IMG/VR virus record: IMGVR_UViG_3300015245_000007
Location: 1 to 63,889 of that record
DNA length: 63,889 nucleotides
Origin: a virus
Reading direction: 5' to 3' (one strand)
Positions within the stretch are counted from its first letter, which is position 1. Each line of letters begins with the position of its first letter. The notes beneath the pieces were generated by a model, which was not told where the DNA came from, searched no databases, and saw only the letters and a list, made by a program, of their open reading frames with translations. Of the stretch, positions 1 through 63,889 are shown one piece after another. Both the position numbers and the translations under genes were made by a program.

Positions 1-306
1 TACGCCGGCGCCAGCGCGAAGGACGACGAAGCCAAGATCAAGCTATTGCGCACGACGGTGCTCGGCAAAGACAAGGCGGAAGTCGTCGGCGCGGTCGCGA
101 AAATGAAAATCGTCGGCCTGACGAAAAGCGCGATCGAAAGCGGATACGACAAGGCAGAGCAGCGCGTCGACTGGTACGGCAACCCGAATAGCATTTGGGG
201 TTTCAACGGTGGCCTGACTGAAGTTGCGCGCGACCTTCCGAACGGTGACGAGCGCAACGTGCTCGAGCTCGCCGCCGGCGAGATCATGGAGAAGGTCGCG
301 GCCTGA
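1..306 (+). CDS. DUF932-family protein, C-terminal segment (ORF wraps the circular junction; N-terminal part is 63031..63889)
   Basis: Frame open from base 1 to TGA 304-306; bases 1-22 equal 63868-63889 and keep the frame (..LVRYAGASAK|DDEAKIKLL..). Confidence 0.8.
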   Translation, partial: YAGASAKDDEAKIKLLRTTVLGKDKAEVVGAVAKMKIVGLTKSAIESGYDKAEQRVDWYGNPNSIWGFNGGLTEVARDLPNGDERNVLELAAGEIMEKVAA

Positions 307-316
307 TCATCACCTC

Positions 317-387
317 TTGCGCCGGCGGCATGCGGTCGCCGGCGCAACGGGAGGCGATGGGCCTCGGGACTTTGGGGAGGTTTTGAA
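317..387 (+). promoter_or_regulatory. promoter/5' leader element, divergent copy D of a 4-member family
   Basis: Perfect 11-bp stem TTGCGCCGGCG/CGCCGGCGCAA (317-347), second hairpin GAGGC-GATGG-GCCTC (351-365), SD GGGGAGG, ATG 388; same layout as 58069, 58851, 62631. Confidence 0.5.
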
Positions 388-852
388 ATGGCGATATTCG
401 AATCGACATATGTTGAGCCCACAGTGCCGTGCAAGCACTGCGGCACGCCGACCACGTTCACCAGCACGTGCGAATGCAATCGATGCTGGATGCTGCGGTC
501 CCGCGTCGAAAGCGATGTAACGCTGGCGCGCCGGTTCCTCGACGCGAAAGTGCCTCCGGCGCCCGCGCCCGAACCGCTCGACAGCGCAGAGCTGGCCGCC
601 GTTCTTGCCGGCCTGCGCATGATCCAGCGCCGCGGTGTCGACGTCGAGGTGATGGACATTTTCACCGAGGCCGGCGCGCACGACGGTCTTAACGATGACG
701 AGATCGATGCGCTTTGCATAAAGCTGGACGGCGCGGAATCGACCGTGCCGGCACAAGAGCGCATCGACGAATTGACCGCGCAGCTCGAGGCGCTCGCCGC
801 AGAGCAGGCAGACTTGAACCTCGAGGCCAAAGAGTTCGGAGAAAAGCCGTGA
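388..852 (+). CDS. hypothetical protein with N-terminal Cys-rich (zinc-ribbon-like) segment
   Basis: ATG with GGGGAGG SD upstream; CKHCG...CECNRC; acidic helical C-terminus; 154 aa. Confidence 0.7.
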   Translation: MAIFESTYVEPTVPCKHCGTPTTFTSTCECNRCWMLRSRVESDVTLARRFLDAKVPPAPAPEPLDSAELAAVLAGLRMIQRRGVDVEVMDIFTEAGAHDGLNDDEIDALCIKLDGAESTVPAQERIDELTAQLEALAAEQADLNLEAKEFGEKP

Positions 853-944
853 TCAAAATCGCACTGCAGGAAATCGCCGCCGCGCTCGCGATCGGCGCTT
901 TCATTCTCGCAATCGCGGTCTGGGCTATCGCGCTATACCCATGA
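849..944 (+). CDS. possible small single-TM membrane protein (31 aa)
   Basis: GTG overlapping upstream stop (GTGA); hydrophobic IAAALAIGAFILAIAVWAIALY. Confidence 0.3.
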   Translation: MIKIALQEIAAALAIGAFILAIAVWAIALYP

Positions 945-1020
945 ACGAGAAAACCGCGGCGCTATGAACGCCGCGGCCTTCTCAACTCTCAACGCGCACA
1001 CGACACGACAGGAACCAGCG

Positions 1021-1698
1021 ATGTCTTACGTTGAAGGTGGCGACAAATCAAGGGCGCTTTCGCCCGCGCAACGCGCCTGGATCACGCGCCGCGCTCGAGC
1101 GGCGGCCGATGGCCAGGTCTATGCGCCGGCGCCGCGCGCGTCGTCGAAACGAAACGCCGCGCTCGAGGCGTTCGAGCTCGAGGCCAGCCAGGCAATGCCC
1201 GACTGGCACGCGGTCGCGCTGAAGCTTCGCGCCGCGCTCGAGCCGGCAAGCTCGCCGGCTGGCATCGCGGTAACGCGCCAGACGCCCGAGCTGCTCGCGA
1301 TCGCCGCGCCGCAGCTCGCCGACTATCCGGTGACCTGGCGCCAGGTCGACCTTGGGCCGGTCATCGTCTGCAGCTTTGCCGACGGCGAAATCGTCCGCAT
1401 GTCTTTCGCCACCGCAAAGGGCAAGCCGCTCAACATCGCGCGCGGCGTGCGCGTCGCGATCGCAGCCTATCGCTTTCGAATCGCCCGCCGGCGGTTCGGC
1501 TCGTCGCGCCTGCTGGCTGCAAGCGGCTGGATTGATGTCCCGCCGATCGCGTCTTGCGCCGTCACGCTGGACAACCACGCGCGCCAGGTGAAGTTTGATG
1601 CCGAGCTCGTCACCACGGTTTCGGCTCAATGGCGCTCGGCGATCGCCGACGCCGAGATCCCGCTCGCGATCGAAGACCACACAAAGGAAACGCCATGA
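1021..1698 (+). CDS. hypothetical protein carrying N-terminal SPAQRAWITRRARAAA motif
   Basis: ATG 1021 preceded by CACAC..AGGAACCA box (the same box precedes ATG 63031); ATGA overlap with next gene; upstream alternative start 964. Confidence 0.65.
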   Translation: MSYVEGGDKSRALSPAQRAWITRRARAAADGQVYAPAPRASSKRNAALEAFELEASQAMPDWHAVALKLRAALEPASSPAGIAVTRQTPELLAIAAPQLADYPVTWRQVDLGPVIVCSFADGEIVRMSFATAKGKPLNIARGVRVAIAAYRFRIARRRFGSSRLLAASGWIDVPPIASCAVTLDNHARQVKFDAELVTTVSAQWRSAIADAEIPLAIEDHTKETP

Positions 1699-2102
1699 CC
1701 GCGCAAGCCGAACGATTCCACGCCAGCGAGAACCGCGGCCTGTTCCTGGTGCTGATGACCGCTTGCGGCCAGACCGTGCGCGACGTCGCGCAGCTCACCG
1801 GCAACTTAGAGCGCACCGTCAACCGATGGATCGCCGGCCGGTGGGACGTCCCGGCCGACGTCCTGCAGATGCTCGAGCAGCTCGACTTCACGATCGAGCA
1901 TCACGCGATCGCGATACTTGCCGACATGCGGGCCGGAATCTGTCCGCCGACCATGGCCATCACCCGCGCGCCTGGTCCGGTCCCCAATCTGCGCAAGCTG
2001 CCCGAGCTCCCGAACCCCGCGGCCCTGCTGGCGGTCGCCGCCAGGGTCCGCGCCTTCGGTCCAGACCTGGAAACCCGGGTAACGTTTTTGGCCCTGGACT
2101 AG
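1695..2102 (+). CDS. helix-turn-helix DNA-binding protein
   Basis: ATGA coupling to upstream gene; GQTVRDVAQLTGNLERTVNRWIAG looks like an HTH. Confidence 0.6.
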   Translation: MTAQAERFHASENRGLFLVLMTACGQTVRDVAQLTGNLERTVNRWIAGRWDVPADVLQMLEQLDFTIEHHAIAILADMRAGICPPTMAITRAPGPVPNLRKLPELPNPAALLAVAARVRAFGPDLETRVTFLALD

Positions 2103-2223
2103 GGTTTCTCCGGCTGGCCAATCGCCGCCAGGCGCGCCACCATGCGCCCGGCGGCCTTCCCGGCTACCCTCATACGGCCGGACCCAGGAAAACGCGCCCA
2201 CGGGCTTTAAAACCGGTTTCCAG

Positions 2224-2322
2224 TTTGGGAACTTTACCGGGAACGATTGCCGGGAACGAGGCGGGAACGCCGGGAACGATTTTCCCTAACCATCGATAAT
2301 CGCAAAAGCAAATCGTTCCCGG
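2224..2322. repeat. iteron cluster 1 (CCGGGAACGAT family)
   Basis: Forward copies at 2237-2247 and 2270-2280 (exact), variants at 2250-2260 and 2261-2270, inverted copy ATCGTTCCCGG 2312-2322 abutting the helicase stop; 10-13 bp spacing. Confidence 0.75.
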
Positions 2323-4305
2323 TCAACTTTGGTCCCACGGCAAGAGCTCGTCATCGATCGGCTTAAGCACCGGTGCCGGAGGATAGCCCGCAACCTTTCG
2401 ATCGGTGCGCCAGACCCAAGGGTAATTGACGCCGATCAAACGGAACTCGGCGCCTTGCAGCTTGCCCATGGCGAACTGTATCGCCTTTTTGATGCTGTCC
2501 GCCCGCTTGCCCGGATCATCACCCGCATAGGCGCCAATCTCGCGCATGGCATCGGCCCAATGGTCACGGTGAACCGCCCATAGATCGCGCGGCAGACCGG
2601 ATTCGCGCGGCGCCTGCCCGCCCTTGGTCATCAGCGCCTTTTGCAGGCCAGAGAACGCAAGGCGCAGGCGATCGCTGCGGATCTCAAACCCCGGATCGAT
2701 TCTCTTTTTCGGCTCGCCGACGGCCGGCGCGGTGAACAGCTCGCCGGTCGAGGGCGCCTCGACGGCGCAGGACGTGATGTCCTCCCCGTCCTCATCAGTG
2801 CCGAGGACGACTTGCTTGAGCACGAAATCCCATGACACCCCGTCCGCGCCCTCGCGCTGCTTGTCGAGCCCGGCGGACCGCACCTCGCGCTTGTTCTGAT
2901 CAAAGATCGGCTCGCCGGTGCGCGCGACCTTGATCATCGTTTCAAAGTTGTCACCGAGGCTGGTGTGGCCGCGCATGGTTCCGCCGGCATTGACGTGATG
3001 GACGAGCCACAAGCCGCACTTGAATTCGTGGCGCACGCGGTCGATGCGATCGATGATGATTGCGACGTCTCTGCCGCTGATCTCGTCGGCGCCGGACGTC
3101 GCGCGGTTATAGGTGTCAATGATGACAACCTCGATCGGCAGGCTGAAGTGCGCTGCTATGCCCCGGAGCTCTTCCATCAGCATCGTCACGCCTGCATCGT
3201 CGCGGAATAGATTAAACGGCTTTGTGATGCACACGAACGGGATGCGCTCGCCCTTGGCCATGCCGTGCGCGAGCTCATAGGCCGGCATGCGCACGTCGAC
3301 AAAACCTTCCTGCGCCTCGACCGCGCAGTAGACCACCAGGCCAGACTTTACCTTGCGCCCGAAATACTCGAGGCCCCGGGCGATCGACATCGCCATATCG
3401 AATACCAGGAAGCTCTTGCCCGATTGGCGCGCACCATAGATGAGCACCGTCTGCCGGCGCGGAATGATCCCCTTGATCGTCCATTCGTAGCGCGGTCGCG
3501 GCCGATGCATGTTTTCCCAGAACACCGCCCCGAGCTTGGATTCCCACGGCTGCGCCGGCTTGTCCGGAACCTCATCTAACGCGCCGTCATCAAGCTCGCC
3601 GCGCGCGATCTCGGCCGCCTGGCGCACATCACGCGCCCAATTGCGCGCGATCAGGACCGCGTCTTCGTCGTTATCCGGGACATAGGATTCGGCCACAACG
3701 CGCGCGATGTACTGCGATAGCGTCAGATCAGCGACCTTGGGCCGTCCGGTCTCGCCGCCAAGCGCCGCGATCAAGACCGGCAGTTTTAGCTCATAGCCTT
3801 TGTCCGCGGCGTCCCAGAACACATCGAAAATATCGGCGTGAAGGAAAAAGGAAAAATCGCTGGCGCGCACCTCTTCCAGCACCGCATCGATGAGGCCAGG
3901 TTGGGTCGATCGCGATATCAAAAGGCCGATGAGCTCGCGCTCGCTATCATCAGGCGCCGGCATTTGCGTCCGTTCGCCTGGGGCGGATCCTGGCTCCGCG
4001 GTCTGCGCGATCGTCACCAGGTCGCCGGCATGATCGGCGCTCGAGCCGTTCGATTTTTTCGGCGATCGCAGCATCAGCCAGAAATATCGCGTGTCGTCCG
4101 ATACGCTGGCGACATGCTCGGCGAGCTGCTCGGCGCCGCCTCCGATCTCCTGGATGTAGTCGAACCACCGCGCGAATTCGGTGTCGACCTTGATGACCGC
4201 GTCGGGGCCGAAATAGAGTTTCGTTGCGGTGGACTTTTCGGCGTTCGGTTCGCCCATCAGGCGCCGCGCCAATTCCTCAATAGCCGGTGTTGCCCCTTCG
4301 GGCAT
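2323..4305 (-). CDS. replicative helicase-like protein (DnaB-N-like region + RecA-fold AAA_25/RepA-type NTPase)
   Basis: Walker A YGARQSGKSF, LVVYCAVE, GLWLVHHVN; DnaB-N-like ERELIGLLIS..FLHADIFDVFW; ATG 4305 with GAGGGG SD (GTG 4332 alternative). Confidence 0.7.
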   Translation of the reverse strand: MPEGATPAIEELARRLMGEPNAEKSTATKLYFGPDAVIKVDTEFARWFDYIQEIGGGAEQLAEHVASVSDDTRYFWLMLRSPKKSNGSSADHAGDLVTIAQTAEPGSAPGERTQMPAPDDSERELIGLLISRSTQPGLIDAVLEEVRASDFSFFLHADIFDVFWDAADKGYELKLPVLIAALGGETGRPKVADLTLSQYIARVVAESYVPDNDEDAVLIARNWARDVRQAAEIARGELDDGALDEVPDKPAQPWESKLGAVFWENMHRPRPRYEWTIKGIIPRRQTVLIYGARQSGKSFLVFDMAMSIARGLEYFGRKVKSGLVVYCAVEAQEGFVDVRMPAYELAHGMAKGERIPFVCITKPFNLFRDDAGVTMLMEELRGIAAHFSLPIEVVIIDTYNRATSGADEISGRDVAIIIDRIDRVRHEFKCGLWLVHHVNAGGTMRGHTSLGDNFETMIKVARTGEPIFDQNKREVRSAGLDKQREGADGVSWDFVLKQVVLGTDEDGEDITSCAVEAPSTGELFTAPAVGEPKKRIDPGFEIRSDRLRLAFSGLQKALMTKGGQAPRESGLPRDLWAVHRDHWADAMREIGAYAGDDPGKRADSIKKAIQFAMGKLQGAEFRLIGVNYPWVWRTDRKVAGYPPAPVLKPIDDELLPWDQS

Positions 4306-4359
4306 TTTTCTTATCCCCTCGACGTGCCCCACGCACGCGCCGCAGCTTCGCGCGACTCG

Positions 4360-5058
4360 CTATCGCTGCGCAACGCGAACGCTTCGTGAACCTTGTTTTT
4401 TCGGTAGCTGGTTAAAGGCGATGACTCCATGCGTGCGATGAAGCCAGAACGGTACCGGCGGGCCTATGTGGCCGCGCTCGAAAACGAGATAGACGAAATC
4501 GTTTGTGCCGCCTGTCGTCTTGCCGCCGTTGGTGATGACGTGCCCGGGCGGCATCGATGGCCGCGGCGTGAGATAGTAGATTCGCGCGAGCGGAAGAAAG
4601 GGCAGCCAGTTGTGCGCGGCGTTGAAACGCCTGGCTGGCATCACGACGCAGCACTTGCGCTTCGTGAGCTGCACCGCATGCGCAACGAACTTTGCCAGAA
4701 TATGAAACGGCGGATTGAAAACCATGTTGGCCGCCGGCGTCGTGACCTTCATAAAATCGCGCTTGCCGCCGAACTTGCGAAAACCTCGATCGACGATATC
4801 GGTCCCGATCGCCGAGAGACCCGCGGCGATCGCCGCCTCGACGACGCGGCCGAAGCCGCAACACGGATCATAGATCGGACCCTCGAATGTCTCGGCCTTG
4901 AAGAAAGCGACGTTGACCCAGGTCGGTTCTACGTAGTGGCCATCTTGCTCAGGCTCCCAGGATTGCGCCTTGAGCGGGTTTGCTTTCTTGCCTCGATGCA
5001 AATGCCGCTGCGAGTGGCGTGTTGGTTTTCGTAGCAGTCGGCCGGCCCGCACAGTCAT
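4360..5058 (-). CDS. N6-adenine DNA methyltransferase (small, phage type)
   Basis: Motif I DPCCGFGR and motif IV NPPF; ATGA overlap with upstream RuvC-like gene. Confidence 0.7.
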   Translation of the reverse strand: MTVRAGRLLRKPTRHSQRHLHRGKKANPLKAQSWEPEQDGHYVEPTWVNVAFFKAETFEGPIYDPCCGFGRVVEAAIAAGLSAIGTDIVDRGFRKFGGKRDFMKVTTPAANMVFNPPFHILAKFVAHAVQLTKRKCCVVMPARRFNAAHNWLPFLPLARIYYLTPRPSMPPGHVITNGGKTTGGTNDFVYLVFERGHIGPPVPFWLHRTHGVIAFNQLPKKQGSRSVRVAQR

Positions 5059-5567
5059 CGTCGCGCCGCCATGCCGAGCAGGCCCATATTGAAGCGGCTC
5101 ATCATGTCGGGGACTTTCGCAACCAGCGAATAAGCCCAGATGCCGAAGGCGTCGGCCTCATGCTCATTCGTTGCCGCAACGCCAAACATGCGCGCGCAGG
5201 CAATGCGTTGTGCCGGCTCTGCGTTGCCGCGTCCGGTAAAATACTTTCGCGCCGTCTGCACGCTCACCTCGGTGCATGCGATCGCGCGCCTCGAGCATGC
5301 TTGCTCCGTCACATTGCACAGCCCGATCAGCTTGCGCGACGTCGCGAGGTTGGATTTATTGGAGAGGAACGGCGCTTCGAACGCGACCAGCGCCGGCTTG
5401 CCGTAGTCCAGCATCATCTCGAACCAATCGGCATAGGCATTGAGATAGCGCCCGACGTCACGTCCGGTTTCGGGAAGCGTGAATGTTCCCGTCAGCGGCG
5501 TTTCATCGGGCGCGCCGAGGCACCAGCCCGCGAATTTTGCGAGATCCAGGCCAATGGCTTTTCGCAT
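5055..5567 (-). CDS. ruvC: RuvC-like Holliday junction resolvase
   Basis: N-terminal IGLDLAKFAGW and C-terminal EHEADAFGIWAY acidic motifs typical of the RuvC fold; 170 aa. Confidence 0.65.
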   Translation of the reverse strand: MRKAIGLDLAKFAGWCLGAPDETPLTGTFTLPETGRDVGRYLNAYADWFEMMLDYGKPALVAFEAPFLSNKSNLATSRKLIGLCNVTEQACSRRAIACTEVSVQTARKYFTGRGNAEPAQRIACARMFGVAATNEHEADAFGIWAYSLVAKVPDMMSRFNMGLLGMAARR

Positions 5568-6124
5568 CAGTGCGGGAGCTTCGAACCAGGCGGCTTGGGC
5601 TCATCGCCCCGCATGCGCACCACCGAACCGCCGCGTATGCTGTCGTCAATCGTCTTGTTCTGCTCGGCAAGCTTCTTTGCCCATTCCTCCCGCGGCATGC
5701 CGGGCGGGGGCTGCTGCTCGGGGGACTCGACCGCACCCGTCGCGGTCTGGTCTGCGCCGCCTTCGCCGCCTTCGTCGTTATCACCCCCGCGCTCGCCGGC
5801 CTTGCGCTCGCTCTGTTCGGCCCTTGCATCGGCGAACATGTCTTGCGGACAGAGATCGTCTAGCCCGACCTTTATGCGCGCGTCGTCAAACGACTCGAGC
5901 CAGGCATAGAGCGCGGCGCCGTCCATCTTGCGCAGCTTCTGCATGATCTTGGCAACGCCGCGGTGGATGTTCTGGGTTTCTTCGGCCGTCTTGACCAGCT
6001 CGCCGAGCGATCCGGTTGCTGATTGAGCCTTCGCTTTGAAGGCGTCCATCTTGTCGAGATGTTTCGACCAAGTGTCTGCACTCGGCAGCTTCGTTGGTGT
6101 TTTCGGGCTCGCGCGTTCTGCCAT
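5567..6124 (-). CDS. hypothetical protein (acidic, low-complexity centre)
   Basis: ATG 6124 with AGGAG SD 9 nt upstream; TGATG overlap with ruvC-like start. Confidence 0.6.
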   Translation of the reverse strand: MAERASPKTPTKLPSADTWSKHLDKMDAFKAKAQSATGSLGELVKTAEETQNIHRGVAKIMQKLRKMDGAALYAWLESFDDARIKVGLDDLCPQDMFADARAEQSERKAGERGGDNDEGGEGGADQTATGAVESPEQQPPPGMPREEWAKKLAEQNKTIDDSIRGGSVVRMRGDEPKPPGSKLPH

Positions 6125-6373
6125 GGCCTGGCGCTCCTGTTCGAGGTGACGCGGGTACGCGGTGTAAGACGCCGGCCGGGTGACAAACTTGGAAGAAAGC
6201 ACCCGGCCGGACGCTGCGCATGGCCGGTGGGGACCATGCGCCGCAACCGTTCGCGGGGACTATGCGAGGGCTGCGGAGAGCCAGCGTGACGCCGAATCGC
6301 TTCGGGCGCCAGCATCAGGCAAAAGGAATGTTGAAACGTCCCCATTTTGAACGCCGCCCCACGCGGCGCGGTA

Positions 6374-6640
6374 TCAGGCAGATTTCTTCAGCTTTGCCGG
6401 CCGCTGCACACCGAGCGGCCAATTCTCGCCGGCCGGCCAGTTATCGCCGAACCAGCGCAAGGCTTCGTCGTACTTTTCGACATTGAAGCCGCCTGTCTTG
6501 ATGCGATCGAAGAACTTCCAATCGCCCGTGGCTTTCTCGCCGATCGTCGCCGTGCTCTTGCCCGTGGCGGAGCAATAAGCACTCGAGAGCGCGACAAGAT
6601 GGCTGCGGAGAATTTCGGTCTGTGACGTCGGTTTACCCAT
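6374..6640 (-). CDS. hypothetical small protein, first gene of leftward early operon
   Basis: ATG 6640, 88 aa, non-repetitive composition; divergent from XRE gene. Confidence 0.55.
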   Translation of the reverse strand: MGKPTSQTEILRSHLVALSSAYCSATGKSTATIGEKATGDWKFFDRIKTGGFNVEKYDEALRWFGDNWPAGENWPLGVQRPAKLKKSA

Positions 6641-6686
6641 GGGGCGGGACGTTAGCCGATTTAATTCGGTGCGGTCAAGATTAGGG

Positions 6687-6715
6687 TTGCCCTACCGAAA
6701 ATTCTCGGCATAATG
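6687..6715 (+). promoter_or_regulatory. sigma70-like promoter of rightward early operon
   Basis: TTGCCC (6687-6692), 16-17 bp spacer, CATAAT/ATAATG (6709-6715); followed by hairpin GGTTGC-gtggg-GCAACC (6722-6738) and SD GAGAGGGA. Confidence 0.5.
6695..6708. promoter_or_regulatory. candidate operator, imperfect palindrome CCGAAAATTCTCGG inside the promoter spacer
   Basis: CCGA-N6-TCGG, 12/14 self-complementary; same half-sites recur at 56339, 56541, 58859, 62639. Confidence 0.5.
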
Positions 6716-6754
6716 CGCCCTGGTTGCGTGGGGCAACCTGAGAGGGACATTCAC

Positions 6755-7165
6755 ATGCAACGCGAAAAGGCGCGCGGCGCCACCATTGATCGGGCCTATT
6801 TGGTCCAGATCGGAAACCGGCTCAGAGCATCGCGCATGCAGAGAGGCATTTCCCAAAGTGCGCTCGGCAAGCTACTCGACGTCACCTTTCAGCAAGTGCA
6901 AAAATACGAGAAGGGCACCAATCAAATGCCGATCTCGTCAATCCGCCAAGCAGCGAGCGGTCTTGATACCACCGTTTCCTATCTGCTCGGCCTCGATGCC
7001 GAGCAGGCCGCGGCGAGCAAGCGTCAACTCGCAATCGAGCGTATCGATAGCGTTCCGCACGGCCAGGCTGCCCTCGATACACTTTGGAAGTTGACCATAG
7101 TGCCCGATCACGGCCGCGAGTTCGCGCGTCTTTGCCGGATCATCGCGGCTTTCATCCAAGAGTAA
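6755..7165 (+). CDS. XRE-family HTH transcriptional regulator (repressor candidate)
   Basis: ISQSALGKLLDVTFQQVQKYEKGTNQMPISS is a classic HTH_3 pattern; ATG 6755 behind SD GAGAGGGA. Confidence 0.75.
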   Translation: MQREKARGATIDRAYLVQIGNRLRASRMQRGISQSALGKLLDVTFQQVQKYEKGTNQMPISSIRQAASGLDTTVSYLLGLDAEQAAASKRQLAIERIDSVPHGQAALDTLWKLTIVPDHGREFARLCRIIAAFIQE

Positions 7166-7194
7166 TCCACCCGAACATTAAGGGAGACCGATAT

Positions 7195-7548
7195 ATGACT
7201 AACGCGAATGGAAACGACGCGCCGCTCGGCGCGCGCACCGGCCAACAGCAGGAAGAGCAGAAGCGCAACGAACTGACCAATGTCGACGCGATCACCAATC
7301 ATGCCAGCGGCGTATTGGAAAACGTCGCGGTGGCGACCGTCCAGCAGATCGATTCACTTATCGGCAGGCTGCAGGCGATGCGCCTCGAGCTGCTCACCGA
7401 TGTCGCCCGGGTTCGCGCCACCATCCGGGGCCACTTGACGCTCGCCGATCAATTCGGCGCGTCGGTGAATATCATCGGCGAGAGCATCGATAAGCTGCGC
7501 GCCGACAATGCGCGCCTGGTCGACAACGCCAAACATGAGGAAGCATAA
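7195..7548 (+). CDS. hypothetical protein (helical)
   Basis: ATG 7195 with AGGGAG SD at 7181-7186. Confidence 0.6.
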   Translation: MTNANGNDAPLGARTGQQQEEQKRNELTNVDAITNHASGVLENVAVATVQQIDSLIGRLQAMRLELLTDVARVRATIRGHLTLADQFGASVNIIGESIDKLRADNARLVDNAKHEEA

Positions 7549-7551
7549 GCC

Positions 7552-8898
7552 ATGATGGGCGATTTTGACGACGTCCCGCAGCAGGCCGCGCCGCCGCCTG
7601 CAGGATCATCGCGCGGTGGCGAGGTGTTGCCGCCACTGCCGGAAAACCTGCCCGCCGTCATCACAACCGACGTCGTGTTGGCCGAACGGCCGGTCATCAC
7701 CGCGCAGCTCGTCTATCAACCCGGCGGACCGGAGGCGATCATTGCCCGCCTCGAGGCCGAGGTGCGCGCCTTCAAGGGCGACATTTCAACGGAGAAGGGG
7801 CGCGGAGAAATCAAGTCGCTCGCGCACAAGGTCTCGCGCACCAAATCGCTGCTCGACGAAATGGGCAAAGAGCTGACGGAGGGATGGAAGAAAGCCGCGA
7901 AGGTGGTCGACGTCGACCGCAAGAAAATCCGCGATCGCCTCGATGCGCTGCGCGATGAAGCGCGCAAGCCGGTCGACGATTGGGAAGAGTACGAGGAAAA
8001 ACGGATTCAGGGTCACCGCGATGCGCTCACGGTCCTCGAGGATCTCGGAGTCTTCACGTTCGGCGACGATGCCGAGCCGACAGCCAAGATGGTTCACGAT
8101 CGCATCGCAGTGATTGAGGAATTGCCGGCGCGCGACTGGCAAGAGTTTTCAACTCAGGTCGCCGATCGCAGGGCCGCTCTGCTCTTGAACCTTGGCGGCA
8201 TGCTCAAGCGCGCCCAGAAACGCGAGTCAGACGCTGCGGAGCTCGCGGAGCTGCGCCGCCAACAGGCGCAGCGTGCGGCCGATGAAGAGGCAGCGCGCGC
8301 CGCAGCCGAAGCCGCGCGGATCGCGGAAGAGCAGCGCCTGGCCGCCGAACAGGAAGCGGAGCGCGTGCGCCTCGCCGAAGAGCAGCGCCAGCGCGAAGAA
8401 GCCGAGCGCATTCGCGTTGCGGCCGAAGAGGCGCGGATCGCTGCAGAGCAAGCCGCCGCCGCGGAGGCCGAGCGCGTGCGGCTCGCCAATGAGACCGCCG
8501 CCCGCGAAGCGGCGGAACGCGCCGAGGCCGCGCAGGCCGAACGCGATCGCGTGGTCGAGGCGGAACGTCAGCGCCTCGAGCGCGAGCGCGTCGCGGCCGT
8601 CGAAGCGCAGCAAGCCGCGATCGCGAAAGCCGAAGAGAATCGCATCGCCGGCGAGAAGGCCGCGGCGGCGGCGGCGCAAAAAGCGATCGACGACGAACGC
8701 GCGCGCGTTGCCGCTGACCAAGTGCGCGAGAACCAGGCTGCGCTCGATCGCGAGAAGAACAAGCAGCACAACGCGAAAATCAACGGCGAGGTTCTCGCCG
8801 CGCTCCAGCAGCACGCGGGCCTGACGAAAGACGGCGCGAAGGCCGTCGTCGTCGCGATCGCGCAAGGCAAGATCGCTCACACCAAAATCAGTTATTGA
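7552..8898 (+). CDS. coiled-coil protein (DUF1351-like N-terminal half, TolA-like E/A/R-rich repeats)
   Basis: 448 aa; sits directly upstream of exonuclease/RecT as DUF1351 proteins do; EAERVRLAEEQRQREEAERIR.. repeats. Confidence 0.5.
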   Translation: MMGDFDDVPQQAAPPPAGSSRGGEVLPPLPENLPAVITTDVVLAERPVITAQLVYQPGGPEAIIARLEAEVRAFKGDISTEKGRGEIKSLAHKVSRTKSLLDEMGKELTEGWKKAAKVVDVDRKKIRDRLDALRDEARKPVDDWEEYEEKRIQGHRDALTVLEDLGVFTFGDDAEPTAKMVHDRIAVIEELPARDWQEFSTQVADRRAALLLNLGGMLKRAQKRESDAAELAELRRQQAQRAADEEAARAAAEAARIAEEQRLAAEQEAERVRLAEEQRQREEAERIRVAAEEARIAAEQAAAAEAERVRLANETAAREAAERAEAAQAERDRVVEAERQRLERERVAAVEAQQAAIAKAEENRIAGEKAAAAAAQKAIDDERARVAADQVRENQAALDREKNKQHNAKINGEVLAALQQHAGLTKDGAKAVVVAIAQGKIAHTKISY

Positions 8899-8899
8899 A

Positions 8900-9097
8900 A
8901 TGATGAAATGGACCTGGCGCGCCGCCGACGCGATCGCCACCGCAACGCCCGGCAGCGTCGCCATTGAAACCGGCAAGGCGACAATCCTCATGACGCCCGA
9001 CGCCGCGGAGGCGGTCGGCGCGATGATGATTGCCGCCGCCTACGTCTCCCGCTCGATGCAGACCACCGTTCCAGAGGAAAAGAAATCCGATGCCTGA
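8900..9097 (+). CDS. hypothetical small protein
   Basis: ATG 2 nt after upstream stop; 65 aa; 8-nt overlap with exonuclease start. Confidence 0.45.
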   Translation: MMKWTWRAADAIATATPGSVAIETGKATILMTPDAAEAVGAMMIAAAYVSRSMQTTVPEEKKSDA

Positions 9098-10040
9098 CCC
9101 AACACGCGAGTCAATCTCCGCGACCGAAACGCCGGCGCTCTTTAACGCCTCGCCCTATCTCACGAAGCGCATGCTGTACGAGCGCATTGCGAACGGAGTC
9201 GATATCGACTCCCCGGAAAACAACCGCATGGATTGGGGCAAGCGCATGCAGGGCGTCTTGCTGCAGGCAGCGGCCGAGGATCACAAGCTCGACGTCCTGC
9301 CGAACATCGGATCGGACGGAAAGGAAGTCTATATCCGCCGCGGCCGCATCGGCTGCACGCGCGATGCCGTGATCATCGATCCGCAGCGCGGGCCTGGCGC
9401 GCTGGAAATCAAGATGTGCAACGACTATCGCGTATGGCGCGAGAGTTGGGGCTCGGGCGCCACTCCGCCGCGCCACAACGAAGTGCAGCTTCAGCAGCAA
9501 ATCATGGTCGGCGATGGCGTGACGCCATTCACCTGGGGACTGCTCGGCTGTTGGATCGCCGGCGAAATGAAATACTGGAAGCGCGAGCCGATGCCACGCC
9601 TTTGGGCGCAGATCGAAAAAGAGACGACGCAGTTTTATGAGGACGTCGCCGCCAAGAAGGCGCCCGATTGGATCGGCGACCCGGTGGAAATGCCGCTGCT
9701 CACCGAGCTGTTCCCGCCGCGCTTCGCGAAGGTGACGGACTTCACAACGCGCGATGACGCCGAGAAGCTCGCCGAAAAGTGCCTGATGCTCAACTATCAC
9801 AGCAAAGAGCGGCTCGGGCACGCGAAGGCCGAAGATAAATTGAAGGCGGAGTTGCGCGCGCTCCTGCTCGATGCCGAAGAAGGCCGCTTCATTCACGGGA
9901 TCAAGTTCACCGTCAAGCAGTCCGACCGCAAGGGCTATATGGTCCCCGCCGGCAAGACGACGCGCACCGATCTGTATGTGCCGGACGACGTGCCGCGCGG
10001 CAATATCGCTAAAGACTTCACCGCAGACCTTGGAGGCTGA
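9090..10040 (+). CDS. YqaJ/lambda-Exo-like recombination exonuclease (PD-(D/E)xK)
   Basis: ETPALFNASPY..MDWGKRMQ..ALEIKMC pattern; immediately upstream of RecT. Confidence 0.65.
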   Translation: MPDPTRESISATETPALFNASPYLTKRMLYERIANGVDIDSPENNRMDWGKRMQGVLLQAAAEDHKLDVLPNIGSDGKEVYIRRGRIGCTRDAVIIDPQRGPGALEIKMCNDYRVWRESWGSGATPPRHNEVQLQQQIMVGDGVTPFTWGLLGCWIAGEMKYWKREPMPRLWAQIEKETTQFYEDVAAKKAPDWIGDPVEMPLLTELFPPRFAKVTDFTTRDDAEKLAEKCLMLNYHSKERLGHAKAEDKLKAELRALLLDAEEGRFIHGIKFTVKQSDRKGYMVPAGKTTRTDLYVPDDVPRGNIAKDFTADLGG

Positions 10041-10044
10041 TGCC

Positions 10045-11238
10045 GTGGGATCGGAACTCGAAGTTTTGGAAAATCAACTTGCCATCATGCGTCCGCAGTT
10101 CGAGGACGTGCTCGCCGGCATGATGCCGCCCGAACGCCTCATCCGCACGGTGATGGTGTGCGCCGAGAAAACGCCACAGCTTCTGACGTGCACGCGCCAG
10201 AGCCTTTTCAACTCGAGCATGTCGGCCGCGATTCTCGGGCTCGAGTGCGATGGCGTCACCGGCCAGGCCTTCTTGCTGCCATTCAAGAATACAAAAAAAG
10301 GCTGCGTCGATGCGCAACTGCTCATCGGATACAAAGGCTACAATACGCTCGGTGCGCGCGCCGGCCTCACGATCACGGGCCAGGTCATCCGCGAGGGAGA
10401 CGAGATCGACTATCGCCAGGGCACCGGCGCGTTCGTTCATCACAAAATCAAGCTCGGCAACAAGGGCAAGATCATCGGCGCATGGGCGCAGGCCGAGTCG
10501 CGCGATCGCCCGCCGATCGTCGAGCTGCTCGGCATTGATGAAATCGAAGCGATCCGCAAGAAGTCGAAAGCCAGCGCGGCCGGGTTCTCGCCTTGGGACG
10601 ACGTCGCAATCGGATTCCCGGCGATGGCAGGCAAGAGCGCAAAGCGCCGCTTGCCGCGCTCGATGCCGCTCACCGCCGATACGAACCGCTATCACATGGC
10701 CGCGCGCATGGATGAGGCGCACGACGAGCAAGGGCGCTCGTCCTATATCAAGCCGGAGGAAACAGGCCCGCGCCTGGTTCTCGATTCTCCGTTCGCGCCG
10801 ACCGAAGATGTCAACCCGCCGGCCGACGAAGATCTGACCAGGCGACGCGACACGCTCAAAGAGAAGGGCGACGCCGTCGCGAAAGAGGGCATGGCCGCGT
10901 TGCAAGAATGGTGGCAGGGCTCGAGCATCACCGAAGCCGACCGCACGCGCTTTCGCGGCGATCAGCTCAACACCTGGAAGACGACGGCGGCGAGTCTCGA
11001 CTTTCACCGCAGGCAGGCCGCCGAGGATCAAGCCGCGCTCCAGCGTGCCAACAGACCGACCAGCGAATCCGAATACGAGGCCTATTTCAAAGCCTGGCTT
11101 GCGGACATCGCCGGGCCGACGCAAGCGCGCGCGCGCTGGTCTAGCGATGACGAGAAGGGCTTGCGCGATCGCTGCAACGTCTCGGCCGACAAGCGCGAAG
11201 AGCTGTTCGGCGTGATCTCTCAAACCTTCGGAGGCTGA
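10045..11238 (+). CDS. recT: RecT-family single-strand annealing protein
   Basis: GLECDGVTGQAFLLPF, LIGYKGYNTLGARAG, SPWDD motifs; GTG 10045 with GGAGG SD 8 nt upstream. Confidence 0.75.
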   Translation: MGSELEVLENQLAIMRPQFEDVLAGMMPPERLIRTVMVCAEKTPQLLTCTRQSLFNSSMSAAILGLECDGVTGQAFLLPFKNTKKGCVDAQLLIGYKGYNTLGARAGLTITGQVIREGDEIDYRQGTGAFVHHKIKLGNKGKIIGAWAQAESRDRPPIVELLGIDEIEAIRKKSKASAAGFSPWDDVAIGFPAMAGKSAKRRLPRSMPLTADTNRYHMAARMDEAHDEQGRSSYIKPEETGPRLVLDSPFAPTEDVNPPADEDLTRRRDTLKEKGDAVAKEGMAALQEWWQGSSITEADRTRFRGDQLNTWKTTAASLDFHRRQAAEDQAALQRANRPTSESEYEAYFKAWLADIAGPTQARARWSSDDEKGLRDRCNVSADKREELFGVISQTFGG

Positions 11239-11239
11239 C

Positions 11240-11542
11240 ATGGCGCGACGTCGCAACGATATGGGCATCAACAAACCGCGCTGGCCCAAGAGCGGCGAAT
11301 GCCGTGTCTGTCATTGCACAGACGAGTTCGGCTGCGATGCCGGATGCTCTTGGGTCGATCGAGCGCACACGCTTTGCAGCCTATGCACCGGCACAACGGC
11401 CGATCTGCACTACACGCTTTGGGCCATCGGCTACGCTTCGCGGCACTATCCGCAGGAAGCGGCCTTCAAATGGATCGTGCGCGAAGCGCGAGCGGCACGG
11501 CGGCGCCACGACGGATATATGAAAGCCATAGGCATCGCATGA
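11240..11542 (+). CDS. Cys-rich small protein (CRVCHCTDEFGCDAGCSW..LCSLC)
   Basis: ATG 11240 directly after recT stop; 9 Cys in the first 50 aa. Confidence 0.6.
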   Translation: MARRRNDMGINKPRWPKSGECRVCHCTDEFGCDAGCSWVDRAHTLCSLCTGTTADLHYTLWAIGYASRHYPQEAAFKWIVREARAARRRHDGYMKAIGIA

Positions 11543-12153
11543 CCGCGACCGCGTACCCTCTTGCTTGGCCGGCCGGGTGGCCGCGAACACCGCCAGCGGA
11601 ACGCTCGGCCGGCCAGGCCTTTTCGCAAGGCGCCGGCACTGATCGCCGCGCAATCACACTCGACATCGCGCGCAAAAAGCTATTCGACGAATTGGAAATG
11701 CTCGGCGCAACCGACGTCGTACTGTCCGCGAACATCCCCTTGCGTGCCGACGGCTTGCCGCGCTCCGGCGCGACCTGGGGACGCGAGCCAGGCATCGCGC
11801 TCTATTTCACGATGAACGGCCAGCAGCTCGCCATGGCGCGCGATGCCTACGATAATCCGGCCGCTAACGTGCGCTCGCTCGGCATCGCGATCGCCGGGAT
11901 GCGCGCGCTCGAGCGCCACGGCGGCGCGGCGATGGTGCAGCGCGCGTTCTCCGGTTTCTCGGCGCTGCCGCGCCCGAAGTCGTGTTGGGAAATTCTCGGC
12001 ATCCCGCCGCGCTCCGATGCAACGGCGATCCGCAGTGCATGGGTCAAGCTCGCCGCGCGGCATCAGGCCGACGGCGGACCTGGCGGCATGCTGGGGGTCG
12101 TGAACGCAGCGCGCGACAATGCGATACACGAAATCCAAGTTCTGGGTGACTGA
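11539..12153 (+). CDS. hypothetical protein with C-terminal J-domain-like segment lacking HPD
   Basis: ATGA coupling; CWEILGIPPRSDATAIRSAWVKLAARHQAD resembles J-domain helices I-II but reads HQAD, not HPD. Confidence 0.45.
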   Translation: MTATAYPLAWPAGWPRTPPAERSAGQAFSQGAGTDRRAITLDIARKKLFDELEMLGATDVVLSANIPLRADGLPRSGATWGREPGIALYFTMNGQQLAMARDAYDNPAANVRSLGIAIAGMRALERHGGAAMVQRAFSGFSALPRPKSCWEILGIPPRSDATAIRSAWVKLAARHQADGGPGGMLGVVNAARDNAIHEIQVLGD

Positions 12154-12416
12154 TGCGCCGCCGCCGCTTACTCCCGAAGCCGCCAGAGAAGCCGGGCTAT
12201 GTCTGGCTCGCCGGCGCTTGGGTCAAGGCGGAAGACGTGCACGCCTTCGCGCAGAAAACGATTTCTGATTTCGACACCGCGCCGGCGATGATGCGCGCGG
12301 CGCGTCGATCGACCGCCGACGAAGATATCGAACCCTCGATGGAAGCCATTCGCGAGGCCGCCGAACGCGACCGCGCAGAATACGCCGGACCCAAGCCAAA
12401 GCGACGCCGGCGATAA
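12153..12416 (+). CDS. hypothetical protein
   Basis: TGATG coupling; 87 aa, basic termini. Confidence 0.5.
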   Translation: MRRRRLLPKPPEKPGYVWLAGAWVKAEDVHAFAQKTISDFDTAPAMMRAARRSTADEDIEPSMEAIREAAERDRAEYAGPKPKRRRR

Positions 12417-12440
12417 CGACAGGAACAACGGAGTCGACGC

Positions 12441-14354
12441 ATGAACGATACCACCATCAGCTCTGATCATCTCGCGCCCATCACCACGACGCATGCAAAA
12501 CTCGCCGGCGGCAATATGGTGCTCTCAGTCCCGCTCACCGACCTGGTGCTAGGTCACGAGCTAAACCCGAGCATCAATGCGCGGATCGGAGATCCCAACG
12601 AAGGCGTGCCGGAGCTTGCAGCGCTCATCAAGGCGAACAACTGCAAGCTTATTCAAATGCCAATCGCCAAGCCGCTGCCGCGCAACCGCGGTACGATGGC
12701 AACGCAGCAATATGGCGTCTTTGCCGGCAACCGGCGCGCCGGCGCGCTGCGGCTGCTCGCCAACGAGGGCGCGATCGCGAAAGACGAAATGATCGACATC
12801 GTCGTGCGCGATGTCACCGACGCCGAAGCGCTCGAGATTTCACTCGCCGAGAATGTCCATCGCCTGCCGCCGCATCCGGTCGACCAGTTCGAGACCTTCG
12901 TGCGCCTCATCGCAGAGGGCATGAACGTTGAAGAGATCGGCACGCGCTGGTGCATGAAGGAAAAGATGGTTCGCCAGCGCCTGGCGCTCGGCAATCTCTC
13001 GCCCGTGCTCCGCAAATTGCTGCGCGACGACAAGATGAACCTTGGCCAGGCGCAGGCCTTCACGATCGAGCCGGATCACGCGGCGCAAGAGCGCATTTTT
13101 AAATTGTTGAAGGGAAAGTTCGGCGGTCACTTCGGCGAGGGCCAGATCAAATACGAGCTGACCAAGGGCGGCAATCAATCCGCCGCGCTGCTCGAGTTCG
13201 TTGGCCGCGATGGATACATCGCCGCCGGCGGCACCGTGAAGGCCGATCTCTTCGCCGAGGCGCAATATCCCGACGACATTTCGCTTTTGAACAAGCTCGC
13301 CGATGGTCGGATCGAATCCAAGCGCGCCGAGCTGCTCGAGAACGGCTGGTCGTTCGTCGCCGACGAGATGAACAACGAGCCGGGCATCAGCCCGCATTTC
13401 ATAACGCAGATCAAGGTGCGCCCGGTTTACACGCCGCAGCAGGTCGGAACGCTCTCCGAGCTCGAAAAGAAAATGAAGCCGCTCAATTACCACGACGAGC
13501 GCGCGATCAAGCTGCGTACACAGGTCGAGGACATCAAGACGGCCGGCACGCTCGCGGCCTATACCGAAAAGCACAAAAGCGAATCCGGCTGCTGGCTTTC
13601 TTTCAATCGCCATGTCGGCCGCCTGGATATTGTCTATGGCGTGAAGGATCCACGCAAAGAGCCGAAGGCGTCGAAGAGCGCGCGCGCCGGCGCGGGCAGC
13701 TCGCTCTCAAGCGCAAAGCCCAAAGACCCCAATGCGATCAGCCAGAATCTCGAGAAGCAACTCGCCGTGCAGTTCACGGCGGCGATTGCGAAGGTGGTCG
13801 AGGGCGATTCGCAACTCGCACTCTGCGCGCTCATCGCCGGTTTTATGGCCGGCGGCTTTAGCGGCGATCCAGTGCGCGTGCATCACGACGGCCGCGGCAG
13901 CTTCGCCAATCGCGACGACGGCGCCGCCAAGAAGGATTTCAAGTTTTACTTCGCGATGGCGCAGAAAAAGAAACCTGCGGAACGTCTCGCGATCCTGGCG
14001 AAGATCGCCGGCGGCGCGCTCTACCTCGATTGCGCCGACCGGCCTGAATACGACGACGGCGCCACCGAGGCGTTGATCAGGGCTTGCGACGTGAAGCACG
14101 CGCGCGAGGCGATCGCCAGTTCGATCGATTGGAAAATGTATTTCGCCGGCATCAACAAGGCGCAGGCGCTCGAGGCAATCGAGGTTGCGCTTGGCGCCGG
14201 CGAAAAGCAGCGCCTTGCCAACAAATCGAAGCTTGAGGTCGAGGCCGCCGCGATCGCCAAGGTTCCGGCGACCAAATGGCTCCCGCGGGAGTTCCGGACG
14301 GTTCACTATGACGGCCCGGTGGAAAAGGCCAAAAAAGCCGGTTCCAAGAAATAG
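12441..14354 (+). CDS. large ParB/Srx-domain protein (ICE/plasmid-type ParB-like)
   Basis: GNRRAGALRLL, ALEISLAENVHR, HTH EEIGTRWCMKEKMVRQRLAL; 637 aa; no parA partner seen. Confidence 0.7.
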   Translation: MNDTTISSDHLAPITTTHAKLAGGNMVLSVPLTDLVLGHELNPSINARIGDPNEGVPELAALIKANNCKLIQMPIAKPLPRNRGTMATQQYGVFAGNRRAGALRLLANEGAIAKDEMIDIVVRDVTDAEALEISLAENVHRLPPHPVDQFETFVRLIAEGMNVEEIGTRWCMKEKMVRQRLALGNLSPVLRKLLRDDKMNLGQAQAFTIEPDHAAQERIFKLLKGKFGGHFGEGQIKYELTKGGNQSAALLEFVGRDGYIAAGGTVKADLFAEAQYPDDISLLNKLADGRIESKRAELLENGWSFVADEMNNEPGISPHFITQIKVRPVYTPQQVGTLSELEKKMKPLNYHDERAIKLRTQVEDIKTAGTLAAYTEKHKSESGCWLSFNRHVGRLDIVYGVKDPRKEPKASKSARAGAGSSLSSAKPKDPNAISQNLEKQLAVQFTAAIAKVVEGDSQLALCALIAGFMAGGFSGDPVRVHHDGRGSFANRDDGAAKKDFKFYFAMAQKKKPAERLAILAKIAGGALYLDCADRPEYDDGATEALIRACDVKHAREAIASSIDWKMYFAGINKAQALEAIEVALGAGEKQRLANKSKLEVEAAAIAKVPATKWLPREFRTVHYDGPVEKAKKAGSKK

Positions 14355-14540
14355 CCCGCGAGGCTCACAGGCGCTCGCCCATGCGATAAACGGTCCCGGC
14401 GGCTACCACCATACGGGGGAAGCCGCCAGAATGGCTCCTACCCCTGTTTCTAGGTCAAATCGCCGCCCAAAAAGAGGACCGCGCCCGGGTCAACCGGGGC
14501 GGCCAAGTCGTAGGCTTTCATCGGGGGAAGAGCGCGGACC

Positions 14541-15020
14541 CTACCCGGCGCCGAATGGGCCGGTCAAGCCATACCAGAGCATCTGGCGATAGGGCGCCAG
14601 CGGCGAGAACCACCACAGCGACCAGAGCCCCGAGCAGACCCCGGCGATGATCCAGGCGCGCCGGCCCCACACATCGGGCGAGAGCACCTTGATCAGGCAG
14701 AGCATCCCGATCGCCTCGAGCGAGGCCCAGAGCGACGGACTGTAGGCGAACGAGGGCCACGTCATCCATGTGCAATCGGTTTTCGTGTTCTCGCAAAGTC
14801 GACCGTACCAGGTCCAGCCGCGCCAAATCCCCTCGCCGGCGACCAGCGCGCAAATCCCGAGGCCGAGACGCACGCGCATCCGCGTGCGCAAGAGCCGCAT
14901 GTCGTTGTTGAGAAACTCGACATAGAAGAAACGCAGCAAGATCAAAACCACCGGGACCGCCAGGCTGGATACGAGTGAATTGAGAAACTCGTACAGCAGA
15001 GGCGGGAGCGGGTCAGTCAT
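14541..15020 (-). CDS. multi-pass membrane protein (holin or exclusion candidate), last gene of late operon
   Basis: ATG 15020 overlaps upstream stop; about 4 hydrophobic segments, Trp-rich. Confidence 0.55.
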   Translation of the reverse strand: MTDPLPPLLYEFLNSLVSSLAVPVVLILLRFFYVEFLNNDMRLLRTRMRVRLGLGICALVAGEGIWRGWTWYGRLCENTKTDCTWMTWPSFAYSPSLWASLEAIGMLCLIKVLSPDVWGRRAWIIAGVCSGLWSLWWFSPLAPYRQMLWYGLTGPFGAG

Positions 15021-15294
15021 TGTCAACCTTGCCCGGTTCGATATTGCGGCGAAACTGCGCGTTCTTCGCGCGGTGCACCAGCGTGCGCAATGCGTCGCCG
15101 GTTTCGCCCAATCCGTCAAGCTCAGATTGTAAAGCACTGGCATGTTCGCGCAGACGGTCCACACCTTGCCCGAGCTGGTCTAGCTGCTCATCGATCGCGC
15201 CGGCGTCCGTCGATTGGGAGAAGCCCAGCATTTTTCGAACCCTCTGCATCAGCGACGGCCGCCCCTCATTTTTGTCTGGGCACATCGTCGTCAC
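15013..15294 (-). CDS. hypothetical coiled-coil protein
   Basis: 93 aa ORF, overlaps neighbours by 8 and 29 nt. Confidence 0.45.
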   Translation of the reverse strand: MTTMCPDKNEGRPSLMQRVRKMLGFSQSTDAGAIDEQLDQLGQGVDRLREHASALQSELDGLGETGDALRTLVHRAKNAQFRRNIEPGKVDND

Positions 15295-15511
15295 CTCTGA
15301 TGGTAACGCGCAGCATGTTGATTGAGTTCGTCGCCGTATTGATCGCTTCGGTCATCACCGGAATCGTCGCCAGCAACTTCGCCGTCATCTCTTTGCGCTC
15401 GGCCTTCTCCGTCAGGTACAGCCAAACCAGCGGGGGCACCGCGAGCGATCCCAAGGCCTGCAACCCGGTGAAAATCTGATTTAGATCAAAACCCGGCACG
15501 GGCACCGGCAT
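15266..15511 (-). CDS. small N-terminal-TM protein (holin / i-spanin-like candidate)
   Basis: LQALGSLAVPPLVWLYL TM followed by a charged helical tail; downstream of endolysin. Confidence 0.45.
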   Translation of the reverse strand: MPVPVPGFDLNQIFTGLQALGSLAVPPLVWLYLTEKAERKEMTAKLLATIPVMTEAINTATNSINMLRVTIRGDDDVPRQK

Positions 15512-15566
15512 GTCAGGGCACCGGCCGCTTAGAGCACATCAAAGAGCGGCCGGTGTGTGACATTGC

Positions 15567-15944
15567 TCACCCTGAGGTGCCCGACGTCGCGCGATCGATC
15601 GGCATCGCCGCAATCTTGGCGGAGGCCTCGGCGTGCGAATCGCTGGTCGAGATGACATGCAAGAGCGCCGAGGCCTTGCGCGCGATCGGCGCCAGCTCCG
15701 GCGCCACGCTCTTTGCTTGATCAATCAGCACCGCGGCATGCGCGAGCAATGCCTGCGTATCCTTCGCGTACAATAGATCGCGCACCTTGGTGAGCAGCGC
15801 CTGCAGCTCCGACGACTCGAGCATTGCGGCGCCTTGATCGAGCAGCGGCGCCAGCTTGGGCGCCGCCTTCTTCACGTCGTCGACCAGGCCGGGGACCTTG
15901 TTTCCAAGGTCGACCATCTGGGCGAATGTCAGCCCGAACGGCAT
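15567..15944 (-). CDS. hypothetical helical protein
   Basis: ATG 15944, 4 nt after upstream stop; 125 aa. Confidence 0.5.
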   Translation of the reverse strand: MPFGLTFAQMVDLGNKVPGLVDDVKKAAPKLAPLLDQGAAMLESSELQALLTKVRDLLYAKDTQALLAHAAVLIDQAKSVAPELAPIARKASALLHVISTSDSHAEASAKIAAMPIDRATSGTSG

Positions 15945-15948
15945 CGCG

Positions 15949-16224
15949 TTACTTCTTGCCGGCGTCGGGCGGCGGCAGCAGCTCGGGCGGAATGAGCTTG
16001 GCCGCATCGGTGTTCGCGACGACGACGCCGACCAGCTCGGGCGCATGCTTGTCGAGAGCGGCGGCGAGATTGTGCAGCTCGGCCGGATTGTTGATGTTGC
16101 CGGCGATCTTTTTCGCGATGCCCTGAAACACCGTCTTGCCGGCCGACTGAACGTCGGGATCCTCGACCGCCTTCACGGCAAAGCCAAGAAGCCCTTTGAA
16201 GAGGTCCGAATACCAAAAGCTCAT
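15949..16224 (-). CDS. hypothetical protein
   Basis: 91 aa ORF immediately downstream of endolysin. Confidence 0.5.
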   Translation of the reverse strand: MSFWYSDLFKGLLGFAVKAVEDPDVQSAGKTVFQGIAKKIAGNINNPAELHNLAAALDKHAPELVGVVVANTDAAKLIPPELLPPPDAGKK

Positions 16225-16286
16225 AGTGCGCTCCTGTCATGTTGTGCCGCGGGGAATAGTCGCCGCCCGCAGCGTCGGCGATTGCA

Positions 16287-17162
16287 TCAGCCAGGCTGGC
16301 CGGTCTTGGCGAGCTCGGCCAGGCGCAGCTCGAGGCGCGCCACTGTATCGTTGATCGAGCTTCGCGTACCAGGTGCGACGCTCATGCCTTCCGATTTGTG
16401 AAACTCGGCAACGGCTGCTGACGTCTTCGGCCCATATTGGCCGTCGACCGTGATCGTCGCGCCGAGGCTGTGCAACGCCGCCTGAATCCACTCGACCGTG
16501 CCGACGATCTGCGTCCGGTCCGGCGCTGCGGCCGCGGCGGCCGCGACAGGGTCGCCCTCGAGCGCCCACACCTTCGCCAGCTCGGCGGCGCCACCATCGA
16601 ACTGGTTGAGATCGAAGTGACCTTCGACGCCGGCGATCGTGCCCCGGTCGGTGAACTGCCAGAGCGTCGGCTTTGCCCAGCTCGCCGGCGAGACGGCGTG
16701 CGGGCCGTATTGCGCAAGCCAAAGAAGGTGCGAGGCAAAGAAGGGGTCGACCTTTTTACCGAGCAGCCCCTTGATCAGTGAGCCGCTGTAGTACCAGGCG
16801 GGCCGGTGCACGGCGTCCCGGATCCCGGTCAGAAATGTGCGCGCGGTCTCCAGGTTCATCGTATGCGCCTGGTTCTCTTCGTGGTCGAGCGCGAGAAGCG
16901 TCTCCGGCGACGGATCGACCACCGAGAGGAAGTGATCGCGCTGCGCGGTCGCGTCCTCATTCGTACCGAAGTGATAGCCGCCGAACATGAGGCCGGCATC
17001 GGTCGCCATGGCCTTGCGTTCGTGAAACTTCGAATCGGTATAGCCAACGCCCTGTGTCGCTTTGTGAATGACGCCGAGGATGCCGGCGGTTTTCATTCCC
17101 GCGAAGTCCGCAGCCGTGACGGTGTTGTGGTGAGAGAGATCGACGACGTTTCCAGTCGGCAT
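16287..17162 (-). CDS. endolysin: GH25 muramidase + C-terminal peptidoglycan-binding domain
   Basis: VDLSHHN..GVIHKATQG..GGYHFG (GH25); C-terminal DGQYGPKTSAAVAEF (PG_binding_1); ATG 17162 with AGGAG SD. Confidence 0.8.
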   Translation of the reverse strand: MPTGNVVDLSHHNTVTAADFAGMKTAGILGVIHKATQGVGYTDSKFHERKAMATDAGLMFGGYHFGTNEDATAQRDHFLSVVDPSPETLLALDHEENQAHTMNLETARTFLTGIRDAVHRPAWYYSGSLIKGLLGKKVDPFFASHLLWLAQYGPHAVSPASWAKPTLWQFTDRGTIAGVEGHFDLNQFDGGAAELAKVWALEGDPVAAAAAAAPDRTQIVGTVEWIQAALHSLGATITVDGQYGPKTSAAVAEFHKSEGMSVAPGTRSSINDTVARLELRLAELAKTGQPG

Positions 17163-17240
17163 GCTCAAAGCTCCTGTCGGGGATAACCGAATAAGACCGG
17201 CAACGTGACAGCGTGCGCGCGATAAATCAAGTTTCGATCA

Positions 17241-18563
17241 TCAGCCCATGAGCTCGGTGACCTTGTGCTGCGACCACAGCACGCCGCCATAGGCCCGATT
17301 CCCCGTGATGCCGTTGAGAGTCATCGTGCCGGCGATATCTTTCCCAAGCCTGACTTTGAACGTCGTCTGCGCGGTCGACATCGCCAACTGTTGATATTCT
17401 CCGGTCAGATTGAGCGGCGTCTCGCCGCCGGTCAGATCCCATTGCCAGACGGCCGAAAGCGCATCTACGATGTTGTCTTGAAACAGCGCCGCCGCAACCC
17501 TCGGAGAAGAGGCGCCGCTGGTCGGGGCACTGCAACGCAGAACGTATTCGTTTTGCAAAATGTTTACTGGCGACTTCGGCGTGATGTCCCTTGAAAAAAA
17601 CTGAGTCCCTTCGTTGTTCTGCGGAATCGTGTCGTCATAGGGCATAATGGTCGTTCCGGTCGCGACGGCCGCGGACCTGATCAATGTCGTCTGAACGATG
17701 TCGCCGGGCTTCTTCACACCAGGCCCAAAGAGTTGCACGCCATCCGGCGCAACATTATAGACGCCGGCCGTCGCGAGCCCGCTTGACCATTCGACATACC
17801 CGAGAATGCGAAACGGCTTGTTCGTGACCGCGACACCCGAATAGGCAACGCCGAGGTTGTCAGCGGCACCGGCGCCGCCTTCGGCCGTGGTGCTGGTCAC
17901 TCCATCTTCGGAGAGGGGATAGATCGCGAGCGCATTTGAACAATTCTTCGCCGCCAGCCGCAGCGTGCCCGCGTCGTCGATCAGCTCGAGCCAGACGCGG
18001 AATGGCGTCGCATTGATCGCGCCGAGTGTCGATCCGTTGGAGATGACCAGAGACAGCGGCGCCGTGATCTGGCGATAGGCAACCGCGCCACCGTAAAAGG
18101 CCGGATTGCGGAATGACGCCACGATCGGATTGAGCGGAGACGGATCATCACCCGACAATGTCTTGAGCGCGATCGTGAGCGCGTTCGCGTTCACTGACTG
18201 AGTGATCAGGACGTTCGCCAGGTCCTGGGCGGCGCTATTGGCGTACACGACGCGGCATCGCGTGCCATCATTCGCACCCAGCGGATACCAGTCGCCGAAG
18301 TTTGCGGAGAGATCACGAGCTCGCGCCCAATAGAAATACGTGGCGCCCTCGACGACAGAGGCATGGATTGCAGCGTTACGGGCCTCGACGATCTTTATGG
18401 CTTGTGCCCGATCGTTGACGGTCGCTGCCCATATCTCGACCTGGTCGAGCTGGAGCGACGTCGAGCCGCTCACATTGGGGTCGGTCGCCTGCCACGATAA
18501 CGAGACGTGACCGAACTCGTTGATCGGCTGGAGAGCCTGAACATAAATATTCGAGACGGCCAT
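17241..18563 (-). CDS. tail fibre / receptor-binding protein (FN3-like N-terminus)
   Basis: 440 aa; N-terminus resembles the gpJ C-terminal FN3 region (VSLSWQA..YFYWARARD); position in fibre cluster. Confidence 0.55.
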   Translation of the reverse strand: MAVSNIYVQALQPINEFGHVSLSWQATDPNVSGSTSLQLDQVEIWAATVNDRAQAIKIVEARNAAIHASVVEGATYFYWARARDLSANFGDWYPLGANDGTRCRVVYANSAAQDLANVLITQSVNANALTIALKTLSGDDPSPLNPIVASFRNPAFYGGAVAYRQITAPLSLVISNGSTLGAINATPFRVWLELIDDAGTLRLAAKNCSNALAIYPLSEDGVTSTTAEGGAGAADNLGVAYSGVAVTNKPFRILGYVEWSSGLATAGVYNVAPDGVQLFGPGVKKPGDIVQTTLIRSAAVATGTTIMPYDDTIPQNNEGTQFFSRDITPKSPVNILQNEYVLRCSAPTSGASSPRVAAALFQDNIVDALSAVWQWDLTGGETPLNLTGEYQQLAMSTAQTTFKVRLGKDIAGTMTLNGITGNRAYGGVLWSQHKVTELMG

Positions 18564-18965
18564 TTAGCGCGTGAAGCCAGGTGGCGGCACAATGCGAACT
18601 GTGGTCCCCGCGGCCGCCTCTGCCATTTGCTTGGCCTCATAGGCAACGCGCGCGGCATCAAGCACGGCGAGGAAAGGCTCGACGGCGGCGCGGTCTAGGA
18701 TCACTTCGTTGCGCAGGCCTTCGCCGTCAGCAAACGTCATCATGCCCTTGCCGCGTTGAACGGTCTTTGCGCGTTCGCCCTCATCGCCGTCCTCGAGCTC
18801 GATTGCTTCGACATGCGGCTCATCGTCATTCCAGCCGACGCGCACGCAACCTTCGGGGACCGGCGGCATGGTCACCGGAAACTCTGTCACGATCGGGGGG
18901 AGGCCGCCGGCGCGCTCTTCGATCGTTTTGACGGTGCCGGCGCGGACATCTACGGCGATATGCAT
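18564..18965 (-). CDS. hypothetical tail-associated protein
   Basis: ATG 18965 with AGAGG SD; 133 aa. Confidence 0.5.
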   Translation of the reverse strand: MHIAVDVRAGTVKTIEERAGGLPPIVTEFPVTMPPVPEGCVRVGWNDDEPHVEAIELEDGDEGERAKTVQRGKGMMTFADGEGLRNEVILDRAAVEPFLAVLDAARVAYEAKQMAEAAAGTTVRIVPPPGFTR

Positions 18966-18975
18966 CGGTGCACCT

Positions 18976-19305
18976 CTATTGCAAGACCTGGGTTTCGATC
19001 GCGCCGGCATCCTCTTCGCGTTCGGCATGTTCGGCAATATCGCCCTTGTCATCTGGCGTGATGCCATCCGCCTGCGGCGCCACCATCATCACCGGAGCCA
19101 TCATGATATTGACCGCCGCCTCGAGCGAGCGCGCGATCGCCATCGCAATCGGCGGATCAAGCTTGATCTCGATGCATTGATCCGGACCGGCCTGAACGAA
19201 GAACATGAGCGGGCGGCCGGGCTGCGTCTGAATGAGAAAAGGGCCGATCGTGGTTCGATAAAGATCGGCGGGAAGTTGGGGTGCGTTGATCTTTACTTCG
19301 GTCAT
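18976..19305 (-). CDS. hypothetical protein
   Basis: ATG 19305 with AGGAAC SD-like box; 109 aa. Confidence 0.5.
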   Translation of the reverse strand: MTEVKINAPQLPADLYRTTIGPFLIQTQPGRPLMFFVQAGPDQCIEIKLDPPIAMAIARSLEAAVNIMMAPVMMVAPQADGITPDDKGDIAEHAEREEDAGAIETQVLQ

Positions 19306-19333
19306 GGCGCGATGTTCCTGTTCGCCACCTCCA

Positions 19334-19798
19334 TCAGAGCGCGGAGGCCGTCCGCCATAGATCATCGATTTTTTCCGGTGTCCAGTCCAAGGCCTGGCCC
19401 AGCGCGGCCACGATCGGAGAAGCGCGCATGAACTGCGTTTGTCCGCTGATTTTCATCTGCGCGGTGAACCGCTGATCGGCCGGCAGCGCATTGACAGCCG
19501 CGAGGATTGCCGCCGGGATTGTGCCCGTCGCCACCGCTGCGATCGCCTCCGCCTCCGAGATGCTGCCGGCGTGCGCGAGCGCGGTGAAGAACTGCACGTC
19601 GGTGATGATCTCGGGCACGGGCGCCGGCGGCGCCACGTAAGCATCGGGAGTGGTGATGCCATGCTCTTGCATGATCACCTTCCAATCGTAGCCCGCCTTT
19701 CCTTCATGATCGAGCGGGCGATTGTTCGCTGCATCCCACGGGATATCGCCGATGTCGGTCCTGACGGAGGTCCCGAACTGGTCGAGTGTCGGTCTCAT
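19334..19798 (-). CDS. hypothetical protein (fibre assembly candidate)
   Basis: ATGA coupling with upstream fibre-like gene; 154 aa. Confidence 0.5.
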   Translation of the reverse strand: MRPTLDQFGTSVRTDIGDIPWDAANNRPLDHEGKAGYDWKVIMQEHGITTPDAYVAPPAPVPEIITDVQFFTALAHAGSISEAEAIAAVATGTIPAAILAAVNALPADQRFTAQMKISGQTQFMRASPIVAALGQALDWTPEKIDDLWRTASAL

Positions 19799-21354
19799 GC
19801 GAGCCTCACATCTGCCTTGAAGTCAAAACGGAATCCGTTGGACGATCCCGGTGAGTACATGCCGAACCCGAGCTCGTTGGCTTGCTGGACCGTATAGCCG
19901 GCATAGTTGTTGCCGGCGCTGGCGCCGGTCTCAAGAAATATTCTGTTCGCCGTGCCGGCATCGTCATAAGGCACTATCGTTGGCGTGTTTCGCATCGGCC
20001 TTGGGTAGAAGAAGTGAATTAGGATGTCCGTGCCGCCACCGGCCGCCATGATGAAACGCTGGCTGCCAACGGCGGCGGCGCCGACCGCGCGACCCACGCC
20101 ACCACTCCAGTGAAAATATCTCCGGCAAACAAAGTCTTCCTGATCGGCCGGCCGCATCAACGATGGCCAGCGCGCACTGAGCTGCGTTTGATCGAACTGC
20201 GTGAGATCGATGCGAGGAATGATGACCGCGCCCGTGATCTGGAATGTGTCTGTCGTCGCGGCGACCCCGTTCGTGGTCCCCGTGACGCCGGTCAATGATC
20301 CGGCAAACCACGCGCCGGCCGCGCCCGTGAATCCGCTGCCCGAGGCGATGACCACGCCGAAATAAAGGCCGGTGCCATTCGTCTTATTCCATGTGCCCGT
20401 GACGTCGCCCGGGATCGTGAAGGTCTTGAGCTCCCAGGTGTCGGCAACGTTCACCGCGAACGTGACGCCATAGGAGCGGGTGGCCCCGCCCTGAACCGCA
20501 CCGTTGAGGATAACCGCCGAATAATTGCCGGTGCGATGCGCCTTGACCATCACGCCGAAGCTCACCGAGGCCGCGCCGGCGGCGCCGAAGCCTGCGTTGC
20601 TGATGCGCATGCCCTCGATCGGCATAACGAGAAGCATGTAGTCGTTGGATGTCATCGCAGCTTGCGCGGTGCCAACCGTCATCTTGATCGAATTGTTGAA
20701 GCCGGGCGGCGCATCGGTCACTTGCGCTATCGTCGCGACAAATGAGCCGCGGTAGGCCGCGAATACACCATCGACCGTATACTTGACCGACTGCGATCCG
20801 ACAGCCGTCAGCACGACGCCGGTCGTGCCGTTCTCAAGCGAAACCTCCATCGCCGGATTGACGACGTCATTTAGCTCCGCGATCGGATCGAGCGGCGATG
20901 CGCCGATGTTCGCGCGTGCGGTCGAGCCCGTCGCGATCAGCTCCGAAAGGCTGTTGCCGGCAAACAGGCCAACGCCTGTATTCGAATAGGCGAAGATCAC
21001 CCAATTGCCGAACTCGTCCGACATCGCGACGGCGGTCGCGCCGACGGACGTCGTGATGTTCGCTTGCGTCGGCGTCTCGAGCGTAACCGCATTGCGCGTG
21101 ATCGTCTGCACGGCATTCCACTTGACGAACTTGATCAGATTCCGGCCCTTGCCGAATGACGACACAGTGCCCGCGACGCCGGCGAGAATGCGCGAGTTGC
21201 TCACCTTGCCCAGGTTCAAGACGCCGTCTGTGCCGAGCGCGACGCTCCGATAATATGGAGCGCCGAGAAGTCCATTGCCGGAGCTGCGCGCTCGGCGCGC
21301 GAGGCTCATGACCGCTGACCCCTGATTGGGTCCGAACGCGCCGAAGTTTGCCAT
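19795..21354 (-). CDS. tail fibre-like structural protein
   Basis: 519 aa, Gly/Ala/Thr/Val-rich beta-type composition, within fibre cluster. Confidence 0.5.
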   Translation of the reverse strand: MANFGAFGPNQGSAVMSLARRARSSGNGLLGAPYYRSVALGTDGVLNLGKVSNSRILAGVAGTVSSFGKGRNLIKFVKWNAVQTITRNAVTLETPTQANITTSVGATAVAMSDEFGNWVIFAYSNTGVGLFAGNSLSELIATGSTARANIGASPLDPIAELNDVVNPAMEVSLENGTTGVVLTAVGSQSVKYTVDGVFAAYRGSFVATIAQVTDAPPGFNNSIKMTVGTAQAAMTSNDYMLLVMPIEGMRISNAGFGAAGAASVSFGVMVKAHRTGNYSAVILNGAVQGGATRSYGVTFAVNVADTWELKTFTIPGDVTGTWNKTNGTGLYFGVVIASGSGFTGAAGAWFAGSLTGVTGTTNGVAATTDTFQITGAVIIPRIDLTQFDQTQLSARWPSLMRPADQEDFVCRRYFHWSGGVGRAVGAAAVGSQRFIMAAGGGTDILIHFFYPRPMRNTPTIVPYDDAGTANRIFLETGASAGNNYAGYTVQQANELGFGMYSPGSSNGFRFDFKADVRLA

Positions 21355-21375
21355 CTGATCAGCCCTTCAAAGGTT

Positions 21376-21774
21376 TTAGCGGTCGTTGCCCCAGGCCATC
21401 ACGAAGATCGCTTCCGCATTATGCGTAGAGGCGAGCAACTGATAGCCCGACGGCAGGACCGTGTATTTTTCCGGCACCGAATAATCGATATCGTCCTCTG
21501 CGCTCTTGACGGATGCCGATGGCACCAGAGCCACGACATTTAACTCGTCGATCAGCGTATAGGTCGCGCTGCCGTCGAAGATGAAAAATCTGACCATGCC
21601 GATCGTGGTCGTATCGCGCGCCTTGAACTTGAGGCGCTCAATCTTGGTGCCATTGGCGGAGCCGGTGAGAATGGCCGCGGAGAGCGAACCGGTACCGTCA
21701 CGGTTTGCATTCGCGCTCGAGACAAGAGCTCGACCATATTTCGGGGTGACGAAGTATTCTGCCGCTGCCGCCAT
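21376..21774 (-). CDS. hypothetical structural protein
   Basis: ATG 21774 with GGAGA SD; 132 aa. Confidence 0.5.
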   Translation of the reverse strand: MAAAAEYFVTPKYGRALVSSANANRDGTGSLSAAILTGSANGTKIERLKFKARDTTTIGMVRFFIFDGSATYTLIDELNVVALVPSASVKSAEDDIDYSVPEKYTVLPSGYQLLASTHNAEAIFVMAWGNDR

Positions 21775-21799
21775 GATTCAGTTCTCCAGAGGTTGAGGG

Positions 21800-22216
21800 T
21801 TAGCGCGAAAGCATCCAACCCAATTGCGTGAGTTGAGCAAATCCGAGCGCGAGGGCCGCGGCCGTCGGTGTACCGGCGATCGCGACGCCCGAGCCGATCG
21901 TGGTCATGCCGATCGCGGTCCTGGCGTCGGTCTGATTGAGCCAGGCCGGCGGGCCGCTGCCGCTCAGGACGCGGCCCAGCATCGTGAATTGCGCAGTGTC
22001 GGCGAACTTTACCGGCGTCAGCGTGCTATCGGCGACGCCGGCGATCAATTGTCCCGAGACCCAGGATTGCGTTGCCAGCAACCAGCCGCCGGCTGTCGTG
22101 CCATCGTGAATCCGGATGCTCTTCGCCGTGGTGTCGTAAGTCGGTTCTGCCTGCGCGCCCGTGAACGTGGCATGCGCTGCGGCCGAACCTCTTCGCAATT
22201 GGATTTGGATAGACAT
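21800..22216 (-). CDS. tail-fibre N-terminal-domain protein (Mtd-N / hyaluronidase-N-like)
   Basis: IQLRRGSAAAHATFTG..EPTYDTTAKSIRIHDGTTAGGW matches the common fibre N-terminal motif; AGGAG SD. Confidence 0.55.
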   Translation of the reverse strand: MSIQIQLRRGSAAAHATFTGAQAEPTYDTTAKSIRIHDGTTAGGWLLATQSWVSGQLIAGVADSTLTPVKFADTAQFTMLGRVLSGSGPPAWLNQTDARTAIGMTTIGSGVAIAGTPTAAALALGFAQLTQLGWMLSR

Positions 22217-22228
22217 GCATCGCGCTCC

Positions 22229-23230
22229 TTAAGGGACCGTACCGTAGTCGACGAAGTCGGTCGGTGCCGCGGTGATGAGACCATAGTCGGGGCTACCGAG
22301 AACTAGCGCGCTCGCTGCGGCCGCGGCTGCAGACGCTGCGGAGTTGGAGGCAAAGCTGCTCGCCGAGTTCGAGTAGCTTTGCGCGATCGTCGACCAATGA
22401 TAGCTCGAGCGTGTGCCGACGCCGTTGACATCCAGGCCGACGGCTTTCTGTGCCCAATCGGCCGAGAGTTGGACATTCTGCGACGTGACCGTCACATAGC
22501 CCTGCACCGTCGTTTGCAGGTTGACGGCGTTGTTGTAGATGATGAGCGCAGCATTCGCATAATGCAGCGATGAGCGCGTGCCGAAGGCCGTCACGTCGGT
22601 ATTGGGCGGAGCCGAGGCCCAGGCTTGCGCTATCGCGACCTGAGCCGTGGCAAGCACCACTTGCGCGGCCGCGAGGCTGACTTGCGCCGCGCCGTTCGTC
22701 GTGGCCGCCGTCGCTTGCTGCGAAGCGATCACCGAATAATGCAGCGAGGATCTTGAGCCTCCCGCCGCACCAGGAACGTTCGTGTTGTACGCAGTGTTGG
22801 CCCAAGCCTGTGAGAGCGTCGCCGAGTTTGCACTGGTGACCGCCGAGGCCGCACTATCCGCCGCCGCCGCGATAGCCTGGTCGCGGAACGCCACGGTGTC
22901 GGTCGGGATCGATTGCAGGCGCTGGTAATAGTTCGCGACGAACCAGCCATAGCGGCGCGCATCGGTCGGATCGATGCCGGCGCTGATCGTGTAGGCGCCC
23001 GCGACGATGTTGCCGCCGGGCCAGACATAGGCAAGCTTGAGGTGAGAATCGTCCGTGATCTCGAGAACCGGGACCGCCACACCGCCCATCGAGAACCAGT
23101 CCGCAAAACTGATTCCGGTAAAGGCTGTCAGTCCGACGCCGGTCACGATATCGCTTCCGGTGTTTACGGTCGCGTGAGTGCCGGTGCCGCTGTCGGCGTT
23201 GGTGCCGTAGATATATGGGCGGATCGTCAT
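22229..23230 (-). CDS. tail fibre protein with repeated (S/T)RSS(L/Y)H(Y/W) modules
   Basis: Three spaced repeats GGSRSSLHYS / GTRSSLHYA / GTRSSYHWS each followed by Ala-rich segments; AGAGGGG SD. Confidence 0.6.
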   Translation of the reverse strand: MTIRPYIYGTNADSGTGTHATVNTGSDIVTGVGLTAFTGISFADWFSMGGVAVPVLEITDDSHLKLAYVWPGGNIVAGAYTISAGIDPTDARRYGWFVANYYQRLQSIPTDTVAFRDQAIAAAADSAASAVTSANSATLSQAWANTAYNTNVPGAAGGSRSSLHYSVIASQQATAATTNGAAQVSLAAAQVVLATAQVAIAQAWASAPPNTDVTAFGTRSSLHYANAALIIYNNAVNLQTTVQGYVTVTSQNVQLSADWAQKAVGLDVNGVGTRSSYHWSTIAQSYSNSASSFASNSAASAAAAAASALVLGSPDYGLITAAPTDFVDYGTVP

Positions 23231-23238
23231 GGGCCCCT

Positions 23239-26200
23239 CTAATCGCTACCTAGCAGGTTTCTGGGTTCTGACACGACGATATCTGCCGCCAGGATCATGT
23301 TGACGTTGGTGCCGACCGCATGCGAGGCGGTGTCACCGCTCGCGACGATCGACAGCAAATGATTTCCCGGCGGGAGATTTGGAATCTGCACCATCATGAA
23401 GCTCTGCACGCCGGCAACACCGCCCGCGGCCGGCGCCGCGAATGAGCCAAACCTATAAAGCTCGGAACTGTTGATATACAGGGAAAAGTGTCCCGTATCG
23501 CCGGCGAACGCATTGATTGATCCGCGCACGCCCATGAAGACGGTTGCGACGCCACGCAGGATCGTAGCCGAGCGATTGAGCAGCACCGTCGTAGGACAAG
23601 GGGCGTTCGGGCTCCAAACAAAGTTGGTGTTCGGCAAAAACGCGGTGCGCTGATAGAGCGCCGCGTCAGCCTGGAAGTTGTTCGCAGTCAACGTTTGGGC
23701 CGCGATGCGGTCGCCAGTCAGCGACCCGACTTGAATGTGCTGGGAGGTTATCGTCTGAGCCGCGATCTTGGTGCCTGTGAGCGAGCCGTCGATCACCATA
23801 TCGCCGCGCAGTCCGAAATAGGCTCCGCCGTTCACCGTGCCGGGCACCAGCACCGCGGTCGCCACGCCACCGGGCGGCGCGAATAGTATCTTGTCGATCT
23901 CGAAAATGAATTGCGAGAGCTGCGTGCTATCGACACCCGTCGTCGAGATCAAACGCACGCCGGAGAATCGCGCCGCGGTCCCATTTTCCTGGCTCATGCG
24001 CACGGCCCAATAGCCGGTCATCGAGCCATCGAAGTTCGTGCGCGCCGTGATCTCCTGTTGCACCGTGTTCGTGACGCCGTTGACCGTCGTCTGCACCTGG
24101 GAGAGCGATGTGGCCTGTGCCGATACGGCGCCCTCGACGATCCCGACCCGGCCGCTGAGTGTGTTCTGCGCAGAGGCGAGCGCAGACAATCCGAGCGTCG
24201 GCGAATCCAGCCGTGCCGTGATGTCGCTCAGTGACCCGGAGATCACTGTCACGCTGCCGGCGACGCTCGTCACCTGGCTCGCCAGCGTCTGCACGGCATC
24301 GCCGCGCGCGCTGATCTCGCCGGAGAGCGCAGCCGACACGGTGGTGATCTGAGAGGCAATGGATTGATCGGCATCCTGGCGCGTATCGCTCTCGACCTTT
24401 ACGCGCGCGACTGCGTCCTGTTGCGCAAATATGGCGCGGTCGTGAGCGAAGGCTGCAAAGTCCGCCGACTGCTGCGCGCCGTCGACCTGGAAGGCGATAT
24501 AACTTTGGAGCTGCGCGGTCAGATTATCGAAGGCGACTTTCATCGGAGTGGCGCCGATCCCGGTCAGCGTATAGGCGTGGAAGCCGACGCTCGATAGCGA
24601 CTGCAGACCGCCGCGGTGACGATTGAACGACGGGAATTTAAAATAGAGCGTCTGGCCGATGCGATCCGATGAATACGGCCATTTGAACAGGCCGCTATCG
24701 ATGCGCACCACCGGCTCGCCGGCCGCGTGCACCACGGGGAACGTCGAGAACGATCCTCGCACCAGGTACGTGAGATCATATTGATTCGACGACGTGAGCG
24801 TTGCGGTCCCGTAGCTGATGAATTCGCCGCCGACATAGAGCAGCGTGTTGTAGGCGCGCGCGTCAGCCTGCGTTGCCGTCATCAGGTCGCCGGAGCTCTG
24901 CGAAAGGTCGACGTGCAGCGTGTTCGTCTGGTCGATCGTCTGTCCGCCGGCTACCGCGGTAAAGGCCGGCAAGCCGCCGATCGTGCCCATGCGCGCCTTG
25001 CCGTTGACTTGGCCAAGGAGTCGGTATGGCCCCGCGCTATCGTCCGCCGCCCACACCTCGCAGCCGCCCCATTCGACGCTTGAGCCCGAGATCCCGAAAT
25101 AGACATACAGACCCTGGCTAAGCGCGGACGTCGGTTCGAAGATCACTGGCGCGTTGATATCGCCGGGCGGCTGGCTGTAGTCGGCTTGGAATCCGGTCGA
25201 GGGCTGAAACGAATACTGCGCCGAGGTGCCGGCGCCGCCGAGATATTCCTCAGCCTTGAACTGAAGAATCCCATCGTCGCGCTCGCTGATCTCGCTGATG
25301 CGCACCCATTGGTGATCGAGGCCGAGAACCGAATCGGTCAGGGACACGATGTCCATCACCTCGAGCAGCGCATACCGCTGATCAAGCATGAACTCATAGT
25401 CGTTCGGGACCGCCAGGCGCTGGAGCTGCAAATGCGCCGAGAGCTGCGCGACGGCCGGATCGCAAAGCAGGTGCTGCTGAAGCGCGGCATTCTGAATGAG
25501 GCCATAGGCATCGATGCGCGCCTGGTCTTTCGCCTGCGCCAGGTCGACATTGTAATCTTTCGCGCGATTGCGAAATTCGATCTTGATCGAATTGACGATG
25601 TCGGACGGCCTGCGCGTGAGCAGCTTGACCGGATCATCGTTCGGGCTGTCGGTGAAAAAATCATCGTCGCCGAGATCATATTGCGGCGTCGCCGGCGGCA
25701 CGTAGGAAAAGCCGTGTCCCGAAACCGCTTCGTCGCCATAGGGCACGATATCGAGAACGCCGGACGAGAACCGCGCCGCCGAATTCGTCACCAGGCACAG
25801 CTCGTTGACGATGTCGGCCGCGCTGCGCTGCTCGCCATAGCCGGGCGAGAGCACCAGGCCGGAGGCCCGCGTATAATTTTGGTAGTTCGTCAGCGCGGCG
25901 ATGCGCGAGGCCGGGAAGACGTTGCTGTAATGCGGGCTCGTCAGGATGTCGACCATGATGCGCGAGGCATCGCTATCGCCGCTCGAGATCGCGGCGTCAT
26001 AGAGCAGCGCCTGCACCAGGATCGAATGGTTCGGCATTTCTGCGGTCGTGCCGAGCTGGTAATTGGCCGCCGCGATATAGGCAAAGCCGTTGTAGCCGCG
26101 CGCCTGGCTCGGGTGGTTCGTCGTGAGATAGCCCCACGGCGTTTGCGGATACGTCCCGAGGAACGTCGAGAAGCCGAGCGCCGACAGCGTCGTGACGGCC

Positions 26201-26523
26201 TTGCTCTGCCAGACCGTGCCGGGCATTGCGGCAATCGGCCCCTCGCAGATCGCGAAGGCGAACGCGGCGCTGTAAGTGTATGTCGGGCTTGCGGGCGCAG
26301 GCGATCCGAAGATGCCGCCCTTGCCGGCGCCGCCGGCCGCATCGTTCTGCTGCTGCGTCGCGGTGAAGTCGCCATAGAAGATGCAATTGATGGCGGCGCG
26401 TTGCGTGCCGTAGAGGATCGGCACCACGCCGCCGAATGCGCTCGTCTGCACCGGCACGCCGGTGACGTTCTGCGTCTTGTTCGCCTGCGCTTCGGGCTGC
26501 TTTGATCCGAATAGGAAGCTCAT
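23239..26523 (-). CDS. host-specificity / central tail fibre protein (gpJ- and GTA g15-like)
   Basis: 1094 aa; N-terminus FLFGSK..VPILYGTQRA..; follows NlpC/P60 and BR0599-like genes; ATGA coupling at 26520-26523. Confidence 0.75.
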   Translation of the reverse strand: MSFLFGSKQPEAQANKTQNVTGVPVQTSAFGGVVPILYGTQRAAINCIFYGDFTATQQQNDAAGGAGKGGIFGSPAPASPTYTYSAAFAFAICEGPIAAMPGTVWQSKAVTTLSALGFSTFLGTYPQTPWGYLTTNHPSQARGYNGFAYIAAANYQLGTTAEMPNHSILVQALLYDAAISSGDSDASRIMVDILTSPHYSNVFPASRIAALTNYQNYTRASGLVLSPGYGEQRSAADIVNELCLVTNSAARFSSGVLDIVPYGDEAVSGHGFSYVPPATPQYDLGDDDFFTDSPNDDPVKLLTRRPSDIVNSIKIEFRNRAKDYNVDLAQAKDQARIDAYGLIQNAALQQHLLCDPAVAQLSAHLQLQRLAVPNDYEFMLDQRYALLEVMDIVSLTDSVLGLDHQWVRISEISERDDGILQFKAEEYLGGAGTSAQYSFQPSTGFQADYSQPPGDINAPVIFEPTSALSQGLYVYFGISGSSVEWGGCEVWAADDSAGPYRLLGQVNGKARMGTIGGLPAFTAVAGGQTIDQTNTLHVDLSQSSGDLMTATQADARAYNTLLYVGGEFISYGTATLTSSNQYDLTYLVRGSFSTFPVVHAAGEPVVRIDSGLFKWPYSSDRIGQTLYFKFPSFNRHRGGLQSLSSVGFHAYTLTGIGATPMKVAFDNLTAQLQSYIAFQVDGAQQSADFAAFAHDRAIFAQQDAVARVKVESDTRQDADQSIASQITTVSAALSGEISARGDAVQTLASQVTSVAGSVTVISGSLSDITARLDSPTLGLSALASAQNTLSGRVGIVEGAVSAQATSLSQVQTTVNGVTNTVQQEITARTNFDGSMTGYWAVRMSQENGTAARFSGVRLISTTGVDSTQLSQFIFEIDKILFAPPGGVATAVLVPGTVNGGAYFGLRGDMVIDGSLTGTKIAAQTITSQHIQVGSLTGDRIAAQTLTANNFQADAALYQRTAFLPNTNFVWSPNAPCPTTVLLNRSATILRGVATVFMGVRGSINAFAGDTGHFSLYINSSELYRFGSFAAPAAGGVAGVQSFMMVQIPNLPPGNHLLSIVASGDTASHAVGTNVNMILAADIVVSEPRNLLGSD

Positions 26524-26987
26524 GCCGGCGGCGCCCAATAGCTGTAGAAGCGCCGCGGCCGCCAGCTATTGGATCGATCCTCCGTCATGACATTGAGCCA
26601 GCTTGCGCTGACGGCATCCTCGATCGACACGGTTCGGCCGCGGTAGGCGTGGATCACCATCGGCCATTCTTTTACGATCGCCGCATGACTGAAGCATCGC
26701 CCGAACTTCCACACCGCAACATCGCCGGGCTTTGGCTCGTCCGAAATCTGGCGCGCGAATCTCTCGATGGTTTGGAGGTAGAATTCCTCGCCGCGGTTGA
26801 GGTTGAAGTCCTGCGGATAGTAGGGCACTTCGAAATCCGTGATCAGGCCGGCCTCAACGAACACCTCGACCAGGAGCGTGCCGCAATCGACGCCGACGCC
26901 TTTGACGCGCCCGAGGTGATGATACGGCGTGCGCAACCAGCTCTCGGCGATCGCCACCACGTTCGCGCGCTGCGCCTCTTCGCTCAT
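26520..26987 (-). CDS. NlpC/P60-family cell-wall peptidase (GTA g14-like tail protein)
   Basis: WLRTPYHHLGRVKGVGVDCGTLLVEVF catalytic-Cys context, ..HAAIV..; ATGA coupling both sides. Confidence 0.7.
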   Translation of the reverse strand: MSEEAQRANVVAIAESWLRTPYHHLGRVKGVGVDCGTLLVEVFVEAGLITDFEVPYYPQDFNLNRGEEFYLQTIERFARQISDEPKPGDVAVWKFGRCFSHAAIVKEWPMVIHAYRGRTVSIEDAVSASWLNVMTEDRSNSWRPRRFYSYWAPPA

Positions 26988-27856
26988 ACTGCTGTTTCCG
27001 CCGCGGGAATGTCCGGCACGCCGCGAAAGTTGACGTGATTGAGAAAGCGGCTTGTGCACCGCGTCTCCGTCTTATCGCAGCCTGGGTACGCCGTGAAGGT
27101 GTCGAGCGGTTGCGGTGTGACGGGCAGCGGAGAAGCGAGAATGAGAGTTGCCACGCCGTCAAAGGTTCGAATCATGCGCGCCATCGTCGCGGCGACGCCA
27201 TCGTTGAACACGATCGAACCAAGATCGAGATCATCCGGCGCCGAGATCGCGCCGGTCACGATCACCCGGTTCGTCGTTCCGGCGAGCACGACGCCAGGAA
27301 TCGCGAAGGCTGCGCGACTGAGCGTGCATCCGGTATCGTAAAGCGTATTCAGACAGCCTGGCTGGAAGAGGTTGATCGGCAATTGCTTGTTGAGCCGCTC
27401 GGTATGGCTGTTGATCGAGAAGTAGACGCCCGATCGGCCGACGTCGACCTGACCGACCAGGCCAGAGAATCGGAGCACGGTGCCGACCGACACATCGCCA
27501 TAGATCGGCATGTAGGCGCGTTCGTAGTCGAATTCGGCACCCTGAAATAATCCGACCTTGATCGCAACGCGGAACGGCACGCTGCCGACTGTCGAGGATC
27601 CCGGCAGCACGGTGAACATCAGCGTCGAAACGTCGGTGCCGATCTTTTCTGTGACCTGGGGAAAGGCGCTTTCGGTGAAGCAATACGGCCCCGTCTGTCC
27701 GCCGGCGGTGAAGAGGTGGCCGGCCGACGTGATGTCCCGATCGCCGGTGCAATAGCGCAGCTTGGTGCCATCGATGAGCGTAAAGGTGAGCAATGCCGCG
27801 GTGACGAATTGCCGCGAGGCGAGAAGGTCGCGCAGTGCGGGCGATGACGGTCTCAT
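26984..27856 (-). CDS. DUF2163/BR0599-like tail tip protein (GTA g13-like)
   Basis: C-terminal GCDKTETRCTSRFLNHVNFRGVPDIP signature; ATG 27856 in ATGA overlap. Confidence 0.65.
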   Translation of the reverse strand: MRPSSPALRDLLASRQFVTAALLTFTLIDGTKLRYCTGDRDITSAGHLFTAGGQTGPYCFTESAFPQVTEKIGTDVSTLMFTVLPGSSTVGSVPFRVAIKVGLFQGAEFDYERAYMPIYGDVSVGTVLRFSGLVGQVDVGRSGVYFSINSHTERLNKQLPINLFQPGCLNTLYDTGCTLSRAAFAIPGVVLAGTTNRVIVTGAISAPDDLDLGSIVFNDGVAATMARMIRTFDGVATLILASPLPVTPQPLDTFTAYPGCDKTETRCTSRFLNHVNFRGVPDIPAAETAV

Positions 27857-28455
27857 TTTAGGCTCTGAAACTTGACGCTCTTGACGCTCCACAACGTCGC
27901 GAGAAACTTCTCAAAGCTCATCGTGTCGTCGGTGAACTCGCAGGGGAAGTAGTATGAGAAATCCGCCGTGATGGCGGTCCCGTTGCCGGGCGGCGCCGAG
28001 AACGTGATCATGCCAGGCGTTGCCGATCCCCAGACCGTCATCGTCACGCCCGCCTGCGTGACGCCATTGATCTTCGCGGCCGTGAGCACGTTCGGCGCCA
28101 GCACCGGCATCGTTGCGCCGCCGAACGTGCGCTGAAGCTGGAACGTCGACTTGACGCCATCGCCGGTCGCGATCGCCTGCGCCGTCACGGCGTTGTCGTC
28201 CGGATCAGCAAAGAGCCAGGAATCGAACCTGCCTTGGCGCTTGTTGAAAAAGCCCTCTAACGTCTGCATCTCGCCGAACGCGATCGCCGCGCGCAGATAG
28301 TTATAGGTGAGCTCCCATTGGTAGAGCGGATAGGACCACAGTGCGATGGCGACGCGCTTGCCCGACACGTTGCGCTGAATGTTGTTGCTCCACACCGACG
28401 AGCGCGTGACGGGAAAGCCAAGCCCATTGAGCACCGGATAAACCTGCGTCGACAT
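27853..28455 (-). CDS. distal tail protein (DUF2460 / GTA g12-like)
   Basis: 200 aa directly downstream of tape measure; GLGFPVTRSSVWSNNIQ.. Confidence 0.55.
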   Translation of the reverse strand: MSTQVYPVLNGLGFPVTRSSVWSNNIQRNVSGKRVAIALWSYPLYQWELTYNYLRAAIAFGEMQTLEGFFNKRQGRFDSWLFADPDDNAVTAQAIATGDGVKSTFQLQRTFGGATMPVLAPNVLTAAKINGVTQAGVTMTVWGSATPGMITFSAPPGNGTAITADFSYYFPCEFTDDTMSFEKFLATLWSVKSVKFQSLK

Positions 28456-28459
28456 GGGT

Positions 28460-30550
28460 TCACCTATTCAGGTTGCGCGCGGCGGCGCGACCGGCCGCCG
28501 CAACGCCGTCCTTGTTTTCCATCAGCCACGATCGCATGCCACGTTGGTCTATCGTGTTGATGTGAAGGTGAACGTCGCCGCCGGCATCGTTGCCGCTCTC
28601 GAGCATCTTGCGGAACGCCGCGGCTGGCCCTGCAGGAATGATCGTCTCGCCACGGTGCACCGTCGCCGTCGTGTCGCGCGGAATGCGCCAGGCGCCAACG
28701 TCGAACGAGGGCAGCACCGCCGTCGCCGCCGCCATCGTCGCCGCGCCGGCGGCGATGCCTTCGGCCGGCGCGAGCGGCCCGACAATCGGCGCCTGGTTGG
28801 CGGTGACGCCCGCGATCGTGATGCCGACCGACGACAAGATTGATTTTAGCGCATTGGCGATCGTGGTGAATATCCCGGTGGCAGCGCCGGCGGTCTCTGC
28901 CGCGGTGCGCGTCGCAACGCCGGTCGTGGTCGCCGTCGTCTTGGCGAGCTCGGCCGCGGCCCAATTGAGCGCAGTTTTTTCCGCGAACGAGATGAATTGC
29001 AGCGTCAGGTCCGCGAGGATGTTTTTCCAGGCCTGCGCCCACGTCGTCGTGCCAGACAGCAACCCCTTGAGCTGCGAATCCCATGCGCCTTGTATCGTCG
29101 AGAAAAGCTGCTCGTATTTTGCCTGCTGCTTGGCGATCGAATCGTTATTGATCTTTTGGATATCCAATTCGTGCTTGGCGCGCGCGACCTTGATTTTTGC
29201 CAGCACCTGCTCGCGCTTGACCGCATCGCCGGCGAGCGCCGCGGCTTCCTTATTCAGCAGCAAGAGCGAGGTCTGATACTGCTCTTCGGTCGACCGCAGC
29301 AGGATCGCGTTTTTCTGGTTCTCGGTGATCTGGTATTGCGAGACCTGGGCGTTGAGGTTTTCCTTTTGCTGCTCGAGCTGGATGGCCGAAACCTGCCGCT
29401 CCGCCTCGAGGCGGATTTTAGCAATCTCGCCCGCCTTGTTTGCGCCTGCGGTCAAGCCTCCCGCGCTCTTCGTTCCGGCCGGACTGGCATCCGGAATAGG
29501 CGCATTCGGTCCGCCGGCGAGCGTCGTTTCTTTCAAGCTGGCGATCGCCTCGAGCGCGGTCTTGCGCATCTTGCCGAAGGCATCGAGCTTGGATTGCAGC
29601 GCATCGAGCGCCGCATGCGCGCCGGCTTCAGTCTGGTTGCCGAGCTTCGTCTGGACGTACTGATAGATCGTGAAGACGTTGAAAATCGCTTCGCCGACCG
29701 TGCCAGCGAACTTGACGAAGCCGGCGGCGACATCGAAGGCCCATTCGATAATCGTCTTGGTGGTTTCTTTCATGCCGGAAATGAGGCCCGGCGCCTGTCC
29801 GCGGAACCAGGTCGCGAACGCAGTGAGGTACGGCAGCACGGCGTTGCCGATCGCCTCCTTGATGCCCATAAACGAGAGCTCGAGCTCATGCATCGAGGCC
29901 TTGTAAGCTTTCGCGTTCGCCGCGGCCTGCGGCGTCACCTCGAGGCCGAGCTCCTTCAGGTCTTTGGCGGCCTGCTCAAAGCTCGCGGCATTGAGCTTCA
30001 TAAAGCCGGCGATGTCGCCGGCGCCGCGGCCGAAGATGACTTGGCTTGCGATATTGCGGTCGGTGCCCTCCTTGTAATTCTTGAGCGTCGCAATCGCGTT
30101 CATCATCAGGCGATCGCCGTTCAGGAATTCGCCGTTAGCATCGCGCGTCGCCATGCCGGTCTTGCGGATGGTCTCTTCGTTCTGGCGCACCTGGCGGTCG
30201 AGGCGCAGCGACGAGCTCACATAATCGTCGACCGTGTTGCCGGTACCTTGGAGCTGCACGCGCAATTGCTGCGCAGCCTCCGAGTTGATGCCGAGCGCCT
30301 TTTGCAGCTTGAGCACTTCGCTCGCGGCCGTCGTCGCGGAGTCTACAAAGCTCTTGAACACCAGGCCGCCCGCCGCCACGGCGGCCACGCCTAGGATTGC
30401 CTTGTTGAGCTGCTCGAACGGTGTCTGCAGGCCTCCGATGCTCGATTTGACGCGATCGGTGAACTGCGACACCTGCGTGCCGGCCTGAGCCAGGCCGTTG
30501 GTCAGGCCTGCGATCTGCGCGCCAAATTGTACGGCAACGTCATCGGCCAT
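28460..30550 (-). CDS. tape measure protein
   Basis: 696 aa, helical Ala/Gln/Lys-rich, Gly/Ala-rich hydrophobic C-terminal third; between GT chaperone and distal tail genes. Confidence 0.8.
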   Translation of the reverse strand: MADDVAVQFGAQIAGLTNGLAQAGTQVSQFTDRVKSSIGGLQTPFEQLNKAILGVAAVAAGGLVFKSFVDSATTAASEVLKLQKALGINSEAAQQLRVQLQGTGNTVDDYVSSSLRLDRQVRQNEETIRKTGMATRDANGEFLNGDRLMMNAIATLKNYKEGTDRNIASQVIFGRGAGDIAGFMKLNAASFEQAAKDLKELGLEVTPQAAANAKAYKASMHELELSFMGIKEAIGNAVLPYLTAFATWFRGQAPGLISGMKETTKTIIEWAFDVAAGFVKFAGTVGEAIFNVFTIYQYVQTKLGNQTEAGAHAALDALQSKLDAFGKMRKTALEAIASLKETTLAGGPNAPIPDASPAGTKSAGGLTAGANKAGEIAKIRLEAERQVSAIQLEQQKENLNAQVSQYQITENQKNAILLRSTEEQYQTSLLLLNKEAAALAGDAVKREQVLAKIKVARAKHELDIQKINNDSIAKQQAKYEQLFSTIQGAWDSQLKGLLSGTTTWAQAWKNILADLTLQFISFAEKTALNWAAAELAKTTATTTGVATRTAAETAGAATGIFTTIANALKSILSSVGITIAGVTANQAPIVGPLAPAEGIAAGAATMAAATAVLPSFDVGAWRIPRDTTATVHRGETIIPAGPAAAFRKMLESGNDAGGDVHLHINTIDQRGMRSWLMENKDGVAAAGRAAARNLNR

Positions 30551-30551
30551 T

Positions 30552-31216
30552 TTACTGAATCATCCCGGTTGGAAACATGGAGACGAGATCCTCGAGCGGG
30601 CTGTAGTCCTTTGGCTTGCGCGGCTTTTGGATGAGCTCCATAGCCAGCGCAGATTGAAAGACCACTTCATTCAGCGGCGGGGTGATGAGCCATTCCGCTT
30701 GAAGCGCACGCAAACGCGAGATCGTCAGCGTGTTCTCTACGTAGTCCCAGGTCCAGCCTGTTCTTGCGCAGACGGAGGCGATGGCGCCGCGCCAATCGGG
30801 CCGCTCGCGAGCGCCTCCGCCACCTCCAAAGGGCCTGGCACGCTCTTGCCCTCTTCGGGAAACATGCCGGCTTGCTTGGCGACGGTCATGCACGCGGGGA
30901 TGAGCTGCAGCAGGCCGAACGGCCAATCGTCCATCGCCTCGCGCGTCACCTCCGGATAGTTGCGCACGATGCCGAGCCACACGACCTCGACCATGCGATT
31001 GAAGTGATCCTCAGTGATCTTGACTTGCGGCGTCTCGCCACTCTTCAACGCTGCGGCCATGTGCGCGAAAACCGTCATCATGTCATAGACGATTTCCGAG
31101 ACCTTGCCGGCTTGCTTCGCCGCGAGCTCCGGTATCTTGAACGTCCTGGCGTTCGCGCCCTTGCCGAGCGTGATGCTCGGTGCATCCCGCATGTCGATCG
31201 CGTCGTTTTTTTCCAT
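30552..31216 (-). CDS. tail assembly chaperone frameshift product (gpGT-like; -1 shift at 30827-30833)
   Basis: -1 frame ORF 30552..30980 overlaps the 3' end of G; after the slip the reading is PFGGGGGARERPDWRGAIA.. Confidence 0.65.
30737..31216 (-). CDS. tail assembly chaperone (gpG-like)
   Basis: Between tail tube and tape measure; ATG 31216 (GTG 31246 in GTGA overlap is an alternative start). Confidence 0.7.
   Translation of the reverse strand: MEKNDAIDMRDAPSITLGKGANARTFKIPELAAKQAGKVSEIVYDMMTVFAHMAAALKSGETPQVKITEDHFNRMVEVVWLGIVRNYPEVTREAMDDWPFGLLQLIPACMTVAKQAGMFPEEGKSVPGPLEVAEALASGPIGAAPSPPSAQEQAGPGTT
30827..30833 (-). promoter_or_regulatory. -1 programmed ribosomal frameshift slippery heptamer C_CCU_UUG
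   Basis: mRNA reads ggC CCU UUG gag in the G zero frame (X_XXY_YYZ phasing), 30 codons before the G stop. Confidence 0.65.
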
Positions 31217-31242
31217 TGTCCCCGTGTCCTGCCGCGTTGCCG

Positions 31243-31983
31243 TCACTCAGTCATGTTGAGCGTGCCGAGATTGCGCGAGGCGTCGGCGAACGCCTGCATG
31301 TCCAAATCCTCGATCATCCAATCCTTGTTTTTGAACGGCATTGCGACTTTGCCGGCGACGACAGAATTGAATTTCAGGTAAAGGTTCTTCTTATTCCCGC
31401 CCTGGTCGACCCATTGCTCTTTGAGATAGAGCGCGAACGTCGGGAGCGGGCCCATCAGTTGCGAGGCCATCAGAATCGATTTCCCGCTCACCAGCGTATA
31501 GCTGTAATAGATCGATTTTAGGCCGGTCTCCGCGGTGTTGAAGGTATAGACGCCGGCGGCGACGCTATAGGCATTGATCGCCGGCGCCGAGGCAACCGGG
31601 GTCATCTGCGATCCGTCGGCATTGAACACGCCAAGATCTTCCGCGAAGGTCGCCGCGTTCACCGTGGTGATGATCTTCGGGGATCCCGTCGGCGTGCCGG
31701 TCTCGGCCTGCGCCATGTCGGTTGAGCCGGTCGCCGCCGTCTGGTTCAGGAACATGTCGCCGAACTGGGTCAGCTTCATGTTGGCGAACTTGGCCTTCAA
31801 CACCACCTTGAGCTCGCCGCCGCCGACCGCGTCCGCAAGATTGTATTGGCCGTTGAGCGGAACGAGCGTCCGATCAAAATCGACGCTCACCTCTTGCACC
31901 GTACCCAGAAAGGCCGGTTGAGCGTTTGCGATATCGGTTCGCTTCGCGATCAGCGTGCCGATGCCGAAGAAGAATTGAGACAT
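31243..31983 (-). CDS. major tail (tube) protein
   Basis: 246 aa, position upstream of G/GT, beta-rich composition. Confidence 0.7.
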   Translation of the reverse strand: MSQFFFGIGTLIAKRTDIANAQPAFLGTVQEVSVDFDRTLVPLNGQYNLADAVGGGELKVVLKAKFANMKLTQFGDMFLNQTAATGSTDMAQAETGTPTGSPKIITTVNAATFAEDLGVFNADGSQMTPVASAPAINAYSVAAGVYTFNTAETGLKSIYYSYTLVSGKSILMASQLMGPLPTFALYLKEQWVDQGGNKKNLYLKFNSVVAGKVAMPFKNKDWMIEDLDMQAFADASRNLGTLNMTE

Positions 31984-31999
31984 GATCCGCGCTCCCTTT

Positions 32000-32437
32000 T
32001 CAGACGGTTAGCACATGAACCGGCACCACGGCGACGGCCTGCCCGTCGACGTCGCCAGGGTCTTTTAGCGTGTCTCCCTCAATCCAGGCATCTTGCACTT
32101 GCGGGAAGAGGCCGAGATCGCAGCGGTTTGTCAGCTTGTCCACGGCAAAGGCCCCATCGACCGACTCGAGCAGCGCGTTAAATCGCATCGTCGTGATGGT
32201 TGTCGCATAGTCGCCGTAAAAGTCATAGACCAGCAGCTTGACGCGCAGGATGCGATACGTCGGCACCGCGATATTGGTGCGCGTGTTCGTCTCGCCGTCC
32301 TCGAGCCAGCGCAACGCCGGCTTGTCGGCGTCGTTGATCTTGTCCCAGGGATCGAAGCGCCGCATCGCGCTCTTGAACGCGACCAGGCCGGTGACGTGCG
32401 TGAACAGAGCAGCCATCGCGGTCTCGCGGGCGATCAT
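32000..32437 (-). CDS. tail terminator / tail completion protein candidate
   Basis: 145 aa between gp10-like gene and tail tube; ATGA coupling. Confidence 0.45.
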   Translation of the reverse strand: MIARETAMAALFTHVTGLVAFKSAMRRFDPWDKINDADKPALRWLEDGETNTRTNIAVPTYRILRVKLLVYDFYGDYATTITTMRFNALLESVDGAFAVDKLTNRCDLGLFPQVQDAWIEGDTLKDPGDVDGQAVAVVPVHVLTV

Positions 32438-32937
32438 TTGGCGAGCCCCTCGCGCACGGCGTCTTTGAGACCTTCCGTGATTTGCGTTTGAAGGTCGCGC
32501 ATGCCCGAGCGCATATAGGACCGCTCCGGCATGTTGATGACGTGCGCCTTGGTATAGCCGGCGATGCCCTTGGATCCAGCTTTCGCCTTCGATACGAAAA
32601 CCGCGCCCTTGCCCGCGATCACCATATAGGGCTGGCCGCCAGGGTGATTGATCGTGCCGCCGAATTCGTGGATGGCCGCATACTTCACATTCGCCGAGAA
32701 CACGCGGCCGATGATCTCGTCTTTCGTCTCGCGCACTTCGGAGTGGATGCTCGATTTCAGATCGCCGGTGATGATGCCCAGCACCTGGCCCGACAGCTTG
32801 TTGAGCTTGATGTGCGCCTCGAGCTTCAAAGCCAGCGACGTCACCTTGCGACGTAGCGACATACGGACCTTATCGGGAATGTAGCGCGTGAAACGCTGCA
32901 TCAGCTCGCGGTCGCCGACCAGCACTGCATTGATCAT
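32434..32937 (-). CDS. HK97 gp10-like head-tail joining protein
   Basis: YAAIHEFGG motif, SGQVLGIITGDLKSS; ATG 32937 in ATGA overlap. Confidence 0.65.
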   Translation of the reverse strand: MINAVLVGDRELMQRFTRYIPDKVRMSLRRKVTSLALKLEAHIKLNKLSGQVLGIITGDLKSSIHSEVRETKDEIIGRVFSANVKYAAIHEFGGTINHPGGQPYMVIAGKGAVFVSKAKAGSKGIAGYTKAHVINMPERSYMRSGMRDLQTQITEGLKDAVREGLAK

Positions 32938-33746
32938 CCGACCGGTACCTTTGCTTGATATCGGCCGATGATCGCGGCGACGAACTTCGGCACGCCGGAA
33001 TTGTCGAACGCCGTCGTCTGCTGGCCCTGCAGCGTGTGCGAGGTTTGCCCAATGCGATCGCGATATCGATATCGCTCGGCGCACCATTCCGTCACGCCCT
33101 GCCAGATGTCGGCCGGGATATAGCTGTACGAGACCAGCACCGCGGTGCCGTTGTCGGCGCTGTTGAAATTGTATTTGCCGGCGGTGGCGACGTCGACTTG
33201 GTATTGGCCAACGCCAGGCGTACCGCTCACGCGCGTCATCGTCACGCCTGCGGCCGTTTTCACACCTTCGTCACGTCCCCACACCCCGGCCAACGCGCTC
33301 ACCGTGACCGCGCCCGCGGCGATCGTGGCCGGCTCATCCGGAATGAAATAGCCGTCAACATAGGAGATCACGACGCCGCCTGGCGCACGCGAGAAGCCGA
33401 ATCCGTTCAAGGTCAGGCGCTGCAGGTTCGCCGGCGGCAGACCGTCGAAGGGCTCGAGCAGATATCCAGCGGTCCCGAACGTCGTCGCGGCCGGGATGGC
33501 AACGCCGGCAATCATCAGTGAGCTCACCGAGATCACGGGCGCCGTCGGCAACATGACATAGTTGCCGGCGACACCCTGCAGCGTTCGCGTCACGCTGCGC
33601 TTGAAAATGGTATCGCGAACGATCTGTTGCAGGAACGCGATGCTGCACGCGGACACCAGGCCAGAGAGCAGCGCGTCATCAGTCGCGTTTTGAACTTTGA
33701 GCCACGACTTGACGGCGGTCAGCGTAGTCAGATCGTTCGCGCCCAT
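32934..33746 (-). CDS. head-tail connector protein (gp6-like N-terminus, extended C-terminus)
   Basis: DLTTLTAVKSWLKV..DDALLSGLVSACS..FLQ resembles Phage_connect_1; 270 aa. Confidence 0.55.
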   Translation of the reverse strand: MGANDLTTLTAVKSWLKVQNATDDALLSGLVSACSIAFLQQIVRDTIFKRSVTRTLQGVAGNYVMLPTAPVISVSSLMIAGVAIPAATTFGTAGYLLEPFDGLPPANLQRLTLNGFGFSRAPGGVVISYVDGYFIPDEPATIAAGAVTVSALAGVWGRDEGVKTAAGVTMTRVSGTPGVGQYQVDVATAGKYNFNSADNGTAVLVSYSYIPADIWQGVTEWCAERYRYRDRIGQTSHTLQGQQTTAFDNSGVPKFVAAIIGRYQAKVPVG

Positions 33747-33752
33747 TGATCA

Positions 33753-34304
33753 TCACTCGCCGCGCGGCGGGGGCGGCGGAACGGGTGTGAGCGGCGCCGG
33801 CGGCGCGAGAGGCGCCGCGGGCGGGTCGGGCGGGAACGGCACCTGTTCGGGCTGCTGCTTGACGTCATGCGCGCGCTGTTCGTTGCCGATCGCGTTCGCA
33901 TCGATGGCCGCGGCTTTCTCGAGCATGTCGACCTGCGTACCGCGTGCCAGCGTCTCGGCCGCGCTCGCGCGCTGCTCGCGTGTCGGGTTCGATATCGGCA
34001 TCGAATCTGTCGGCGGCTTCATGTGCTGCGCCATCATCGTCGCGATCGATCGCGTATCGAAATAGCCCTCATGCACCGGCGTTCCGTCCGCCGTCGTCAC
34101 GACGAATTGCCCGGGCTTCGGTTCGGTGACCGTGAGCGAGTCCCGTTCGTCGTCGGTCGCATAGCGCGCGCCGTGCGTTTCCGTCATTTCCTTGGCGAGC
34201 AGGTCCGGCACAAACGCATAGCCGTTTTCGTCAGAGACGAAGCTCTCGCCGGTCGGGCCATGGGTAAAGGGCTGGTTCGGTTCGGCAGTGCGGATTCGTT
34301 TCAT
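33753..34304 (-). CDS. hypothetical head-associated protein with Pro-rich C-terminus
   Basis: 183 aa immediately downstream of capsid gene; C-terminal PPDPPAAPLAPPAPLTPVPPPPP. Confidence 0.5.
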   Translation of the reverse strand: MKRIRTAEPNQPFTHGPTGESFVSDENGYAFVPDLLAKEMTETHGARYATDDERDSLTVTEPKPGQFVVTTADGTPVHEGYFDTRSIATMMAQHMKPPTDSMPISNPTREQRASAAETLARGTQVDMLEKAAAIDANAIGNEQRAHDVKQQPEQVPFPPDPPAAPLAPPAPLTPVPPPPPRGE

Positions 34305-34342
34305 CTGTCGGTGTCCTTCGCGTGTTCGTCGTGATGGGGCAA

Positions 34343-34367
34343 CGCCCGGCGGGCACGGTGCCCGCCA
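34343..34367 (-). terminator. GC-rich hairpin downstream of the capsid gene (attenuator/terminator candidate)
   Basis: mRNA CCTGGCGGGCA-ccg-TGCCCGCCGGG, 10/11 bp stem; no clear U-tract. Confidence 0.35.
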
Positions 34368-34397
34368 GGCGCTAATCCGTCAACATCGCCCGGGGGT

Positions 34398-35909
34398 TTA
34401 AGCCCCGGCGATATTCGAGATCACGCCGAACGCCGGCGGGAAATAATTCTGCAAGAGCTCGTCCGAATAGACGCCGTACTCATAGCGGCGGGTCTTGAGC
34501 GGCCACTCGAGCTGATAGTAGTCGCGGCGGGTCTTGACCTGCAGCACGTTCGCGACGTTGGAAAGCGGGTACGGCACCTGGTCGGTATAAAACATGATCA
34601 TGCCGGGCGGCATGTTCGGGTGCAGATGGATTCCGATTTCCTGCGCGCCGGCCATCGTGAACTTGTTGAGGTACGACTTCACCATGAAGCCGCCCTTCAG
34701 GTTGCCCTGGTCGACGTTGATGACGAATCGTGTCGCGGTGTTCGTGCCGCCCTGCAGGATGGCCTTATAGATCGCGGATTGCGCGGCCGAACCGATATAC
34801 ATGTCGGTCGGCGAGAGACGCAGGTTGTCCCAGAACCACTGCAACGCGGTGTCGATCTCGACCACGCCGCCCTCGGTGTCCGCGGTCAGCGGCGTGCCGG
34901 TACCGGCAACGCCGGTCGCCAGACGCAGAACGTAGGAGCCAGAACCCGGAGTCCAGATTTGCGAGAGCAGGCCGTCGAAGACGAACGAGTTTTGGCTAAA
35001 GTCCGCGGTGAACGACGCGGGCGTCTGCGTCCCCGTCGCGTTGGCGATAATCTTGACGCTGTTGATTGTCGAGATCGCGCCGAGAACTTCCGCGCCGGCG
35101 AGACCCCAGAACCAGGCGTATCCGACCGCGCCATTGATCGCGGGGATCGAAGCCGTCGCGCTGCCGGTGGCGCCGGTGACGGCGACGGTCGCATTCGCCG
35201 ACTTCTGCCCGGTGCCGGCGTTGTAGAATTGCACGTTGCCGTCGGCGAGCGTGCGGTTGCCCGAGACAGGTATCGACGTCGCCGAGACGAGCGATTGATC
35301 GGCCGCAACATAGGCCTCATGCGTGAGCGCGACCGCGATCACGGAAAGCGTGATGGTGGCGAGCGTGCCGCCCGAGGCGGAGGCGACGAGCGTCGGCGTG
35401 CCGGCGGTGCCGAGCGCAATCGAAGCATTGCCGCCGACCAGCAAGCCCTCTTCGCCGATCATCACGGCGCGCAACAGGTTGAGCACCGCGAGCGCCTTGA
35501 CGTCGTCAAAGCCCTTGGCCGCCAGGTCCGCCTCGAACGTCACATAGTCCTCGAGGCCGATCGTCTTGTAGGGCGCCGTATAATCCTTCGTCGCGACCGC
35601 TTGCACGGGAGCGCGCAAGCCCTGCGCGACGCCAAGGCCGGTCTTGCCGGTGTTGACCGCGGTGACCGCTTTCCAGTTCGTGGCGATGCCCGTGCCGCCG
35701 CCGACGCGCGGGATGCGGTTGCGCAGCGGAGTGATGACGGGAACGAAAGATTTCGCCGGTCCCTCGAGATCATAAGCGGTAATGCCGGTGGTCTGAGAGG
35801 CGGACTGATTCCACGCTTTGAGCAGATCATCGGGAATCAACCCGGTCACTGCGCCCTTGCTCAACGCATCGCGAATTGCCGCGAGCGTCTCGGCCGAAAA
35901 GTTCGACAT
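34398..35909 (-). CDS. major capsid protein
   Basis: 503 aa; ATG 35909 with GGAG SD; follows protease-scaffold gene; Gly/Ala/Thr-rich. Confidence 0.75.
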   Translation of the reverse strand: MSNFSAETLAAIRDALSKGAVTGLIPDDLLKAWNQSASQTTGITAYDLEGPAKSFVPVITPLRNRIPRVGGGTGIATNWKAVTAVNTGKTGLGVAQGLRAPVQAVATKDYTAPYKTIGLEDYVTFEADLAAKGFDDVKALAVLNLLRAVMIGEEGLLVGGNASIALGTAGTPTLVASASGGTLATITLSVIAVALTHEAYVAADQSLVSATSIPVSGNRTLADGNVQFYNAGTGQKSANATVAVTGATGSATASIPAINGAVGYAWFWGLAGAEVLGAISTINSVKIIANATGTQTPASFTADFSQNSFVFDGLLSQIWTPGSGSYVLRLATGVAGTGTPLTADTEGGVVEIDTALQWFWDNLRLSPTDMYIGSAAQSAIYKAILQGGTNTATRFVINVDQGNLKGGFMVKSYLNKFTMAGAQEIGIHLHPNMPPGMIMFYTDQVPYPLSNVANVLQVKTRRDYYQLEWPLKTRRYEYGVYSDELLQNYFPPAFGVISNIAGA

Positions 35910-36008
35910 GTGGTGAAACTCCAAAGCCCTGCAAGCCAGCGACCGAACGCGGCCTTGCAGGCGCGCGTGTGATTGTGATTGGCGCATCTGCGCCGGTTCA
36001 CTATCCGC

Positions 36009-36076
36009 CCGGTCTCCCGTGGGTCGCGGCGGCTTGGCTTTGGAAGGACCGCCGCTCCGGTCTCCCGTGGGTCGCG
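36009..36076 (-). repeat. two copies of a 20-nt direct repeat (plus strand CCGGTCTCCCGTGGGTCGCG) in the capsid 5' leader
   Basis: Exact copies at 36009-36028 and 36057-36076; each lies in the loop of a GC stem (36048-36056/36077-36085 9 bp; 36005-36009/36028-36032 5 bp). Confidence 0.8.
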
Positions 36077-36090
36077 AGCGGCGGTGCTTT

Positions 36091-38133
36091 CTAGCCCGTG
36101 ATGCGCATAGGTGTCCGCTGCGCAACTTTTGTCAAGAGTAGCCCGCGCTCCATTTCGGGCATCGCCTCGAGCTGCGCGGCAAGTTTCGTCATATCGGGCC
36201 GCTCCACACCAGGCAGGCCGTCACCCTCGCGGTCGACCGATCGCACCGAACCTTTCGGCGCCGCCGGCATCGCCTCGACGGTCTCGACACGCTTGAGCAG
36301 CTCGCCGAGCTTGCCGGTGAGATCGCCGACGGCCTTCGACAATTCGCTGTTGAGCGCCACGGCTTTCTGCAGCTCGCCGGCCTCGGCCGCCTTTTCCATG
36401 CAATCGGCGCCGAGCTCATTCGCCGCATCATGGATGCCCTGAATCCGCTTTTTGTCGGCCGACGAATTGCGCGCGCCGACCTTCTCGAGCAGCGGCCAGG
36501 CCTTCGCCAGCGGATTTTCGCCGGCAGCTTTCGCGAGCTCGGTGTTGGCTTCGCCGAGAACCTTCATCAGCGCGTCAAAGTGGTGATAGTTCACCTTGCC
36601 GGCGGCAAGCTCCAGGATCCCGACCAGCATCGGCGCGTCGGTCGAGACGAACAGCTCGCCGGTCTCTTCCACCACCATGTTGCGCAGCACCGAGCAAAGC
36701 GAGGCCAGCGCGGTCTTGAGCTGCGCCGGGATGGGGGAGCTGTCCCCCTCGCGGCTCGTCTCGCTTTCGACGCTCTGGCGCAACCAGTTCAATTCACTGA
36801 GCAGGCCCGCCAGGCGCGAGACATCGGACAGGTCTTTCGCAAACTCGTCCGCGGTCACGACCTTGACCACCGGCGGCGCATCTTTCGCTAGCTTTTCCGG
36901 CTCGCCGGTCGGCGGCACGATCACGACGGTGGCGAGCTTCGCCATCAGGCCAGGCCAGCCATCGGCCTGCGTTGCTTCGGTGATGACCTTCGACACCGGA
37001 CCATCGTCGGGCGTCGTGCGCAGCGCGACAAAGCCTTGCTGGAATCGCTCCGGCACGTCGTCGCCCGCCTTCCAGGTCTTGGCGAACGCTGCGAGCGCGG
37101 CGCCGTCCATCGGCCCGCTTTCGGCGCGTCGATCGAGCGCGGCCGACACTTTGCCCAGAAGATCCGACAGCGGCTTGACGGTTTCGGCAACGCTCGCCTT
37201 GGCGTCGCATTCGGCATTGTGCGCGATCGCGGCGGCCTTCGTTTCGTGCGTCGTGTTATCGCGCGCAACCCATTTTTGCAGAACGCCGTCTTTGCCTTGC
37301 TGCGAGGCGATCGCAGCGGCGGCCGGGTCGACCTTCGGCGGGATGTCGGCGGGCGGCTGCACGATCGGCACAACCTTTTTGAGCAGCTCGGCCTCGGCCG
37401 CGGTCACATATTCATGCCAGTCGTCGGCGCCCTCTTTGCCGGCCGCTTTCGCGAGCTCGCGCGCCTTGCCCTCAACCAGGCCGATCGGCTGCGGCTCGGC
37501 ATCGCCGATCTTGACGAGCCCGGCTTGCTGGCCGAGCGCGCGCGTTTCCGCAACGCCGTCCGCCTTGGTGAATTCGAACGTCGCGCCAGGAATGCACGGA
37601 CGGTCGACCAGCGAGATTTCTTGAATGACCGGCGTGTAGCGCTTGATCAGCGGGTTCGTCGGATCGGGCCAGCGTTTGGCATAGCCGCCGCCAGGCGAGA
37701 ATCCAGTGAGCACGCCGGCCTCGACCAGCGCCCACGCCTGATCGTCGACCACGTGCGCCTTGCCGAGAATCTGCTTGTTGGCGTCGTCGAAAATATAGCC
37801 CTCGACGAAGAGGCCGGCCGCGCTCTTCGTGTGCATGACGCGCAGGTTGCCGAAGTTCTTGCCCCCGCTCGCGGCCGTCTGCTCATCGGCGAACTTCTGG
37901 AACGCCTCTTTCGCGGTGTCATAGTCCATGATCTCTTTCGACCGGTCCTCAACCTCGATGCCGACCGGTCCGACGACGATGCGGGTTTTCGCGTCGACCT
38001 TGGTGAAGGGAAAGAAGCCGGCGAATCGATCGGCACCAGGCGCGGGGCCGGCATCTTTCGCGAGCGGGATCATCGGCGCGATCGCGAGCAGGGCGGCGGC
38101 CGACGTCATCAGACGATAGCGATGCTTGAACAT
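36091..38133 (-). CDS. prohead protease (XkdF/S78-like) fused to a long helical scaffold-like C-terminal region
   Basis: FTKVDAKTRIVVGPV..EDRSKEIMD..LRVMHTKSAAG..GVLTGFSPGG protease pattern; about 450 aa helical tail; ATG 38133 with AGGAG SD. Confidence 0.65.
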   Translation of the reverse strand: MFKHRYRLMTSAAALLAIAPMIPLAKDAGPAPGADRFAGFFPFTKVDAKTRIVVGPVGIEVEDRSKEIMDYDTAKEAFQKFADEQTAASGGKNFGNLRVMHTKSAAGLFVEGYIFDDANKQILGKAHVVDDQAWALVEAGVLTGFSPGGGYAKRWPDPTNPLIKRYTPVIQEISLVDRPCIPGATFEFTKADGVAETRALGQQAGLVKIGDAEPQPIGLVEGKARELAKAAGKEGADDWHEYVTAAEAELLKKVVPIVQPPADIPPKVDPAAAAIASQQGKDGVLQKWVARDNTTHETKAAAIAHNAECDAKASVAETVKPLSDLLGKVSAALDRRAESGPMDGAALAAFAKTWKAGDDVPERFQQGFVALRTTPDDGPVSKVITEATQADGWPGLMAKLATVVIVPPTGEPEKLAKDAPPVVKVVTADEFAKDLSDVSRLAGLLSELNWLRQSVESETSREGDSSPIPAQLKTALASLCSVLRNMVVEETGELFVSTDAPMLVGILELAAGKVNYHHFDALMKVLGEANTELAKAAGENPLAKAWPLLEKVGARNSSADKKRIQGIHDAANELGADCMEKAAEAGELQKAVALNSELSKAVGDLTGKLGELLKRVETVEAMPAAPKGSVRSVDREGDGLPGVERPDMTKLAAQLEAMPEMERGLLLTKVAQRTPMRITG

Positions 38134-38194
38134 GTCTTGGACTCCTGTTGCCGGCGCCGCCGGCTGTTGCGGGACCGCCGAACGCTGCGCGCGA

Positions 38195-38851
38195 TCAGCA
38201 GAGATAGTTGATCGTGAAATTCTTCGTGCCATCCGGCGCCGACGTCGGCGAGATCGTGCCTGCCACCGTGTCGATCGTGCCGATGGCCTCGGCGGTGGTG
38301 CCGACCTTTTCCTTGAGCACCTGCATCGATCCGCCATTGACGCCAGATTGCGTCGGCAGCGCCAGGTCCGCAGCGACACCAATGCCGAGCGTGCCATCGC
38401 CGCCACCGACCAGTCCGGAGACGACGCCGGCGGTGAGGTTGAGAAAGGCGTTGGCGGTTTTCAGCGTTTGCGTCGAGGCGGCGATCAGCGAAAGCACCTC
38501 CGATAGTGTCTGACCGTTGATGCCAACGCCGGTCAACGTGAGAAGGCCGCCGGTGATCGCCGTCACGATGACTTGCCGCACTTGAAGCTTGCGCGCGCAA
38601 TCCGGTTGCGCGGCGATCGTGATCGCGCCGTTGGCGGCGATCGCCGCGGCCTTGATCGAGACGAGCTCCGCGGCGATCGGCGCCAGGATGACGCATTGCT
38701 CGGCGAACGCGCGGCTAAGGCCGGCCTGCTGCGCCTCGAATGCATACTTGCTATCGATGATGAATATGCCGTTTGCGTTCGGGGCATATTTGTTGCCGTC
38801 GCGATCGATGAAGCCGGGGACGCCGGGGCCGAAGAAGCTTTGAATCGCCAT
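38195..38851 (-). CDS. hypothetical structural protein between portal and protease
   Basis: 218 aa, Gly/Ala/Ile/Thr-rich; ATG 38851, 2 nt after portal stop. Confidence 0.5.
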   Translation of the reverse strand: MAIQSFFGPGVPGFIDRDGNKYAPNANGIFIIDSKYAFEAQQAGLSRAFAEQCVILAPIAAELVSIKAAAIAANGAITIAAQPDCARKLQVRQVIVTAITGGLLTLTGVGINGQTLSEVLSLIAASTQTLKTANAFLNLTAGVVSGLVGGGDGTLGIGVAADLALPTQSGVNGGSMQVLKEKVGTTAEAIGTIDTVAGTISPTSAPDGTKNFTINYLC

Positions 38852-38853
38852 GG

Positions 38854-41181
38854 TCAGGTCTCCTGTTGGGGTTGATCTTCGTCGCTTGGCTCTTCGACAA
38901 TCGGAACGAGTGCGCAGCGGCAGCGTGGATGACCCGGCGGTGCCATGTCGCCGGATTGAAATGCGTCGTCGAGGTCGATCGGTCCCTCTTCCTCATTGGC
39001 GGCGCAAATATCTTCGTCAACATCGTCGTCGCCGGCGGTCGACCAGAGTTTTTTCGTCTGCACACCGGCCTCATCGCGCGCAACCTTGTAGCCCTCGAGC
39101 GCGCCCATCGAATTGGCGCTGCGGATTTCCGTGCGCGCGATCAGCTCGGCGCGCTCTGCAGAGAACGTCGTCGACTCCGACAGTTCGGTGATGATGTCGT
39201 CAAGCGACATATTGTCGTCGAGACCGCGCGAGATCACGCCGCGCACGACGTCGCGCGTGGTGTCGTCTATTCCCGAAATCAGGTCGCCGATGCTGTCGCT
39301 CGCATAGTTTACGGCGCGGTCGAATACCTGGTCGACCAGGTCCGACTGGTCGAGAACACCGAGCTGCGCCAGCGCGGCCTTGCCAGCATCGGCAGCAACG
39401 CTCTGCAAAACCTCTTCGGTCGCATCCTTGATCACGTCGAATCCAAAATCGATCTTCGCGGAGGCCTTGCGGCCGCGCTTGGTATTGGCGTCGTCGGCCT
39501 TGGCCAGGTCTTTCAGCTCGCGGCGCACGTGCTCGAGCGTGGCGACGCGCGCGTTCTGCAGCGCCTTTGCCCACATCGATTTAAGGTGCGTGGTCGCGAG
39601 CGAGGGAAACGCGCGCGTCTCGGAGATCGGCGCCAGGCGCCGCGTCTTGGGCTTGGCGCGTTTGCCGAGCGGCTGATTCCAGCCATTCAGCAGCGCCTTT
39701 TCGAGCGCCGCTTTCGTCTTGGCGCCAGGCTTCGGCGGCGCCGTTTTACCGGGCGGCGTTTTTCCTGGCGGTTGCGGCGGCGCATTGGGATCACCAGGAT
39801 GCATCATGATCGGCGCCGGCGGCGGCTCCGGTTCGTCGACCACCGACACATAGCCGGTCGCCGTCTTGACCATCGGCCGCGCCGCCATGCCGCCGGCGGC
39901 CGGCAGCCCGCGCGTCTCACGTACTTCGTCGATCGACATGATGCCAGCGCCCGCAAGCGCAACATCGATTTCCCCTTGCACCTTGGGGTCAATGTCCCGC
40001 TCTTCGTCCCAGGCAAATTCAAGATCGGATGAATTGAAGTTCTCGCGGATGATGCGATCGATCAGCCGCTTAATCCAAACCTGAATGGGTCCGAGGCCTT
40101 CCTCGAGCGCGCGATCGTGGGCGCTCTCCGACGTCGCGCGATTCATTTGCGCGACGAAGGGCTCAGGCGAGATCGAGAACGCATAGCAGATCACGCGCGC
40201 GAGCCATTCGTCGTACATGTCCTTGAGCGGCGGCTGGCGCGTCTCATAGACCTTGGTCCCTCCGGGAACGAAGCGGCCCATGCGGCGCGCCGCGAGATCG
40301 CCGCTATGCAGCGAGTCCCACCAGGCCTGAAAATCCTTGATGTCATTCGACGTGAAGGCCTCGGGCATGCCGATCACGGCATCGGGCATGTTGCCGTCTT
40401 TGTAGTAGCGGATCTGGTGCACCGCGCGCAGCAAGGCGATGTTCACCGTCATCAACACTTGCTCAACCGGCGGATAACCGTAGACGCCATTCACTTGCTT
40501 GTTGCGCGGCGCGTAGAGCATTTCGTCGGTCGTGTAGAGCGGGCCCGGCACGCCCTTAAGCACCTGCTGAAACGCCGGCTCCGGCACGCGCGGGATGCGG
40601 CCGGCATCGTCGATCAGCGGCTTGATCGTCGCGCCGTCGACCAGCTCGAGCGCGAAGAGGCCGCCACCCCGATTCGGCCATCGGTAGATGGTGACCGCAT
40701 CCGTCGTGAGCAGCTCATAGACGAGCTTGCGAATCCACGTCGCCCAATCGTCCTGCCCATCTGGCTTGTGGAGAAACTCGGTGATCGCCTCGATGCGCGG
40801 ATCGCCGCCAGGCTTCGGCGTTGCGATCTGGCCAGGTTTCTTGCGCTTGCGGATTGTCCAGTCGAGGCCGTCGACCTGGTCTTGCCTGGTCGAGATCGCC
40901 ATCGCCACCAGGTCGCAGTTCTTGGCGAGCGCGCGCAGCGTCTCGAACGAAGGGCGAAGGACTTCGGTCGCGCGCGGCTGATAGTTGATGTTGAAGGCGA
41001 CGGGATAATCGTATTGCCGCCCTTTGACCTCCGGCGGCGTCGCCGGCTGAAACGGCGCGAGCGGGCCGAACCATCCCGACCCGAATTGCGCGCTCGCCGT
41101 CACCCGCGAGCCCAAGGAATACTTCAGCGCATAGCTGGATTCCAATAGCGTGAGCTTGGCGCCAGCGGTCGGCTCCGGCAT
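38854..41181 (-). CDS. portal protein fused to a Mu F / SPP1 gp7-like minor head domain
   Basis: 775 aa; portal-like N-terminal about 450 aa; C-terminus ERAELIARTEIRSANS..PPGHPRCRCALVP is the MuF signature. Confidence 0.7.
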   Translation of the reverse strand: MPEPTAGAKLTLLESSYALKYSLGSRVTASAQFGSGWFGPLAPFQPATPPEVKGRQYDYPVAFNINYQPRATEVLRPSFETLRALAKNCDLVAMAISTRQDQVDGLDWTIRKRKKPGQIATPKPGGDPRIEAITEFLHKPDGQDDWATWIRKLVYELLTTDAVTIYRWPNRGGGLFALELVDGATIKPLIDDAGRIPRVPEPAFQQVLKGVPGPLYTTDEMLYAPRNKQVNGVYGYPPVEQVLMTVNIALLRAVHQIRYYKDGNMPDAVIGMPEAFTSNDIKDFQAWWDSLHSGDLAARRMGRFVPGGTKVYETRQPPLKDMYDEWLARVICYAFSISPEPFVAQMNRATSESAHDRALEEGLGPIQVWIKRLIDRIIRENFNSSDLEFAWDEERDIDPKVQGEIDVALAGAGIMSIDEVRETRGLPAAGGMAARPMVKTATGYVSVVDEPEPPPAPIMMHPGDPNAPPQPPGKTPPGKTAPPKPGAKTKAALEKALLNGWNQPLGKRAKPKTRRLAPISETRAFPSLATTHLKSMWAKALQNARVATLEHVRRELKDLAKADDANTKRGRKASAKIDFGFDVIKDATEEVLQSVAADAGKAALAQLGVLDQSDLVDQVFDRAVNYASDSIGDLISGIDDTTRDVVRGVISRGLDDNMSLDDIITELSESTTFSAERAELIARTEIRSANSMGALEGYKVARDEAGVQTKKLWSTAGDDDVDEDICAANEEEGPIDLDDAFQSGDMAPPGHPRCRCALVPIVEEPSDEDQPQQET

Positions 41182-41234
41182 TTCGTGCGGCCCCTTGGGC
41201 GCCTCTCCAGCAAGGCGACAATCGCGCTATATCA

Positions 41235-42875
41235 TCACGCTAGACGCCCGTCGAGATTTCCCGCCGCGATCGCCGCCGCCTTCTTTGCCATTTCGGCCTG
41301 TTGCTCGCGCATGAAGTCGAGGTACCCGCGGCCCTTGAAGTTCGGGTTCGCATAGGCCAGCACCAGCGCATCCCAATCGTCGGGCGACGGGATTTTATCG
41401 GCGATCATGTCCTCTTTGGACTGCATGAGAATCAGGCCGCGGCTTGTCGTCTCGTATTTGATAACCGCCGCCTGGCCTGCGGTCTCTTCGTCCTTAAGGT
41501 CGATCTCGCCGGCTACGAACATATCGCGCACGGCCCAATTGATTTCGGCTTTTAGGTTCTTGAAGCGCTGTTTTTCCTTGGCGCCAAAGCACGGCGCGCC
41601 GACATTGACCGGGACCACGACGAACGACGGCAGGCGTTCGGGATCATCCGGCCTCTTGAGCTTATCCTCGCGCTGCATCTCGAGCAGGCGGTCCGTCACG
41701 CCGCCGCCGAGGCCTGCGTCATCGATCTTGACCCGCGTTGCCCCGGTCGCCCGCACCGCGATGACGATCCGGCCGACGACGTGCATCAGGTCGCGCTTGC
41801 GGAATTTGTCTATCTTGCGCGCGACGGCGCCGCGCCTGTGGAAAATCACCGTCGCGTTGCCGTTCTCCGATCGCGCGACGTCAACGCCGAGCTCGTTCGG
41901 ATCGGTCGGCGGCAGCTCTTGCGCGAGCGCGGCCGTGATGAAGCGCAGCGGCACCAGGCCGCCCTCTGCCTGGTCGGGAAATTCGCCCTTGACCTTCGAT
42001 GACCAGAACGGGTGATCTTCGCCCCAATCTTTGCGCTTCTCTTCGACCCAGGTGCGCGACACCAGCAGCGGGCTAAGCCAATCGGGGACCGCCTCGCCAG
42101 TGAAGTTCGGACTTTCGAAAGCATTGATGGCGATGTGATTCCAGCCAGAGCCAGGCAGCGAGACGTGGCGGAATTGGGTATCGGGATCATCCGGATTGCC
42201 GATCGCCAGGATGCGCGCGTCATCGTTCGCGATCAGCGTGTCGGCCGCATTCCATATTGTCTTGTCGACGCCACAGGCCTCATCGAGCAGCACCAGCACA
42301 TAGCGCGCGTGGATGCCCTGAAACGCCGTCGCATCCTTTGGGGCCCGGCCGAAGCCGACCAGCTCGTTGCCGAAGAACCATTCAATCTGGTTGACCTTGC
42401 CCGGAAGGTGGGCGGCCTTGTGAATGCGGTTGATCTCGCGCCAGAGCAGCGCGCGGACCTGGGCATAGGTCGGCGCCGTCGAGACGACGAAAGCCTCACC
42501 AGGCTTGTGACTCGAGAGCCACCACGCCGCGATGCCGGCGGCCACATACGTCTTGCCGACATCGTGGCAGGATGTGACGACGGTGCGGCGGTTATCGCGG
42601 ACGGAAAGACAAATCTGTTTCTGCTTGGACCACAGAACCCCGCCGCAACCCTTCTCGATGAACCCGACGGGATCGGCGGCATAGATGCCGAAGCGGTTGG
42701 CCTCGACGTCTTGCTCAATGCGTTGTCGCGCCTCCATCAGCTCGCGCAGGCGCTTGAGCTTCGCCACCACTTCCGGCGTCGCCGGCAGGCTGTTGACCAG
42801 CTTCTGCCACTGACCGCTCGAGCTGTCGGATGGCTCTGTCAAGATCCTCGACTGTTGGGGTGAGGAATCGGTCAT
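41235..42875 (-). CDS. terL: terminase large subunit
   Basis: Walker A-like SCHDVGKTYVAAG, LVLLDEA Walker B, nuclease half; start uncertain (ATG 42875 overlaps terS by 161 nt; ATG 42737 alternative). Confidence 0.75.
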   Translation of the reverse strand: MTDSSPQQSRILTEPSDSSSGQWQKLVNSLPATPEVVAKLKRLRELMEARQRIEQDVEANRFGIYAADPVGFIEKGCGGVLWSKQKQICLSVRDNRRTVVTSCHDVGKTYVAAGIAAWWLSSHKPGEAFVVSTAPTYAQVRALLWREINRIHKAAHLPGKVNQIEWFFGNELVGFGRAPKDATAFQGIHARYVLVLLDEACGVDKTIWNAADTLIANDDARILAIGNPDDPDTQFRHVSLPGSGWNHIAINAFESPNFTGEAVPDWLSPLLVSRTWVEEKRKDWGEDHPFWSSKVKGEFPDQAEGGLVPLRFITAALAQELPPTDPNELGVDVARSENGNATVIFHRRGAVARKIDKFRKRDLMHVVGRIVIAVRATGATRVKIDDAGLGGGVTDRLLEMQREDKLKRPDDPERLPSFVVVPVNVGAPCFGAKEKQRFKNLKAEINWAVRDMFVAGEIDLKDEETAGQAAVIKYETTSRGLILMQSKEDMIADKIPSPDDWDALVLAYANPNFKGRGYLDFMREQQAEMAKKAAAIAAGNLDGRLA

Positions 42876-43149
42876 GCTGTCCCAGGTAGTGTTTCGACAT
42901 ATGGATGACCATCGTCACCCCGGCGCTATTGGCGAGCTGCGCGTGGCGCCACTGTAAGCGCTTGAGGCTTTGCTTGGCGAAGTTCTCGCCGTTGGTCCAA
43001 GCCTGTTCAAACTCCGGCTCGCTCGCAATGCGGCGCGTGATCGTATGACGCGACACGCCGAAGAACGCCGCGATTTCCTCTTGCGTGCAAAACATGTTGC
43101 ACAGCTTTTCGAAGTTCTCGAGGTTGAGCTCTATTTTGGCCTTCGCCAT
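42715..43149 (-). CDS. terS: terminase small subunit (HTH type)
   Basis: CTQEEIAAFFGVSRHTITRRI HTH; directly upstream of terL; GGAGA SD. Confidence 0.6.
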   Translation of the reverse strand: MAKAKIELNLENFEKLCNMFCTQEEIAAFFGVSRHTITRRIASEPEFEQAWTNGENFAKQSLKRLQWRHAQLANSAGVTMVIHMSKHYLGQHDRFLTPTVEDLDRAIRQLERSVAEAGQQPAGDAGSGGEAQAPARADGGATTH

Positions 43150-43203
43150 CTAATCAGTCTCCGCCAGCATCGGCGCCAGCTTAGGCACAGGTTTCCTTTT
43201 TTG

Positions 43204-43232
43204 TCGACAAGGGTCGGCGGTTCACCTAAAAT
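43204..43232 (+). promoter_or_regulatory. strong sigma70-like promoter of the rightward radical-SAM operon
   Basis: TCGACA (43204-43209), 17-bp spacer, TAAAAT (43227-43232); divergent from terS. Confidence 0.55.
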
Positions 43233-43256
43233 CATCGGCGAACCATGGAGCCAATC

Positions 43257-44069
43257 ATGCGCGAGCTTAAGATCAATCCGGACGGTGTGTCCCTCAAAGG
43301 GTGCTCTTACATTTACCCGCCTCAGGGCCAGGCCGGCGAATACTCGGCGCTCGCCGCCAACCCCTATCGCGGCTGCGGCCACGGCTGCGCCTACTGCTAC
43401 GTGCCGCTCATCACCAAGCAACCGCGGCCGGAGTTCGACGCCGGCGCCGTCGTGCGGCCGCATTATCTCGAAAGCCTGCACGCCGACGCCAAGAAATATC
43501 AGCGCGCCGGCATCACCGCACAGGTGATGATTTCCTTCACGTCCGATCCCTACCACCCGGGCAACACCGAGACGACGACGGCCGCGCTCCACATTCTGCG
43601 CAACCATGGCCTGGGTTTCTGCACACTGACCAAGGGCGGCACGCGCGCGCTTCAGGACATCGATTTGTTTCGTCCCGATCGCGACGCCTTCGCCTCGACA
43701 CTCACCACGCTTGACCCGCAGTTCTCGAAAAAGTGGGAGCGCAACGCCGCGTTGCCGGCAGACCGCCTCGACGCACTCCGCACGTTTCACCACAAGGGGA
43801 TTTTTACCTGGGTCTCGCTCGAGCCGACGCTCGACGTCGAGGCCTCGCTCGCGATCGTGGAAGCGACTCACACCTTCGTCGATCTCTACAAGGTGGGGCG
43901 CGCCAACTATGTGAAGGAAATCACGACCGTCACCAATTGGCGCGACTACACCGAGCGCATGATCGCAAAGCTCGGCCGGCTGAAGAAACTGCACTACATC
44001 AAGCATGACCTTCAGCCCTACTTGCCGACCGGCTATCACAATCCGTTGCGCGTCAGGCAGCACCACTGA
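43257..44069 (+). CDS. radical SAM protein, SplB/COG1533 (DNA repair photolyase-like) type
   Basis: NPYRGCGHGCAYCY CX3CX2C cluster; ISFTSDPYHP, TLTKGG, VSLEP blocks; ATG 43257 with GGAG SD (ATG 43245 alternative). Confidence 0.7.
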   Translation: MRELKINPDGVSLKGCSYIYPPQGQAGEYSALAANPYRGCGHGCAYCYVPLITKQPRPEFDAGAVVRPHYLESLHADAKKYQRAGITAQVMISFTSDPYHPGNTETTTAALHILRNHGLGFCTLTKGGTRALQDIDLFRPDRDAFASTLTTLDPQFSKKWERNAALPADRLDALRTFHHKGIFTWVSLEPTLDVEASLAIVEATHTFVDLYKVGRANYVKEITTVTNWRDYTERMIAKLGRLKKLHYIKHDLQPYLPTGYHNPLRVRQHH

Positions 44070-44070
44070 C

Positions 44071-44613
44071 ATGCAAAACGGGACGCTCCGCAAATTCGAC
44101 GGTCGCTTGCTGCTCATGCCCTGCAGCGCGACGAAGCTCGACCACGCCGACCAGCCGCGGCGCCTCTATCTCGGCCCCATGTGGCAGACGCTGCGCGAGC
44201 ACCTCGGCGACATGCCGTGGGAAAACGTCTTCGTGCTCTCCGGCGAATATGGATTCATCAGCTCGCTCAACTTCATTCAGACCTATGACGGCGTGCTGAC
44301 GTCCGCGAAGGCCGATCGCATGATTGCGCGCGGCGTCGAGGGCGGCAACGATCATCACGGCGCGAGCAGCAACGGCGGACCATGCCCGAGCAACGTCCTG
44401 GTCTCGCCAGGCCGCAAGGGTCAACAGCCGTTCGATCGCGTGCTCTGCGCCGGCGCCAACGACTATCGGCGCGTGCTGCAGCACTTCATTGCGGAGTGGA
44501 TTAACGCCGGGCTGATCAAACCCGACGCCAGGATTTTTCACGTGGTCGGCGGCATCGGAGAGCAGCGCCAGCAGCTCGGCCGGTGGCTGCGCAAAGAAGA
44601 GGGGTTTTTCTGA
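44071..44613 (+). CDS. DUF6884-like protein (partner of the radical SAM gene)
   Basis: Starts 2 nt after rSAM stop; LLLMPCSATK..LYLGPMW..VFVLSGEYGF..TYDGVLT pattern recalled for DUF6884. Confidence 0.5.
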   Translation: MQNGTLRKFDGRLLLMPCSATKLDHADQPRRLYLGPMWQTLREHLGDMPWENVFVLSGEYGFISSLNFIQTYDGVLTSAKADRMIARGVEGGNDHHGASSNGGPCPSNVLVSPGRKGQQPFDRVLCAGANDYRRVLQHFIAEWINAGLIKPDARIFHVVGGIGEQRQQLGRWLRKEEGFF

Positions 44614-44777
44614 TGGCCGACGACGTTCAAACGCGCGAGTTGCCGTCCGACGAATGGAAGCGCGGACCGGGCGGCAACTGGTTTCGGTACGCGGCCTGGC
44701 GCGATAGCGCGCCGACGGTCATCGGCTACGGCTGCACCGCGCGCGAGGCGCGCAACGATCTCGAGCGGGGCAAGTGA
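44613..44777 (+). CDS. hypothetical small protein
   Basis: TGATG coupling; 54 aa. Confidence 0.45.
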   Translation: MADDVQTRELPSDEWKRGPGGNWFRYAAWRDSAPTVIGYGCTAREARNDLERGK

Positions 44778-44780
44778 CCC

Positions 44781-45011
44781 ATGTGCGACGACGAAGAGCG
44801 GCCAGGTCCGCATAACTTTGAAGATACGTTCGGCTGCGCCGGCTGCACGTGCACCATGTCGACGACGCATTCTGCATCGATCGATCCGCCAGAGCCGATC
44901 CGCGATCCCTGGTGCCCGGTGCACTCCGGCCGAGATCCCGACGCGGAGCTTGAGCAGAGCCGCGAGGATAACGCCTACTTTGATTCCATCCCTCGAGACG
45001 AAGAGGACTGA
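44781..45011 (+). CDS. hypothetical acidic Cys-containing protein
   Basis: 76 aa ORF, tight spacing. Confidence 0.45.
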   Translation: MCDDEERPGPHNFEDTFGCAGCTCTMSTTHSASIDPPEPIRDPWCPVHSGRDPDAELEQSREDNAYFDSIPRDEED

Positions 45012-45013
45012 CC

Positions 45014-45196
45014 ATGGCACGCACTCCCACGATGCAACGCTGTTTCAACTGCGGCGCCGAACTCGGCGTTTTCATCGCGGTTGACCCGCTCGACCATTGC
45101 GGCGCGCCAGCATGCGCGCGCGAGGCTCGCGATTGCCTGCAAGAGCAACGCGAAGAGGCGCACGCGCGGCTCGATCGCGATCTCGGGTACGACTGA
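45014..45196 (+). CDS. hypothetical zinc-ribbon-like small protein
   Basis: CFNCG...HCGAPAC; 60 aa. Confidence 0.45.
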   Translation: MARTPTMQRCFNCGAELGVFIAVDPLDHCGAPACAREARDCLQEQREEAHARLDRDLGYD

Positions 45197-45426
45197 TGAC
45201 TGACTATCTCGTTTGGAGCAATGAGCATGCGGCTTGGTGGGCGCCCGGCGGCCGCGGCTACACGACGTTGACGCACATGGCCGGTCGCTACTCCAAAGAG
45301 CAGGCGGACGAGATCTGCCGGCAGGCCAATTTTCGTCCAGGCGACATCAACGAGGTGGCGGTCATCGCGCCGTCGCTCAATCATGCGCGCGAGCAATTCC
45401 TCTATCAGGCGAGGCACCCGCAATGA
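45196..45426 (+). CDS. hypothetical protein
   Basis: TGATG coupling; 76 aa. Confidence 0.5.
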   Translation: MTDYLVWSNEHAAWWAPGGRGYTTLTHMAGRYSKEQADEICRQANFRPGDINEVAVIAPSLNHAREQFLYQARHPQ

Positions 45427-45710
45427 AGACACTGCAAAAGCTGGTCGGCATGAAATACCACGGCACCGAACGCATCGTCGCATCAATGGCCGATGGCTAC
45501 ACTGTTGGCCTTATCCGCGAGCCCAAGAACGAGCACGATCGCCACGCAATCCAGGTGTGGGCGGACGAGCGCCTGCTCGGTTATCTCGCCAAGCCCGACA
45601 ATCGAAACCTCGCCATCGCGATGGATTTGCGCGCTGTCACCTCGATGATGGGGACGCTCCGCCCCAACACTCCCGAGCGCTGGCCAATGGTCGAGGTGGA
45701 AGAGCCATGA
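45423..45710 (+). CDS. HIRAN-domain protein
   Basis: VGMKYHG..VGLIREPKNEHDRHAIQVWADERLLGYL matches the HIRAN core; ATGA coupling. Confidence 0.6.
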   Translation: MKTLQKLVGMKYHGTERIVASMADGYTVGLIREPKNEHDRHAIQVWADERLLGYLAKPDNRNLAIAMDLRAVTSMMGTLRPNTPERWPMVEVEEP

Positions 45711-45958
45711 CACCTTTCCCCGATCGCGAGGTTGCGGTGCGCATGACGGGCCGCGAATGGACTGCGCTGCTCGGGCGCATCGTCGGCTCTACGCCGCACC
45801 CGGGTTATCTCAGCGCATTAGGCCGCGAGCAATTCAACATCGCTTCCGGCAAGCTGCAAGAGCAGCTTATGGCGGCAAGCAGTGCGTCACCCGGCGGCGA
45901 CGTCGTGCCGCTATTCGGCAGCAAGAGGAAATCAGGCCATGACGGCGAAAGTCGGTAA
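45707..45958 (+). CDS. hypothetical protein
   Basis: ATGA coupling; 83 aa. Confidence 0.45.
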   Translation: MTPFPDREVAVRMTGREWTALLGRIVGSTPHPGYLSALGREQFNIASGKLQEQLMAASSASPGGDVVPLFGSKRKSGHDGESR

Positions 45959-46358
45959 CTGGATTCGCATGAACGAAAGCGGCGCGATCGGCGAGGTGAT
46001 CGAGGCCTCGGCCAACAGCTGGAAGATCAAATATCAAACGACGCAGCACCCGACGTCGCAGGCGCCGAGGATCAATCACGAAACGACGCAATGGGTCGCG
46101 CTCGGCACCTTCAAGCTCATCGCCAATCCGAACGTGCTCGAGTTCGTTTGTTTCGTCCATCGCGACGACATTGCCGGCATCCCGGACATGGAATTTGTCG
46201 TTCAATGGGACGGCCCGCGCGTGCCGGATTTGATCATCACGCCGGAAGGCGTGCGCCTGGTCGCGCCGGCGGAATATCCCGGCGATCGCTATCTCTACAG
46301 GCCAGCCACGCTGGTCTGCGATCTGCGCGGCGCGGAAAAGTTCGGTGAGCCGTCATGA
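45939..46358 (+). CDS. hypothetical protein
   Basis: ATG 45939 behind AGGAAA; 139 aa. Confidence 0.5.
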   Translation: MTAKVGNWIRMNESGAIGEVIEASANSWKIKYQTTQHPTSQAPRINHETTQWVALGTFKLIANPNVLEFVCFVHRDDIAGIPDMEFVVQWDGPRVPDLIITPEGVRLVAPAEYPGDRYLYRPATLVCDLRGAEKFGEPS

Positions 46359-46693
46359 CGGCCGGCGATCAGCGTTATGTCGCGCGGCGCGGCTCGGCCA
46401 TCGTCCAGGTGGTTTGGGCCGGCGGGATGCGCGATCTCAATCCGCGCCTGGACCTGGCGCGCCATTCGCCCACGGGATTCGGATGGGGCTATGAGGGGAG
46501 CGGGCCGGCGCAACTCGCGCTCGCGATGCTGGCCGATGCCCTCGGCGACGACGAGCGCGCCCGCAAGCTCTATCAACTCTACAAAAGCGAGCGCATCGCC
46601 AAATTGAACGGCCAGGTCGGGTTCCTTATCGCGGCCTCGACCGTCCGCCTCGATGCCGCGATCATCGAGTCTCGAATGGCCGGCAAGGATTGA
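46355..46693 (+). CDS. DUF6166-like protein
   Basis: HSPTGFGWGYEGSGPAQLALAML signature; ATGA coupling. Confidence 0.55.
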   Translation: MTAGDQRYVARRGSAIVQVVWAGGMRDLNPRLDLARHSPTGFGWGYEGSGPAQLALAMLADALGDDERARKLYQLYKSERIAKLNGQVGFLIAASTVRLDAAIIESRMAGKD

Positions 46694-46748
46694 CCCTCGG
46701 CCGCCACAGCCCGCCACAGCGATTATTTCACGACCGGAGCACCGTCCT

Positions 46749-47135
46749 ATGTCCGACGAAACAGCGCGCCCCACGGCCACCAAAACCAGGCAATTCCCCG
46801 TCGACGTTTTGACGCCAGGCGCCAAGCGCCGGCGCCTCGAGCTCACGATGGCGCCGGTACCGGCCTATGCGGAGCTCGCCGCCAAGGTCGCGCCGCTCAT
46901 TGGCGGCTCAATCGAGCACGTGCGCATATGGGACAAGCACCAGGAAATTTACGCCTCGATGTTCGTCGACGAGCAATCGATTTCCAAGGGTCTGCCGCGC
47001 AACGAGGCCGCGACCAAGATTTACCGCGCGAACATGATCGCGCACTCGAAAGACCCCCGCGCCAAGCTCGACCCCGAGCGCCTGCCCGCCATCTATGGCG
47101 CAGCCGTCGTTTTCAAATGCAATGTCTGGCGTTGA
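46749..47135 (+). CDS. hypothetical protein
   Basis: ATG 46749 with GGAG upstream; 128 aa. Confidence 0.5.
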   Translation: MSDETARPTATKTRQFPVDVLTPGAKRRRLELTMAPVPAYAELAAKVAPLIGGSIEHVRIWDKHQEIYASMFVDEQSISKGLPRNEAATKIYRANMIAHSKDPRAKLDPERLPAIYGAAVVFKCNVWR

Positions 47136-47184
47136 CGTTTCCGCAATCGCCGAATATCTTCGGTACATCACAGAGAGGTGCACC

Positions 47185-47580
47185 ATGGGACGCAGGCCGA
47201 GCCTGACAGACGAACAGAAAGATCTGATCGCGGAATTGCGCGAGGGCCGCGGGTGGTCCTACGCGCGGATCGCCATCAAGCTCAAGATCGCCGAAGGTTC
47301 GGTCTCTTGGTATTGCTTGAAGCAAGGCATCGAGAAGCCAGGCCGCAAAATTCCGGTCCTGCGGCAACCGCAAACAAAGCCCTTCACCCGGCACGGCCGA
47401 ACGGTGCGGCCATTCTCGCCGGAAGAGGACGCGAAGATGCTCGAGCTCTCCGCCGAGGGTCTCAAGCCAGCGGCGATCGCGCGCGCGCTCGGCAATCGCC
47501 GACCGAACAGCATCACCGGCCGGCTCTACACGCTGGCGCGACACCAGGACCGCGCGGATGCATCCCAGGGAATAGGATGA
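47185..47580 (+). CDS. DNA-binding protein: Hin-like HTH + GcrA-like segment
   Basis: GWSYARIAIKLKIAEGSV HTH; FSPEEDAKMLELSAEGLKPAAIARALGNRRPNSITGRLYTL resembles the GcrA N-domain; AGAGAGG SD. Confidence 0.5.
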   Translation: MGRRPSLTDEQKDLIAELREGRGWSYARIAIKLKIAEGSVSWYCLKQGIEKPGRKIPVLRQPQTKPFTRHGRTVRPFSPEEDAKMLELSAEGLKPAAIARALGNRRPNSITGRLYTLARHQDRADASQGIG

Positions 47581-47777
47581 CCACCGCGGGCGGACCATAT
47601 CTGCAGTACCGCATTCGCGCCCTCGAAAATGAGGCGCGCGAGCGCGAGGTTCACGCCAATGCATTAGAGGCCGACGCTCTTGCCGAACGACAAGGCGCGC
47701 AGCGATGCCGAAAAACGGCAGAGTATCTCAAAAGCTACGCGGTGCCCGCGGGGAGGATGACCGATGCCAAACAATAA
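47577..47777 (+). CDS. hypothetical coiled-coil protein
   Basis: ATGA coupling; 66 aa. Confidence 0.45.
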   Translation: MTTAGGPYLQYRIRALENEAREREVHANALEADALAERQGAQRCRKTAEYLKSYAVPAGRMTDAKQ

Positions 47778-47964
47778 GACCGCCAGACACCGCCGCTACG
47801 AACGCGCGATCGTCGCAATGTGGAAAGCGCACCAGGCGCTCGGCGAGATCATGGAGCTTCAAGCACCGGGCGACGACAGCCGAACTGTGCTGCGAAACCA
47901 GATCGGCGAATATGCCGGCTATCTCGAAACCGCGACGTGGTGGCGCGACAAGGAATCCGCTTGA
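47764..47964 (+). CDS. hypothetical protein
   Basis: 66 aa, 14-nt overlap upstream. Confidence 0.45.
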   Translation: MPNNKTARHRRYERAIVAMWKAHQALGEIMELQAPGDDSRTVLRNQIGEYAGYLETATWWRDKESA

Positions 47965-48350
47965 TGGCCGCGTTCGGATGCAAGGTTCGTTTCGTCCCGC
48001 CCTACATCGCCGGCAGGAAGGGCGGTACTATTCGTGCGCACCGCAAAGACGGCCGAGACCACGCGCAACTCGGCGGCGAGATACACCTCTACACCGGCTT
48101 GCGCACGCCGCGCGCCTATCTCTTCGGCCGAGAGACATGTGTCGATTACTTGCCGATACGTCTCGCCTTTAAACGCCGGCCTCTTGTGGCCTGGCCAAAG
48201 CGCACCATCATCGCGCGCGCGGATCTCGATCGCTTCGCCGTGTTCGACGGCTTTGAGAACTTCGACGACATGGAAGCCTTTTGGCAGGCGACGCACCGCG
48301 TTGAAGAGTTCAACGGCGGTTGGATTTTGTGGAAGGATAAGCCGCTATGA
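47964..48350 (+). CDS. hypothetical protein, tentatively ASCH/PUA-like
   Basis: TGATG coupling; GGTIRAH..GGEIHLYTGLRT..CVDYLPIRL loosely ASCH-like. Confidence 0.35.
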   Translation: MAAFGCKVRFVPPYIAGRKGGTIRAHRKDGRDHAQLGGEIHLYTGLRTPRAYLFGRETCVDYLPIRLAFKRRPLVAWPKRTIIARADLDRFAVFDGFENFDDMEAFWQATHRVEEFNGGWILWKDKPL

Positions 48351-48586
48351 AAATCGAACTCGAGCCGACCGGCACATTCGAGACCGTGAGCCAGGCGAGC
48401 GGTCGCGTGCAATGCCGCATCTGGCGCGGCACATACAACGGCGCGCGGGTCATCGCCTATATCCCGTGCGTCGGTCTCCACAAAGACGCTTCGCCGGAAG
48501 AGCAGGCGCAATGGGAGAAAGAGCTGCGCCTGGTGAAGGCCGATCGGGAGCTCGTCTCGTTCGATATGAGAATGGTGCTCGACTGA
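48347..48586 (+). CDS. hypothetical protein
   Basis: ATGA coupling; 79 aa. Confidence 0.5.
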   Translation: MKIELEPTGTFETVSQASGRVQCRIWRGTYNGARVIAYIPCVGLHKDASPEEQAQWEKELRLVKADRELVSFDMRMVLD

Positions 48587-48807
48587 TGACCGGCCTCTTG
48601 CTCTGGCTCATCATTGGCGAGCTCATCACCATCAGCGTGACCCGCGTGGTCAACTTCGCCGACGTCGCGCGCTTCACCAACCAGAAGGCGCTCGCCATCT
48701 ACGGCCGCCGCATGCCGCCGTTCGTGCCGTATATTTGGGCCGCTCTGATCGTTGTGCTATGGCCGGTTTTCTTGATTATGGCGGCGGTCTATATACTTCG
48801 GAAGTGA
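48586..48807 (+). CDS. two-TM small membrane protein
   Basis: TGATG coupling; LLLWLIIGELITISV and IWAALIVVLWPVFLIMAAVYIL. Confidence 0.5.
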   Translation: MTGLLLWLIIGELITISVTRVVNFADVARFTNQKALAIYGRRMPPFVPYIWAALIVVLWPVFLIMAAVYILRK

Positions 48808-48811
48808 CGCC

Positions 48812-49060
48812 ATGTCGGACAACAGCCGCATTCGCTTGGACGATCTATTCGAAGGTCTCGACGACGAAGAGATTGTCGGCGTCGCGCTGATCGCTAAGAG
48901 CGGCAAGGTGCGCGTTTGGGCTTCCGACCAAATCGTTCAAGACGCAAGCTATGCCTGGCTCGGGCGCCAGATCGAGGCGTGCGGCAAGGTCGCCGAGGGC
49001 ATGGGCCAAGAGGAAACGCCGCCCAACTTCGGCGAGGCCACGCCGAGAACGAGGCACTGA
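48812..49060 (+). CDS. hypothetical protein
   Basis: 82 aa ORF. Confidence 0.45.
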   Translation: MSDNSRIRLDDLFEGLDDEEIVGVALIAKSGKVRVWASDQIVQDASYAWLGRQIEACGKVAEGMGQEETPPNFGEATPRTRH

Positions 49061-49233
49061 TGGCGATCGCCGCCGACAACTTCAATCGCTTGCGCCAGCT
49101 CGTCATCGATTGGCGCAACGCGATGGACGATCGCATAGGCTCGCGCAAGGAAGAGCTCGAAACTGATCAAGAGCGCGAAGAGTACCTCGCGATCATCGCC
49201 GAGCTTGAAAACTTCTGGGAGCGCCGGCGATGA
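49060..49233 (+). CDS. hypothetical small protein
   Basis: TGATG coupling; 57 aa. Confidence 0.4.
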   Translation: MAIAADNFNRLRQLVIDWRNAMDDRIGSRKEELETDQEREEYLAIIAELENFWERRR

Positions 49234-49406
49234 ACTGGACACAAGACGATCAAGACGAAGCGGTTCGCGCGCGCCGAGAGATCGCCGCAGAATATCAAAG
49301 GGCTCGACGACGCGGGCCGCGCTGGGCCGCCTGGCTCCTCGATAAATGCGTTAGCGTCGCCCTATGGGCCGAGCGCGAAGGCAAGCGACTACTGCGGGGC
49401 GGATGA
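49230..49406 (+). CDS. hypothetical small protein
   Basis: ATGA coupling both ends; 58 aa (below the ORF-track cutoff, read directly from sequence). Confidence 0.4.
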   Translation: MNWTQDDQDEAVRARREIAAEYQRARRRGPRWAAWLLDKCVSVALWAEREGKRLLRGG

Positions 49407-49558
49407 AGATGATCACGCGCGAGGACATACCGGCGATTTGGCACAAGCTGCCGGCGGAGCTCAAGCGGCGATGGTGGGGCGAAACAGACTACGGCCGACT
49501 CGAGCCGTCGTCCGAGCTGCTCGATGCGATCGCGGCGGCCGCGGGACTCGCCACATGA
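49403..49558 (+). CDS. hypothetical small protein
   Basis: ATGA coupling; 51 aa. Confidence 0.4.
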   Translation: MKMITREDIPAIWHKLPAELKRRWWGETDYGRLEPSSELLDAIAAAAGLAT

Positions 49559-49842
49559 GACGAGAGAACCGCGGCGGCCGGATGATCCACGGTTATCAAT
49601 ATCACCTCAACCAAAAGCTCGCGGCGTCGCACGTCGAGAACGAACGCGGCTGGCGAATCCCGAACACCGTCGAGGAAGGCTTTGAAGCCCTGAACCTCTC
49701 GCTGTGGTGGCTGCATTATCGCGTGCTCTGGTTTCACCTCGGCGTGCTGTCCTCGACCGCGCGCGATCGCGAAGAGGCCTGGCATAACGCGCGGATTTAT
49801 CTCAATCGAGCGCGGCAGTGTCCTCGGCCGCGGCTTCCATGA
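49555..49842 (+). CDS. hypothetical protein
   Basis: ATGA coupling; 95 aa; last gene before a hairpin. Confidence 0.45.
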   Translation: MRRENRGGRMIHGYQYHLNQKLAASHVENERGWRIPNTVEEGFEALNLSLWWLHYRVLWFHLGVLSSTARDREEAWHNARIYLNRARQCPRPRLP

Positions 49843-49848
49843 AACGGC

Positions 49849-49883
49849 AAACCCCGCGGCCCTTCGTCGGCGCCGCGGGGTTT
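49849..49883 (+). terminator. intrinsic-terminator-like hairpin
   Basis: AAACCCCGCGGC (49849-49860) / GCCGCGGGGTTT (49872-49883), perfect 12-bp stem, 11-nt loop. Confidence 0.45.
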
Positions 49884-49964
49884 CCAGGCTTTTGGGTCCT
49901 ATAGGAACGCCCCGGTGCTGATCAGGCAGGCGACGTCCGCAACCCATTTCACTGGGGGGTGTTT

Positions 49965-50213
49965 ATGAAACGCAAGATAGACCAGCGCACGCCGGCGTCA
50001 AGCCGCATTGCGTGCGAAGTGCCGTTCTGCCGGCACGGCACCAGGCGCTATCCGGCCGGCTCGAGGTGGGTCTGTGCTGATCATTGGCGGCTGACGAGCA
50101 AGAGCTGGCGCCGGCGGCTGCGGCTCTTTCGCAAGCGGCGTCGATATGATCTCGCCGGCATCATGTGGGACCGCTTGCGCGACCAGGCTATCGAGCGCGC
50201 CGGCGGCCTCTGA
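49965..50213 (+). CDS. hypothetical basic Cys/His-containing protein
   Basis: ATG 49965 behind GGGGGG; CEVPFCRH..CADH. Confidence 0.45.
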   Translation: MKRKIDQRTPASSRIACEVPFCRHGTRRYPAGSRWVCADHWRLTSKSWRRRLRLFRKRRRYDLAGIMWDRLRDQAIERAGGL

Positions 50214-50222
50214 AACGAAGAA

Positions 50223-50245
50223 CGCCGCCCCGATCGGAGGCGGCG
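50223..50245 (-). terminator. hairpin between convergent genes (bidirectional terminator candidate)
   Basis: CGCCGCC / GGCGGCG stems around a CCGATCGG core; on the minus strand followed by TTCTTCGTTTC. Confidence 0.5.
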
Positions 50246-50294
50246 CCTTGGCCCGCGGGCCTTCATTGTCGGCGCGATGCCGACGTGGAACGTT

Positions 50295-50648
50295 TTAGGG
50301 CGACGGGGTCGCGGCGGCGACCGGAGCGACTACCGGGGGAATCAATGCGCCGAGAGCGTCAGCCTGGGCATTGATATTCTTCACCGCACCGGCGAGGGCT
50401 TCGTCGTCTTCGGCTTCATGCGCGTCGACAATCGCCTGTGCGGATGTCTTGATACTGGCGGCAACAGCGCTGACCTGGGTGGTGAGGTTCGCGATCGCGG
50501 CGGCGATTGCGTCGAGTTCGGCTTTCGTGGCCATGGAGTGCTCCAATCGTCTGAGGGTTGAGAGGACGGCTTGTGACGTCGTGTGATCATAGTTCGATTG
50601 CGGGGCCGCCTGTTGCTGCCGCGCTATGACGTGATCCCACCACCCCAT
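50295..50648 (-). CDS. hypothetical Ala-rich helical protein
   Basis: ATG 50648 with AGAGGA SD; internal ATG 50534 also has GGAG. Confidence 0.5.
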   Translation of the reverse strand: MGWWDHVIARQQQAAPQSNYDHTTSQAVLSTLRRLEHSMATKAELDAIAAAIANLTTQVSAVAASIKTSAQAIVDAHEAEDDEALAGAVKNINAQADALGALIPPVVAPVAAATPSP

Positions 50649-50699
50649 TGTTCGTGTCCTCTGGTTGCGGCGAGACCATAGGCTGCCGACGATTTCCGG

Positions 50700-51359
50700 T
50701 CAAGCCGCCGCGGCCTTCACTTTGTAGGGGAGCCCGCGAAACACGACACCGATATAGGCGACGGCCATTCCGGTCTTGCCGTGCGCCTCCCAGCGCTCGA
50801 GCACCTCGCAGCGCATGCGCTCGGCCAGGCCGGCGATCGTGCGATTCGTGAGCTGGTCGCGCCAGCGGTTGAGCCCGGTGAAGCGCGGATTGAGCTGCGC
50901 GAGCTCTTGCACCGCGCCTGGCACGTTGTTCGCCTTGTACGACAGACCAGCGCCATCGGTGAACGCGAATCCGATCAGCTCGGCCGGCGCGACCGGCCGG
51001 CGGTCGGCAATGATGACCGCTTGCTCCCAGGGGATCCCGTAGGCGTCGAGATCAAACACGTTATAGGCGCGAAGGTCGATCGACCGGAGCACGCGGCGAT
51101 TGTCCGCGACATACATCAGCCGGCGGCGATCGCGAATGTACTTCTGATCGCAGCCGCAATAGGCCTCGGCCCTCGACCAGGCGCCCGCGAACATCTGGCC
51201 GCTGCCGGCGAACGCATCGAACACGTGCCGCGGCTTCGGCATCGCCTCGAGCACCTGATTGCGGATTTGGAGCTTGGCCTTTTCCGCCGCCGGATTGTTG
51301 TCGACCTTCTTTGCGCTATCGCGGCCGACGCCGAGCTTGTTGATGCGCTTGCGCTTCAC
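50700..51359 (-). CDS. SAM-dependent methyltransferase-like protein (Trm1/TcmP-like motifs)
   Basis: DAFAGSG (motif I) and FDLDAYG (DxDPxG-like); GTG 51359 in GTGA overlap. Confidence 0.5.
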   Translation of the reverse strand: MKRKRINKLGVGRDSAKKVDNNPAAEKAKLQIRNQVLEAMPKPRHVFDAFAGSGQMFAGAWSRAEAYCGCDQKYIRDRRRLMYVADNRRVLRSIDLRAYNVFDLDAYGIPWEQAVIIADRRPVAPAELIGFAFTDGAGLSYKANNVPGAVQELAQLNPRFTGLNRWRDQLTNRTIAGLAERMRCEVLERWEAHGKTGMAVAYIGVVFRGLPYKVKAAAA

Positions 51360-51586
51360 GGCTTGCCTTCCTCGAGAATGAGCACTGCCGGCGAGAACGA
51401 CGCTTCTTGCGCGTGCTGCTCGGTGTCGAACCATTCCACGAACAGCACCGCGCTATCGGGATCATCTTCCAACGTACCATGGTCGACCACGACCATCACC
51501 GGGCCGCCGCTCTTCAGCCGAACGAGTGCGCCGATCGGCGTGTCGGCCTTCGCGATCCTCGTAATTCCGGCAGTTACTTTCGCCAT
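51356..51586 (-). CDS. YodC/DUF2158-like small protein
   Basis: GALVRLKSGGPVMVV signature; GGAGGGGA SD. Confidence 0.55.
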   Translation of the reverse strand: MAKVTAGITRIAKADTPIGALVRLKSGGPVMVVVDHGTLEDDPDSAVLFVEWFDTEQHAQEASFSPAVLILEEGKP

Positions 51587-51590
51587 GTCG

Positions 51591-51875
51591 TCAACTCCCC
51601 TCCATGATGATTTTCGGTTTCTCGCCATAGCGCGGCGCAAGCAATGCAGGCGCCAGCGGAGCGCGGAGCGTGGTGCCATAGGCGCCGATCCACGGTTGGT
51701 CCGGATTGCCCTCGGTGCACTCGATGCCCTTGAAGCCAAATTCAACGCCGCAGTCGCGGCACCAGACGCGCACGACGAACATAAACTCGACGCGATCGGT
51801 CATCGGCACCAGCAAGCGCGCCACCTGGTTCTGCACCTGAAACCGTTCGTGCTTGCAGCTATTCGGTATCGACAT
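51591..51875 (-). CDS. hypothetical Cys-containing protein
   Basis: 94 aa; C7, CRDC, C53. Confidence 0.45.
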   Translation of the reverse strand: MSIPNSCKHERFQVQNQVARLLVPMTDRVEFMFVVRVWCRDCGVEFGFKGIECTEGNPDQPWIGAYGTTLRAPLAPALLAPRYGEKPKIIMEGS

Positions 51876-52440
51876 TGATCGTTCCTAGCTCCACTTCGAC
51901 GCCGGGAAATTCCGCCATCAGCACCTCGAGGCGGTTGAGCGCCGCGGCCTGGTGCTGCAGGGGACCGCGCACGGCGATCCAGAACACGTCATCGACCGAC
52001 GACGTCGCGACGCGCTTCACCTCGAGCGGATCCCCGTCATCACGCATGGACTCGAGCTCGTCCGCATCAAAGCCGGCGGCGCCGAGCAGCTCGTCATCAC
52101 CGATGGAGTCGACCACCTGGCGCAGCGTGGCGGCGTTCCAGTGCGAGTCCTCGGGCAGCTTGTTGAGCGCCAGGCCGAGCGCCGAGTACAGCGCCGGCGT
52201 CAGGCCCTCGACGACGATGCACATTTCGTTTGTTCGGCCGAGACGCAGCAGCGCCTGCAGCGTCGCGTGGCCGCCGATGATCTGGCCGTCGGGCTGTACG
52301 ATGATCCAGTCGACATATCCGAATGTATCTATTGACTCGGCAATGTTCGCGATCTGCGCGTCGCCGTGCTCACGCGCATTGCGCGGATCATTCTTGAGCG
52401 CGGCGAGATCGAACGCGCGATTAGTAACAGTTGCGGCCAT
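51859..52440 (-). CDS. ParB-like nuclease (ParB N-terminal/Srx) domain protein
   Basis: LKNDPRNAREH..IVQPDGQIIGGHATLQAL; 193 aa. Confidence 0.6.
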   Translation of the reverse strand: MAATVTNRAFDLAALKNDPRNAREHGDAQIANIAESIDTFGYVDWIIVQPDGQIIGGHATLQALLRLGRTNEMCIVVEGLTPALYSALGLALNKLPEDSHWNAATLRQVVDSIGDDELLGAAGFDADELESMRDDGDPLEVKRVATSSVDDVFWIAVRGPLQHQAAALNRLEVLMAEFPGVEVELGTINVDTE

Positions 52441-52648
52441 CGGCTTTCTTTCTCGCGAAGTGATCATGCAGGACAATCATGCCGCCGGCATAGACGCCAG
52501 GTCCGGTACGCAACACCGCCGCCATCTCATACTTTGCCCATGCATGCAGAATGCCGGTGGGCGATTCCCAGACGATCCACTCTTTGCGCGATTGGTCTTT
52601 GCGCAGCATGAACCCGAAGGTGCTCGGGTGCCCGACGTTGCCGCTCAT
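52421..52648 (-). CDS. hypothetical protein
   Basis: 75 aa; ATGA coupling upstream. Confidence 0.4.
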   Translation of the reverse strand: MSGNVGHPSTFGFMLRKDQSRKEWIVWESPTGILHAWAKYEMAAVLRTGPGVYAGGMIVLHDHFARKKADGRNCY

Positions 52649-52980
52649 GTGCCGACCTTTGTGCCGTCATCGCACCAGGTAAAATTGCCGGCGGCGCCGA
52701 TCGAGAAATAGCTGCGGCAGGTACAGCAGAACGTCGAGGTGTAGTAGCTCGGATCGCGCGCCATGGTCTCGGCGCATTGTACGGGCGCCGTCGTGACACC
52801 GCCGCATATGCTGTGGAGATAGTCGCGGCGGACCGGCCGCTTCGTCGGCGTCGTCATCAGCTCGGTGGGGCACATCGCCCAATGATCGGCGTGCTGACCG
52901 TCGGCCAGGCGCTCCGCGGTCGGCGCCGGCGAGCTCGCCGGCATGGTTGGCTCTTCGCCCTTGACGGTGCACCTGGTCAT
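52645..52980 (-). CDS. hypothetical Cys-rich protein
   Basis: ATG 52980 (TAATG junction); 111 aa. Confidence 0.45.
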   Translation of the reverse strand: MTRCTVKGEEPTMPASSPAPTAERLADGQHADHWAMCPTELMTTPTKRPVRRDYLHSICGGVTTAPVQCAETMARDPSYYTSTFCCTCRSYFSIGAAGNFTWCDDGTKVGT

Positions 52981-53183
52981 TAGCCGTCCGCCATGATGGT
53001 CTGCGCTTTGATGCACGCCTGGCGCATAGCCTCGATCGCCGCGACACCGCCGAAGCTATTATCAATGCCGGCGCGGACATTGGTGGCCAGCGCCAGCATG
53101 TCGAGCCGGTCACTATGCTTTTCGAGCTCGAGCGCGAACAGCTCGCGCAGCTCGGTGTCACTCAGAATGCATCTCAACGTCAT
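52980..53183 (-). CDS. hypothetical small protein
   Basis: ATG 53183 with GGGAGA SD; 67 aa. Confidence 0.45.
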   Translation of the reverse strand: MTLRCILSDTELRELFALELEKHSDRLDMLALATNVRAGIDNSFGGVAAIEAMRQACIKAQTIMADG

Positions 53184-53601
53184 GGCTGCGTTTCTCCCTG
53201 AGCTTGGCGCGGATCCAGCCCGCGCATATTGGCGCATTGGTGATGCGCTTGCCATCGTCCGTCACGTGCGATTCGAATAGCGCATTGCCGGTCGCGCAGG
53301 CCTCGCGCGCGTCGAATGGCAGGCGCTTGTGGCAATAGAACAGGCCGTCGCCCTCGACCGTGTTGCGGATGATCTGCCAGAACCGCCCGTCGACCTGTTC
53401 GGGCGAACCCGCCATGAAGGCGCAATTGGTGCAGGGCTCGAGCGCCGGTACCAGACGCGTCTCACGTTCCCATGCCTTGCCGCAACTCACGCACCCGTCG
53501 ATCATCACCACGCCGTTGTGTGCTTCGGCTGCAGACACCGCGCGGACGTCGCCGCCGCCGCAGGCGGGGCACGTGTCGCCGGCGATCGCGAGCAACGTCA
53601 T
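53158..53601 (-). CDS. hypothetical multi-CxxC zinc-finger protein
   Basis: CPACG, CVSCG, CTNC, ..FYCHKR..; 147 aa. Confidence 0.5.
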   Translation of the reverse strand: MTLLAIAGDTCPACGGGDVRAVSAAEAHNGVVMIDGCVSCGKAWERETRLVPALEPCTNCAFMAGSPEQVDGRFWQIIRNTVEGDGLFYCHKRLPFDAREACATGNALFESHVTDDGKRITNAPICAGWIRAKLREKRSHDVEMHSE

Positions 53602-54035
53602 TCTGCACCTGGTGCGGTGTAGAGCTCGGCGCGCACCGCGGCGTCTTTCGCCTCGAGCAGCTTGCGCAGCGCGACGGTGCGCTCAGGATTGCGCGGAAGA
53701 TCCCGCACGATCTTATGCGCCATCTCGCCGAACGGCCTTGACACGCGCGCCAGGCGCTCAGGCAAATGCGAATAGGCGAAGAACTGCAAAATCGGTTCGT
53801 GGTCGGGATGTGGCATCGTCGACTCCGGTTTAATGTTGATGGGGTCTCGCAGAGTTAAGCACGCGCACACGCCGCGCTGACCGCAGCGCGGACATACGCC
53901 GGCAACGATTTTATCGAACGCCACACGCCACGGACATTCGAGGCAGCGCGTCTTGTCGGTCGGATAATCGATCGGCGGGCAATCGTCACAAAGGCCGCCT
54001 GGAAGCTCGAGGCCGTCAAGGCGATGTATCATCAT
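53598..54035 (-). CDS. Cys-rich N-domain fused to a conserved helical phage domain (..ALRKLLEAKDAAVRA)
   Basis: CDDC..CLEC..CPRCG..CAC N-terminus; C-terminus FFAYSHLPERLARVSRPFGEMAHKIV..RTVALRKLLEAKDAAVRA. Confidence 0.5.
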   Translation of the reverse strand: MMIHRLDGLELPGGLCDDCPPIDYPTDKTRCLECPWRVAFDKIVAGVCPRCGQRGVCACLTLRDPINIKPESTMPHPDHEPILQFFAYSHLPERLARVSRPFGEMAHKIVRDLPRNPERTVALRKLLEAKDAAVRAELYTAPGAE

Positions 54036-54295
54036 GGCTTAATCAGCCTCCCGCCAGGCGCGCGGATCAAAACCGCATTCGGATAGACTTCCTTGAACGC
54101 CGCCATCACCTGCGCGTGGTCTGTGTCGTCGAGGTACATAACGATCGGCGCCGCATCATCGAGCGAGTCATCGCCGCAGCGGCCGACTTCGGCCGACACG
54201 AACGCCATCAGCTTCGCGACCTGGTCGCCCTGGCGCAGCATGTTGTCCCGCGCCAGATCATCGAGAAATTCTCTACAGCGATCGCGCAGCGGCAT
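54032..54295 (-). CDS. hypothetical protein
   Basis: ATG 54295, 4 nt after upstream stop; 87 aa. Confidence 0.45.
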   Translation of the reverse strand: MPLRDRCREFLDDLARDNMLRQGDQVAKLMAFVSAEVGRCGDDSLDDAAPIVMYLDDTDHAQVMAAFKEVYPNAVLIRAPGGRLIKP

Positions 54296-54299
54296 GCGC

Positions 54300-54755
54300 T
54301 TAAACCTTTGTCGGGAAGATGGAAAAATCCCTGCGGCGCTCGTCAAGCAGCGGAACGCCGCGACGTGCGGCTTCCTTTTCAAGCAGCCTCACTCCGCTGT
54401 CGTTGGTCTCGCACCCGGCGATGATAAACTTGGCGCCGATGCCGATACGCGTAAAATCAAATTCCTTGCCGATGCCCTTGAGCATTTCCTCGAGAGCCAG
54501 GCGCGGGATTTGGATCATCACGACGGGGACGCCGTCGCCTGTGCCTTCCGGGATCACTGCGAACACCGGCTTGCGATTGATGGCAGCGGCGCCGCCTTCA
54601 GCCTCGCGCGTGAGACCGATGCCATGCATGTCGATCGTGCCATCGCTTGCAAACGCTTGATCGTATCCGGCAACGCGCAGCTTGCCGGCGATCTCATCAT
54701 AGGTGCCGGGCGAAACTTCCAGCTCGGCATAGGTGTGGGTCTGGCGCAGTGTCAT
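54300..54755 (-). CDS. hypothetical protein
   Basis: ATG 54755 with GGAGG SD; 151 aa. Confidence 0.5.
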   Translation of the reverse strand: MTLRQTHTYAELEVSPGTYDEIAGKLRVAGYDQAFASDGTIDMHGIGLTREAEGGAAAINRKPVFAVIPEGTGDGVPVVMIQIPRLALEEMLKGIGKEFDFTRIGIGAKFIIAGCETNDSGVRLLEKEAARRGVPLLDERRRDFSIFPTKV

Positions 54756-54858
54756 GGCGATCGCCTCCGGTTGAGGCGCGCAGCGTATCCGCACCGAAAT
54801 TATTCGGCAAGTGTGGAATAGATCAATTCGGCCATGGCGAGCGCGACGAAGGCCGCGA

Positions 54859-54972
54859 TCAGACAGACAATCGAAAAGCCAACGAGGCCGCGCAGGTCAG
54901 ACCATAGATCGTCCAGAGCCCGCCGGCGGCCATCAGGTAGAGCACCAGATATCCGGTCAGCATCGCTTTCAT
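54859..54972 (-). CDS. possible 37-aa hydrophobic peptide
   Basis: ATG one codon after the DUF3309 stop, same frame (TGA GCC ATG); MKAMLTGYLVLYLMAAGGLWTIYGL.. Confidence 0.3.
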   Translation of the reverse strand: MKAMLTGYLVLYLMAAGGLWTIYGLTCAASLAFRLSV

Positions 54973-54975
54973 GGC

Positions 54976-55140
54976 TCAGAGCCTCCCGAGCAGCACCAGG
55001 ATCAGCAGAATCACAATTACCAGGCCGAGGCCACCGCCGCCGTAATAGCCGGAGCCGTAGAACGGCGCGCCGCCTATGCCTGAGAAGCCGCCGAGCAGCG
55101 CGATGACGAGAATAATCAAAATGATCGTGCCGAGTGACAT
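54976..55140 (-). CDS. DUF3309-family small membrane protein (54 aa)
   Basis: MSLGTIILIILVIALLGG..GGGLGLVIVILLILVLLGRL is the family pattern; GGAGGG SD; below the ORF-track cutoff. Confidence 0.65.
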   Translation of the reverse strand: MSLGTIILIILVIALLGGFSGIGGAPFYGSGYYGGGGLGLVIVILLILVLLGRL

Positions 55141-55331
55141 GGCGAATCCCTCCTGTGACGGACATCACGGCTGGGACCATAGCAGAATGAGGCACCAGAC
55201 GATGACGAACAGGAGCAACGAGTTCGCGGCCCGAATGATCCGCCGGCGCCACGGGATCGGCACGCGCCACCACGTCGGCGGATACGCAGGATGCGGCCGC
55301 ACCTCGCGGCGATATCGATTAAGCTGCGGCG

Positions 55332-55907
55332 TCACGGTCCCGACCCATGAGGCGGCACGCGCCTTCCTGGGTCGGCGCGCTCAAGCATGTCAGGCCACAG
55401 GCGCAACATCGTTGTGCGCGCATTGGTGATGGTCAGAGCCAGGCCTGGCGATGCGGTCTTTCGCTTTTGCTCGAGCAGCTCATAGACGTGAACAACCGCC
55501 ATCCATTCGAAGTCGTGCGGCTTGCCAGACGGCATATCGTCGAGCGGGTTTCTTCCGGCGTGCAGCTCGCGCGCGAGGCGCGCATGGTTCGGCGAGACGA
55601 ATGGATTAGGTTGGCCGATCAGGCGCGCGAGCTCGTTGAGCGGATCGGCCGACGCTTTCACCGAGCCGTCGCAAATCTGTTCACCGCGCAGCGAGAACGT
55701 CGACTCCGGCCAAGTGGTCTCGGCGATCTCGAACGCGCCGGCGTTGAACCGCCCGATCGGCGACAACTCCGATTCTGGCGGTCCCCACGCTCGCAAGCGC
55801 CATGGGCGCAGCATCCCGGCCAGCACCGACACGAAGATGGCGATCGCAGTAAGCGCGTGCATCCACCAGGGCATTTCGCGCGCGGTCTCGTAAAGGGTTT
55901 GCATCAT
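55332..55907 (-). CDS. membrane-anchored hypothetical protein
   Basis: ATG 55907 in ATGA overlap; TM ALTAIAIFVSVLAGML; 191 aa. Confidence 0.5.
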   Translation of the reverse strand: MMQTLYETAREMPWWMHALTAIAIFVSVLAGMLRPWRLRAWGPPESELSPIGRFNAGAFEIAETTWPESTFSLRGEQICDGSVKASADPLNELARLIGQPNPFVSPNHARLARELHAGRNPLDDMPSGKPHDFEWMAVVHVYELLEQKRKTASPGLALTITNARTTMLRLWPDMLERADPGRRVPPHGSGP

Positions 55908-56311
55908 GGCAGCTTGTCCATTGCTGTGAGGGTTGAGAGCGCGCGGTGCAGCGCGGGCGGGTCGTTCAAGATCGTGGCGATATCGCCGAACTGGTTGAAC
56001 AGGGGCACGCGCTGGCCAAGCACGTTGGTGCACCACAGCTCCGCCATGCCGTGAAAGTCTCGCATGATGATTCCTGATCGCGCGCCTGGTGCCGGCTTCT
56101 CTGGCTCTGCCGGCTTCACCTCGCGCCAGGTCGTGTTCGTCGCACCAGCACTCGAGAACGAGCCAGGCGCGCCTGCGCTCCGCGCGCCCATGGCTTGACG
56201 CAATACGGATTCGTGCGTCGCCGTCGCCACTTGCTCGAGCGCAGCCTTGAGCCGCGCCTCGAGCTGTGCGCGGGTCTTTGCGTCGGAGGCATCCCAATTC
56301 ATTTGCGCCAT
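55904..56311 (-). CDS. hypothetical protein, first gene of the leftward 56311-50295 operon
   Basis: ATG 56311; 135 aa; palindromic promoter element 24 nt upstream. Confidence 0.5.
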   Translation of the reverse strand: MAQMNWDASDAKTRAQLEARLKAALEQVATATHESVLRQAMGARSAGAPGSFSSAGATNTTWREVKPAEPEKPAPGARSGIIMRDFHGMAELWCTNVLGQRVPLFNQFGDIATILNDPPALHRALSTLTAMDKLP

Positions 56312-56334
56312 CGTTGCAGCATGCCATTGCCGAT

Positions 56335-56358
56335 TATTTTCGGCAATGCTAATCTGCG
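56335..56358. promoter_or_regulatory. perfect palindrome CATTGCCGA-ttattt-TCGGCAATG (operator/bidirectional promoter candidate)
   Basis: 9-bp arms; contains GCCGA-N6-TCGGC; TTGCCG -35-like hexamers readable on both strands. Confidence 0.55.
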
Positions 56359-56533
56359 CGCGATCGCGGATGCCGGTGAGACTCTGAGAGCCCCGGCGCT
56401 GCGGTCACGATCGGCCGGCGAGACCCCGTGTTTGCGCGTCCTGAACATGACGGCTAGGAGGCAGCGCGCAAGTGAACGAGGCCGGCGCCCGCGGGTTTCC
56501 TCTCACCGGCTCATCTTGCCGGCCGATCACCTC

Positions 56534-56580
56534 TTGCATCGCCGATAATATTCGGTCACCCTGCGCCGGTCGGGTGAAAC
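56534..56580 (+). promoter_or_regulatory. promoter-like element with GCCGA-N6-TCGGT operator and downstream hairpin
   Basis: CACCTCTTGCAT (the same CACCTCTTGC precedes the 317 element), GCCGATAATATTCGGT 56541-56556, hairpin TCACCC-N10-GGGTGA 56556-56577. Confidence 0.45.
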
Positions 56581-56830
56581 GCCGTTTGTGGATGCGGTCT
56601 GTGTGCGCACCGCTCTATAGCCGGCGAAAATCGGTGCTGCTCGGAGCGCCTGTGCCCCTCTCAACCGCCGGAGCTGCGCGCACTGCGGCACCGGCGGGGA
56701 GTTTCAGACGCGGGCCTGAGTGAGAGTGCCCCCTCCCCTGCGCACCCGCAGGGGTTCAAGCTCAGGCGCGCTGGCCGCGCGAGCGCCGTCGACCAACCCC
56801 GGGTCGGCGGCGTTCGTGTCTCGAGGGACC

Positions 56831-57127
56831 ATGATCAGCGATAGCGCCAGCCGTCTCGGCCTCTTGCCCTATGAGCGCGTCGTGCTCGAGGTGTTCTGCA
56901 TCAACGAGCCTCTATGCCGCCGCGAGGTGCACCAGCTCGCCGGCTACTCCGAGGGGACATGCAGTCGTGCCATGGCGAAGCTTCGGCGAATCGGGTTGCT
57001 CGAGCGAACGCAGTTCGGGCGGTTCAACTGTCCATGGACGGCGACCGATCGCGGCAAGATCGCGTTCGCCCTCATCGCCGGTCGCGAATTGATACGGCGC
57101 AATGCGCGCCGCAGACAGCCCGCATAA
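56831..57127 (+). CDS. MarR-like winged-helix DNA-binding protein
   Basis: LLPYERVVLEV..REVHQLAGYSEGTCSRAMAKLRRIGLLER; GAGGGA SD. Confidence 0.55.
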   Translation: MISDSASRLGLLPYERVVLEVFCINEPLCRREVHQLAGYSEGTCSRAMAKLRRIGLLERTQFGRFNCPWTATDRGKIAFALIAGRELIRRNARRRQPA

Positions 57128-57482
57128 TTCACGCCCAAATCACGGTCAGGTCACGATAGGAACGGACGGCGAACCTGCAGTCTGGCGCTGCAGCTTGCGG
57201 ACAGGCCATGAACGCAGTCGCGCCGCCGAGCTGGTGAACAGTTCGGCGGCGCGGGGGTGGTGAACGCCGGGCTCGCCTTCTGGGTCCGCCGAGCAACACG
57301 ATCGTGCGCCGCGGCCGCGCAGCGGTCAAGCGAAGAGCTGACTTAGACCCTTCGGGCCTCGAATGAGCCCGCGAAAATTATCGCGCTCGTCATCACCGGC
57401 AGCATAACGAGCATCACACCAAGCCCGCACGCGCAGCATGCGTTTCACGTGAAAAAACCGCTCGAGGTAATCGCCAGCATTA

Positions 57483-57543
57483 CCGGGAACGATCGCAAAA
57501 ATCGTTCCCGGCAATCGTTCCCGGTTCCCGAAATCGTTCCCGG
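57483..57543. repeat. iteron cluster 2 (CCGGGAACGAT family)
   Basis: Forward copy 57483-57493 and inverted copy 57501-57511 form a palindrome around CGCAAAA; more inverted copies at 57514-57524 and 57533-57543, partial TTCCCG 57525-57530. Confidence 0.8.
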
Positions 57544-58068
57544 CATAACCTCGCACGCGCGAGCCGGCCCCAAAGCGGCCGTTCGGTTATAGGCTCTGAT
57601 GCATTGGAGATTGTAGTCTCTGGCACTCGGCGCGGAAAGAGCGAGCGCCATAGCGCGACGCGACTTTACGCGCGGTGAGAGTTAGCAAGGTGGAGAGGCT
57701 GGGTTAAAGATACCGCGCGGGGCAGTTAAGCTCAGATGTTTGAGATACTGTAGGCTGCCTGGCGTCAGCAAGAGGCGCCTAAGAGCGCTGGCGCGCGGCG
57801 CCTTTGCTTCCGCGCGTTCTACTGCTGCGCGAGGCTGATTTCTCGATTGCGCTTATTTTGATCGAAAGAGAAATCACAAGCGCGTGAGGCCGCGTTCGCG
57901 GTGCGTTCTCCGATCGCCATTTTCTCTTACGGCTGCAATAGCTCCTCGCGCGCCAGCGCGTCGCGATCGGCCCGGGATTTGCCCGACATTCACCGGCGCC
58001 AGGTGGTCAAAAGGGGTTGACAGGTTTCCGGCCCCGACCGGGAACGGAGAGGTTTTATATCCTGCCGG

Positions 58069-58165
58069 TTGCGAAAACGAACCTATTGCAATCTTTTCAA
58101 TATTCAGGCACAAACAGATCACGGACGGCGCTGGCCGGTTCCGGACCCAAAGGGGAAAGCCTCAG
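58069..58165 (+). promoter_or_regulatory. conserved promoter/5' leader element, copy A (upstream of radC-like gene)
   Basis: TTGCGA..TTGCAA hairpin, then GGACGGCGCTGGCCGGTTCC hairpin (58123-58142), AAAGGGGAAAG SD, ATG 58166; near-identical core in copies B and C. Confidence 0.6.
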
Positions 58166-58840
58166 ATGACCCTCTCTCCCGCCCAGAAAGCCGCCGCCAC
58201 CCGCCGCGCCCGCAAGGCCGCCATGATCGCCCCCGCCCGGGCGCCCGGCCTCGCCGACGCCGGCCAGCTCGGCGACCTGGCGTTGCTGGCGACTTTCATT
58301 GGCCAGCAGGCCGACGTCTTGATCCGCGAATTTGGCACCCTCGCCGCGACCGTCGCAGCCCCGCTCGAGCGGATCGCCGAGCTGACGGGCACGACCACCG
58401 CGCGGACCGTGAAGGCGCTCGCCATGGCCGCCATCAGCGTTACCCGGGGCGAGCTCGCCGGCAAATGCTGCCTCTCCAGTTTCGCGGCCGTGACGGACTA
58501 CCTCCGGGCCTCCATGCGGACCGAAGGAACCGAGCAATTTCGCGTTCTCTTCCTGAACAAGCGCAACGAGCTGGTCGCCGACGAAGTGATGGGCGTCGGC
58601 ACGATCGACCACGTTCCGGTTTACCCGCGCGAGGTTGCCAAGCGCGCCCTGGAGCTCGGCGCCAGCGCCATCTTTCTTTCGCACAATCACCCGTCGGGCG
58701 ACCCGACGCCGTCGAGCGCCGACGTCGAAATGACCAAAGAGCTGGTCAAGGTGATGGGCGTTTTCGGGATCGCGATTTACGACCACATCATTGTCGGCCG
58801 GAACGACATCGCCTCGCTCAAGGGTCTGCGGATGATGTGA
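58166..58840 (+). CDS. radC: RadC-like JAB/MPN-domain protein
   Basis: FRVLFLNKRNELV..HVPVYPREV..AIFLSHNHPSGDPTPSSADVEMT (JAMM HxHPSG); N-terminal SPAQKAAATRRARKAA motif. Confidence 0.8.
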   Translation: MTLSPAQKAAATRRARKAAMIAPARAPGLADAGQLGDLALLATFIGQQADVLIREFGTLAATVAAPLERIAELTGTTTARTVKALAMAAISVTRGELAGKCCLSSFAAVTDYLRASMRTEGTEQFRVLFLNKRNELVADEVMGVGTIDHVPVYPREVAKRALELGASAIFLSHNHPSGDPTPSSADVEMTKELVKVMGVFGIAIYDHIIVGRNDIASLKGLRMM

Positions 58841-58850
58841 AAAATAAGGT

Positions 58851-58928
58851 TTGCGTTCGCCGATAAAACTCGGCACACTATCCACCTGGGACGGCATAGG
58901 CCGGCCCCCACTCCGAAGGGAAAAGACC
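58851..58928 (+). promoter_or_regulatory. conserved promoter/5' leader element, copy B
   Basis: TTGCGT, GCCGA-taaaac-TCGGC (58859-58874), GGGACGGCATAGGCCGGCCCCC (58888-58909), CACTCCGAAGGGAAAAG SD, ATG 58929. Confidence 0.6.
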
Positions 58929-59465
58929 ATGACGACGACAGCCCCCGAAATGAACGCCGCACACAAAGCCTGGGCGACGCGCCGCGCCCGCGCCGCGGCC
59001 GCCGCGCTGATGACCAGCGTTGCAGCGATGCCGGCACCAGCGCCGGTCGAGGCCAAGCCCGCCGGCGTGCACAACGTCCACACCTCCGCGGATCTGGTCG
59101 GCATCGGCGCCGTTGCGCCCGTGATCTTTCGCGGCACGCAAGCTGTGACTGACTGCCAGCTCGTCGAGATCAGCGTCGACGATTCGGCCGTCGGCTCCGG
59201 CCGCCGCCTCTTCGTCGTGCTCGAGGAAGGCGATAAAATGGTTCGGCTGTTCTCGCCGGCAAAGCTCGTCACGATCACGGTCGACCGAAAGTATTTCGAC
59301 AAATACGGCTACTGGCCGGCGCGCGGCGTGAAGCGCTCGCGCGTCGCCGAGATCATCCGCCGCAACATCGCGCTCGCCGACAAGATCAACGCGGCCAAGC
59401 TCGAGGACGCGGTATCCGACGGCGGCGCGGACGCGGTCGCCGCGCTCCAGCTCCTGGAAGGGTGA
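58929..59465 (+). CDS. hypothetical protein with N-terminal AHKAWATRRARAAAA motif
   Basis: ATG 58929 behind leader B; 178 aa. Confidence 0.6.
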   Translation: MTTTAPEMNAAHKAWATRRARAAAAALMTSVAAMPAPAPVEAKPAGVHNVHTSADLVGIGAVAPVIFRGTQAVTDCQLVEISVDDSAVGSGRRLFVVLEEGDKMVRLFSPAKLVTITVDRKYFDKYGYWPARGVKRSRVAEIIRRNIALADKINAAKLEDAVSDGGADAVAALQLLEG

Positions 59466-59468
59466 GCC

Positions 59469-59705
59469 ATGTCGATTTATCGCAACGTGCTCCAGATGGA
59501 AGTCCGCGCCTCGAGCGGTGATGCAGCGGCGGGCGGCTTTATCGCCGCCTGCCACAGTGGCAACGACGTCCTGACGTGCCGATGGGTCTATGGCCATCCA
59601 CATGAGTGGAAGATCAACGGCAAGATCGTGACCCGGCCGGCGGCCGCGTTGTGGCTCACCGATACGTGGCCAGCGCGCAAGGCAACATGGGGGTTGACGT
59701 CATGA
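59469..59705 (+). CDS. hypothetical protein
   Basis: 78 aa, 3 nt after upstream stop. Confidence 0.45.
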   Translation: MSIYRNVLQMEVRASSGDAAAGGFIAACHSGNDVLTCRWVYGHPHEWKINGKIVTRPAAALWLTDTWPARKATWGLTS

Positions 59706-59911
59706 GAGCGCCCACGATTTCCGAAACCGGCGCGCGCGCGTATCGCGCCGGCATACCGGCATCCGGAAACCCGTTCGCGATCGGCTCGCAGGCGCGCACG
59801 CTCTGGGCGCGCGGCTGGCGCGAAGCGAAAACCGAGGCGGCGATCGCCGCGGCCGGTCGCGCGCTTGACACTTCGCTCGCCGCCACCCGCCGCGCCGTGC
59901 GGAGGCGGTGA
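59702..59911 (+). CDS. Rmf/CrpP-fold-like small protein
   Basis: AYRAGIPASGNPFAIGSQARTLWARGWREAK resembles the Rmf/CrpP pattern; ATGA coupling. Confidence 0.45.
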   Translation: MRAPTISETGARAYRAGIPASGNPFAIGSQARTLWARGWREAKTEAAIAAAGRALDTSLAATRRAVRRR

Positions 59912-59912
59912 C

Positions 59913-60650
59913 GTGGTCCAGCCCGCTACATTTCTGCGTCGCCTCGAGATCGATTCGCGAGCGCGTCGCAAGCAGCCGACACTGATATCGCTTTTCAGCG
60001 GTTGCGGCGGTGCTGCGCTCGGCATCCGCCAGGCCGGATTTGAGGTGCGCGTATTCGTCGAGTTTGACGAGACGTGCTGCGAGACTCTCGCGGCCAATTG
60101 GATCAAGCCGCCGCGCGGCGCGCCGAAGTCAGAGCGGCGGCCGTGGCACCAGCGCCGCGACCCGGTGATAATGCGCGCGGACCTAACCAAGCTCTCGACT
60201 GCCGAGATACTCGCCGCGGCCGAGCTCGCGATCGGCGAGGCCGATTGCCTCGAGGGCGGGTTTCCGTGCCAGGGCTTTTCGACGTCGGGCAAGCGCATGA
60301 TCGATGATCCGCGCAATCGCCTTTACCGCGAATGCGTGCGCGTGATCGGCGAGGCGCTTCCGCGGTTCTTCGTTCTGGAAAACGTGCCAGGCCTGATCAG
60401 CATGGGCGGCGGCACTGTCATGTGCCAAATCTGCGAGGACCTGGCCGAGGTCGGCTATGACGTGCAGTGGGATATTCTCAACGCCGCGGACTTCGGCGTG
60501 CCGCAGAATCGCAAGCGCGTTTTCATTCTCGGCCACCGCGTCGACCACATGCACATTGCCGGCAAGCGCGTCCAGCTCTTCATGGGCGCAGCGCCAGGCG
60601 CGATTTATCACCCCGAGTTTTTCCTCAAACGGTTGGAGAAGATCCGATGA
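59913..60650 (+). CDS. DNA (cytosine-5) methyltransferase, N-terminal catalytic half only (motifs I-VIII)
   Basis: LFSGCGG (I), GGFPCQGFS (IV), FVLENVPGL (VI), QNRKRVFILG (VIII); ORF ends 35 aa later with no TRD or motifs IX/X; GTG 59913 with GGAGG SD. Confidence 0.7.
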   Translation: MVQPATFLRRLEIDSRARRKQPTLISLFSGCGGAALGIRQAGFEVRVFVEFDETCCETLAANWIKPPRGAPKSERRPWHQRRDPVIMRADLTKLSTAEILAAAELAIGEADCLEGGFPCQGFSTSGKRMIDDPRNRLYRECVRVIGEALPRFFVLENVPGLISMGGGTVMCQICEDLAEVGYDVQWDILNAADFGVPQNRKRVFILGHRVDHMHIAGKRVQLFMGAAPGAIYHPEFFLKRLEKIR

Positions 60651-60982
60651 CGCACGACAAGAACGCCGCCGATACGTGCCTGCCTTATGATGCGACCGCG
60701 CGCAATCTCGCCAAGCTCCCCGAAATGTGCGCCGTGTTTCAGCGCCACAATCCTGTCGGTCAGCGTATCTGCATGATCAAGCGCGGCGAGAGCGGATACT
60801 ATGCGACCGATTGGGACGGCTCGCACATGACGCCCGACCAGGCCGAATGGACCGTCAACGAAATCAATTCCCGCCTCGAGGTGACGGCCGCGCAGGCGCT
60901 GGCGATGGTGATCGGTTCAATGAACGGCTGGCACGTCCCGGGCGCGGATCCCGATCGCCACACCGCGCGAGCGTTCGCATGA
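60647..60982 (+). CDS. hypothetical protein
   Basis: ATGA coupling; 111 aa; no methyltransferase motifs. Confidence 0.5.
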   Translation: MTHDKNAADTCLPYDATARNLAKLPEMCAVFQRHNPVGQRICMIKRGESGYYATDWDGSHMTPDQAEWTVNEINSRLEVTAAQALAMVIGSMNGWHVPGADPDRHTARAFA

Positions 60983-61257
60983 GCCGGCCCTCGATCGACC
61001 ACGGGCTGTTGAGCCCAAGCGGGCGCATGAGCAAGCGCGCTCGAGCGGCCGCAATGAAGCGCACCGCGCTCGAGCTCTTCGGACCTGGTGGACTTGCTCG
61101 GCCAGGCCCGCCGCCGCAACCGACGCAGCGCGAGCGCCTGTTGCGCGAGGCCGCGCAGTGTCGCGACTTCGCCGCGCGCGGTCTAACGCCGCGCGCTCTG
61201 CTCAAACAGGCGGAACGCTGCGAGCGTCTGGCCGCCGAGCTCGAGGACAAGCCATGA
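60979..61257 (+). CDS. hypothetical protein
   Basis: ATGA coupling; 92 aa. Confidence 0.45.
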   Translation: MSRPSIDHGLLSPSGRMSKRARAAAMKRTALELFGPGGLARPGPPPQPTQRERLLREAAQCRDFAARGLTPRALLKQAERCERLAAELEDKP

Positions 61258-61466
61258 CCCTCGATAAGCGATCACTCGAGAGCTGGCGCAAGCTGGCGCT
61301 CTACTTCAAAGATCGATACTCGCCGGCGCAGCTCGACGCGATCGCGTGCGCCTGCTTTGAGAAAACCGAACGCGGCGAGGCGACCAACTTGCTGCACGAG
61401 GCCGCGCGGATCACCGGCACGCAATGCCAGTGCATCACGTGTCAGGATATAAGGCGCGCGCCATGA
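61254..61466 (+). CDS. hypothetical Cys-containing protein
   Basis: ATGA coupling; 70 aa; CQCITC. Confidence 0.45.
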   Translation: MTLDKRSLESWRKLALYFKDRYSPAQLDAIACACFEKTERGEATNLLHEAARITGTQCQCITCQDIRRAP

Positions 61467-61765
61467 CGTTGCCCTGTCTCAAAGGCCGGTGTCGGTCGCC
61501 GTTGGCCTGTCATTCGTTCGGCTATTGCCGTGAGCTAAACTTGACGCGCTTCACGGTCGCAAGGCCGGTGCCGGAACGCGCGCCGGCGATATGCGATATC
61601 GGAACATACGACGGCCAGGCTGGTGCGATCATCGATATCGAAGTCGATCACGACCAGGACGAAAGGCGCGCAATGACGTTCGCCGTGATCCAGCTCGATG
61701 GCGGCGCTACAATTCGTTTGAGGTTGCCCGACGTGAACGGGCGGTGGAAGAAACGGGAGACGTAG
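61463..61765 (+). CDS. hypothetical protein
   Basis: ATGA coupling; 100 aa. Confidence 0.45.
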   Translation: MTLPCLKGRCRSPLACHSFGYCRELNLTRFTVARPVPERAPAICDIGTYDGQAGAIIDIEVDHDQDERRAMTFAVIQLDGGATIRLRLPDVNGRWKKRET

Positions 61766-61767
61766 AC

Positions 61768-62370
61768 ATGTGCAGGTTTTTGATATCCGTGGCGCTCGGT
61801 TCGCTCGCCGCGTTTTTTATCCTGGTGATGCTGTTGCCGGCTAGGCAAGCTTGCGCCGGCGCCTGGTATTCGACCGAACCGCCCTCGAGACAGACGCCAC
61901 TGCCGGATTATTCCACCGTGCGAGAGCCGCCCGCGCCGGCGCCGATCGTGACGCCCGCGCAAATCTCAATACCCGCATTAAAGCCGGCCAACCCGCGGCC
62001 GGTACCGGAGAGCGGCACGATCGTGATCGATGGCGGCGACAACATGGGCGGTTCGATCAAGGCGCATGAGGCGCAAGTGCGCGCCGCGATCGCGCGCGGG
62101 CAGAGCGTCGTGCTCGACGACGCAATATGGTCGGCGGCCACGCTCTGGTTGATGGTGCCGGCGGACAAGATCTGCGCGACCGATCGCGCCATACTCGGAT
62201 TTCATTGGATGACCAACATGCTGACCCATGCGCCGATGAAGGACGAGACGGCGCGCGTTTTCAAACTTTATCCCGCGCACGTGCAAGCCGCGATCACGCG
62301 CAAGGGCGGGCTCGGCCCGGAAGATATCCGGATCAAGGCAACAGACCTGGTGCGGAGGTGCGAGCCATGA
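61768..62370 (+). CDS. secreted/periplasmic protein candidate (signal peptide; possibly ClpP/COG3904-like fold)
   Basis: MCRFLISVALGSLAAFFILVMLLPARQACA signal-like N-terminus; Pro-rich linker; 200 aa. Confidence 0.45.
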   Translation: MCRFLISVALGSLAAFFILVMLLPARQACAGAWYSTEPPSRQTPLPDYSTVREPPAPAPIVTPAQISIPALKPANPRPVPESGTIVIDGGDNMGGSIKAHEAQVRAAIARGQSVVLDDAIWSAATLWLMVPADKICATDRAILGFHWMTNMLTHAPMKDETARVFKLYPAHVQAAITRKGGLGPEDIRIKATDLVRRCEP

Positions 62371-62564
62371 CGCCAGAACAACAAGCCGCATATGTCATCG
62401 CGCAGGCAGCTTGCGCGATGGCGGAGATCGCCGGCATGCAAGCTGAAAACCAGATGTGCGCTCTTCGGGGCGAACCGCTCGCCTATGGCGAGGGTGCATT
62501 CACCTCAGTGATCGAGCGGAATTGCATCCACCACAACGGCGTGCTGACCCTCTTTCGGTCATGA
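62367..62564 (+). CDS. hypothetical small protein
   Basis: ATGA coupling; 65 aa. Confidence 0.45.
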   Translation: MTPEQQAAYVIAQAACAMAEIAGMQAENQMCALRGEPLAYGEGAFTSVIERNCIHHNGVLTLFRS

Positions 62565-62630
62565 AGATTTAAAGGCCAAAGGTGAGAAAACGATCCTGTA
62601 AAATAAATTGGCGCCCGCGGTCGAATTGAC

Positions 62631-62709
62631 TTGCGGTCGCCGAGTTTATTCGGCAATCTCTTTTCACAGGGACGGCGCTGGCCGGTCCCCACTCCAGAGG
62701 GAAGCCCGA
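62631..62709 (+). promoter_or_regulatory. conserved promoter/5' leader element, copy C
   Basis: TTGCGG, GCCGA-gtttat-TCGGC (62639-62654), GGGACGGCGCTGGCCGGTCCCC (62669-62690), CACTCCAGAGGGAAG SD, ATG 62710. Confidence 0.6.
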
Positions 62710-62988
62710 ATGTCTAGCTCATTCTCCGTTAACGTCCATGTCGACTACCAGGTCACACCGGCCGGCCAGTCGGTGCAGGTTGTCGCCGGGTACGACATTA
62801 ACCGTTATCCGGGTGCGGGTACCGGCAGCGTGATTGTCGGCCGCAAAATCAATCCCTCGAAGAAAACCCCTTGGGGCGCCCAAGTCGAAGAGCTTTGGGA
62901 AACTCAAGAGGAAGCGCAGGCGGCGGCCGATCGTGCCAACGCCGGAAACTGCGAGGGCATCGCCTTCGCCTCCTACAGCGACGACTGA
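62710..62988 (+). CDS. hypothetical protein
   Basis: ATG 62710 behind leader C; 92 aa. Confidence 0.55.
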   Translation: MSSSFSVNVHVDYQVTPAGQSVQVVAGYDINRYPGAGTGSVIVGRKINPSKKTPWGAQVEELWETQEEAQAAADRANAGNCEGIAFASYSDD

Positions 62989-63030
62989 CCCTCACTTTCA
63001 TCACTCACACACACACCAGGAACCACGATC

Positions 63031-63889
63031 ATGAACACGACCACCACCACCCGCCCCCGCTCCGTCCGCGCCAGCGGCACGACTTTGACGCAGGCCAACG
63101 CGCAGTGGGAAAGCCGCCCGGCCGATCAGCGTTTCGGCTCGCTCGCCGCCATGCTGGCGGTTGCCGACCACGACAAGACGACGGCGACCGTCGCCGAGAT
63201 CAAGGCCAACGCGCTGCGCGCCATCGCACGCGGTCCCGACATCGCGATCGAAGGCGAGGGCATTATGGGCGGCGCGCTCACGAATTGGAGCTTTGGCCAG
63301 CTCGCGCATATCGCCAAAGCGCCGGCCGCCTATCTGCGCACGCTGTCGCCGAAGCTCGCGGCGGCTGCCATCAACGAAGGCCTCGACAAGCACGCCGACG
63401 CCTACACGCAAGAGGATGGCGAGGGCCGCCAGCTTCTGTTTTCCGGCAAGGGCAAAGACCTGACCGCGCGCGCCATCACCTCGCAGAAATACGGCCGCGT
63501 CTGGAATGTGGACTTGATCCGCGAGCTGATGAAGCTCGAGGCCTCGGGCCCGTGGCAGCCCGCGCCGGAGGCCTTCGACGGCTCGCGCGGCTTGTACCTC
63601 GGCGATCGCGACATGTTCGCTTTCATGGTCGATAACGAGCGCCGCATATTCGAGACCGACAAGGGCGGCGGCCTCGGCCGCGGATTCTTCCTGACGAACA
63701 ACGAAGTCGGCGGCGGCGCCTTCAACATTCTGTCATTCCTCTACGAGTATGTTTGCGGCAATCACCGAGTCTGGGGCGCGCAGCAAATCGAAGAGACGCG
63801 CGTGATCCACATCGGCGGCGGCCGTCACGAGAAGGTGCTCGAGACGCTCGGCCGCGAGCTGGTACGCTACGCCGGCGCCAGCGCGAAGG
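63031..63889 (+). CDS. DUF932-family (phage/plasmid-like) protein, N-terminal segment; continues at 1..306
   Basis: ATG 63031 behind CACACACACC-AGGAACCA; ..WSFGQLA..YGRVWN..GLYLGDRDMFAFMV..GFFLTNNEVGGGAF.. typical of DUF932; no stop before the window end. Confidence 0.75.
   Translation, partial: MNTTTTTRPRSVRASGTTLTQANAQWESRPADQRFGSLAAMLAVADHDKTTATVAEIKANALRAIARGPDIAIEGEGIMGGALTNWSFGQLAHIAKAPAAYLRTLSPKLAAAAINEGLDKHADAYTQEDGEGRQLLFSGKGKDLTARAITSQKYGRVWNVDLIRELMKLEASGPWQPAPEAFDGSRGLYLGDRDMFAFMVDNERRIFETDKGGGLGRGFFLTNNEVGGGAFNILSFLYEYVCGNHRVWGAQQIEETRVIHIGGGRHEKVLETLGRELVRYAGASAK

What the first reader, a model, noticed from the sequence alone, without database searches (positions are those of the whole stretch)
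57483..57543. Iteron cluster 2 has opposite polarity to cluster 1, so the two bracket an 8.6-kb accessory module
Cluster 2 has one forward and three inverted copies, where cluster 1 has four forward and one inverted. Across the circular junction, the clusters therefore face each other like multi-site terminal inverted repeats. They enclose the RadC - C5-methyltransferase - DUF932 - HTH arm (57.5 kb through the junction to 2.3 kb). This layout fits several models. One is a bipartite origin. Another is dispersed centromere sites for the orphan ParB-like protein, as seen in some phage-plasmids. A third is the ends of an acquired cassette, in the style of Mu or Tn7 ends, which carry several binding sites each. 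No transposase or integrase is visible inside, which would make a mobile-cassette model unusual.
Basis: inference. Interest (0 to 1): 0.7.

Follow-up and report, generated by a model that had tools for sequence, protein, structure and literature searches.

The report
Second helicase-binding origin repeat array
The two repeat clusters are most likely binding sites for the phage's own replication helicase: one is the usual origin at the end of the helicase gene, and the other is an unusual mirror-image second copy 8.6 kb away, not the ends of a mobile cassette.

Summary
CCGGGAACGAT occurs 7 times exactly (0.10 expected), only at 2237-2322 and 57483-57543. With partial copies, cluster 1 is 4 forward + 1 inverted and cluster 2 is 1 forward + 4 inverted.

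The "opposite polarity" has an ordinary explanation. Each cluster is a complete two-armed array of a widespread origin type. Cluster 1 starts 0 nt after the stop codon of an AAA_25/DnaB-like helicase. All full-length relatives, cultured Rhizobium phage 16-3 and 35 of 37 helicase-linked IMG/VR loci carry such an array there (median 3 nt after the stop, 10 copies).

The helicase ends in a predicted winged-helix domain. Residues in its predicted recognition helix co-vary with the repeat sequence (K/R versus Q; R versus F/I), so the helicase itself probably reads the repeats. This is the logic of SaPI Rep-ori, with an unrelated helicase.

A second array kb away is rare: none in the 37 loci or 16-3. 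Both syntenic relatives (L117, L119) have helicase-type repeats at the head of their own non-homologous arms.

I found no transposase, target duplication or link to ParB.

Best reading: a second origin or auxiliary replication site, similar to P4 ori/crr. Moderately interesting.

The parts
2237..2322 (.). Iteron cluster 1, the helicase-adjacent origin array. It has four forward copies (2237-2248, 2250-2261, 2262-2269 partial, 2270-2281), a 29-nt spacer of 41% GC (2282-2310) and one inverted copy (2311-2322) that abuts the helicase stop codon.
   Evidence: The position matches the family-wide rule, in which the array starts a median of 3 nt after the helicase stop. Relatives.
57483..57543 (.). 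Iteron cluster 2, the finding. It has one forward copy (57483-57494), a 5-nt gap, and inverted copies at 57500-57511, 57513-57524, 57524-57530 (partial) and 57532-57543. It is a mirror image of cluster 1 with a short palindromic centre.
2323..4305 (-). Replicative helicase, 660 aa as called in public assemblies (the longest ORF runs to 4332). Domains in order: a degenerate N-terminal region, a DnaB_N-like domain, an AAA_25 RecA-type ATPase and a C-terminal winged-helix-like domain.
   Evidence: Pfam AAA_25 at 1.2e-30 and DnaB_N at 3.4e-4. PHROGs primase/helicase families. Homologues. PDB DnaB N-terminal domain matches.
2326..2745 (-). C-terminal 140 residues of the helicase: the predicted winged-helix domain and proposed iteron reader. 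The predicted recognition helix includes ADSIKKAIQFAMGKL.
   Evidence: AlphaFold2 model with pLDDT 82 and H-E-H-H-E-E topology. Foldseek top hits are winged-helix domains but are weak. No Pfam model. 1402 representatives in the protein library. Co-variation with the iteron sequence.
58038..58046 (+). Isolated extra iteron core (CCGGGAACG), next to the AT-rich stretch 58040-58130 and just upstream of the probable RadC start at 58166.
57128..58165 (.). About 1 kb without convincing coding potential. It holds cluster 2 and separates the small ORF 56720-57127 from RadC.
   Evidence: Gene calling by codon log-odds. No Rfam family. RNA fold z-score -0.9. No helicase remnant.
58166..63867 (+). First part of the accessory arm between the clusters: RadC-like JAB protein 58166-58840, C5 DNA methyltransferase 59865-60650, small ORFs, and a DUF932-like ORF starting at 63031 that runs across the junction.
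   Evidence: A DNA match to a DUF932 gene of Mesorhizobium phage Cp1R7A-A1.
1..2102 (+). Second part of the arm: the end of the DUF932-like ORF (to 306), ORFs 388-852 and 964-1698 (no family found), and the weak HTH_23 ORF 1629-2102. All converge on the helicase gene.
   Evidence: The genes in this position are not homologous in L117 or L119.

Best explanation
Both clusters are iteron arrays read by the C-terminal winged-helix domain of the phage's own replicative helicase (2323-4305, minus strand).

Cluster 1 is the canonical replication origin of this helicase family. It begins at the helicase stop codon and has two opposed sets of repeats around a relatively AT-rich 29-nt centre, where the helicase would assemble and open the DNA (a self-loading initiator helicase, as in SaPI Rep).

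Cluster 2 is a second copy of the same two-armed module with complete architecture, lying in mirror orientation 8.6 kb away. It sits in a 1-kb non-coding stretch at the head of the accessory operon that converges on the helicase gene. I take it to be a second helicase-loading site: a second origin, or a cis-acting auxiliary site that pairs with the first, as crr does with ori in phage P4.

The 'opposite polarity' follows from the quasi-palindromic build of each array and is not a sign of transposon-like ends.

Shown: the repeats, their positions, the family-wide link to the helicase gene, and the co-variation. Inferred: binding by the helicase domain, origin function, and any role of cluster 2 in replication.

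The confidence of 0.55 is for the whole statement. On its own, the claim that both arrays are helicase-bound iterons and that cluster 1 is the origin stands at about 0.8. The claim that cluster 2 acts in replication stands at about 0.5.
For: 1. Link to the helicase.
- Every context of a full-length helicase homologue has a repeat array starting just after the stop codon: L117/L118 and L127 (TGTCCCGG, 6-7 copies), L119 (6 copies), and L120 and L121 (AGTGACA, 3 + spacer + 3).
- Of 120 IMG/VR loci with TGTCCCG triplets, 37 encode an AAA_25 helicase. In 35 of these the array starts a median of 3 nt after its stop, with a median of 10 copies per 500 nt against a background of 0.27.
- Cultured Rhizobium phage 16-3 has 15 CGTGACA copies directly after p101.
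- Control: GTTCCCG triplets elsewhere in IMG/VR are almost never next to such a helicase (1 weak case in 115 loci).

2. The neighbouring genes are not the binder. The genes next to cluster 1 and the whole arm are not homologous between the window, L117 and L119. The repeat motif is nevertheless nearly the same, so the binder must be a protein the three share.

3. The helicase can plausibly read DNA. Its C-terminal 140 aa fold confidently as H-E-H-H-E-E, a winged-helix topology (pLDDT 82).

4. Co-variation in the predicted recognition helix.
- One position is K/R in 40 of 40 G(T)TCCCG-type proteins and Q in 3 of 3 GTGACA-type proteins. The Q set includes 16-3 p101, which is otherwise close to the TGTCCCG-type L242/L246.
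- A second position is R in all GTCCCG-type and GTGACA-type proteins, but F in the window and I in L058, the only two GTTCCCG-type cases.

5. Architecture. Canonical arrays read as a CGGGAC(A) run, a short palindromic centre, then a (T)GTCCCG run. Both window clusters obey this rule.

6. The second site is not an accident of this genome. L117 has further arrays about 6 kb from its helicase, in the 650-bp non-coding head of its arm. L119 has 4 copies, including a head-to-head pair, in the 550-bp head of its 12.6-kb arm.

7. The arm promoter region has its own operators. The palindromic motif CCGA-W6-TCGG occurs 8 times against 0.42 expected, with two sites at 56330 and 56542. Cluster 2 is therefore not needed as the operator.

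8. SaPI Rep provides an experimentally established precedent for a helicase whose C-terminal winged helix binds short iterons placed immediately downstream of its gene, in two opposed sets (PMC9371898).
Against: - No binding or replication data exist, so everything about function is inferred.
- The Foldseek matches of the C-terminal model are weak (best E 0.36), and P4's origin-binding domain was not among them.
- The co-variation rests on few independent switches: two lineages for Q and two for F/I.
- Cluster 2 lacks an obvious AT-rich unwinding stretch inside the array (5-nt centre). Many canonical arrays also have only short centres.
- A distant second array is absent from 37 of 37 helicase-linked IMG/VR loci (the one candidate, in L156, was a terminator-like hairpin) and from phage 16-3. 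It is therefore not needed for this origin type to work.
- In L117 and L119 the second sites differ in number and orientation. Some sit directly at gene starts or promoters, which fits regulation as well as replication.
- GC skew gives no origin signal.
Confidence: 0.55

Rival explanations
1. Cluster 2 is mainly a transcriptional control site. The initiator helicase, through its winged-helix domain, binds in the leader of the accessory operon and represses it or blocks transcription once helicase accumulates. This would resemble Rep autoregulation in iteron plasmids, or SV40 T antigen at its early promoter. Cluster 1 alone would be the origin.
For: Cluster 2 lies upstream of RadC, in the 5' part of the arm operon. 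A single extra copy sits at 58038, next to the AT-rich stretch before the RadC start. In L117, three copies lie directly upstream of the start of gene 18290. In L119, copies lie in both early divergent promoter regions, including a head-to-head pair about 120 nt before the first arm gene. No other helicase-linked locus needs a second array to replicate.
Against: Cluster 2 has the full five-copy two-armed origin architecture rather than one or two operator-like sites. The promoter region of the arm already carries separate palindromic operators. No sigma-70-like promoter overlaps the cluster. The two roles do not exclude each other.
Confidence: 0.22
2. Cluster 2 is a by-product of how the arm was acquired. 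Recombination between two phages at their shared origin repeats joined modules and left a duplicated origin. The copy has no function of its own, or is a recent relic.
For: The arm differs completely in gene content among the window, L117 and L119, while the helicase module is conserved. This is as expected if the origin is a junction for module exchange. Similarity between the clusters is confined to the repeats.
Against: Cluster 2 holds four exact 11-mers and keeps the canonical layout, which is not the picture of decay. Repeats at the arm head recur in both distant relatives despite unrelated arm genes, which argues for selection. No helicase gene remnant lies next to cluster 2.
Confidence: 0.1
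3. The clusters are the multi-site inverted ends of a mobile or invertible cassette, in the style of Mu/Tn7 or as an invertible segment. The cassette would carry the RadC-methyltransferase-DUF932 module.
For: The arrays are in mirror orientation with a 24-nt perfect inverted repeat. The enclosed genes are accessory and vary among relatives.
Against: No transposase, integrase or invertase was found in the arm or among the proteins scanned elsewhere in the window (about 50 of roughly 95 called ORFs). The flanks CATTA and TCAAC are not duplicated. The outer copy of cluster 1 sits at the helicase stop codon, exactly where the origin array sits family-wide. Non-homology with relatives continues beyond cluster 2 instead of stopping at it. 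Two independent assemblies of the same phage run through cluster 1 into the arm in the same orientation.
Confidence: 0.04
4. The clusters are dispersed centromere (parS-like) sites for the orphan ParB-like protein (12441-14354).
For: A 637-aa protein with weak ParB_N and HTH_ParB matches is encoded in the window. Dispersed centromeres are known in phage N15 (own knowledge).
Against: No ParA-like ATPase was found among the scanned proteins. The arrays follow the helicase gene in more than 40 loci, including phages with no detectable ParB homologue nearby. No homologue of this ParB-like protein was detected on the L117 or L119 contigs by this search (judged from contig lengths), and the loci that do hold homologues lack such arrays. 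The repeat sequence co-varies with helicase residues.
Confidence: 0.04

Closest known systems
SaPI Rep / ori (self-loading initiator helicases of Staphylococcus aureus pathogenicity islands)
   Same: The helicase is also the initiator. A C-terminal winged-helix domain reads short repeats. There are 6-12 iterons immediately downstream of the rep ORF, arranged in two sets pointing in opposite directions around a centre (PMC9371898). Cluster 1 and the wider family found here follow the same plan.
   Different: The helicase here is a RecA-type AAA_25/DnaB-like (SF4-type) protein with a DnaB_N-like domain, whereas SaPI Rep is an AAA+ helicase. The C-terminal domain has no Pfam model and no significant structural match. 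SaPIs are not reported to carry a second array kb away.
Phage P4 ori plus crr, bound by the alpha primase-helicase (own knowledge: Flensburg and Calendar 1987; Ziegelin et al. 1993)
   Same: Two separate clusters of the same short iteron lie several kb apart on one replicon. Both are bound by the C-terminal domain of the replicative helicase protein. The second cluster (crr) is required in cis and works in either orientation.
   Different: P4 alpha is an SF3 helicase fused to a primase and is not homologous to this one. Its origin-binding domain was not among the fold matches. Here the clusters flank an accessory operon. Whether the second site is required is unknown.
Bacillus phage SPP1 oriL / oriR (own knowledge: Missich et al. 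1997)
   Same: Two distant regions of one phage genome carry the same initiator-binding repeats next to AT-rich DNA.
   Different: The SPP1 initiator G38P is separate from the helicase G40P and needs a loader. oriL lies inside the initiator gene.
Iteron plasmids with two arrays (P1 incC/incA, F ori2/incC) and RSF1010 RepA/RepC (own knowledge; review PMC4980987 listed)
   Same: Direct and inverted copies of one short repeat occur at an origin, with a second array that controls it by pairing (handcuffing). RSF1010 RepA, as I recall, is the best-known helicase of the AAA_25 family.
   Different: In those systems the iterons are about 20 bp, helically phased, and bound by a dedicated Rep or RepC initiator rather than by the helicase. 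The arrays flank the rep gene, not an accessory operon.
Rhizobium phage 16-3, region downstream of p101 (NC_011103, 56245-56605)
   Same: A cultured relative of the same origin type: an AAA_25-type protein followed at its stop codon by 15 CGTGACA copies in both orientations.
   Different: It has a single array only and a different repeat sequence. The region carries no annotation in the record, and I found no paper on it in the library.

Membership tests
Initiator-helicase origin with gene-adjacent iterons (functional class typified by SaPI Rep-ori) | Several short repeats in two sets of opposite orientation around a centre | tested here: met
   Cluster 1 is 4+1 around a 29-nt centre of 41% GC. 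Cluster 2 is 1+4 around a 5-nt centre. The same layout appears in 8 printed family examples.
Initiator-helicase origin with gene-adjacent iterons (functional class typified by SaPI Rep-ori) | Array lies immediately downstream of the helicase ORF | tested here: met
   Met for cluster 1, at 0 nt from the stop codon; the family median is 3 nt. Not met for cluster 2, which is 8.6 kb away with no helicase remnant beside it.
Initiator-helicase origin with gene-adjacent iterons (functional class typified by SaPI Rep-ori) | Helicase carries a sequence-specific DNA-binding (winged-helix) domain | tested here: inconclusive
   The model is confident and has winged-helix topology, but Foldseek gives only weak winged-helix matches (E at least 0.36). 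Co-variation of two helix positions with the repeat sequence supports the reading. No binding data exist.
Initiator-helicase origin with gene-adjacent iterons (functional class typified by SaPI Rep-ori) | Homology of the helicase to SaPI Rep (AAA+ type) | tested here: not met
   Pfam AAA_25 plus DnaB_N and PDB DnaB matches. It is an analogue, not a family member.
Initiator-helicase origin with gene-adjacent iterons (functional class typified by SaPI Rep-ori) | Origin binding, melting and firing | not testable with these tools
   This needs EMSA or footprinting and marker-frequency or plasmid replication assays.
P4-type bipartite origin (ori + crr) | Two clusters of the same iteron, kb apart on one replicon | tested here: met
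   Relatives L117 and L119 also have distant second sites.
P4-type bipartite origin (ori + crr) | Alpha-type SF3 primase-helicase with the P4 origin-binding domain | tested here: not met
   The protein is an AAA_25 helicase with no primase domain. The P4 domain is absent from the 50 listed fold matches.
P4-type bipartite origin (ori + crr) | Second cluster required in cis for replication | not testable with these tools
   This needs a deletion of 57483-57543.
Transposon or Mu/Tn7-like ends | Transposase or recombinase encoded within or beside the element | tested here: not met
   No such family was found in the arm ORFs or among the proteins scanned elsewhere in the window, about 50 of roughly 95 called ORFs.
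Transposon or Mu/Tn7-like ends | Target-site duplication flanking the inverted ends | tested here: not met
   The flanks are CATTA (57478-57482) and TCAAC (2323-2327); the latter contains the helicase stop codon.
Transposon or Mu/Tn7-like ends | Presence/absence or inversion of the segment as a unit in related genomes | tested here: inconclusive
   The only close sequences (L115, L116) are about 100% identical and run through cluster 1 unchanged. Other relatives are too distant, and their non-homology extends beyond cluster 2.
ParABS partition site | Sites co-occur with the ParB gene and a ParA partner | tested here: not met
   No ParA was found. The arrays track the helicase, and ParB-homologue loci L130 and L131 lack arrays.
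Lambda-type OL/OR operator pair | Palindromic operators overlapping divergent promoters around a repressor gene | tested here: not met
   Cluster 1 lies between two convergent 3' ends with no promoter. A different palindromic motif, CCGA-W6-TCGG, fills the operator role at the divergent regions.

The most novel reading that the evidence does not exclude
The phage runs two mirror-image, helicase-loaded origins that bracket its anti-defence/accessory operon.

Cluster 2 sits at a point of divergent transcription, so forks leaving it would move in the same direction as transcription on both sides. Cluster 1 sits at a point of convergent transcription. Firing at both would replicate, and so amplify, the 8.6-kb arm first.

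The shared origin repeats would also serve as the recombination joints through which unrelated accessory arms are swapped between phages of this group.

Behind this lies a widespread family of self-loading RecA-type phage helicases. I found no Pfam model for its winged-helix domain and no paper on these repeats in the library I searched. In this family a two-residue code in the winged helix appears to set the origin sequence.
Probability: 0.15. Interest if true: 0.75.

Novelty: new variant of a known kind. Interest (0 to 1): 0.45.

Why it matters
For this finding, the puzzling 'facing' repeat clusters become an ordinary origin plus an unusual second copy. The mobile-cassette and centromere ideas can be set aside.

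More broadly, the comparison exposes a common phage origin type. An AAA_25/DnaB-like helicase carries a C-terminal winged-helix domain that has no Pfam model, with 1402 cluster representatives in the protein library. Its binding repeats start at its own stop codon. This arrangement is present in cultured phage 16-3 and in dozens of uncultured phages.

The apparent residue-to-repeat code (K/R versus Q; R versus F/I) makes origin specificity directly testable by swapping residues. It could also help annotate origins in metagenomic phages.

The rare two-array layout gives a tractable case for asking why a phage would keep two initiator-binding sites around its early accessory genes.

Tried and rejected
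- Rfam and tRNA scans of the window found nothing.
- DNA similarity to cultured phages gave only a 230-nt DUF932 match.
- The IMG/VR scan for CCGGGAACG pairs returned 114 loci. Only one, L058, is a relative; the rest are chance or coding repeats.
- The helicase search in viral contigs with a single protein found nothing. With an alignment it found only the L117 contig and distant prophage forms.
- The genome-contig scan gave a Bradyrhizobium prophage helicase with no downstream array, where the next gene overlaps the stop. The more distant metagenome relatives L122-L125 likewise lack arrays.
- Promoter and terminator scans around both clusters, an RNA fold of 57545-57885 (z -0.9), DnaA-box search and GC skew were all uninformative.
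- The genes adjacent to each cluster were tested as the binder. They are not homologous among relatives and are unrelated to the helicase C-terminal domain.
- Large TGTCCCG 'arrays' in about 90-110-kb high-GC phages turned out, in the one inspected (L194), to be coding low-complexity repeats. The apparent second array in L156 is a terminator-like hairpin.
- No sequence similarity was found between the non-coding arm heads of the window and L117.
- Literature searches for the P4 crr details, for TGTCCCG/CGGGACA iterons and for a 16-3 origin found nothing usable. Statements about P4, SPP1 and plasmids therefore rest on my own knowledge.
Full report
**1. The observation**

The window is 63,889 bp at 63% GC. 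Its two ends overlap by 22 bp, and a 380-aa ORF with a high coding score reads through the junction (63031..306). The sequence therefore behaves as a 63,867-bp circle.

The 11-mer CCGGGAACGAT occurs seven times exactly, against 0.10 expected from shuffles, and only in two places.

- Cluster 1 (2237-2322) has forward copies at 2237, 2250, 2262 (partial) and 2270. A 29-nt spacer of 41% GC follows, then an inverted copy at 2311-2322.

Aligning cluster 1 with the reverse complement of cluster 2 shows the same 4+1 layout. The only difference is a 24-nt longer spacer in cluster 1, and there is no similarity outside the repeats. A 24-nt perfect inverted repeat links the two clusters.

**2. Setting**

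The window is a tailed phage. It has a portal fused to a Mu-F-like domain, tail proteins and a GH25 lysozyme. It also has an early region with an HTH_3 regulator, a YqaJ exonuclease, RecT and a 637-aa ParB-like protein.

Cluster 1 lies in a 220-bp gap between two convergent genes. One is a weak HTH_23 ORF (1629-2102, +). The other is a helicase with an AAA_25 ATPase and a DnaB_N-like domain (2323-4305, -). The inverted copy at 2311-2322 touches the helicase stop codon at 2323-2325.

Cluster 2 lies in about 1 kb without convincing coding potential (57128-58165). This stretch separates the small ORF 56720-57127 from RadC, whose probable start is 58166.

All genes from 56720 through the junction to 2102 are on the + strand and converge on the helicase gene. 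They include RadC, a C5-methyltransferase and a DUF932-like ORF. No integrase or transposase turned up among the roughly 50 proteins I scanned.

**3. Relatives show what cluster 1 is**

The protein database holds five full-length homologues of the helicase, at 37-42% identity. I fetched their contigs.

- In L117/L118, L127 and L119, an array of six or seven TGTCCCGG copies starts within a few tens of bases of the helicase stop.
- In L120 and L121 the array is AGTGACA, arranged as three copies, an AT-richer spacer and three more copies.

Of these, 37 encode an AAA_25 helicase. In 35 of the 37, the array starts a median of 3 nt after the helicase stop. The median is 10 copies in the next 500 nt, against a background of 0.27.

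Printed examples share one architecture. On either strand there is a run of CGGGAC(A), a short and often palindromic centre, then a run of (T)GTCCCG.

As a control, GTTCCCG triplets elsewhere in IMG/VR are almost never next to such a helicase: 1 weak case in 115 loci. Some TGTCCCG hits are simply coding repeats.

Cultured Rhizobium phage 16-3 shows the same arrangement. Fifteen CGTGACA copies follow p101 at 56245-56605, with only scattered single copies in the other 58 kb scanned. The region is not annotated in the record.

Cluster 1 is therefore the local version of a widespread, helicase-linked repeat array.

**4. Which protein reads the repeats**

The genes next to cluster 1, and the entire arm, are not homologous between the window, L117 and L119. 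The repeat motif is nearly identical all the same. The binder must therefore be one of the few shared proteins, and only the helicase is shared with the L120/L121 clade.

The last 140 residues of the helicase fold with confidence (pLDDT 82) into a helix-strand-helix-helix-hairpin topology, which is a winged helix. The Foldseek matches are winged-helix domains (E2F/DP, ORC/MCM, cullin) but are weak, with E at least 0.36. The domain has no Pfam model. It has 1402 cluster representatives, nearly always at the C-terminus of proteins of 430-1100 aa.

In an alignment of 43 such domains, two positions in the predicted recognition helix track the repeat sequence. In the window this helix reads ADSIKKAIQFAMGKL.

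- One position is K or R in all 40 G(T)TCCCG-type proteins and Q in all three GTGACA-type proteins. The Q set includes 16-3 p101, whose domain is otherwise close to that of the TGTCCCG-type L242/L246 (KKKRFQRA versus KRQRFNRA).
- Another position is R everywhere except in the window (F) and L058 (I). These are the only two proteins whose repeats carry the extra T (GTTCCCG).

The number of independent switches is small, but they all point the same way: the helicase reads its own repeats.

This is the logic established experimentally for SaPI Rep proteins. Those are self-loading helicases whose C-terminal winged helix binds 6-12 short iterons. The iterons lie immediately downstream of rep, in two opposed sets (PMC9371898). 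The helicase class here is different: RecA-type AAA_25 rather than AAA+.

**5. What this means for cluster 2 and its 'polarity'**

The canonical array is itself two-armed and reads the same way on both strands. A 4+1 array and a 1+4 array are thus the same unit with the long arm on opposite sides. Cluster 2 is a complete array of this type, and with its short palindromic centre it looks more like the typical family member than cluster 1 does. The inverted orientation needs no transposon-like explanation.

What is unusual is that a second array exists at all. None of the 37 helicase-linked IMG/VR loci has one within the roughly ±7 kb available, and the single candidate, in L156, is a hairpin. 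Phage 16-3 has none.

Both syntenic relatives do have helicase-type repeats at the head of their own arms, even though those arms are unrelated in gene content.

- L117 has five forward copies plus one inverted copy at 17833-17929. It has three more at 18255-18285, directly before a gene start. All lie in a 650-bp non-coding divergent region about 6 kb from the helicase.
- L119 has two CCGGGACA copies and a head-to-head pair. These lie in the 550-bp non-coding head of its 12.6-kb arm.

Number and orientation differ between the three phages. What is conserved is a second helicase-binding site at the far end of the arm, not opposite polarity.

**6. Function of cluster 2**

I favour a replication role: a second loading site, or a cis-acting partner of cluster 1. 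Known precedents, from my own knowledge, are phage P4 ori/crr and SPP1 oriL/oriR. The reasons are as follows.

- Cluster 2 has the full origin architecture.
- It lies in a long non-coding stretch.
- The promoter region of the arm carries a separate set of palindromic sites, CCGA-W6-TCGG. This motif occurs 8 times against 0.42 expected, including at 56330 and 56542, and at 6656 and 6695 beside the HTH_3 gene. These look like the operators of the phage repressor.

The main rival is that cluster 2 lets the helicase regulate the arm operon. The promoter-proximal sites in L117 and L119, and the single copy at 58038 beside the AT-rich stretch before RadC, fit that reading. The two roles could coexist.

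A functionless duplication left by module exchange at the origin is possible. It is disfavoured by the four exact copies in cluster 2 and by the recurrence of such sites in relatives.

**7. Models set aside**

*Cassette ends.* No transposase, integrase or invertase was found among the scanned proteins. There is no target-site duplication (CATTA versus TCAAC). The outer copy of cluster 1 sits at the family-typical position on the helicase stop codon. Non-homology with relatives does not stop at cluster 2. Two other assemblies of the same phage (L115, L116) pass through cluster 1 into the arm unchanged.

*ParB centromere.* No ParA was found. Homologues of the ParB-like protein are few and were not detected on the L117 or L119 contigs. 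In L130 and L131 they follow a DUF87 ATPase, with no such arrays nearby.

*Lambda-like operators.* Cluster 1 lies between two 3' ends and has no promoter.

**8. Verdict**

The feature is a new variant of a known kind. It is an initiator-helicase origin of a widespread type for which I found no description in the library I searched, here duplicated in mirror image around the accessory operon. All functional statements are inferences from sequence, comparison and one structure model. Binding and origin-mapping experiments would settle them.

Noticed in passing
window 6656-6669, 6695-6708, 47150-47163, 54794-54807, 56330-56343, 56542-56555, 58860-58873, 62640-62653: A separate palindromic motif, CCGA-W6-TCGG, occurs 8 times against 0.42 expected. 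Two sites lie in each of the two divergent early regions, beside the HTH_3 gene and at the head of the arm. These are probably the operators of the phage's Cro/CI-type repressor. A similar site (CCGAAACTGTTCGG) is visible in L119 near position 4640.
   Followed up: partly
window 1-25 and 63868-63889; L115, L116: Two other public assemblies of the same phage (18.6-kb contigs from JGI and ENA) end at window position 1 and 25. That is exactly where the window is cut, inside the DUF932-like gene. The window ends overlap by only 22 bp, which is not a usual assembler k-mer. Something at this point breaks assemblies, possibly a shared repeat, strain variation or a real terminus.
   Followed up: partly
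Rhizobium phage 16-3, NC_011103 56245-56605 (L372 4577-4937): Fifteen CGTGACA copies in both orientations start at the stop codon of p101, which is annotated 'DNA polymerase/primase'. The region has no annotation and is a likely replication origin of a cultured, well-studied temperate phage.
   Followed up: partly
IMG/VR loci L132-L251 (35 of the 37 with a helicase), L058: This is a widespread origin type: AAA_25 helicases with a C-terminal winged-helix-like domain (no Pfam model; 1402 representatives). Each is followed at the stop codon by about 10 CGGGACA/TGTCCCG repeats. Two residues of the predicted recognition helix co-vary with the repeat sequence.
   Followed up: partly
window 12441-14354; L130 8078-11923; L131 8031-11713: The 637-aa ParB-like protein has very few homologues. 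In two other phage contigs the homologue directly follows a large DUF87 (HerA/FtsK-like) ATPase gene, which is absent here. Function unknown, and probably not partition.
   Followed up: partly
window 7552-8898: A 448-aa protein with no family match carries internal 51-66-nt repeats (8296-8465, a Glu/Gln/Arg-rich repeat). It is conserved next to YqaJ and RecT in L117 and L119.
   Followed up: no
window 58040-58130: This is the most AT-rich stretch of the region (43-45% GC), directly after a lone iteron core at 58038 and a TTGACA at about 58014. It is a candidate promoter or unwinding element before RadC.
   Followed up: no
window 43245-44613: A radical-SAM protein is followed by a DUF6884 protein at the start of a block of small + strand genes. 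This may be a nucleotide or DNA-modification pair.
   Followed up: no
L194 6300-7720 (and probably the other roughly 90-110-kb high-GC phage contigs L179, L206, L220, not inspected): In L194, dense GTCCCG/CGGGAC 'arrays' of 20 or more copies in two opposed blocks are coding low-complexity repeats (Gly/Thr/Pro-rich) in facing genes, not iterons. They are a source of false positives for motif scans.
   Followed up: partly

Follow-up and report, generated by a model that had tools for sequence, protein, structure and literature searches.

Three putative promoter-operator-leader cassettes of private sequence in front of early genes of an uncultured siphovirus-like phage, distinct from the radC RNA motif

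Introduction

Lambdoid CI/Cro regulons combine palindromic operators that lie over the -35 or -10 element at several promoters with paired sites in a divergent region beside the gene of the HTH regulator. A lambda-type nut site comprises a boxB hairpin with a GNRA-like pentaloop, a boxA, and a cognate N protein. Stem-loops at the 5' terminus of an mRNA, in turn, protect it against RNase E.

Regulatory sequences that recur in front of several genes of one phage genome have been described in two other settings. The PeSL cassettes of T4-type phages are multi-copy and intergenic, and are found in early regions (Arbiol et al. 2010, PMC2839356; PMC4122927). They run from the upstream stop codon through a host-type -35, a stem-loop, a -10, and a Shine-Dalgarno (SD) sequence to the next start codon, the stem-loop being placed mostly between -35 and -10 (PMC2839356). 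Features expected of PeSL are also a large number of copies, involvement in recombination or modular shuffling, and termination of transcription by the stem-loop. The SAS/ESAS elements of Cluster K mycobacteriophages have a 13-bp consensus, GGGATAGGAGCCC, located 3-8 bp before start codons, and occur in 11-19 copies whose function is still unknown (Pope et al. 2011, PMC3203893). A further candidate for comparison is the radC RNA motif (RF01754), which is listed for Proteobacteria (Weinberg et al. 2010, PMC2864571). A member of this family is expected in the 5' UTR of radC or of another gene for DNA processing.

This study concerns a viral DNA of 63,889 nucleotides, here referred to as the window, in which a preliminary description had reported four copies (A to D) of a conserved promoter plus structured 5' leader and had likened their gene context to that of the radC RNA motif. 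The membership and architecture of this family, a palindrome that it has in common with other promoter-like sites, and its counterparts in related phages are presented, and the possible explanations are weighed.

Results

The phage genome and its host

The first 22 nt of the window are identical to its last 22 nt, so that it represents a complete circular contig of 63,867 bp. The genome is that of a siphovirus-like, GC-rich phage (GC ~63%) with zero tRNA genes. Its largest ORF codes for a 1099-aa tail protein; genes for a portal, a large terminase, a tape-measure protein, a DnaB-like helicase, and RecT- and ParB-like proteins are present too. The closest cultured phages are Brevundimonas siphoviruses (portal identity 44%), and a homologue of one early gene is held by a Bradyrhizobium prophage, from which it follows that the host is probably alphaproteobacterial. 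One near-identical contig, L201, was present in an ENA metagenome, and a 7.9-kb region gave no megablast match in GenBank phages.

Three paralogous copies precede early genes

The sequences in front of the start codons at 58166, 58929, and 62710 are indeed nearly the same: the three strings quoted in the preliminary description are exact, and each ends at the ATG. The string GGACGGCNNNGGCCGG has three exact matches in the window versus 0.03 expected from shuffles, and in all three copies it lies 38-43 nt upstream of the start codon. A covariance model of the segment from hairpin 2 to the ATG, built from A, B, and C, scored these at 56.6-63 bits, the next site in the window reaching 18.4 bits. 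This runner-up site appears unrelated. In the gene calls on L201, no intergenic gap of the plus-strand gene block is larger than the three taken up by A, B, and C; from the RadC-like gene onward the block is otherwise densely packed. The parts of the three copies are as follows.

58086-58091, plus strand: copy A, putative -35 TTGCAA (from the MAFFT alignment; N17 to CACAAA)
58092-58108: copy A, spacer, in which only a decayed right operator arm, TCAGGCA, remains
58109-58114, plus strand: copy A, putative -10 CACAAA, weak relative to the E. coli consensus
58123-58142, plus strand: copy A, hairpin 2, GGACGGC-GCTG-GCCGGTTCC, 8 nt past the putative -10
58150-58168, plus strand: copy A, SD AAGGGGAA and ATG of the RadC-like gene (58166-58840)
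58851-58856, plus strand: copy B, putative -35 TTGCGT, 10 nt past the RadC stop codon
58860-58873: copy B, putative operator palindrome CCGATAAAACTCGG (formerly 'hairpin 1'), occupying the promoter spacer
58874-58879, plus strand: copy B, putative -10 CACACT
58888-58908, plus strand: copy B, hairpin 2, GGGACGGC-ATAG-GCCGGCCCC, 8 nt past the putative -10
58916-58931, plus strand: copy B, SD AAGGGAA and ATG of a 178-aa gene (58929-59465)
62631-62636, plus strand: copy C, putative -35 TTGCGG (from the MAFFT alignment)
62640-62653: copy C, putative operator palindrome CCGAGTTTATTCGG in the spacer, also terminator-like (T-rich run after it)
62654-62659, plus strand: copy C, putative -10 CAATCT
62669-62689, plus strand: copy C, hairpin 2, GGGACGGC-GCTG-GCCGGTCCC, 9 nt past the putative -10
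62696-62712, plus strand: copy C, SD AGAGGGAA and ATG of a 92-aa gene (62710-62988)

In the MAFFT alignment the first hexamer sits at the place expected of a -35, in agreement with a family of conserved promoters plus leaders. A TTGCGN hexamer had been ascribed to every copy, which is right for B (TTGCGT) and C (TTGCGG) and wrong for A, whose TTGCAA at 58086-58091 is what aligns with the TTGCGN of B and C. The TTGCGA at 58069, once taken as the hexamer of copy A, is not the homologue of the B and C hexamers, and the TTGC/GCAA 'stem' of that copy has no homologue in B or C. Conservation between B and C comes in blocks: the -35, both arms of the palindrome, the stems of the hairpin, a CCACTCC, and the SD are kept, and the palindrome centre, the linker from -10 to hairpin, the loop, and the spacer from SD to ATG have diverged. 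This pattern argues for selection on the stems, CCACUCC, and SD, and disfavours a recent duplication.

The family has three members, not four. The supposed copy D, a 13-bp stem (317-347) whose start lies 11 nt from the preceding stop codon (304-306) and which folds far better than shuffles (z = -5.6), shares no block with A to C; it has neither hairpin 2 nor the palindrome and gave no match to the leader model. In the collections searched, the leader was found in two contigs only, namely the window and the near-identical L201.

Promoter-like elements

Compared with the E. coli consensus, the hexamers of A to C match poorly (~3/6 each), and a sigma-70 consensus scan did not call them. The hexamer pair and its spacing nevertheless recur at eight sites in the window and, with good -10 boxes, in related phages. 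In the latter, TTGCGG precedes a perfect TATAAT -10, or the near-consensus TTATAA/TATAAC, at the same position, by which TTGCGN becomes readable as a -35. On this sequence basis, A to C are regarded as putative promoters with a putative transcription start.

A palindrome at eight promoter-like sites and a candidate XRE regulator

The 14-mer CCGA-W6-TCGG occurs at eight sites in the window versus 0.42 expected, each time in a promoter-like context shortly 5' of a gene start. Six of the eight have the order -35, 2-3 nt, palindrome, -10; at the other two (54794 and 56330) the palindrome covers the last three bases of the -35. The sites, all putative operators, and the regulator gene beside two of them are listed here.

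6656-6669, minus strand: palindrome in the spacer of promoter-like TTGACC-N17-CTAACG; gene 6374-6640 downstream
6695-6708, plus strand: palindrome in the spacer of TTGCCC...CATAAT; followed by hairpin GGTTGCgtggGGCAACC, SD, and ATG at 6752 (XRE gene)
6752-7165, plus strand: XRE-family HTH regulator, candidate binder of the palindrome (Pfam HTH_3, 3.2e-8; PHROG transcriptional regulator/repressor families)
47150-47163, plus strand: palindrome between CCGCAA and TACATC, the latter adjoining it; followed by SD and ATG at 47185 (HTH protein)
54794-54807, minus strand: palindrome overlapping the -35 of TTGCCG-N17-TACGCT; ATG at 54754
56330-56343, plus strand: palindrome overlapping the -35 of TTGCCG-N17-TAATCT in the divergent region 56327-56720, toward the ORF at 56720
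56542-56555, plus strand: palindrome in the spacer of TTGCAT-N17-CACCCT, toward the ORF at 56720
58860, plus strand (copy B): palindrome between TTGCGT and CACACT; gene 58929-59465
62640, plus strand (copy C): palindrome between TTGCGG and CAATCT; gene 62710-62988

The hairpin GGTTGCgtggGGCAACC that follows the site at 6695 differs from hairpin 2 of A to C.

In B and C this palindrome had been described as a first hairpin that keeps its shape while its sequence changes, as a structure under selection would. The arms of B and C are, however, identical (GCCGA/TCGGC), only the centre differing, and the element of A is non-homologous. What had looked like covariation is a sequence-conserved DNA palindrome at eight sites, some of them without a leader hairpin. 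The sites at 6656 and 6695 stand back to back in a divergent region beside the gene of the XRE-family protein (137 aa), so that an over-represented palindrome over promoter elements and sites beside an HTH gene, as in a repressor-operator regulon, are found together. From this placement, CCGA-W6-TCGG is more likely a repressor operator acting as DNA than an RNA stem, a reading that explains the conserved arms and the freely varying AT-rich centre, and the phage XRE-type regulator (6752-7165) is the most likely candidate to bind it. The next best homologue of this regulator is only 51% identical over 57% of the protein, and the homologues are too distant for an operator co-variation test. The palindrome of copy C resembles a weak intrinsic terminator, which leaves room for a role of the palindrome at the RNA level. 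A pattern of -35 plus operator of the B/C type gave 120 matches in GTDB genomes, each belonging to a conserved motif in the coding sequence of an unrelated gene.

Hairpin 2 and the leader

Hairpin 2 begins 7-9 nt past the putative -10 in all three copies, so that it would lie at about position +1 to +3, close to where the mRNA begins. Its four inner pairs, CGGC/GCCG, are invariant across A, B, and C; the outer pairs include one G-U and two mismatches, and the loops are GCUG (A), AUAG (B), and GCUG (C). It is the sole structure predicted in all three copies, in transcripts from the inferred start and in read-through transcripts alike. A selected RNA structure found no statistical support in hairpin 2: covariation among A to C was not significant (172 of 500 shuffles scored as high), and folding energies equalled those of shuffles, with z-scores of -0.9 to +0.6 that are uninformative in such GC-rich sequence.

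A CUCC...AGGGA segment of the leader had also been suggested as a possible means of occluding the SD. This comes down to a 3-bp helix adjoining the SD, with a single double change (U-A to C-G), and the predicted partner of the SD differs among A, B, and C; SD sequestration was rejected on account of this inconsistent pairing, the SD being half-accessible in the predicted folds. The operator-bearing promoters at 47150, 54794, and 6656 are without a leader hairpin, and the hairpin is thus no general requirement.

Some further candidates were set aside. Promoters of a phage RNA polymerase, including N4-type hairpin promoters, were rejected in view of the lack of such a polymerase in the window, and a single-stranded DNA (Frpo-like) promoter, a REP/MITE, or a tRNA are contradicted by the size of the element, its number of copies, its constant place ahead of start codons, and the zero tRNA count.

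Related phages have the same design with other sequences

The search with the 178-aa gene product found ten homologues; the comparison covers the loci of seven of these, together with L201 as the locus of the protein of the window itself. In every lineage a different multi-copy hairpin precedes the SD, with the promoter, or else the stop codon of the upstream gene, on its other side: GGCCCnnnGGGCC in L205; GGGCnnTAGACCC, then GCCACGAAGGAG, in L206, L213, and L214; GGGGCAnCGCCCC in L207 and L215; and GGGCAnnnTGCCC, adjoining GGGAGA, in at least six copies in L202. Spacer palindromes are found as well, e.g., TACGC-N5-GCGTA in L205 and GGACC-N3-GGTCC in L202. As to the promoter elements, TTGCGG lies 17-18 nt upstream of TATAAT or TTATAA/TATAAC in L206 and L215, TTGCGG and TTGACG lie 16-17 nt upstream of TACTCT and TAATCT in L205, and TTTACA lies upstream of TATATT/TAAATT in L213 and L214. 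Some leader hairpins of L202, L207, and L215 have no recognisable promoter ahead of them and come after a stop codon or a strong hairpin instead. Gene order around the cassettes is shuffled among the distant relatives, and their NusG, GcrA, CSD, and S24 repressor homologues are absent from the window. It appears from the equal design with other sequences that the architecture is kept in this group of phages and that the sequence of A to C is private to one phage.

Searches for the radC RNA motif

No family of Rfam 15 reached its gathering score anywhere in the window, and a search for RF01754 at E<=10 in 57900-59000 (A and B) and 62400-62900 (C) returned no match and nothing credible. The check with the Rfam radC covariance model that the preliminary description had proposed was therefore negative at either threshold over the leaders, and with it the identification as the radC RNA motif falls. 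The reported gene context of radC, DNA methyltransferase, and DUF932 is partly correct: the product of the gene at 58166 is RadC-like (PF04002, 1.4e-39) and a C-5 DNA methylase is encoded downstream of it; Pfam at E<=0.01 finds no DUF932, and the proteins encoded after B and C are without a family hit.

Searches from the leader outwards gave the same picture. The leader model was run on both strands of viral contigs, over as much as ~6 kb on each flank of 80 RadC homologues, and found nothing credible, the best E-value being 0.005 with alignments unlike A to C. In IMG/VR, a loose core pattern gave at least 120 matches, all by chance within coding sequence, and an extended pattern gave 0; the extended pattern gave four chance matches in JGI metagenomes. 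A recurrence with covariation across Proteobacteria, as for a motif of the radC type, was thus not seen in these viral and metagenome scans, which yielded chance matches only. The gene-2 and gene-C proteins had no relatives in IMG/VR, nor gene-2 in GenBank phages.

Discussion

On balance, A to C are probably paralogous early promoter-operator-5' UTR-RBS cassettes, repressed at the spacer palindrome and stabilised or insulated by the leader hairpin. Such a cassette would begin with a weak host-type promoter (-35 TTGCNN, a 17-nt spacer, -10 CAnnnT/A) and continue, after 7-9 nt, with hairpin 2, which is short, rich in GC, and placed at the start of the mRNA or close to it; then would come 8 nt, the SD AGGGA, and the ATG. 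In B and C the spacer would be taken up by the 14-bp operator CCGA-W6-TCGG, common to six other promoter-like sites, at which the XRE-type regulator would block RNA polymerase; copy A would have lost the left arm of this operator. In the RNA, hairpin 2 would be a 5'-proximal stem-loop that protects the transcript from 5'-end-dependent decay and keeps the RBS free of upstream context, and, judged from its position, a role as mRNA stabiliser or RBS insulator is the most likely one.

The layout of B and C matches that of PeSL almost part for part: the stem-loop lies in the spacer between -35 and -10 (GCCGA-N6-TCGGC; absent from A), the cassette reaches from after the upstream stop codon to the downstream SD and start codon, and gene order around the cassettes is shuffled in the relatives of this phage. 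The two differ in that the stem-loop of the spacer is here an AT-centred palindrome, conserved in sequence and found at eight sites and beside an XRE regulator, by which an operator becomes likelier than a terminator, in that a second hairpin lies downstream of the -10, and in that only three copies are present in a siphovirus-like, GC-rich phage. The likeness to SAS/ESAS is of a more general kind: in each case a phage-specific conserved sequence stands right before the start codon of a number of genes that are not related, is itself directly preceded by an inverted repeat with a variable spacer, and has a consensus that varies between phage subgroups. This resemblance is an analogy only, as A to C are unrelated to GGGATAGGAGCCC, number three rather than 11-19, belong to a phage of another host phylum, and are tied to recognisable promoter and putative operator parts. 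By sequence or host, A to C belong to neither PeSL nor SAS/ESAS. A palindrome over the -35 or -10 of several promoters, with paired divergent sites beside an HTH gene, is also reminiscent of the CI/Cro regulons, except that the putative operator sequence and the candidate regulator here are without close relatives.

Among the other explanations, it is unlikely that the elements are intercistronic modules for RNA processing or stabilisation with no promoters. B and C would then lie on one long operon transcribed from upstream, with cleavage by RNase E in the AU-rich stretch that links the two hairpins; the upstream mRNA would have its 3' end guarded by the palindrome hairpin, and the downstream mRNA its 5' end by hairpin 2. 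The start of B only 10 nt past the RadC stop codon, the tight packing of the genes from A to C, the AU-rich linkers ACACUAUCCACCU and AAUCUCUUUUCACA, the terminator-like palindrome of copy C, and the promoterless leader hairpins after a stop codon or strong hairpin in L202, L207, and L215 are all consistent with such processing. They have to be set against a palindrome that is conserved in sequence, beyond mere shape, and that is found on both strands and in divergent regions, always placed relative to -35/-10-like hexamers; moreover, copy A has hairpin 2, yet ~1 kb upstream of it is without a gene.

That hairpin 2 and CCACUCC together form the RNA site of a phage protein, either a translational repressor or a lambda-N-like antiterminator that would bring A, B, and C under common post-transcriptional or anti-termination control, is quite improbable. 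Such a site would account for stems that are conserved in sequence with loops that vary, both here and per related lineage, each with its own hairpin; in addition, the products of A and B are among several early proteins that start with an arginine-rich motif, SPAQKAWxTRRARAAA, which we take to resemble the arginine-rich peptides of lambdoid N proteins. This motif, however, does not track the leader hairpins in the relatives, and the product of C is without it. Nor do the parts of a lambda-type nut site assemble here: the loops are the tetraloops GCUG and AUAG, with GNRA-like pentaloops absent, the leaders have no visible boxA-like sequence, and searches of the window turned up no antiterminator, no N, NusG, or CSD homologue, and no other protein known to bind RNA.

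Very improbable, too, is that hairpin 2 acts as a second DNA operator, an imperfect palindrome GGGAC-N11-GTCCC just downstream of the start site. Its arms are conserved and its centre is variable, just as in CCGA-W6-TCGG, and the genome codes for several uncharacterised HTH proteins that could serve such an operator. The symmetry, though, is broken in A (CGGAC...GTTCC) and B (GGGAC...GCCCC), and the change in A leads to a G-U pair, which is tolerated in RNA and not as DNA symmetry; the distance and orientation to the SD are fixed, and the leader model found no further copies elsewhere in the window.

It is a long shot, to which we attach hardly more than speculative value, that the lineage-specific multi-copy leader hairpins at large are recognised as RNA by cognate factors specific to each phage. 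In this phage the hairpin concerned would be GGGACGGC/GCCGGUCCC; in the relatives, GGCCC/GGGCC, GGGC-UAGA-CCC, GGGGC/GCCCC, and GGGCA/UGCCC. Possible candidates for such factors are the arginine-rich SPAQKAWxTRRARAAA peptides with which several early proteins begin. If true, this would mean post-transcriptional control of an SAS/ESAS-like or N/boxB-like kind in a clade of alphaproteobacterial phages.

The weakest reading, that A to C are the radC RNA motif or a close variant of it, has virtually no chance of being correct: copy A does lie upstream of a RadC-like gene with a DNA methylase in the same operon, and both elements are found 5' of a radC-family gene in a mobile element, but the element here is much shorter, with a single hairpin, is confined to this phage, matches no family model in the window or leaders, has no credible counterpart around 80 RadC homologues, and in two of its three copies (B and C) precedes unrelated genes of unknown function.

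We rate A to C as a phage regulatory cassette of an already known type, with a putative repressor operator and a private sequence. For this phage, a tempting annotation as radC RNA motif is removed. What takes its place is a regulatory map of an uncultured phage, with eight promoter-like sites that have one putative operator in common, a candidate XRE regulator, and three early genes, i.e., that of the RadC-like protein and two unknowns, under a common leader. While this cassette map opens no new question, it is useful for annotating this phage group. The wider point is that each of the related phages keeps its own multi-copy leader hairpin, a parallel to the unexplained SAS/ESAS of the mycobacteriophages.

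Additional leader types and flanking elements

The leaders of this phage fall into several small families, because a second paralogous type, CACACnACAGGAACCA-N3-5-ATG, lies upstream of two genes (start 63031 and ATG 1022). The XRE gene, whose product is the candidate binder of the operator (a palindrome read as a repressor site), has a leader with a hairpin that starts 7 nt past the -10 element, is different from the one in copies A-C (the three promoter-leader cassettes), and is followed on its 3' side by an SD and the ATG. Since promoter, hairpin and SD all precede ATG 6752, the true start of ORF 6713-7165 is probably at 6752.

Leaders in the window
63000-63033 and 995-1024: second paralogous leader type, CACACnACAGGAACCA-N3-5-ATG
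6715-6754: XRE gene leader with operator-bearing promoter, hairpin GGTTGCgtggGGCAACC, SD GAGAGGGA and ATG 6752

In the distantly related phage locus L202, CCAAGGGCAnnnTGCCCGGGAGA-N4-6-ATG is present six or more times across positions 5868-10001; CCAAGGGCAnnnTGCCCGGGAGA fuses a hairpin to the SD, and a recognisable promoter is missing at some copies. Within the phage group, this set is the case most like the start-associated sequences (SAS) of Cluster K mycobacteriophages.

The 22-nt overlap between the ends of the window (1-22 and 63868-63889) identifies it as a complete circular contig, and one gene spans the junction; its 380-aa product gave no match in a Pfam search. Directly 3' of its stop codon is the GC-rich stem of copy D (z-score -5.6), which has no T-run downstream and is probably a terminator or 3' stabiliser. 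On the 5' side of copy A, the cassette of the RadC-like gene, ATCGTTCCCGG occurs three times in direct orientation and once inverted, with a further inverted copy 40 nt upstream of the putative -35 element; an iteron, an origin and a binding array of a second regulator are possible readings of these repeats.

Flanking elements in the window
63031 to 306: 380-aa junction-spanning gene, phrog_1362
317-347: copy D stem, 13 bp
57127-58166: region of about 1 kb without a called gene (notable parts 57479-57545 and 58037-58046)

Proteins of the early region

Several early proteins, unrelated to one another, carry an arginine-rich motif, (L)SPAQKAWxTRRARAAA, close to the N-terminus; the motif also appears at the DNA level as repeats D18/D19. 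Four relatives (L202, L205, L206 and L207) carry it in two proteins each, and L202 also has one occurrence close to a C-terminus. A literature search with the string SPAQKAWxTRRARAAA matched no paper. The motif resembles the arginine-rich peptides of lambdoid N.

Early-protein features in the window
58187-58230, 58965-59000 and 1055-1100: (L)SPAQKAWxTRRARAAA motif in the RadC-like protein, the 178-aa protein and ORF 964/1022
59702-59911, + strand: 69-aa RMF-like gene, PF04957 match

The latter gene shares the early operon of the RadC-like gene, and its product scores 31.8 bits against ribosome modulation factor (cutoff 27.9); the counterpart in L201, a near-identical contig, was also flagged, weakly, as a ribosome modulation factor match. 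An RMF-like protein encoded by a phage would be unusual.
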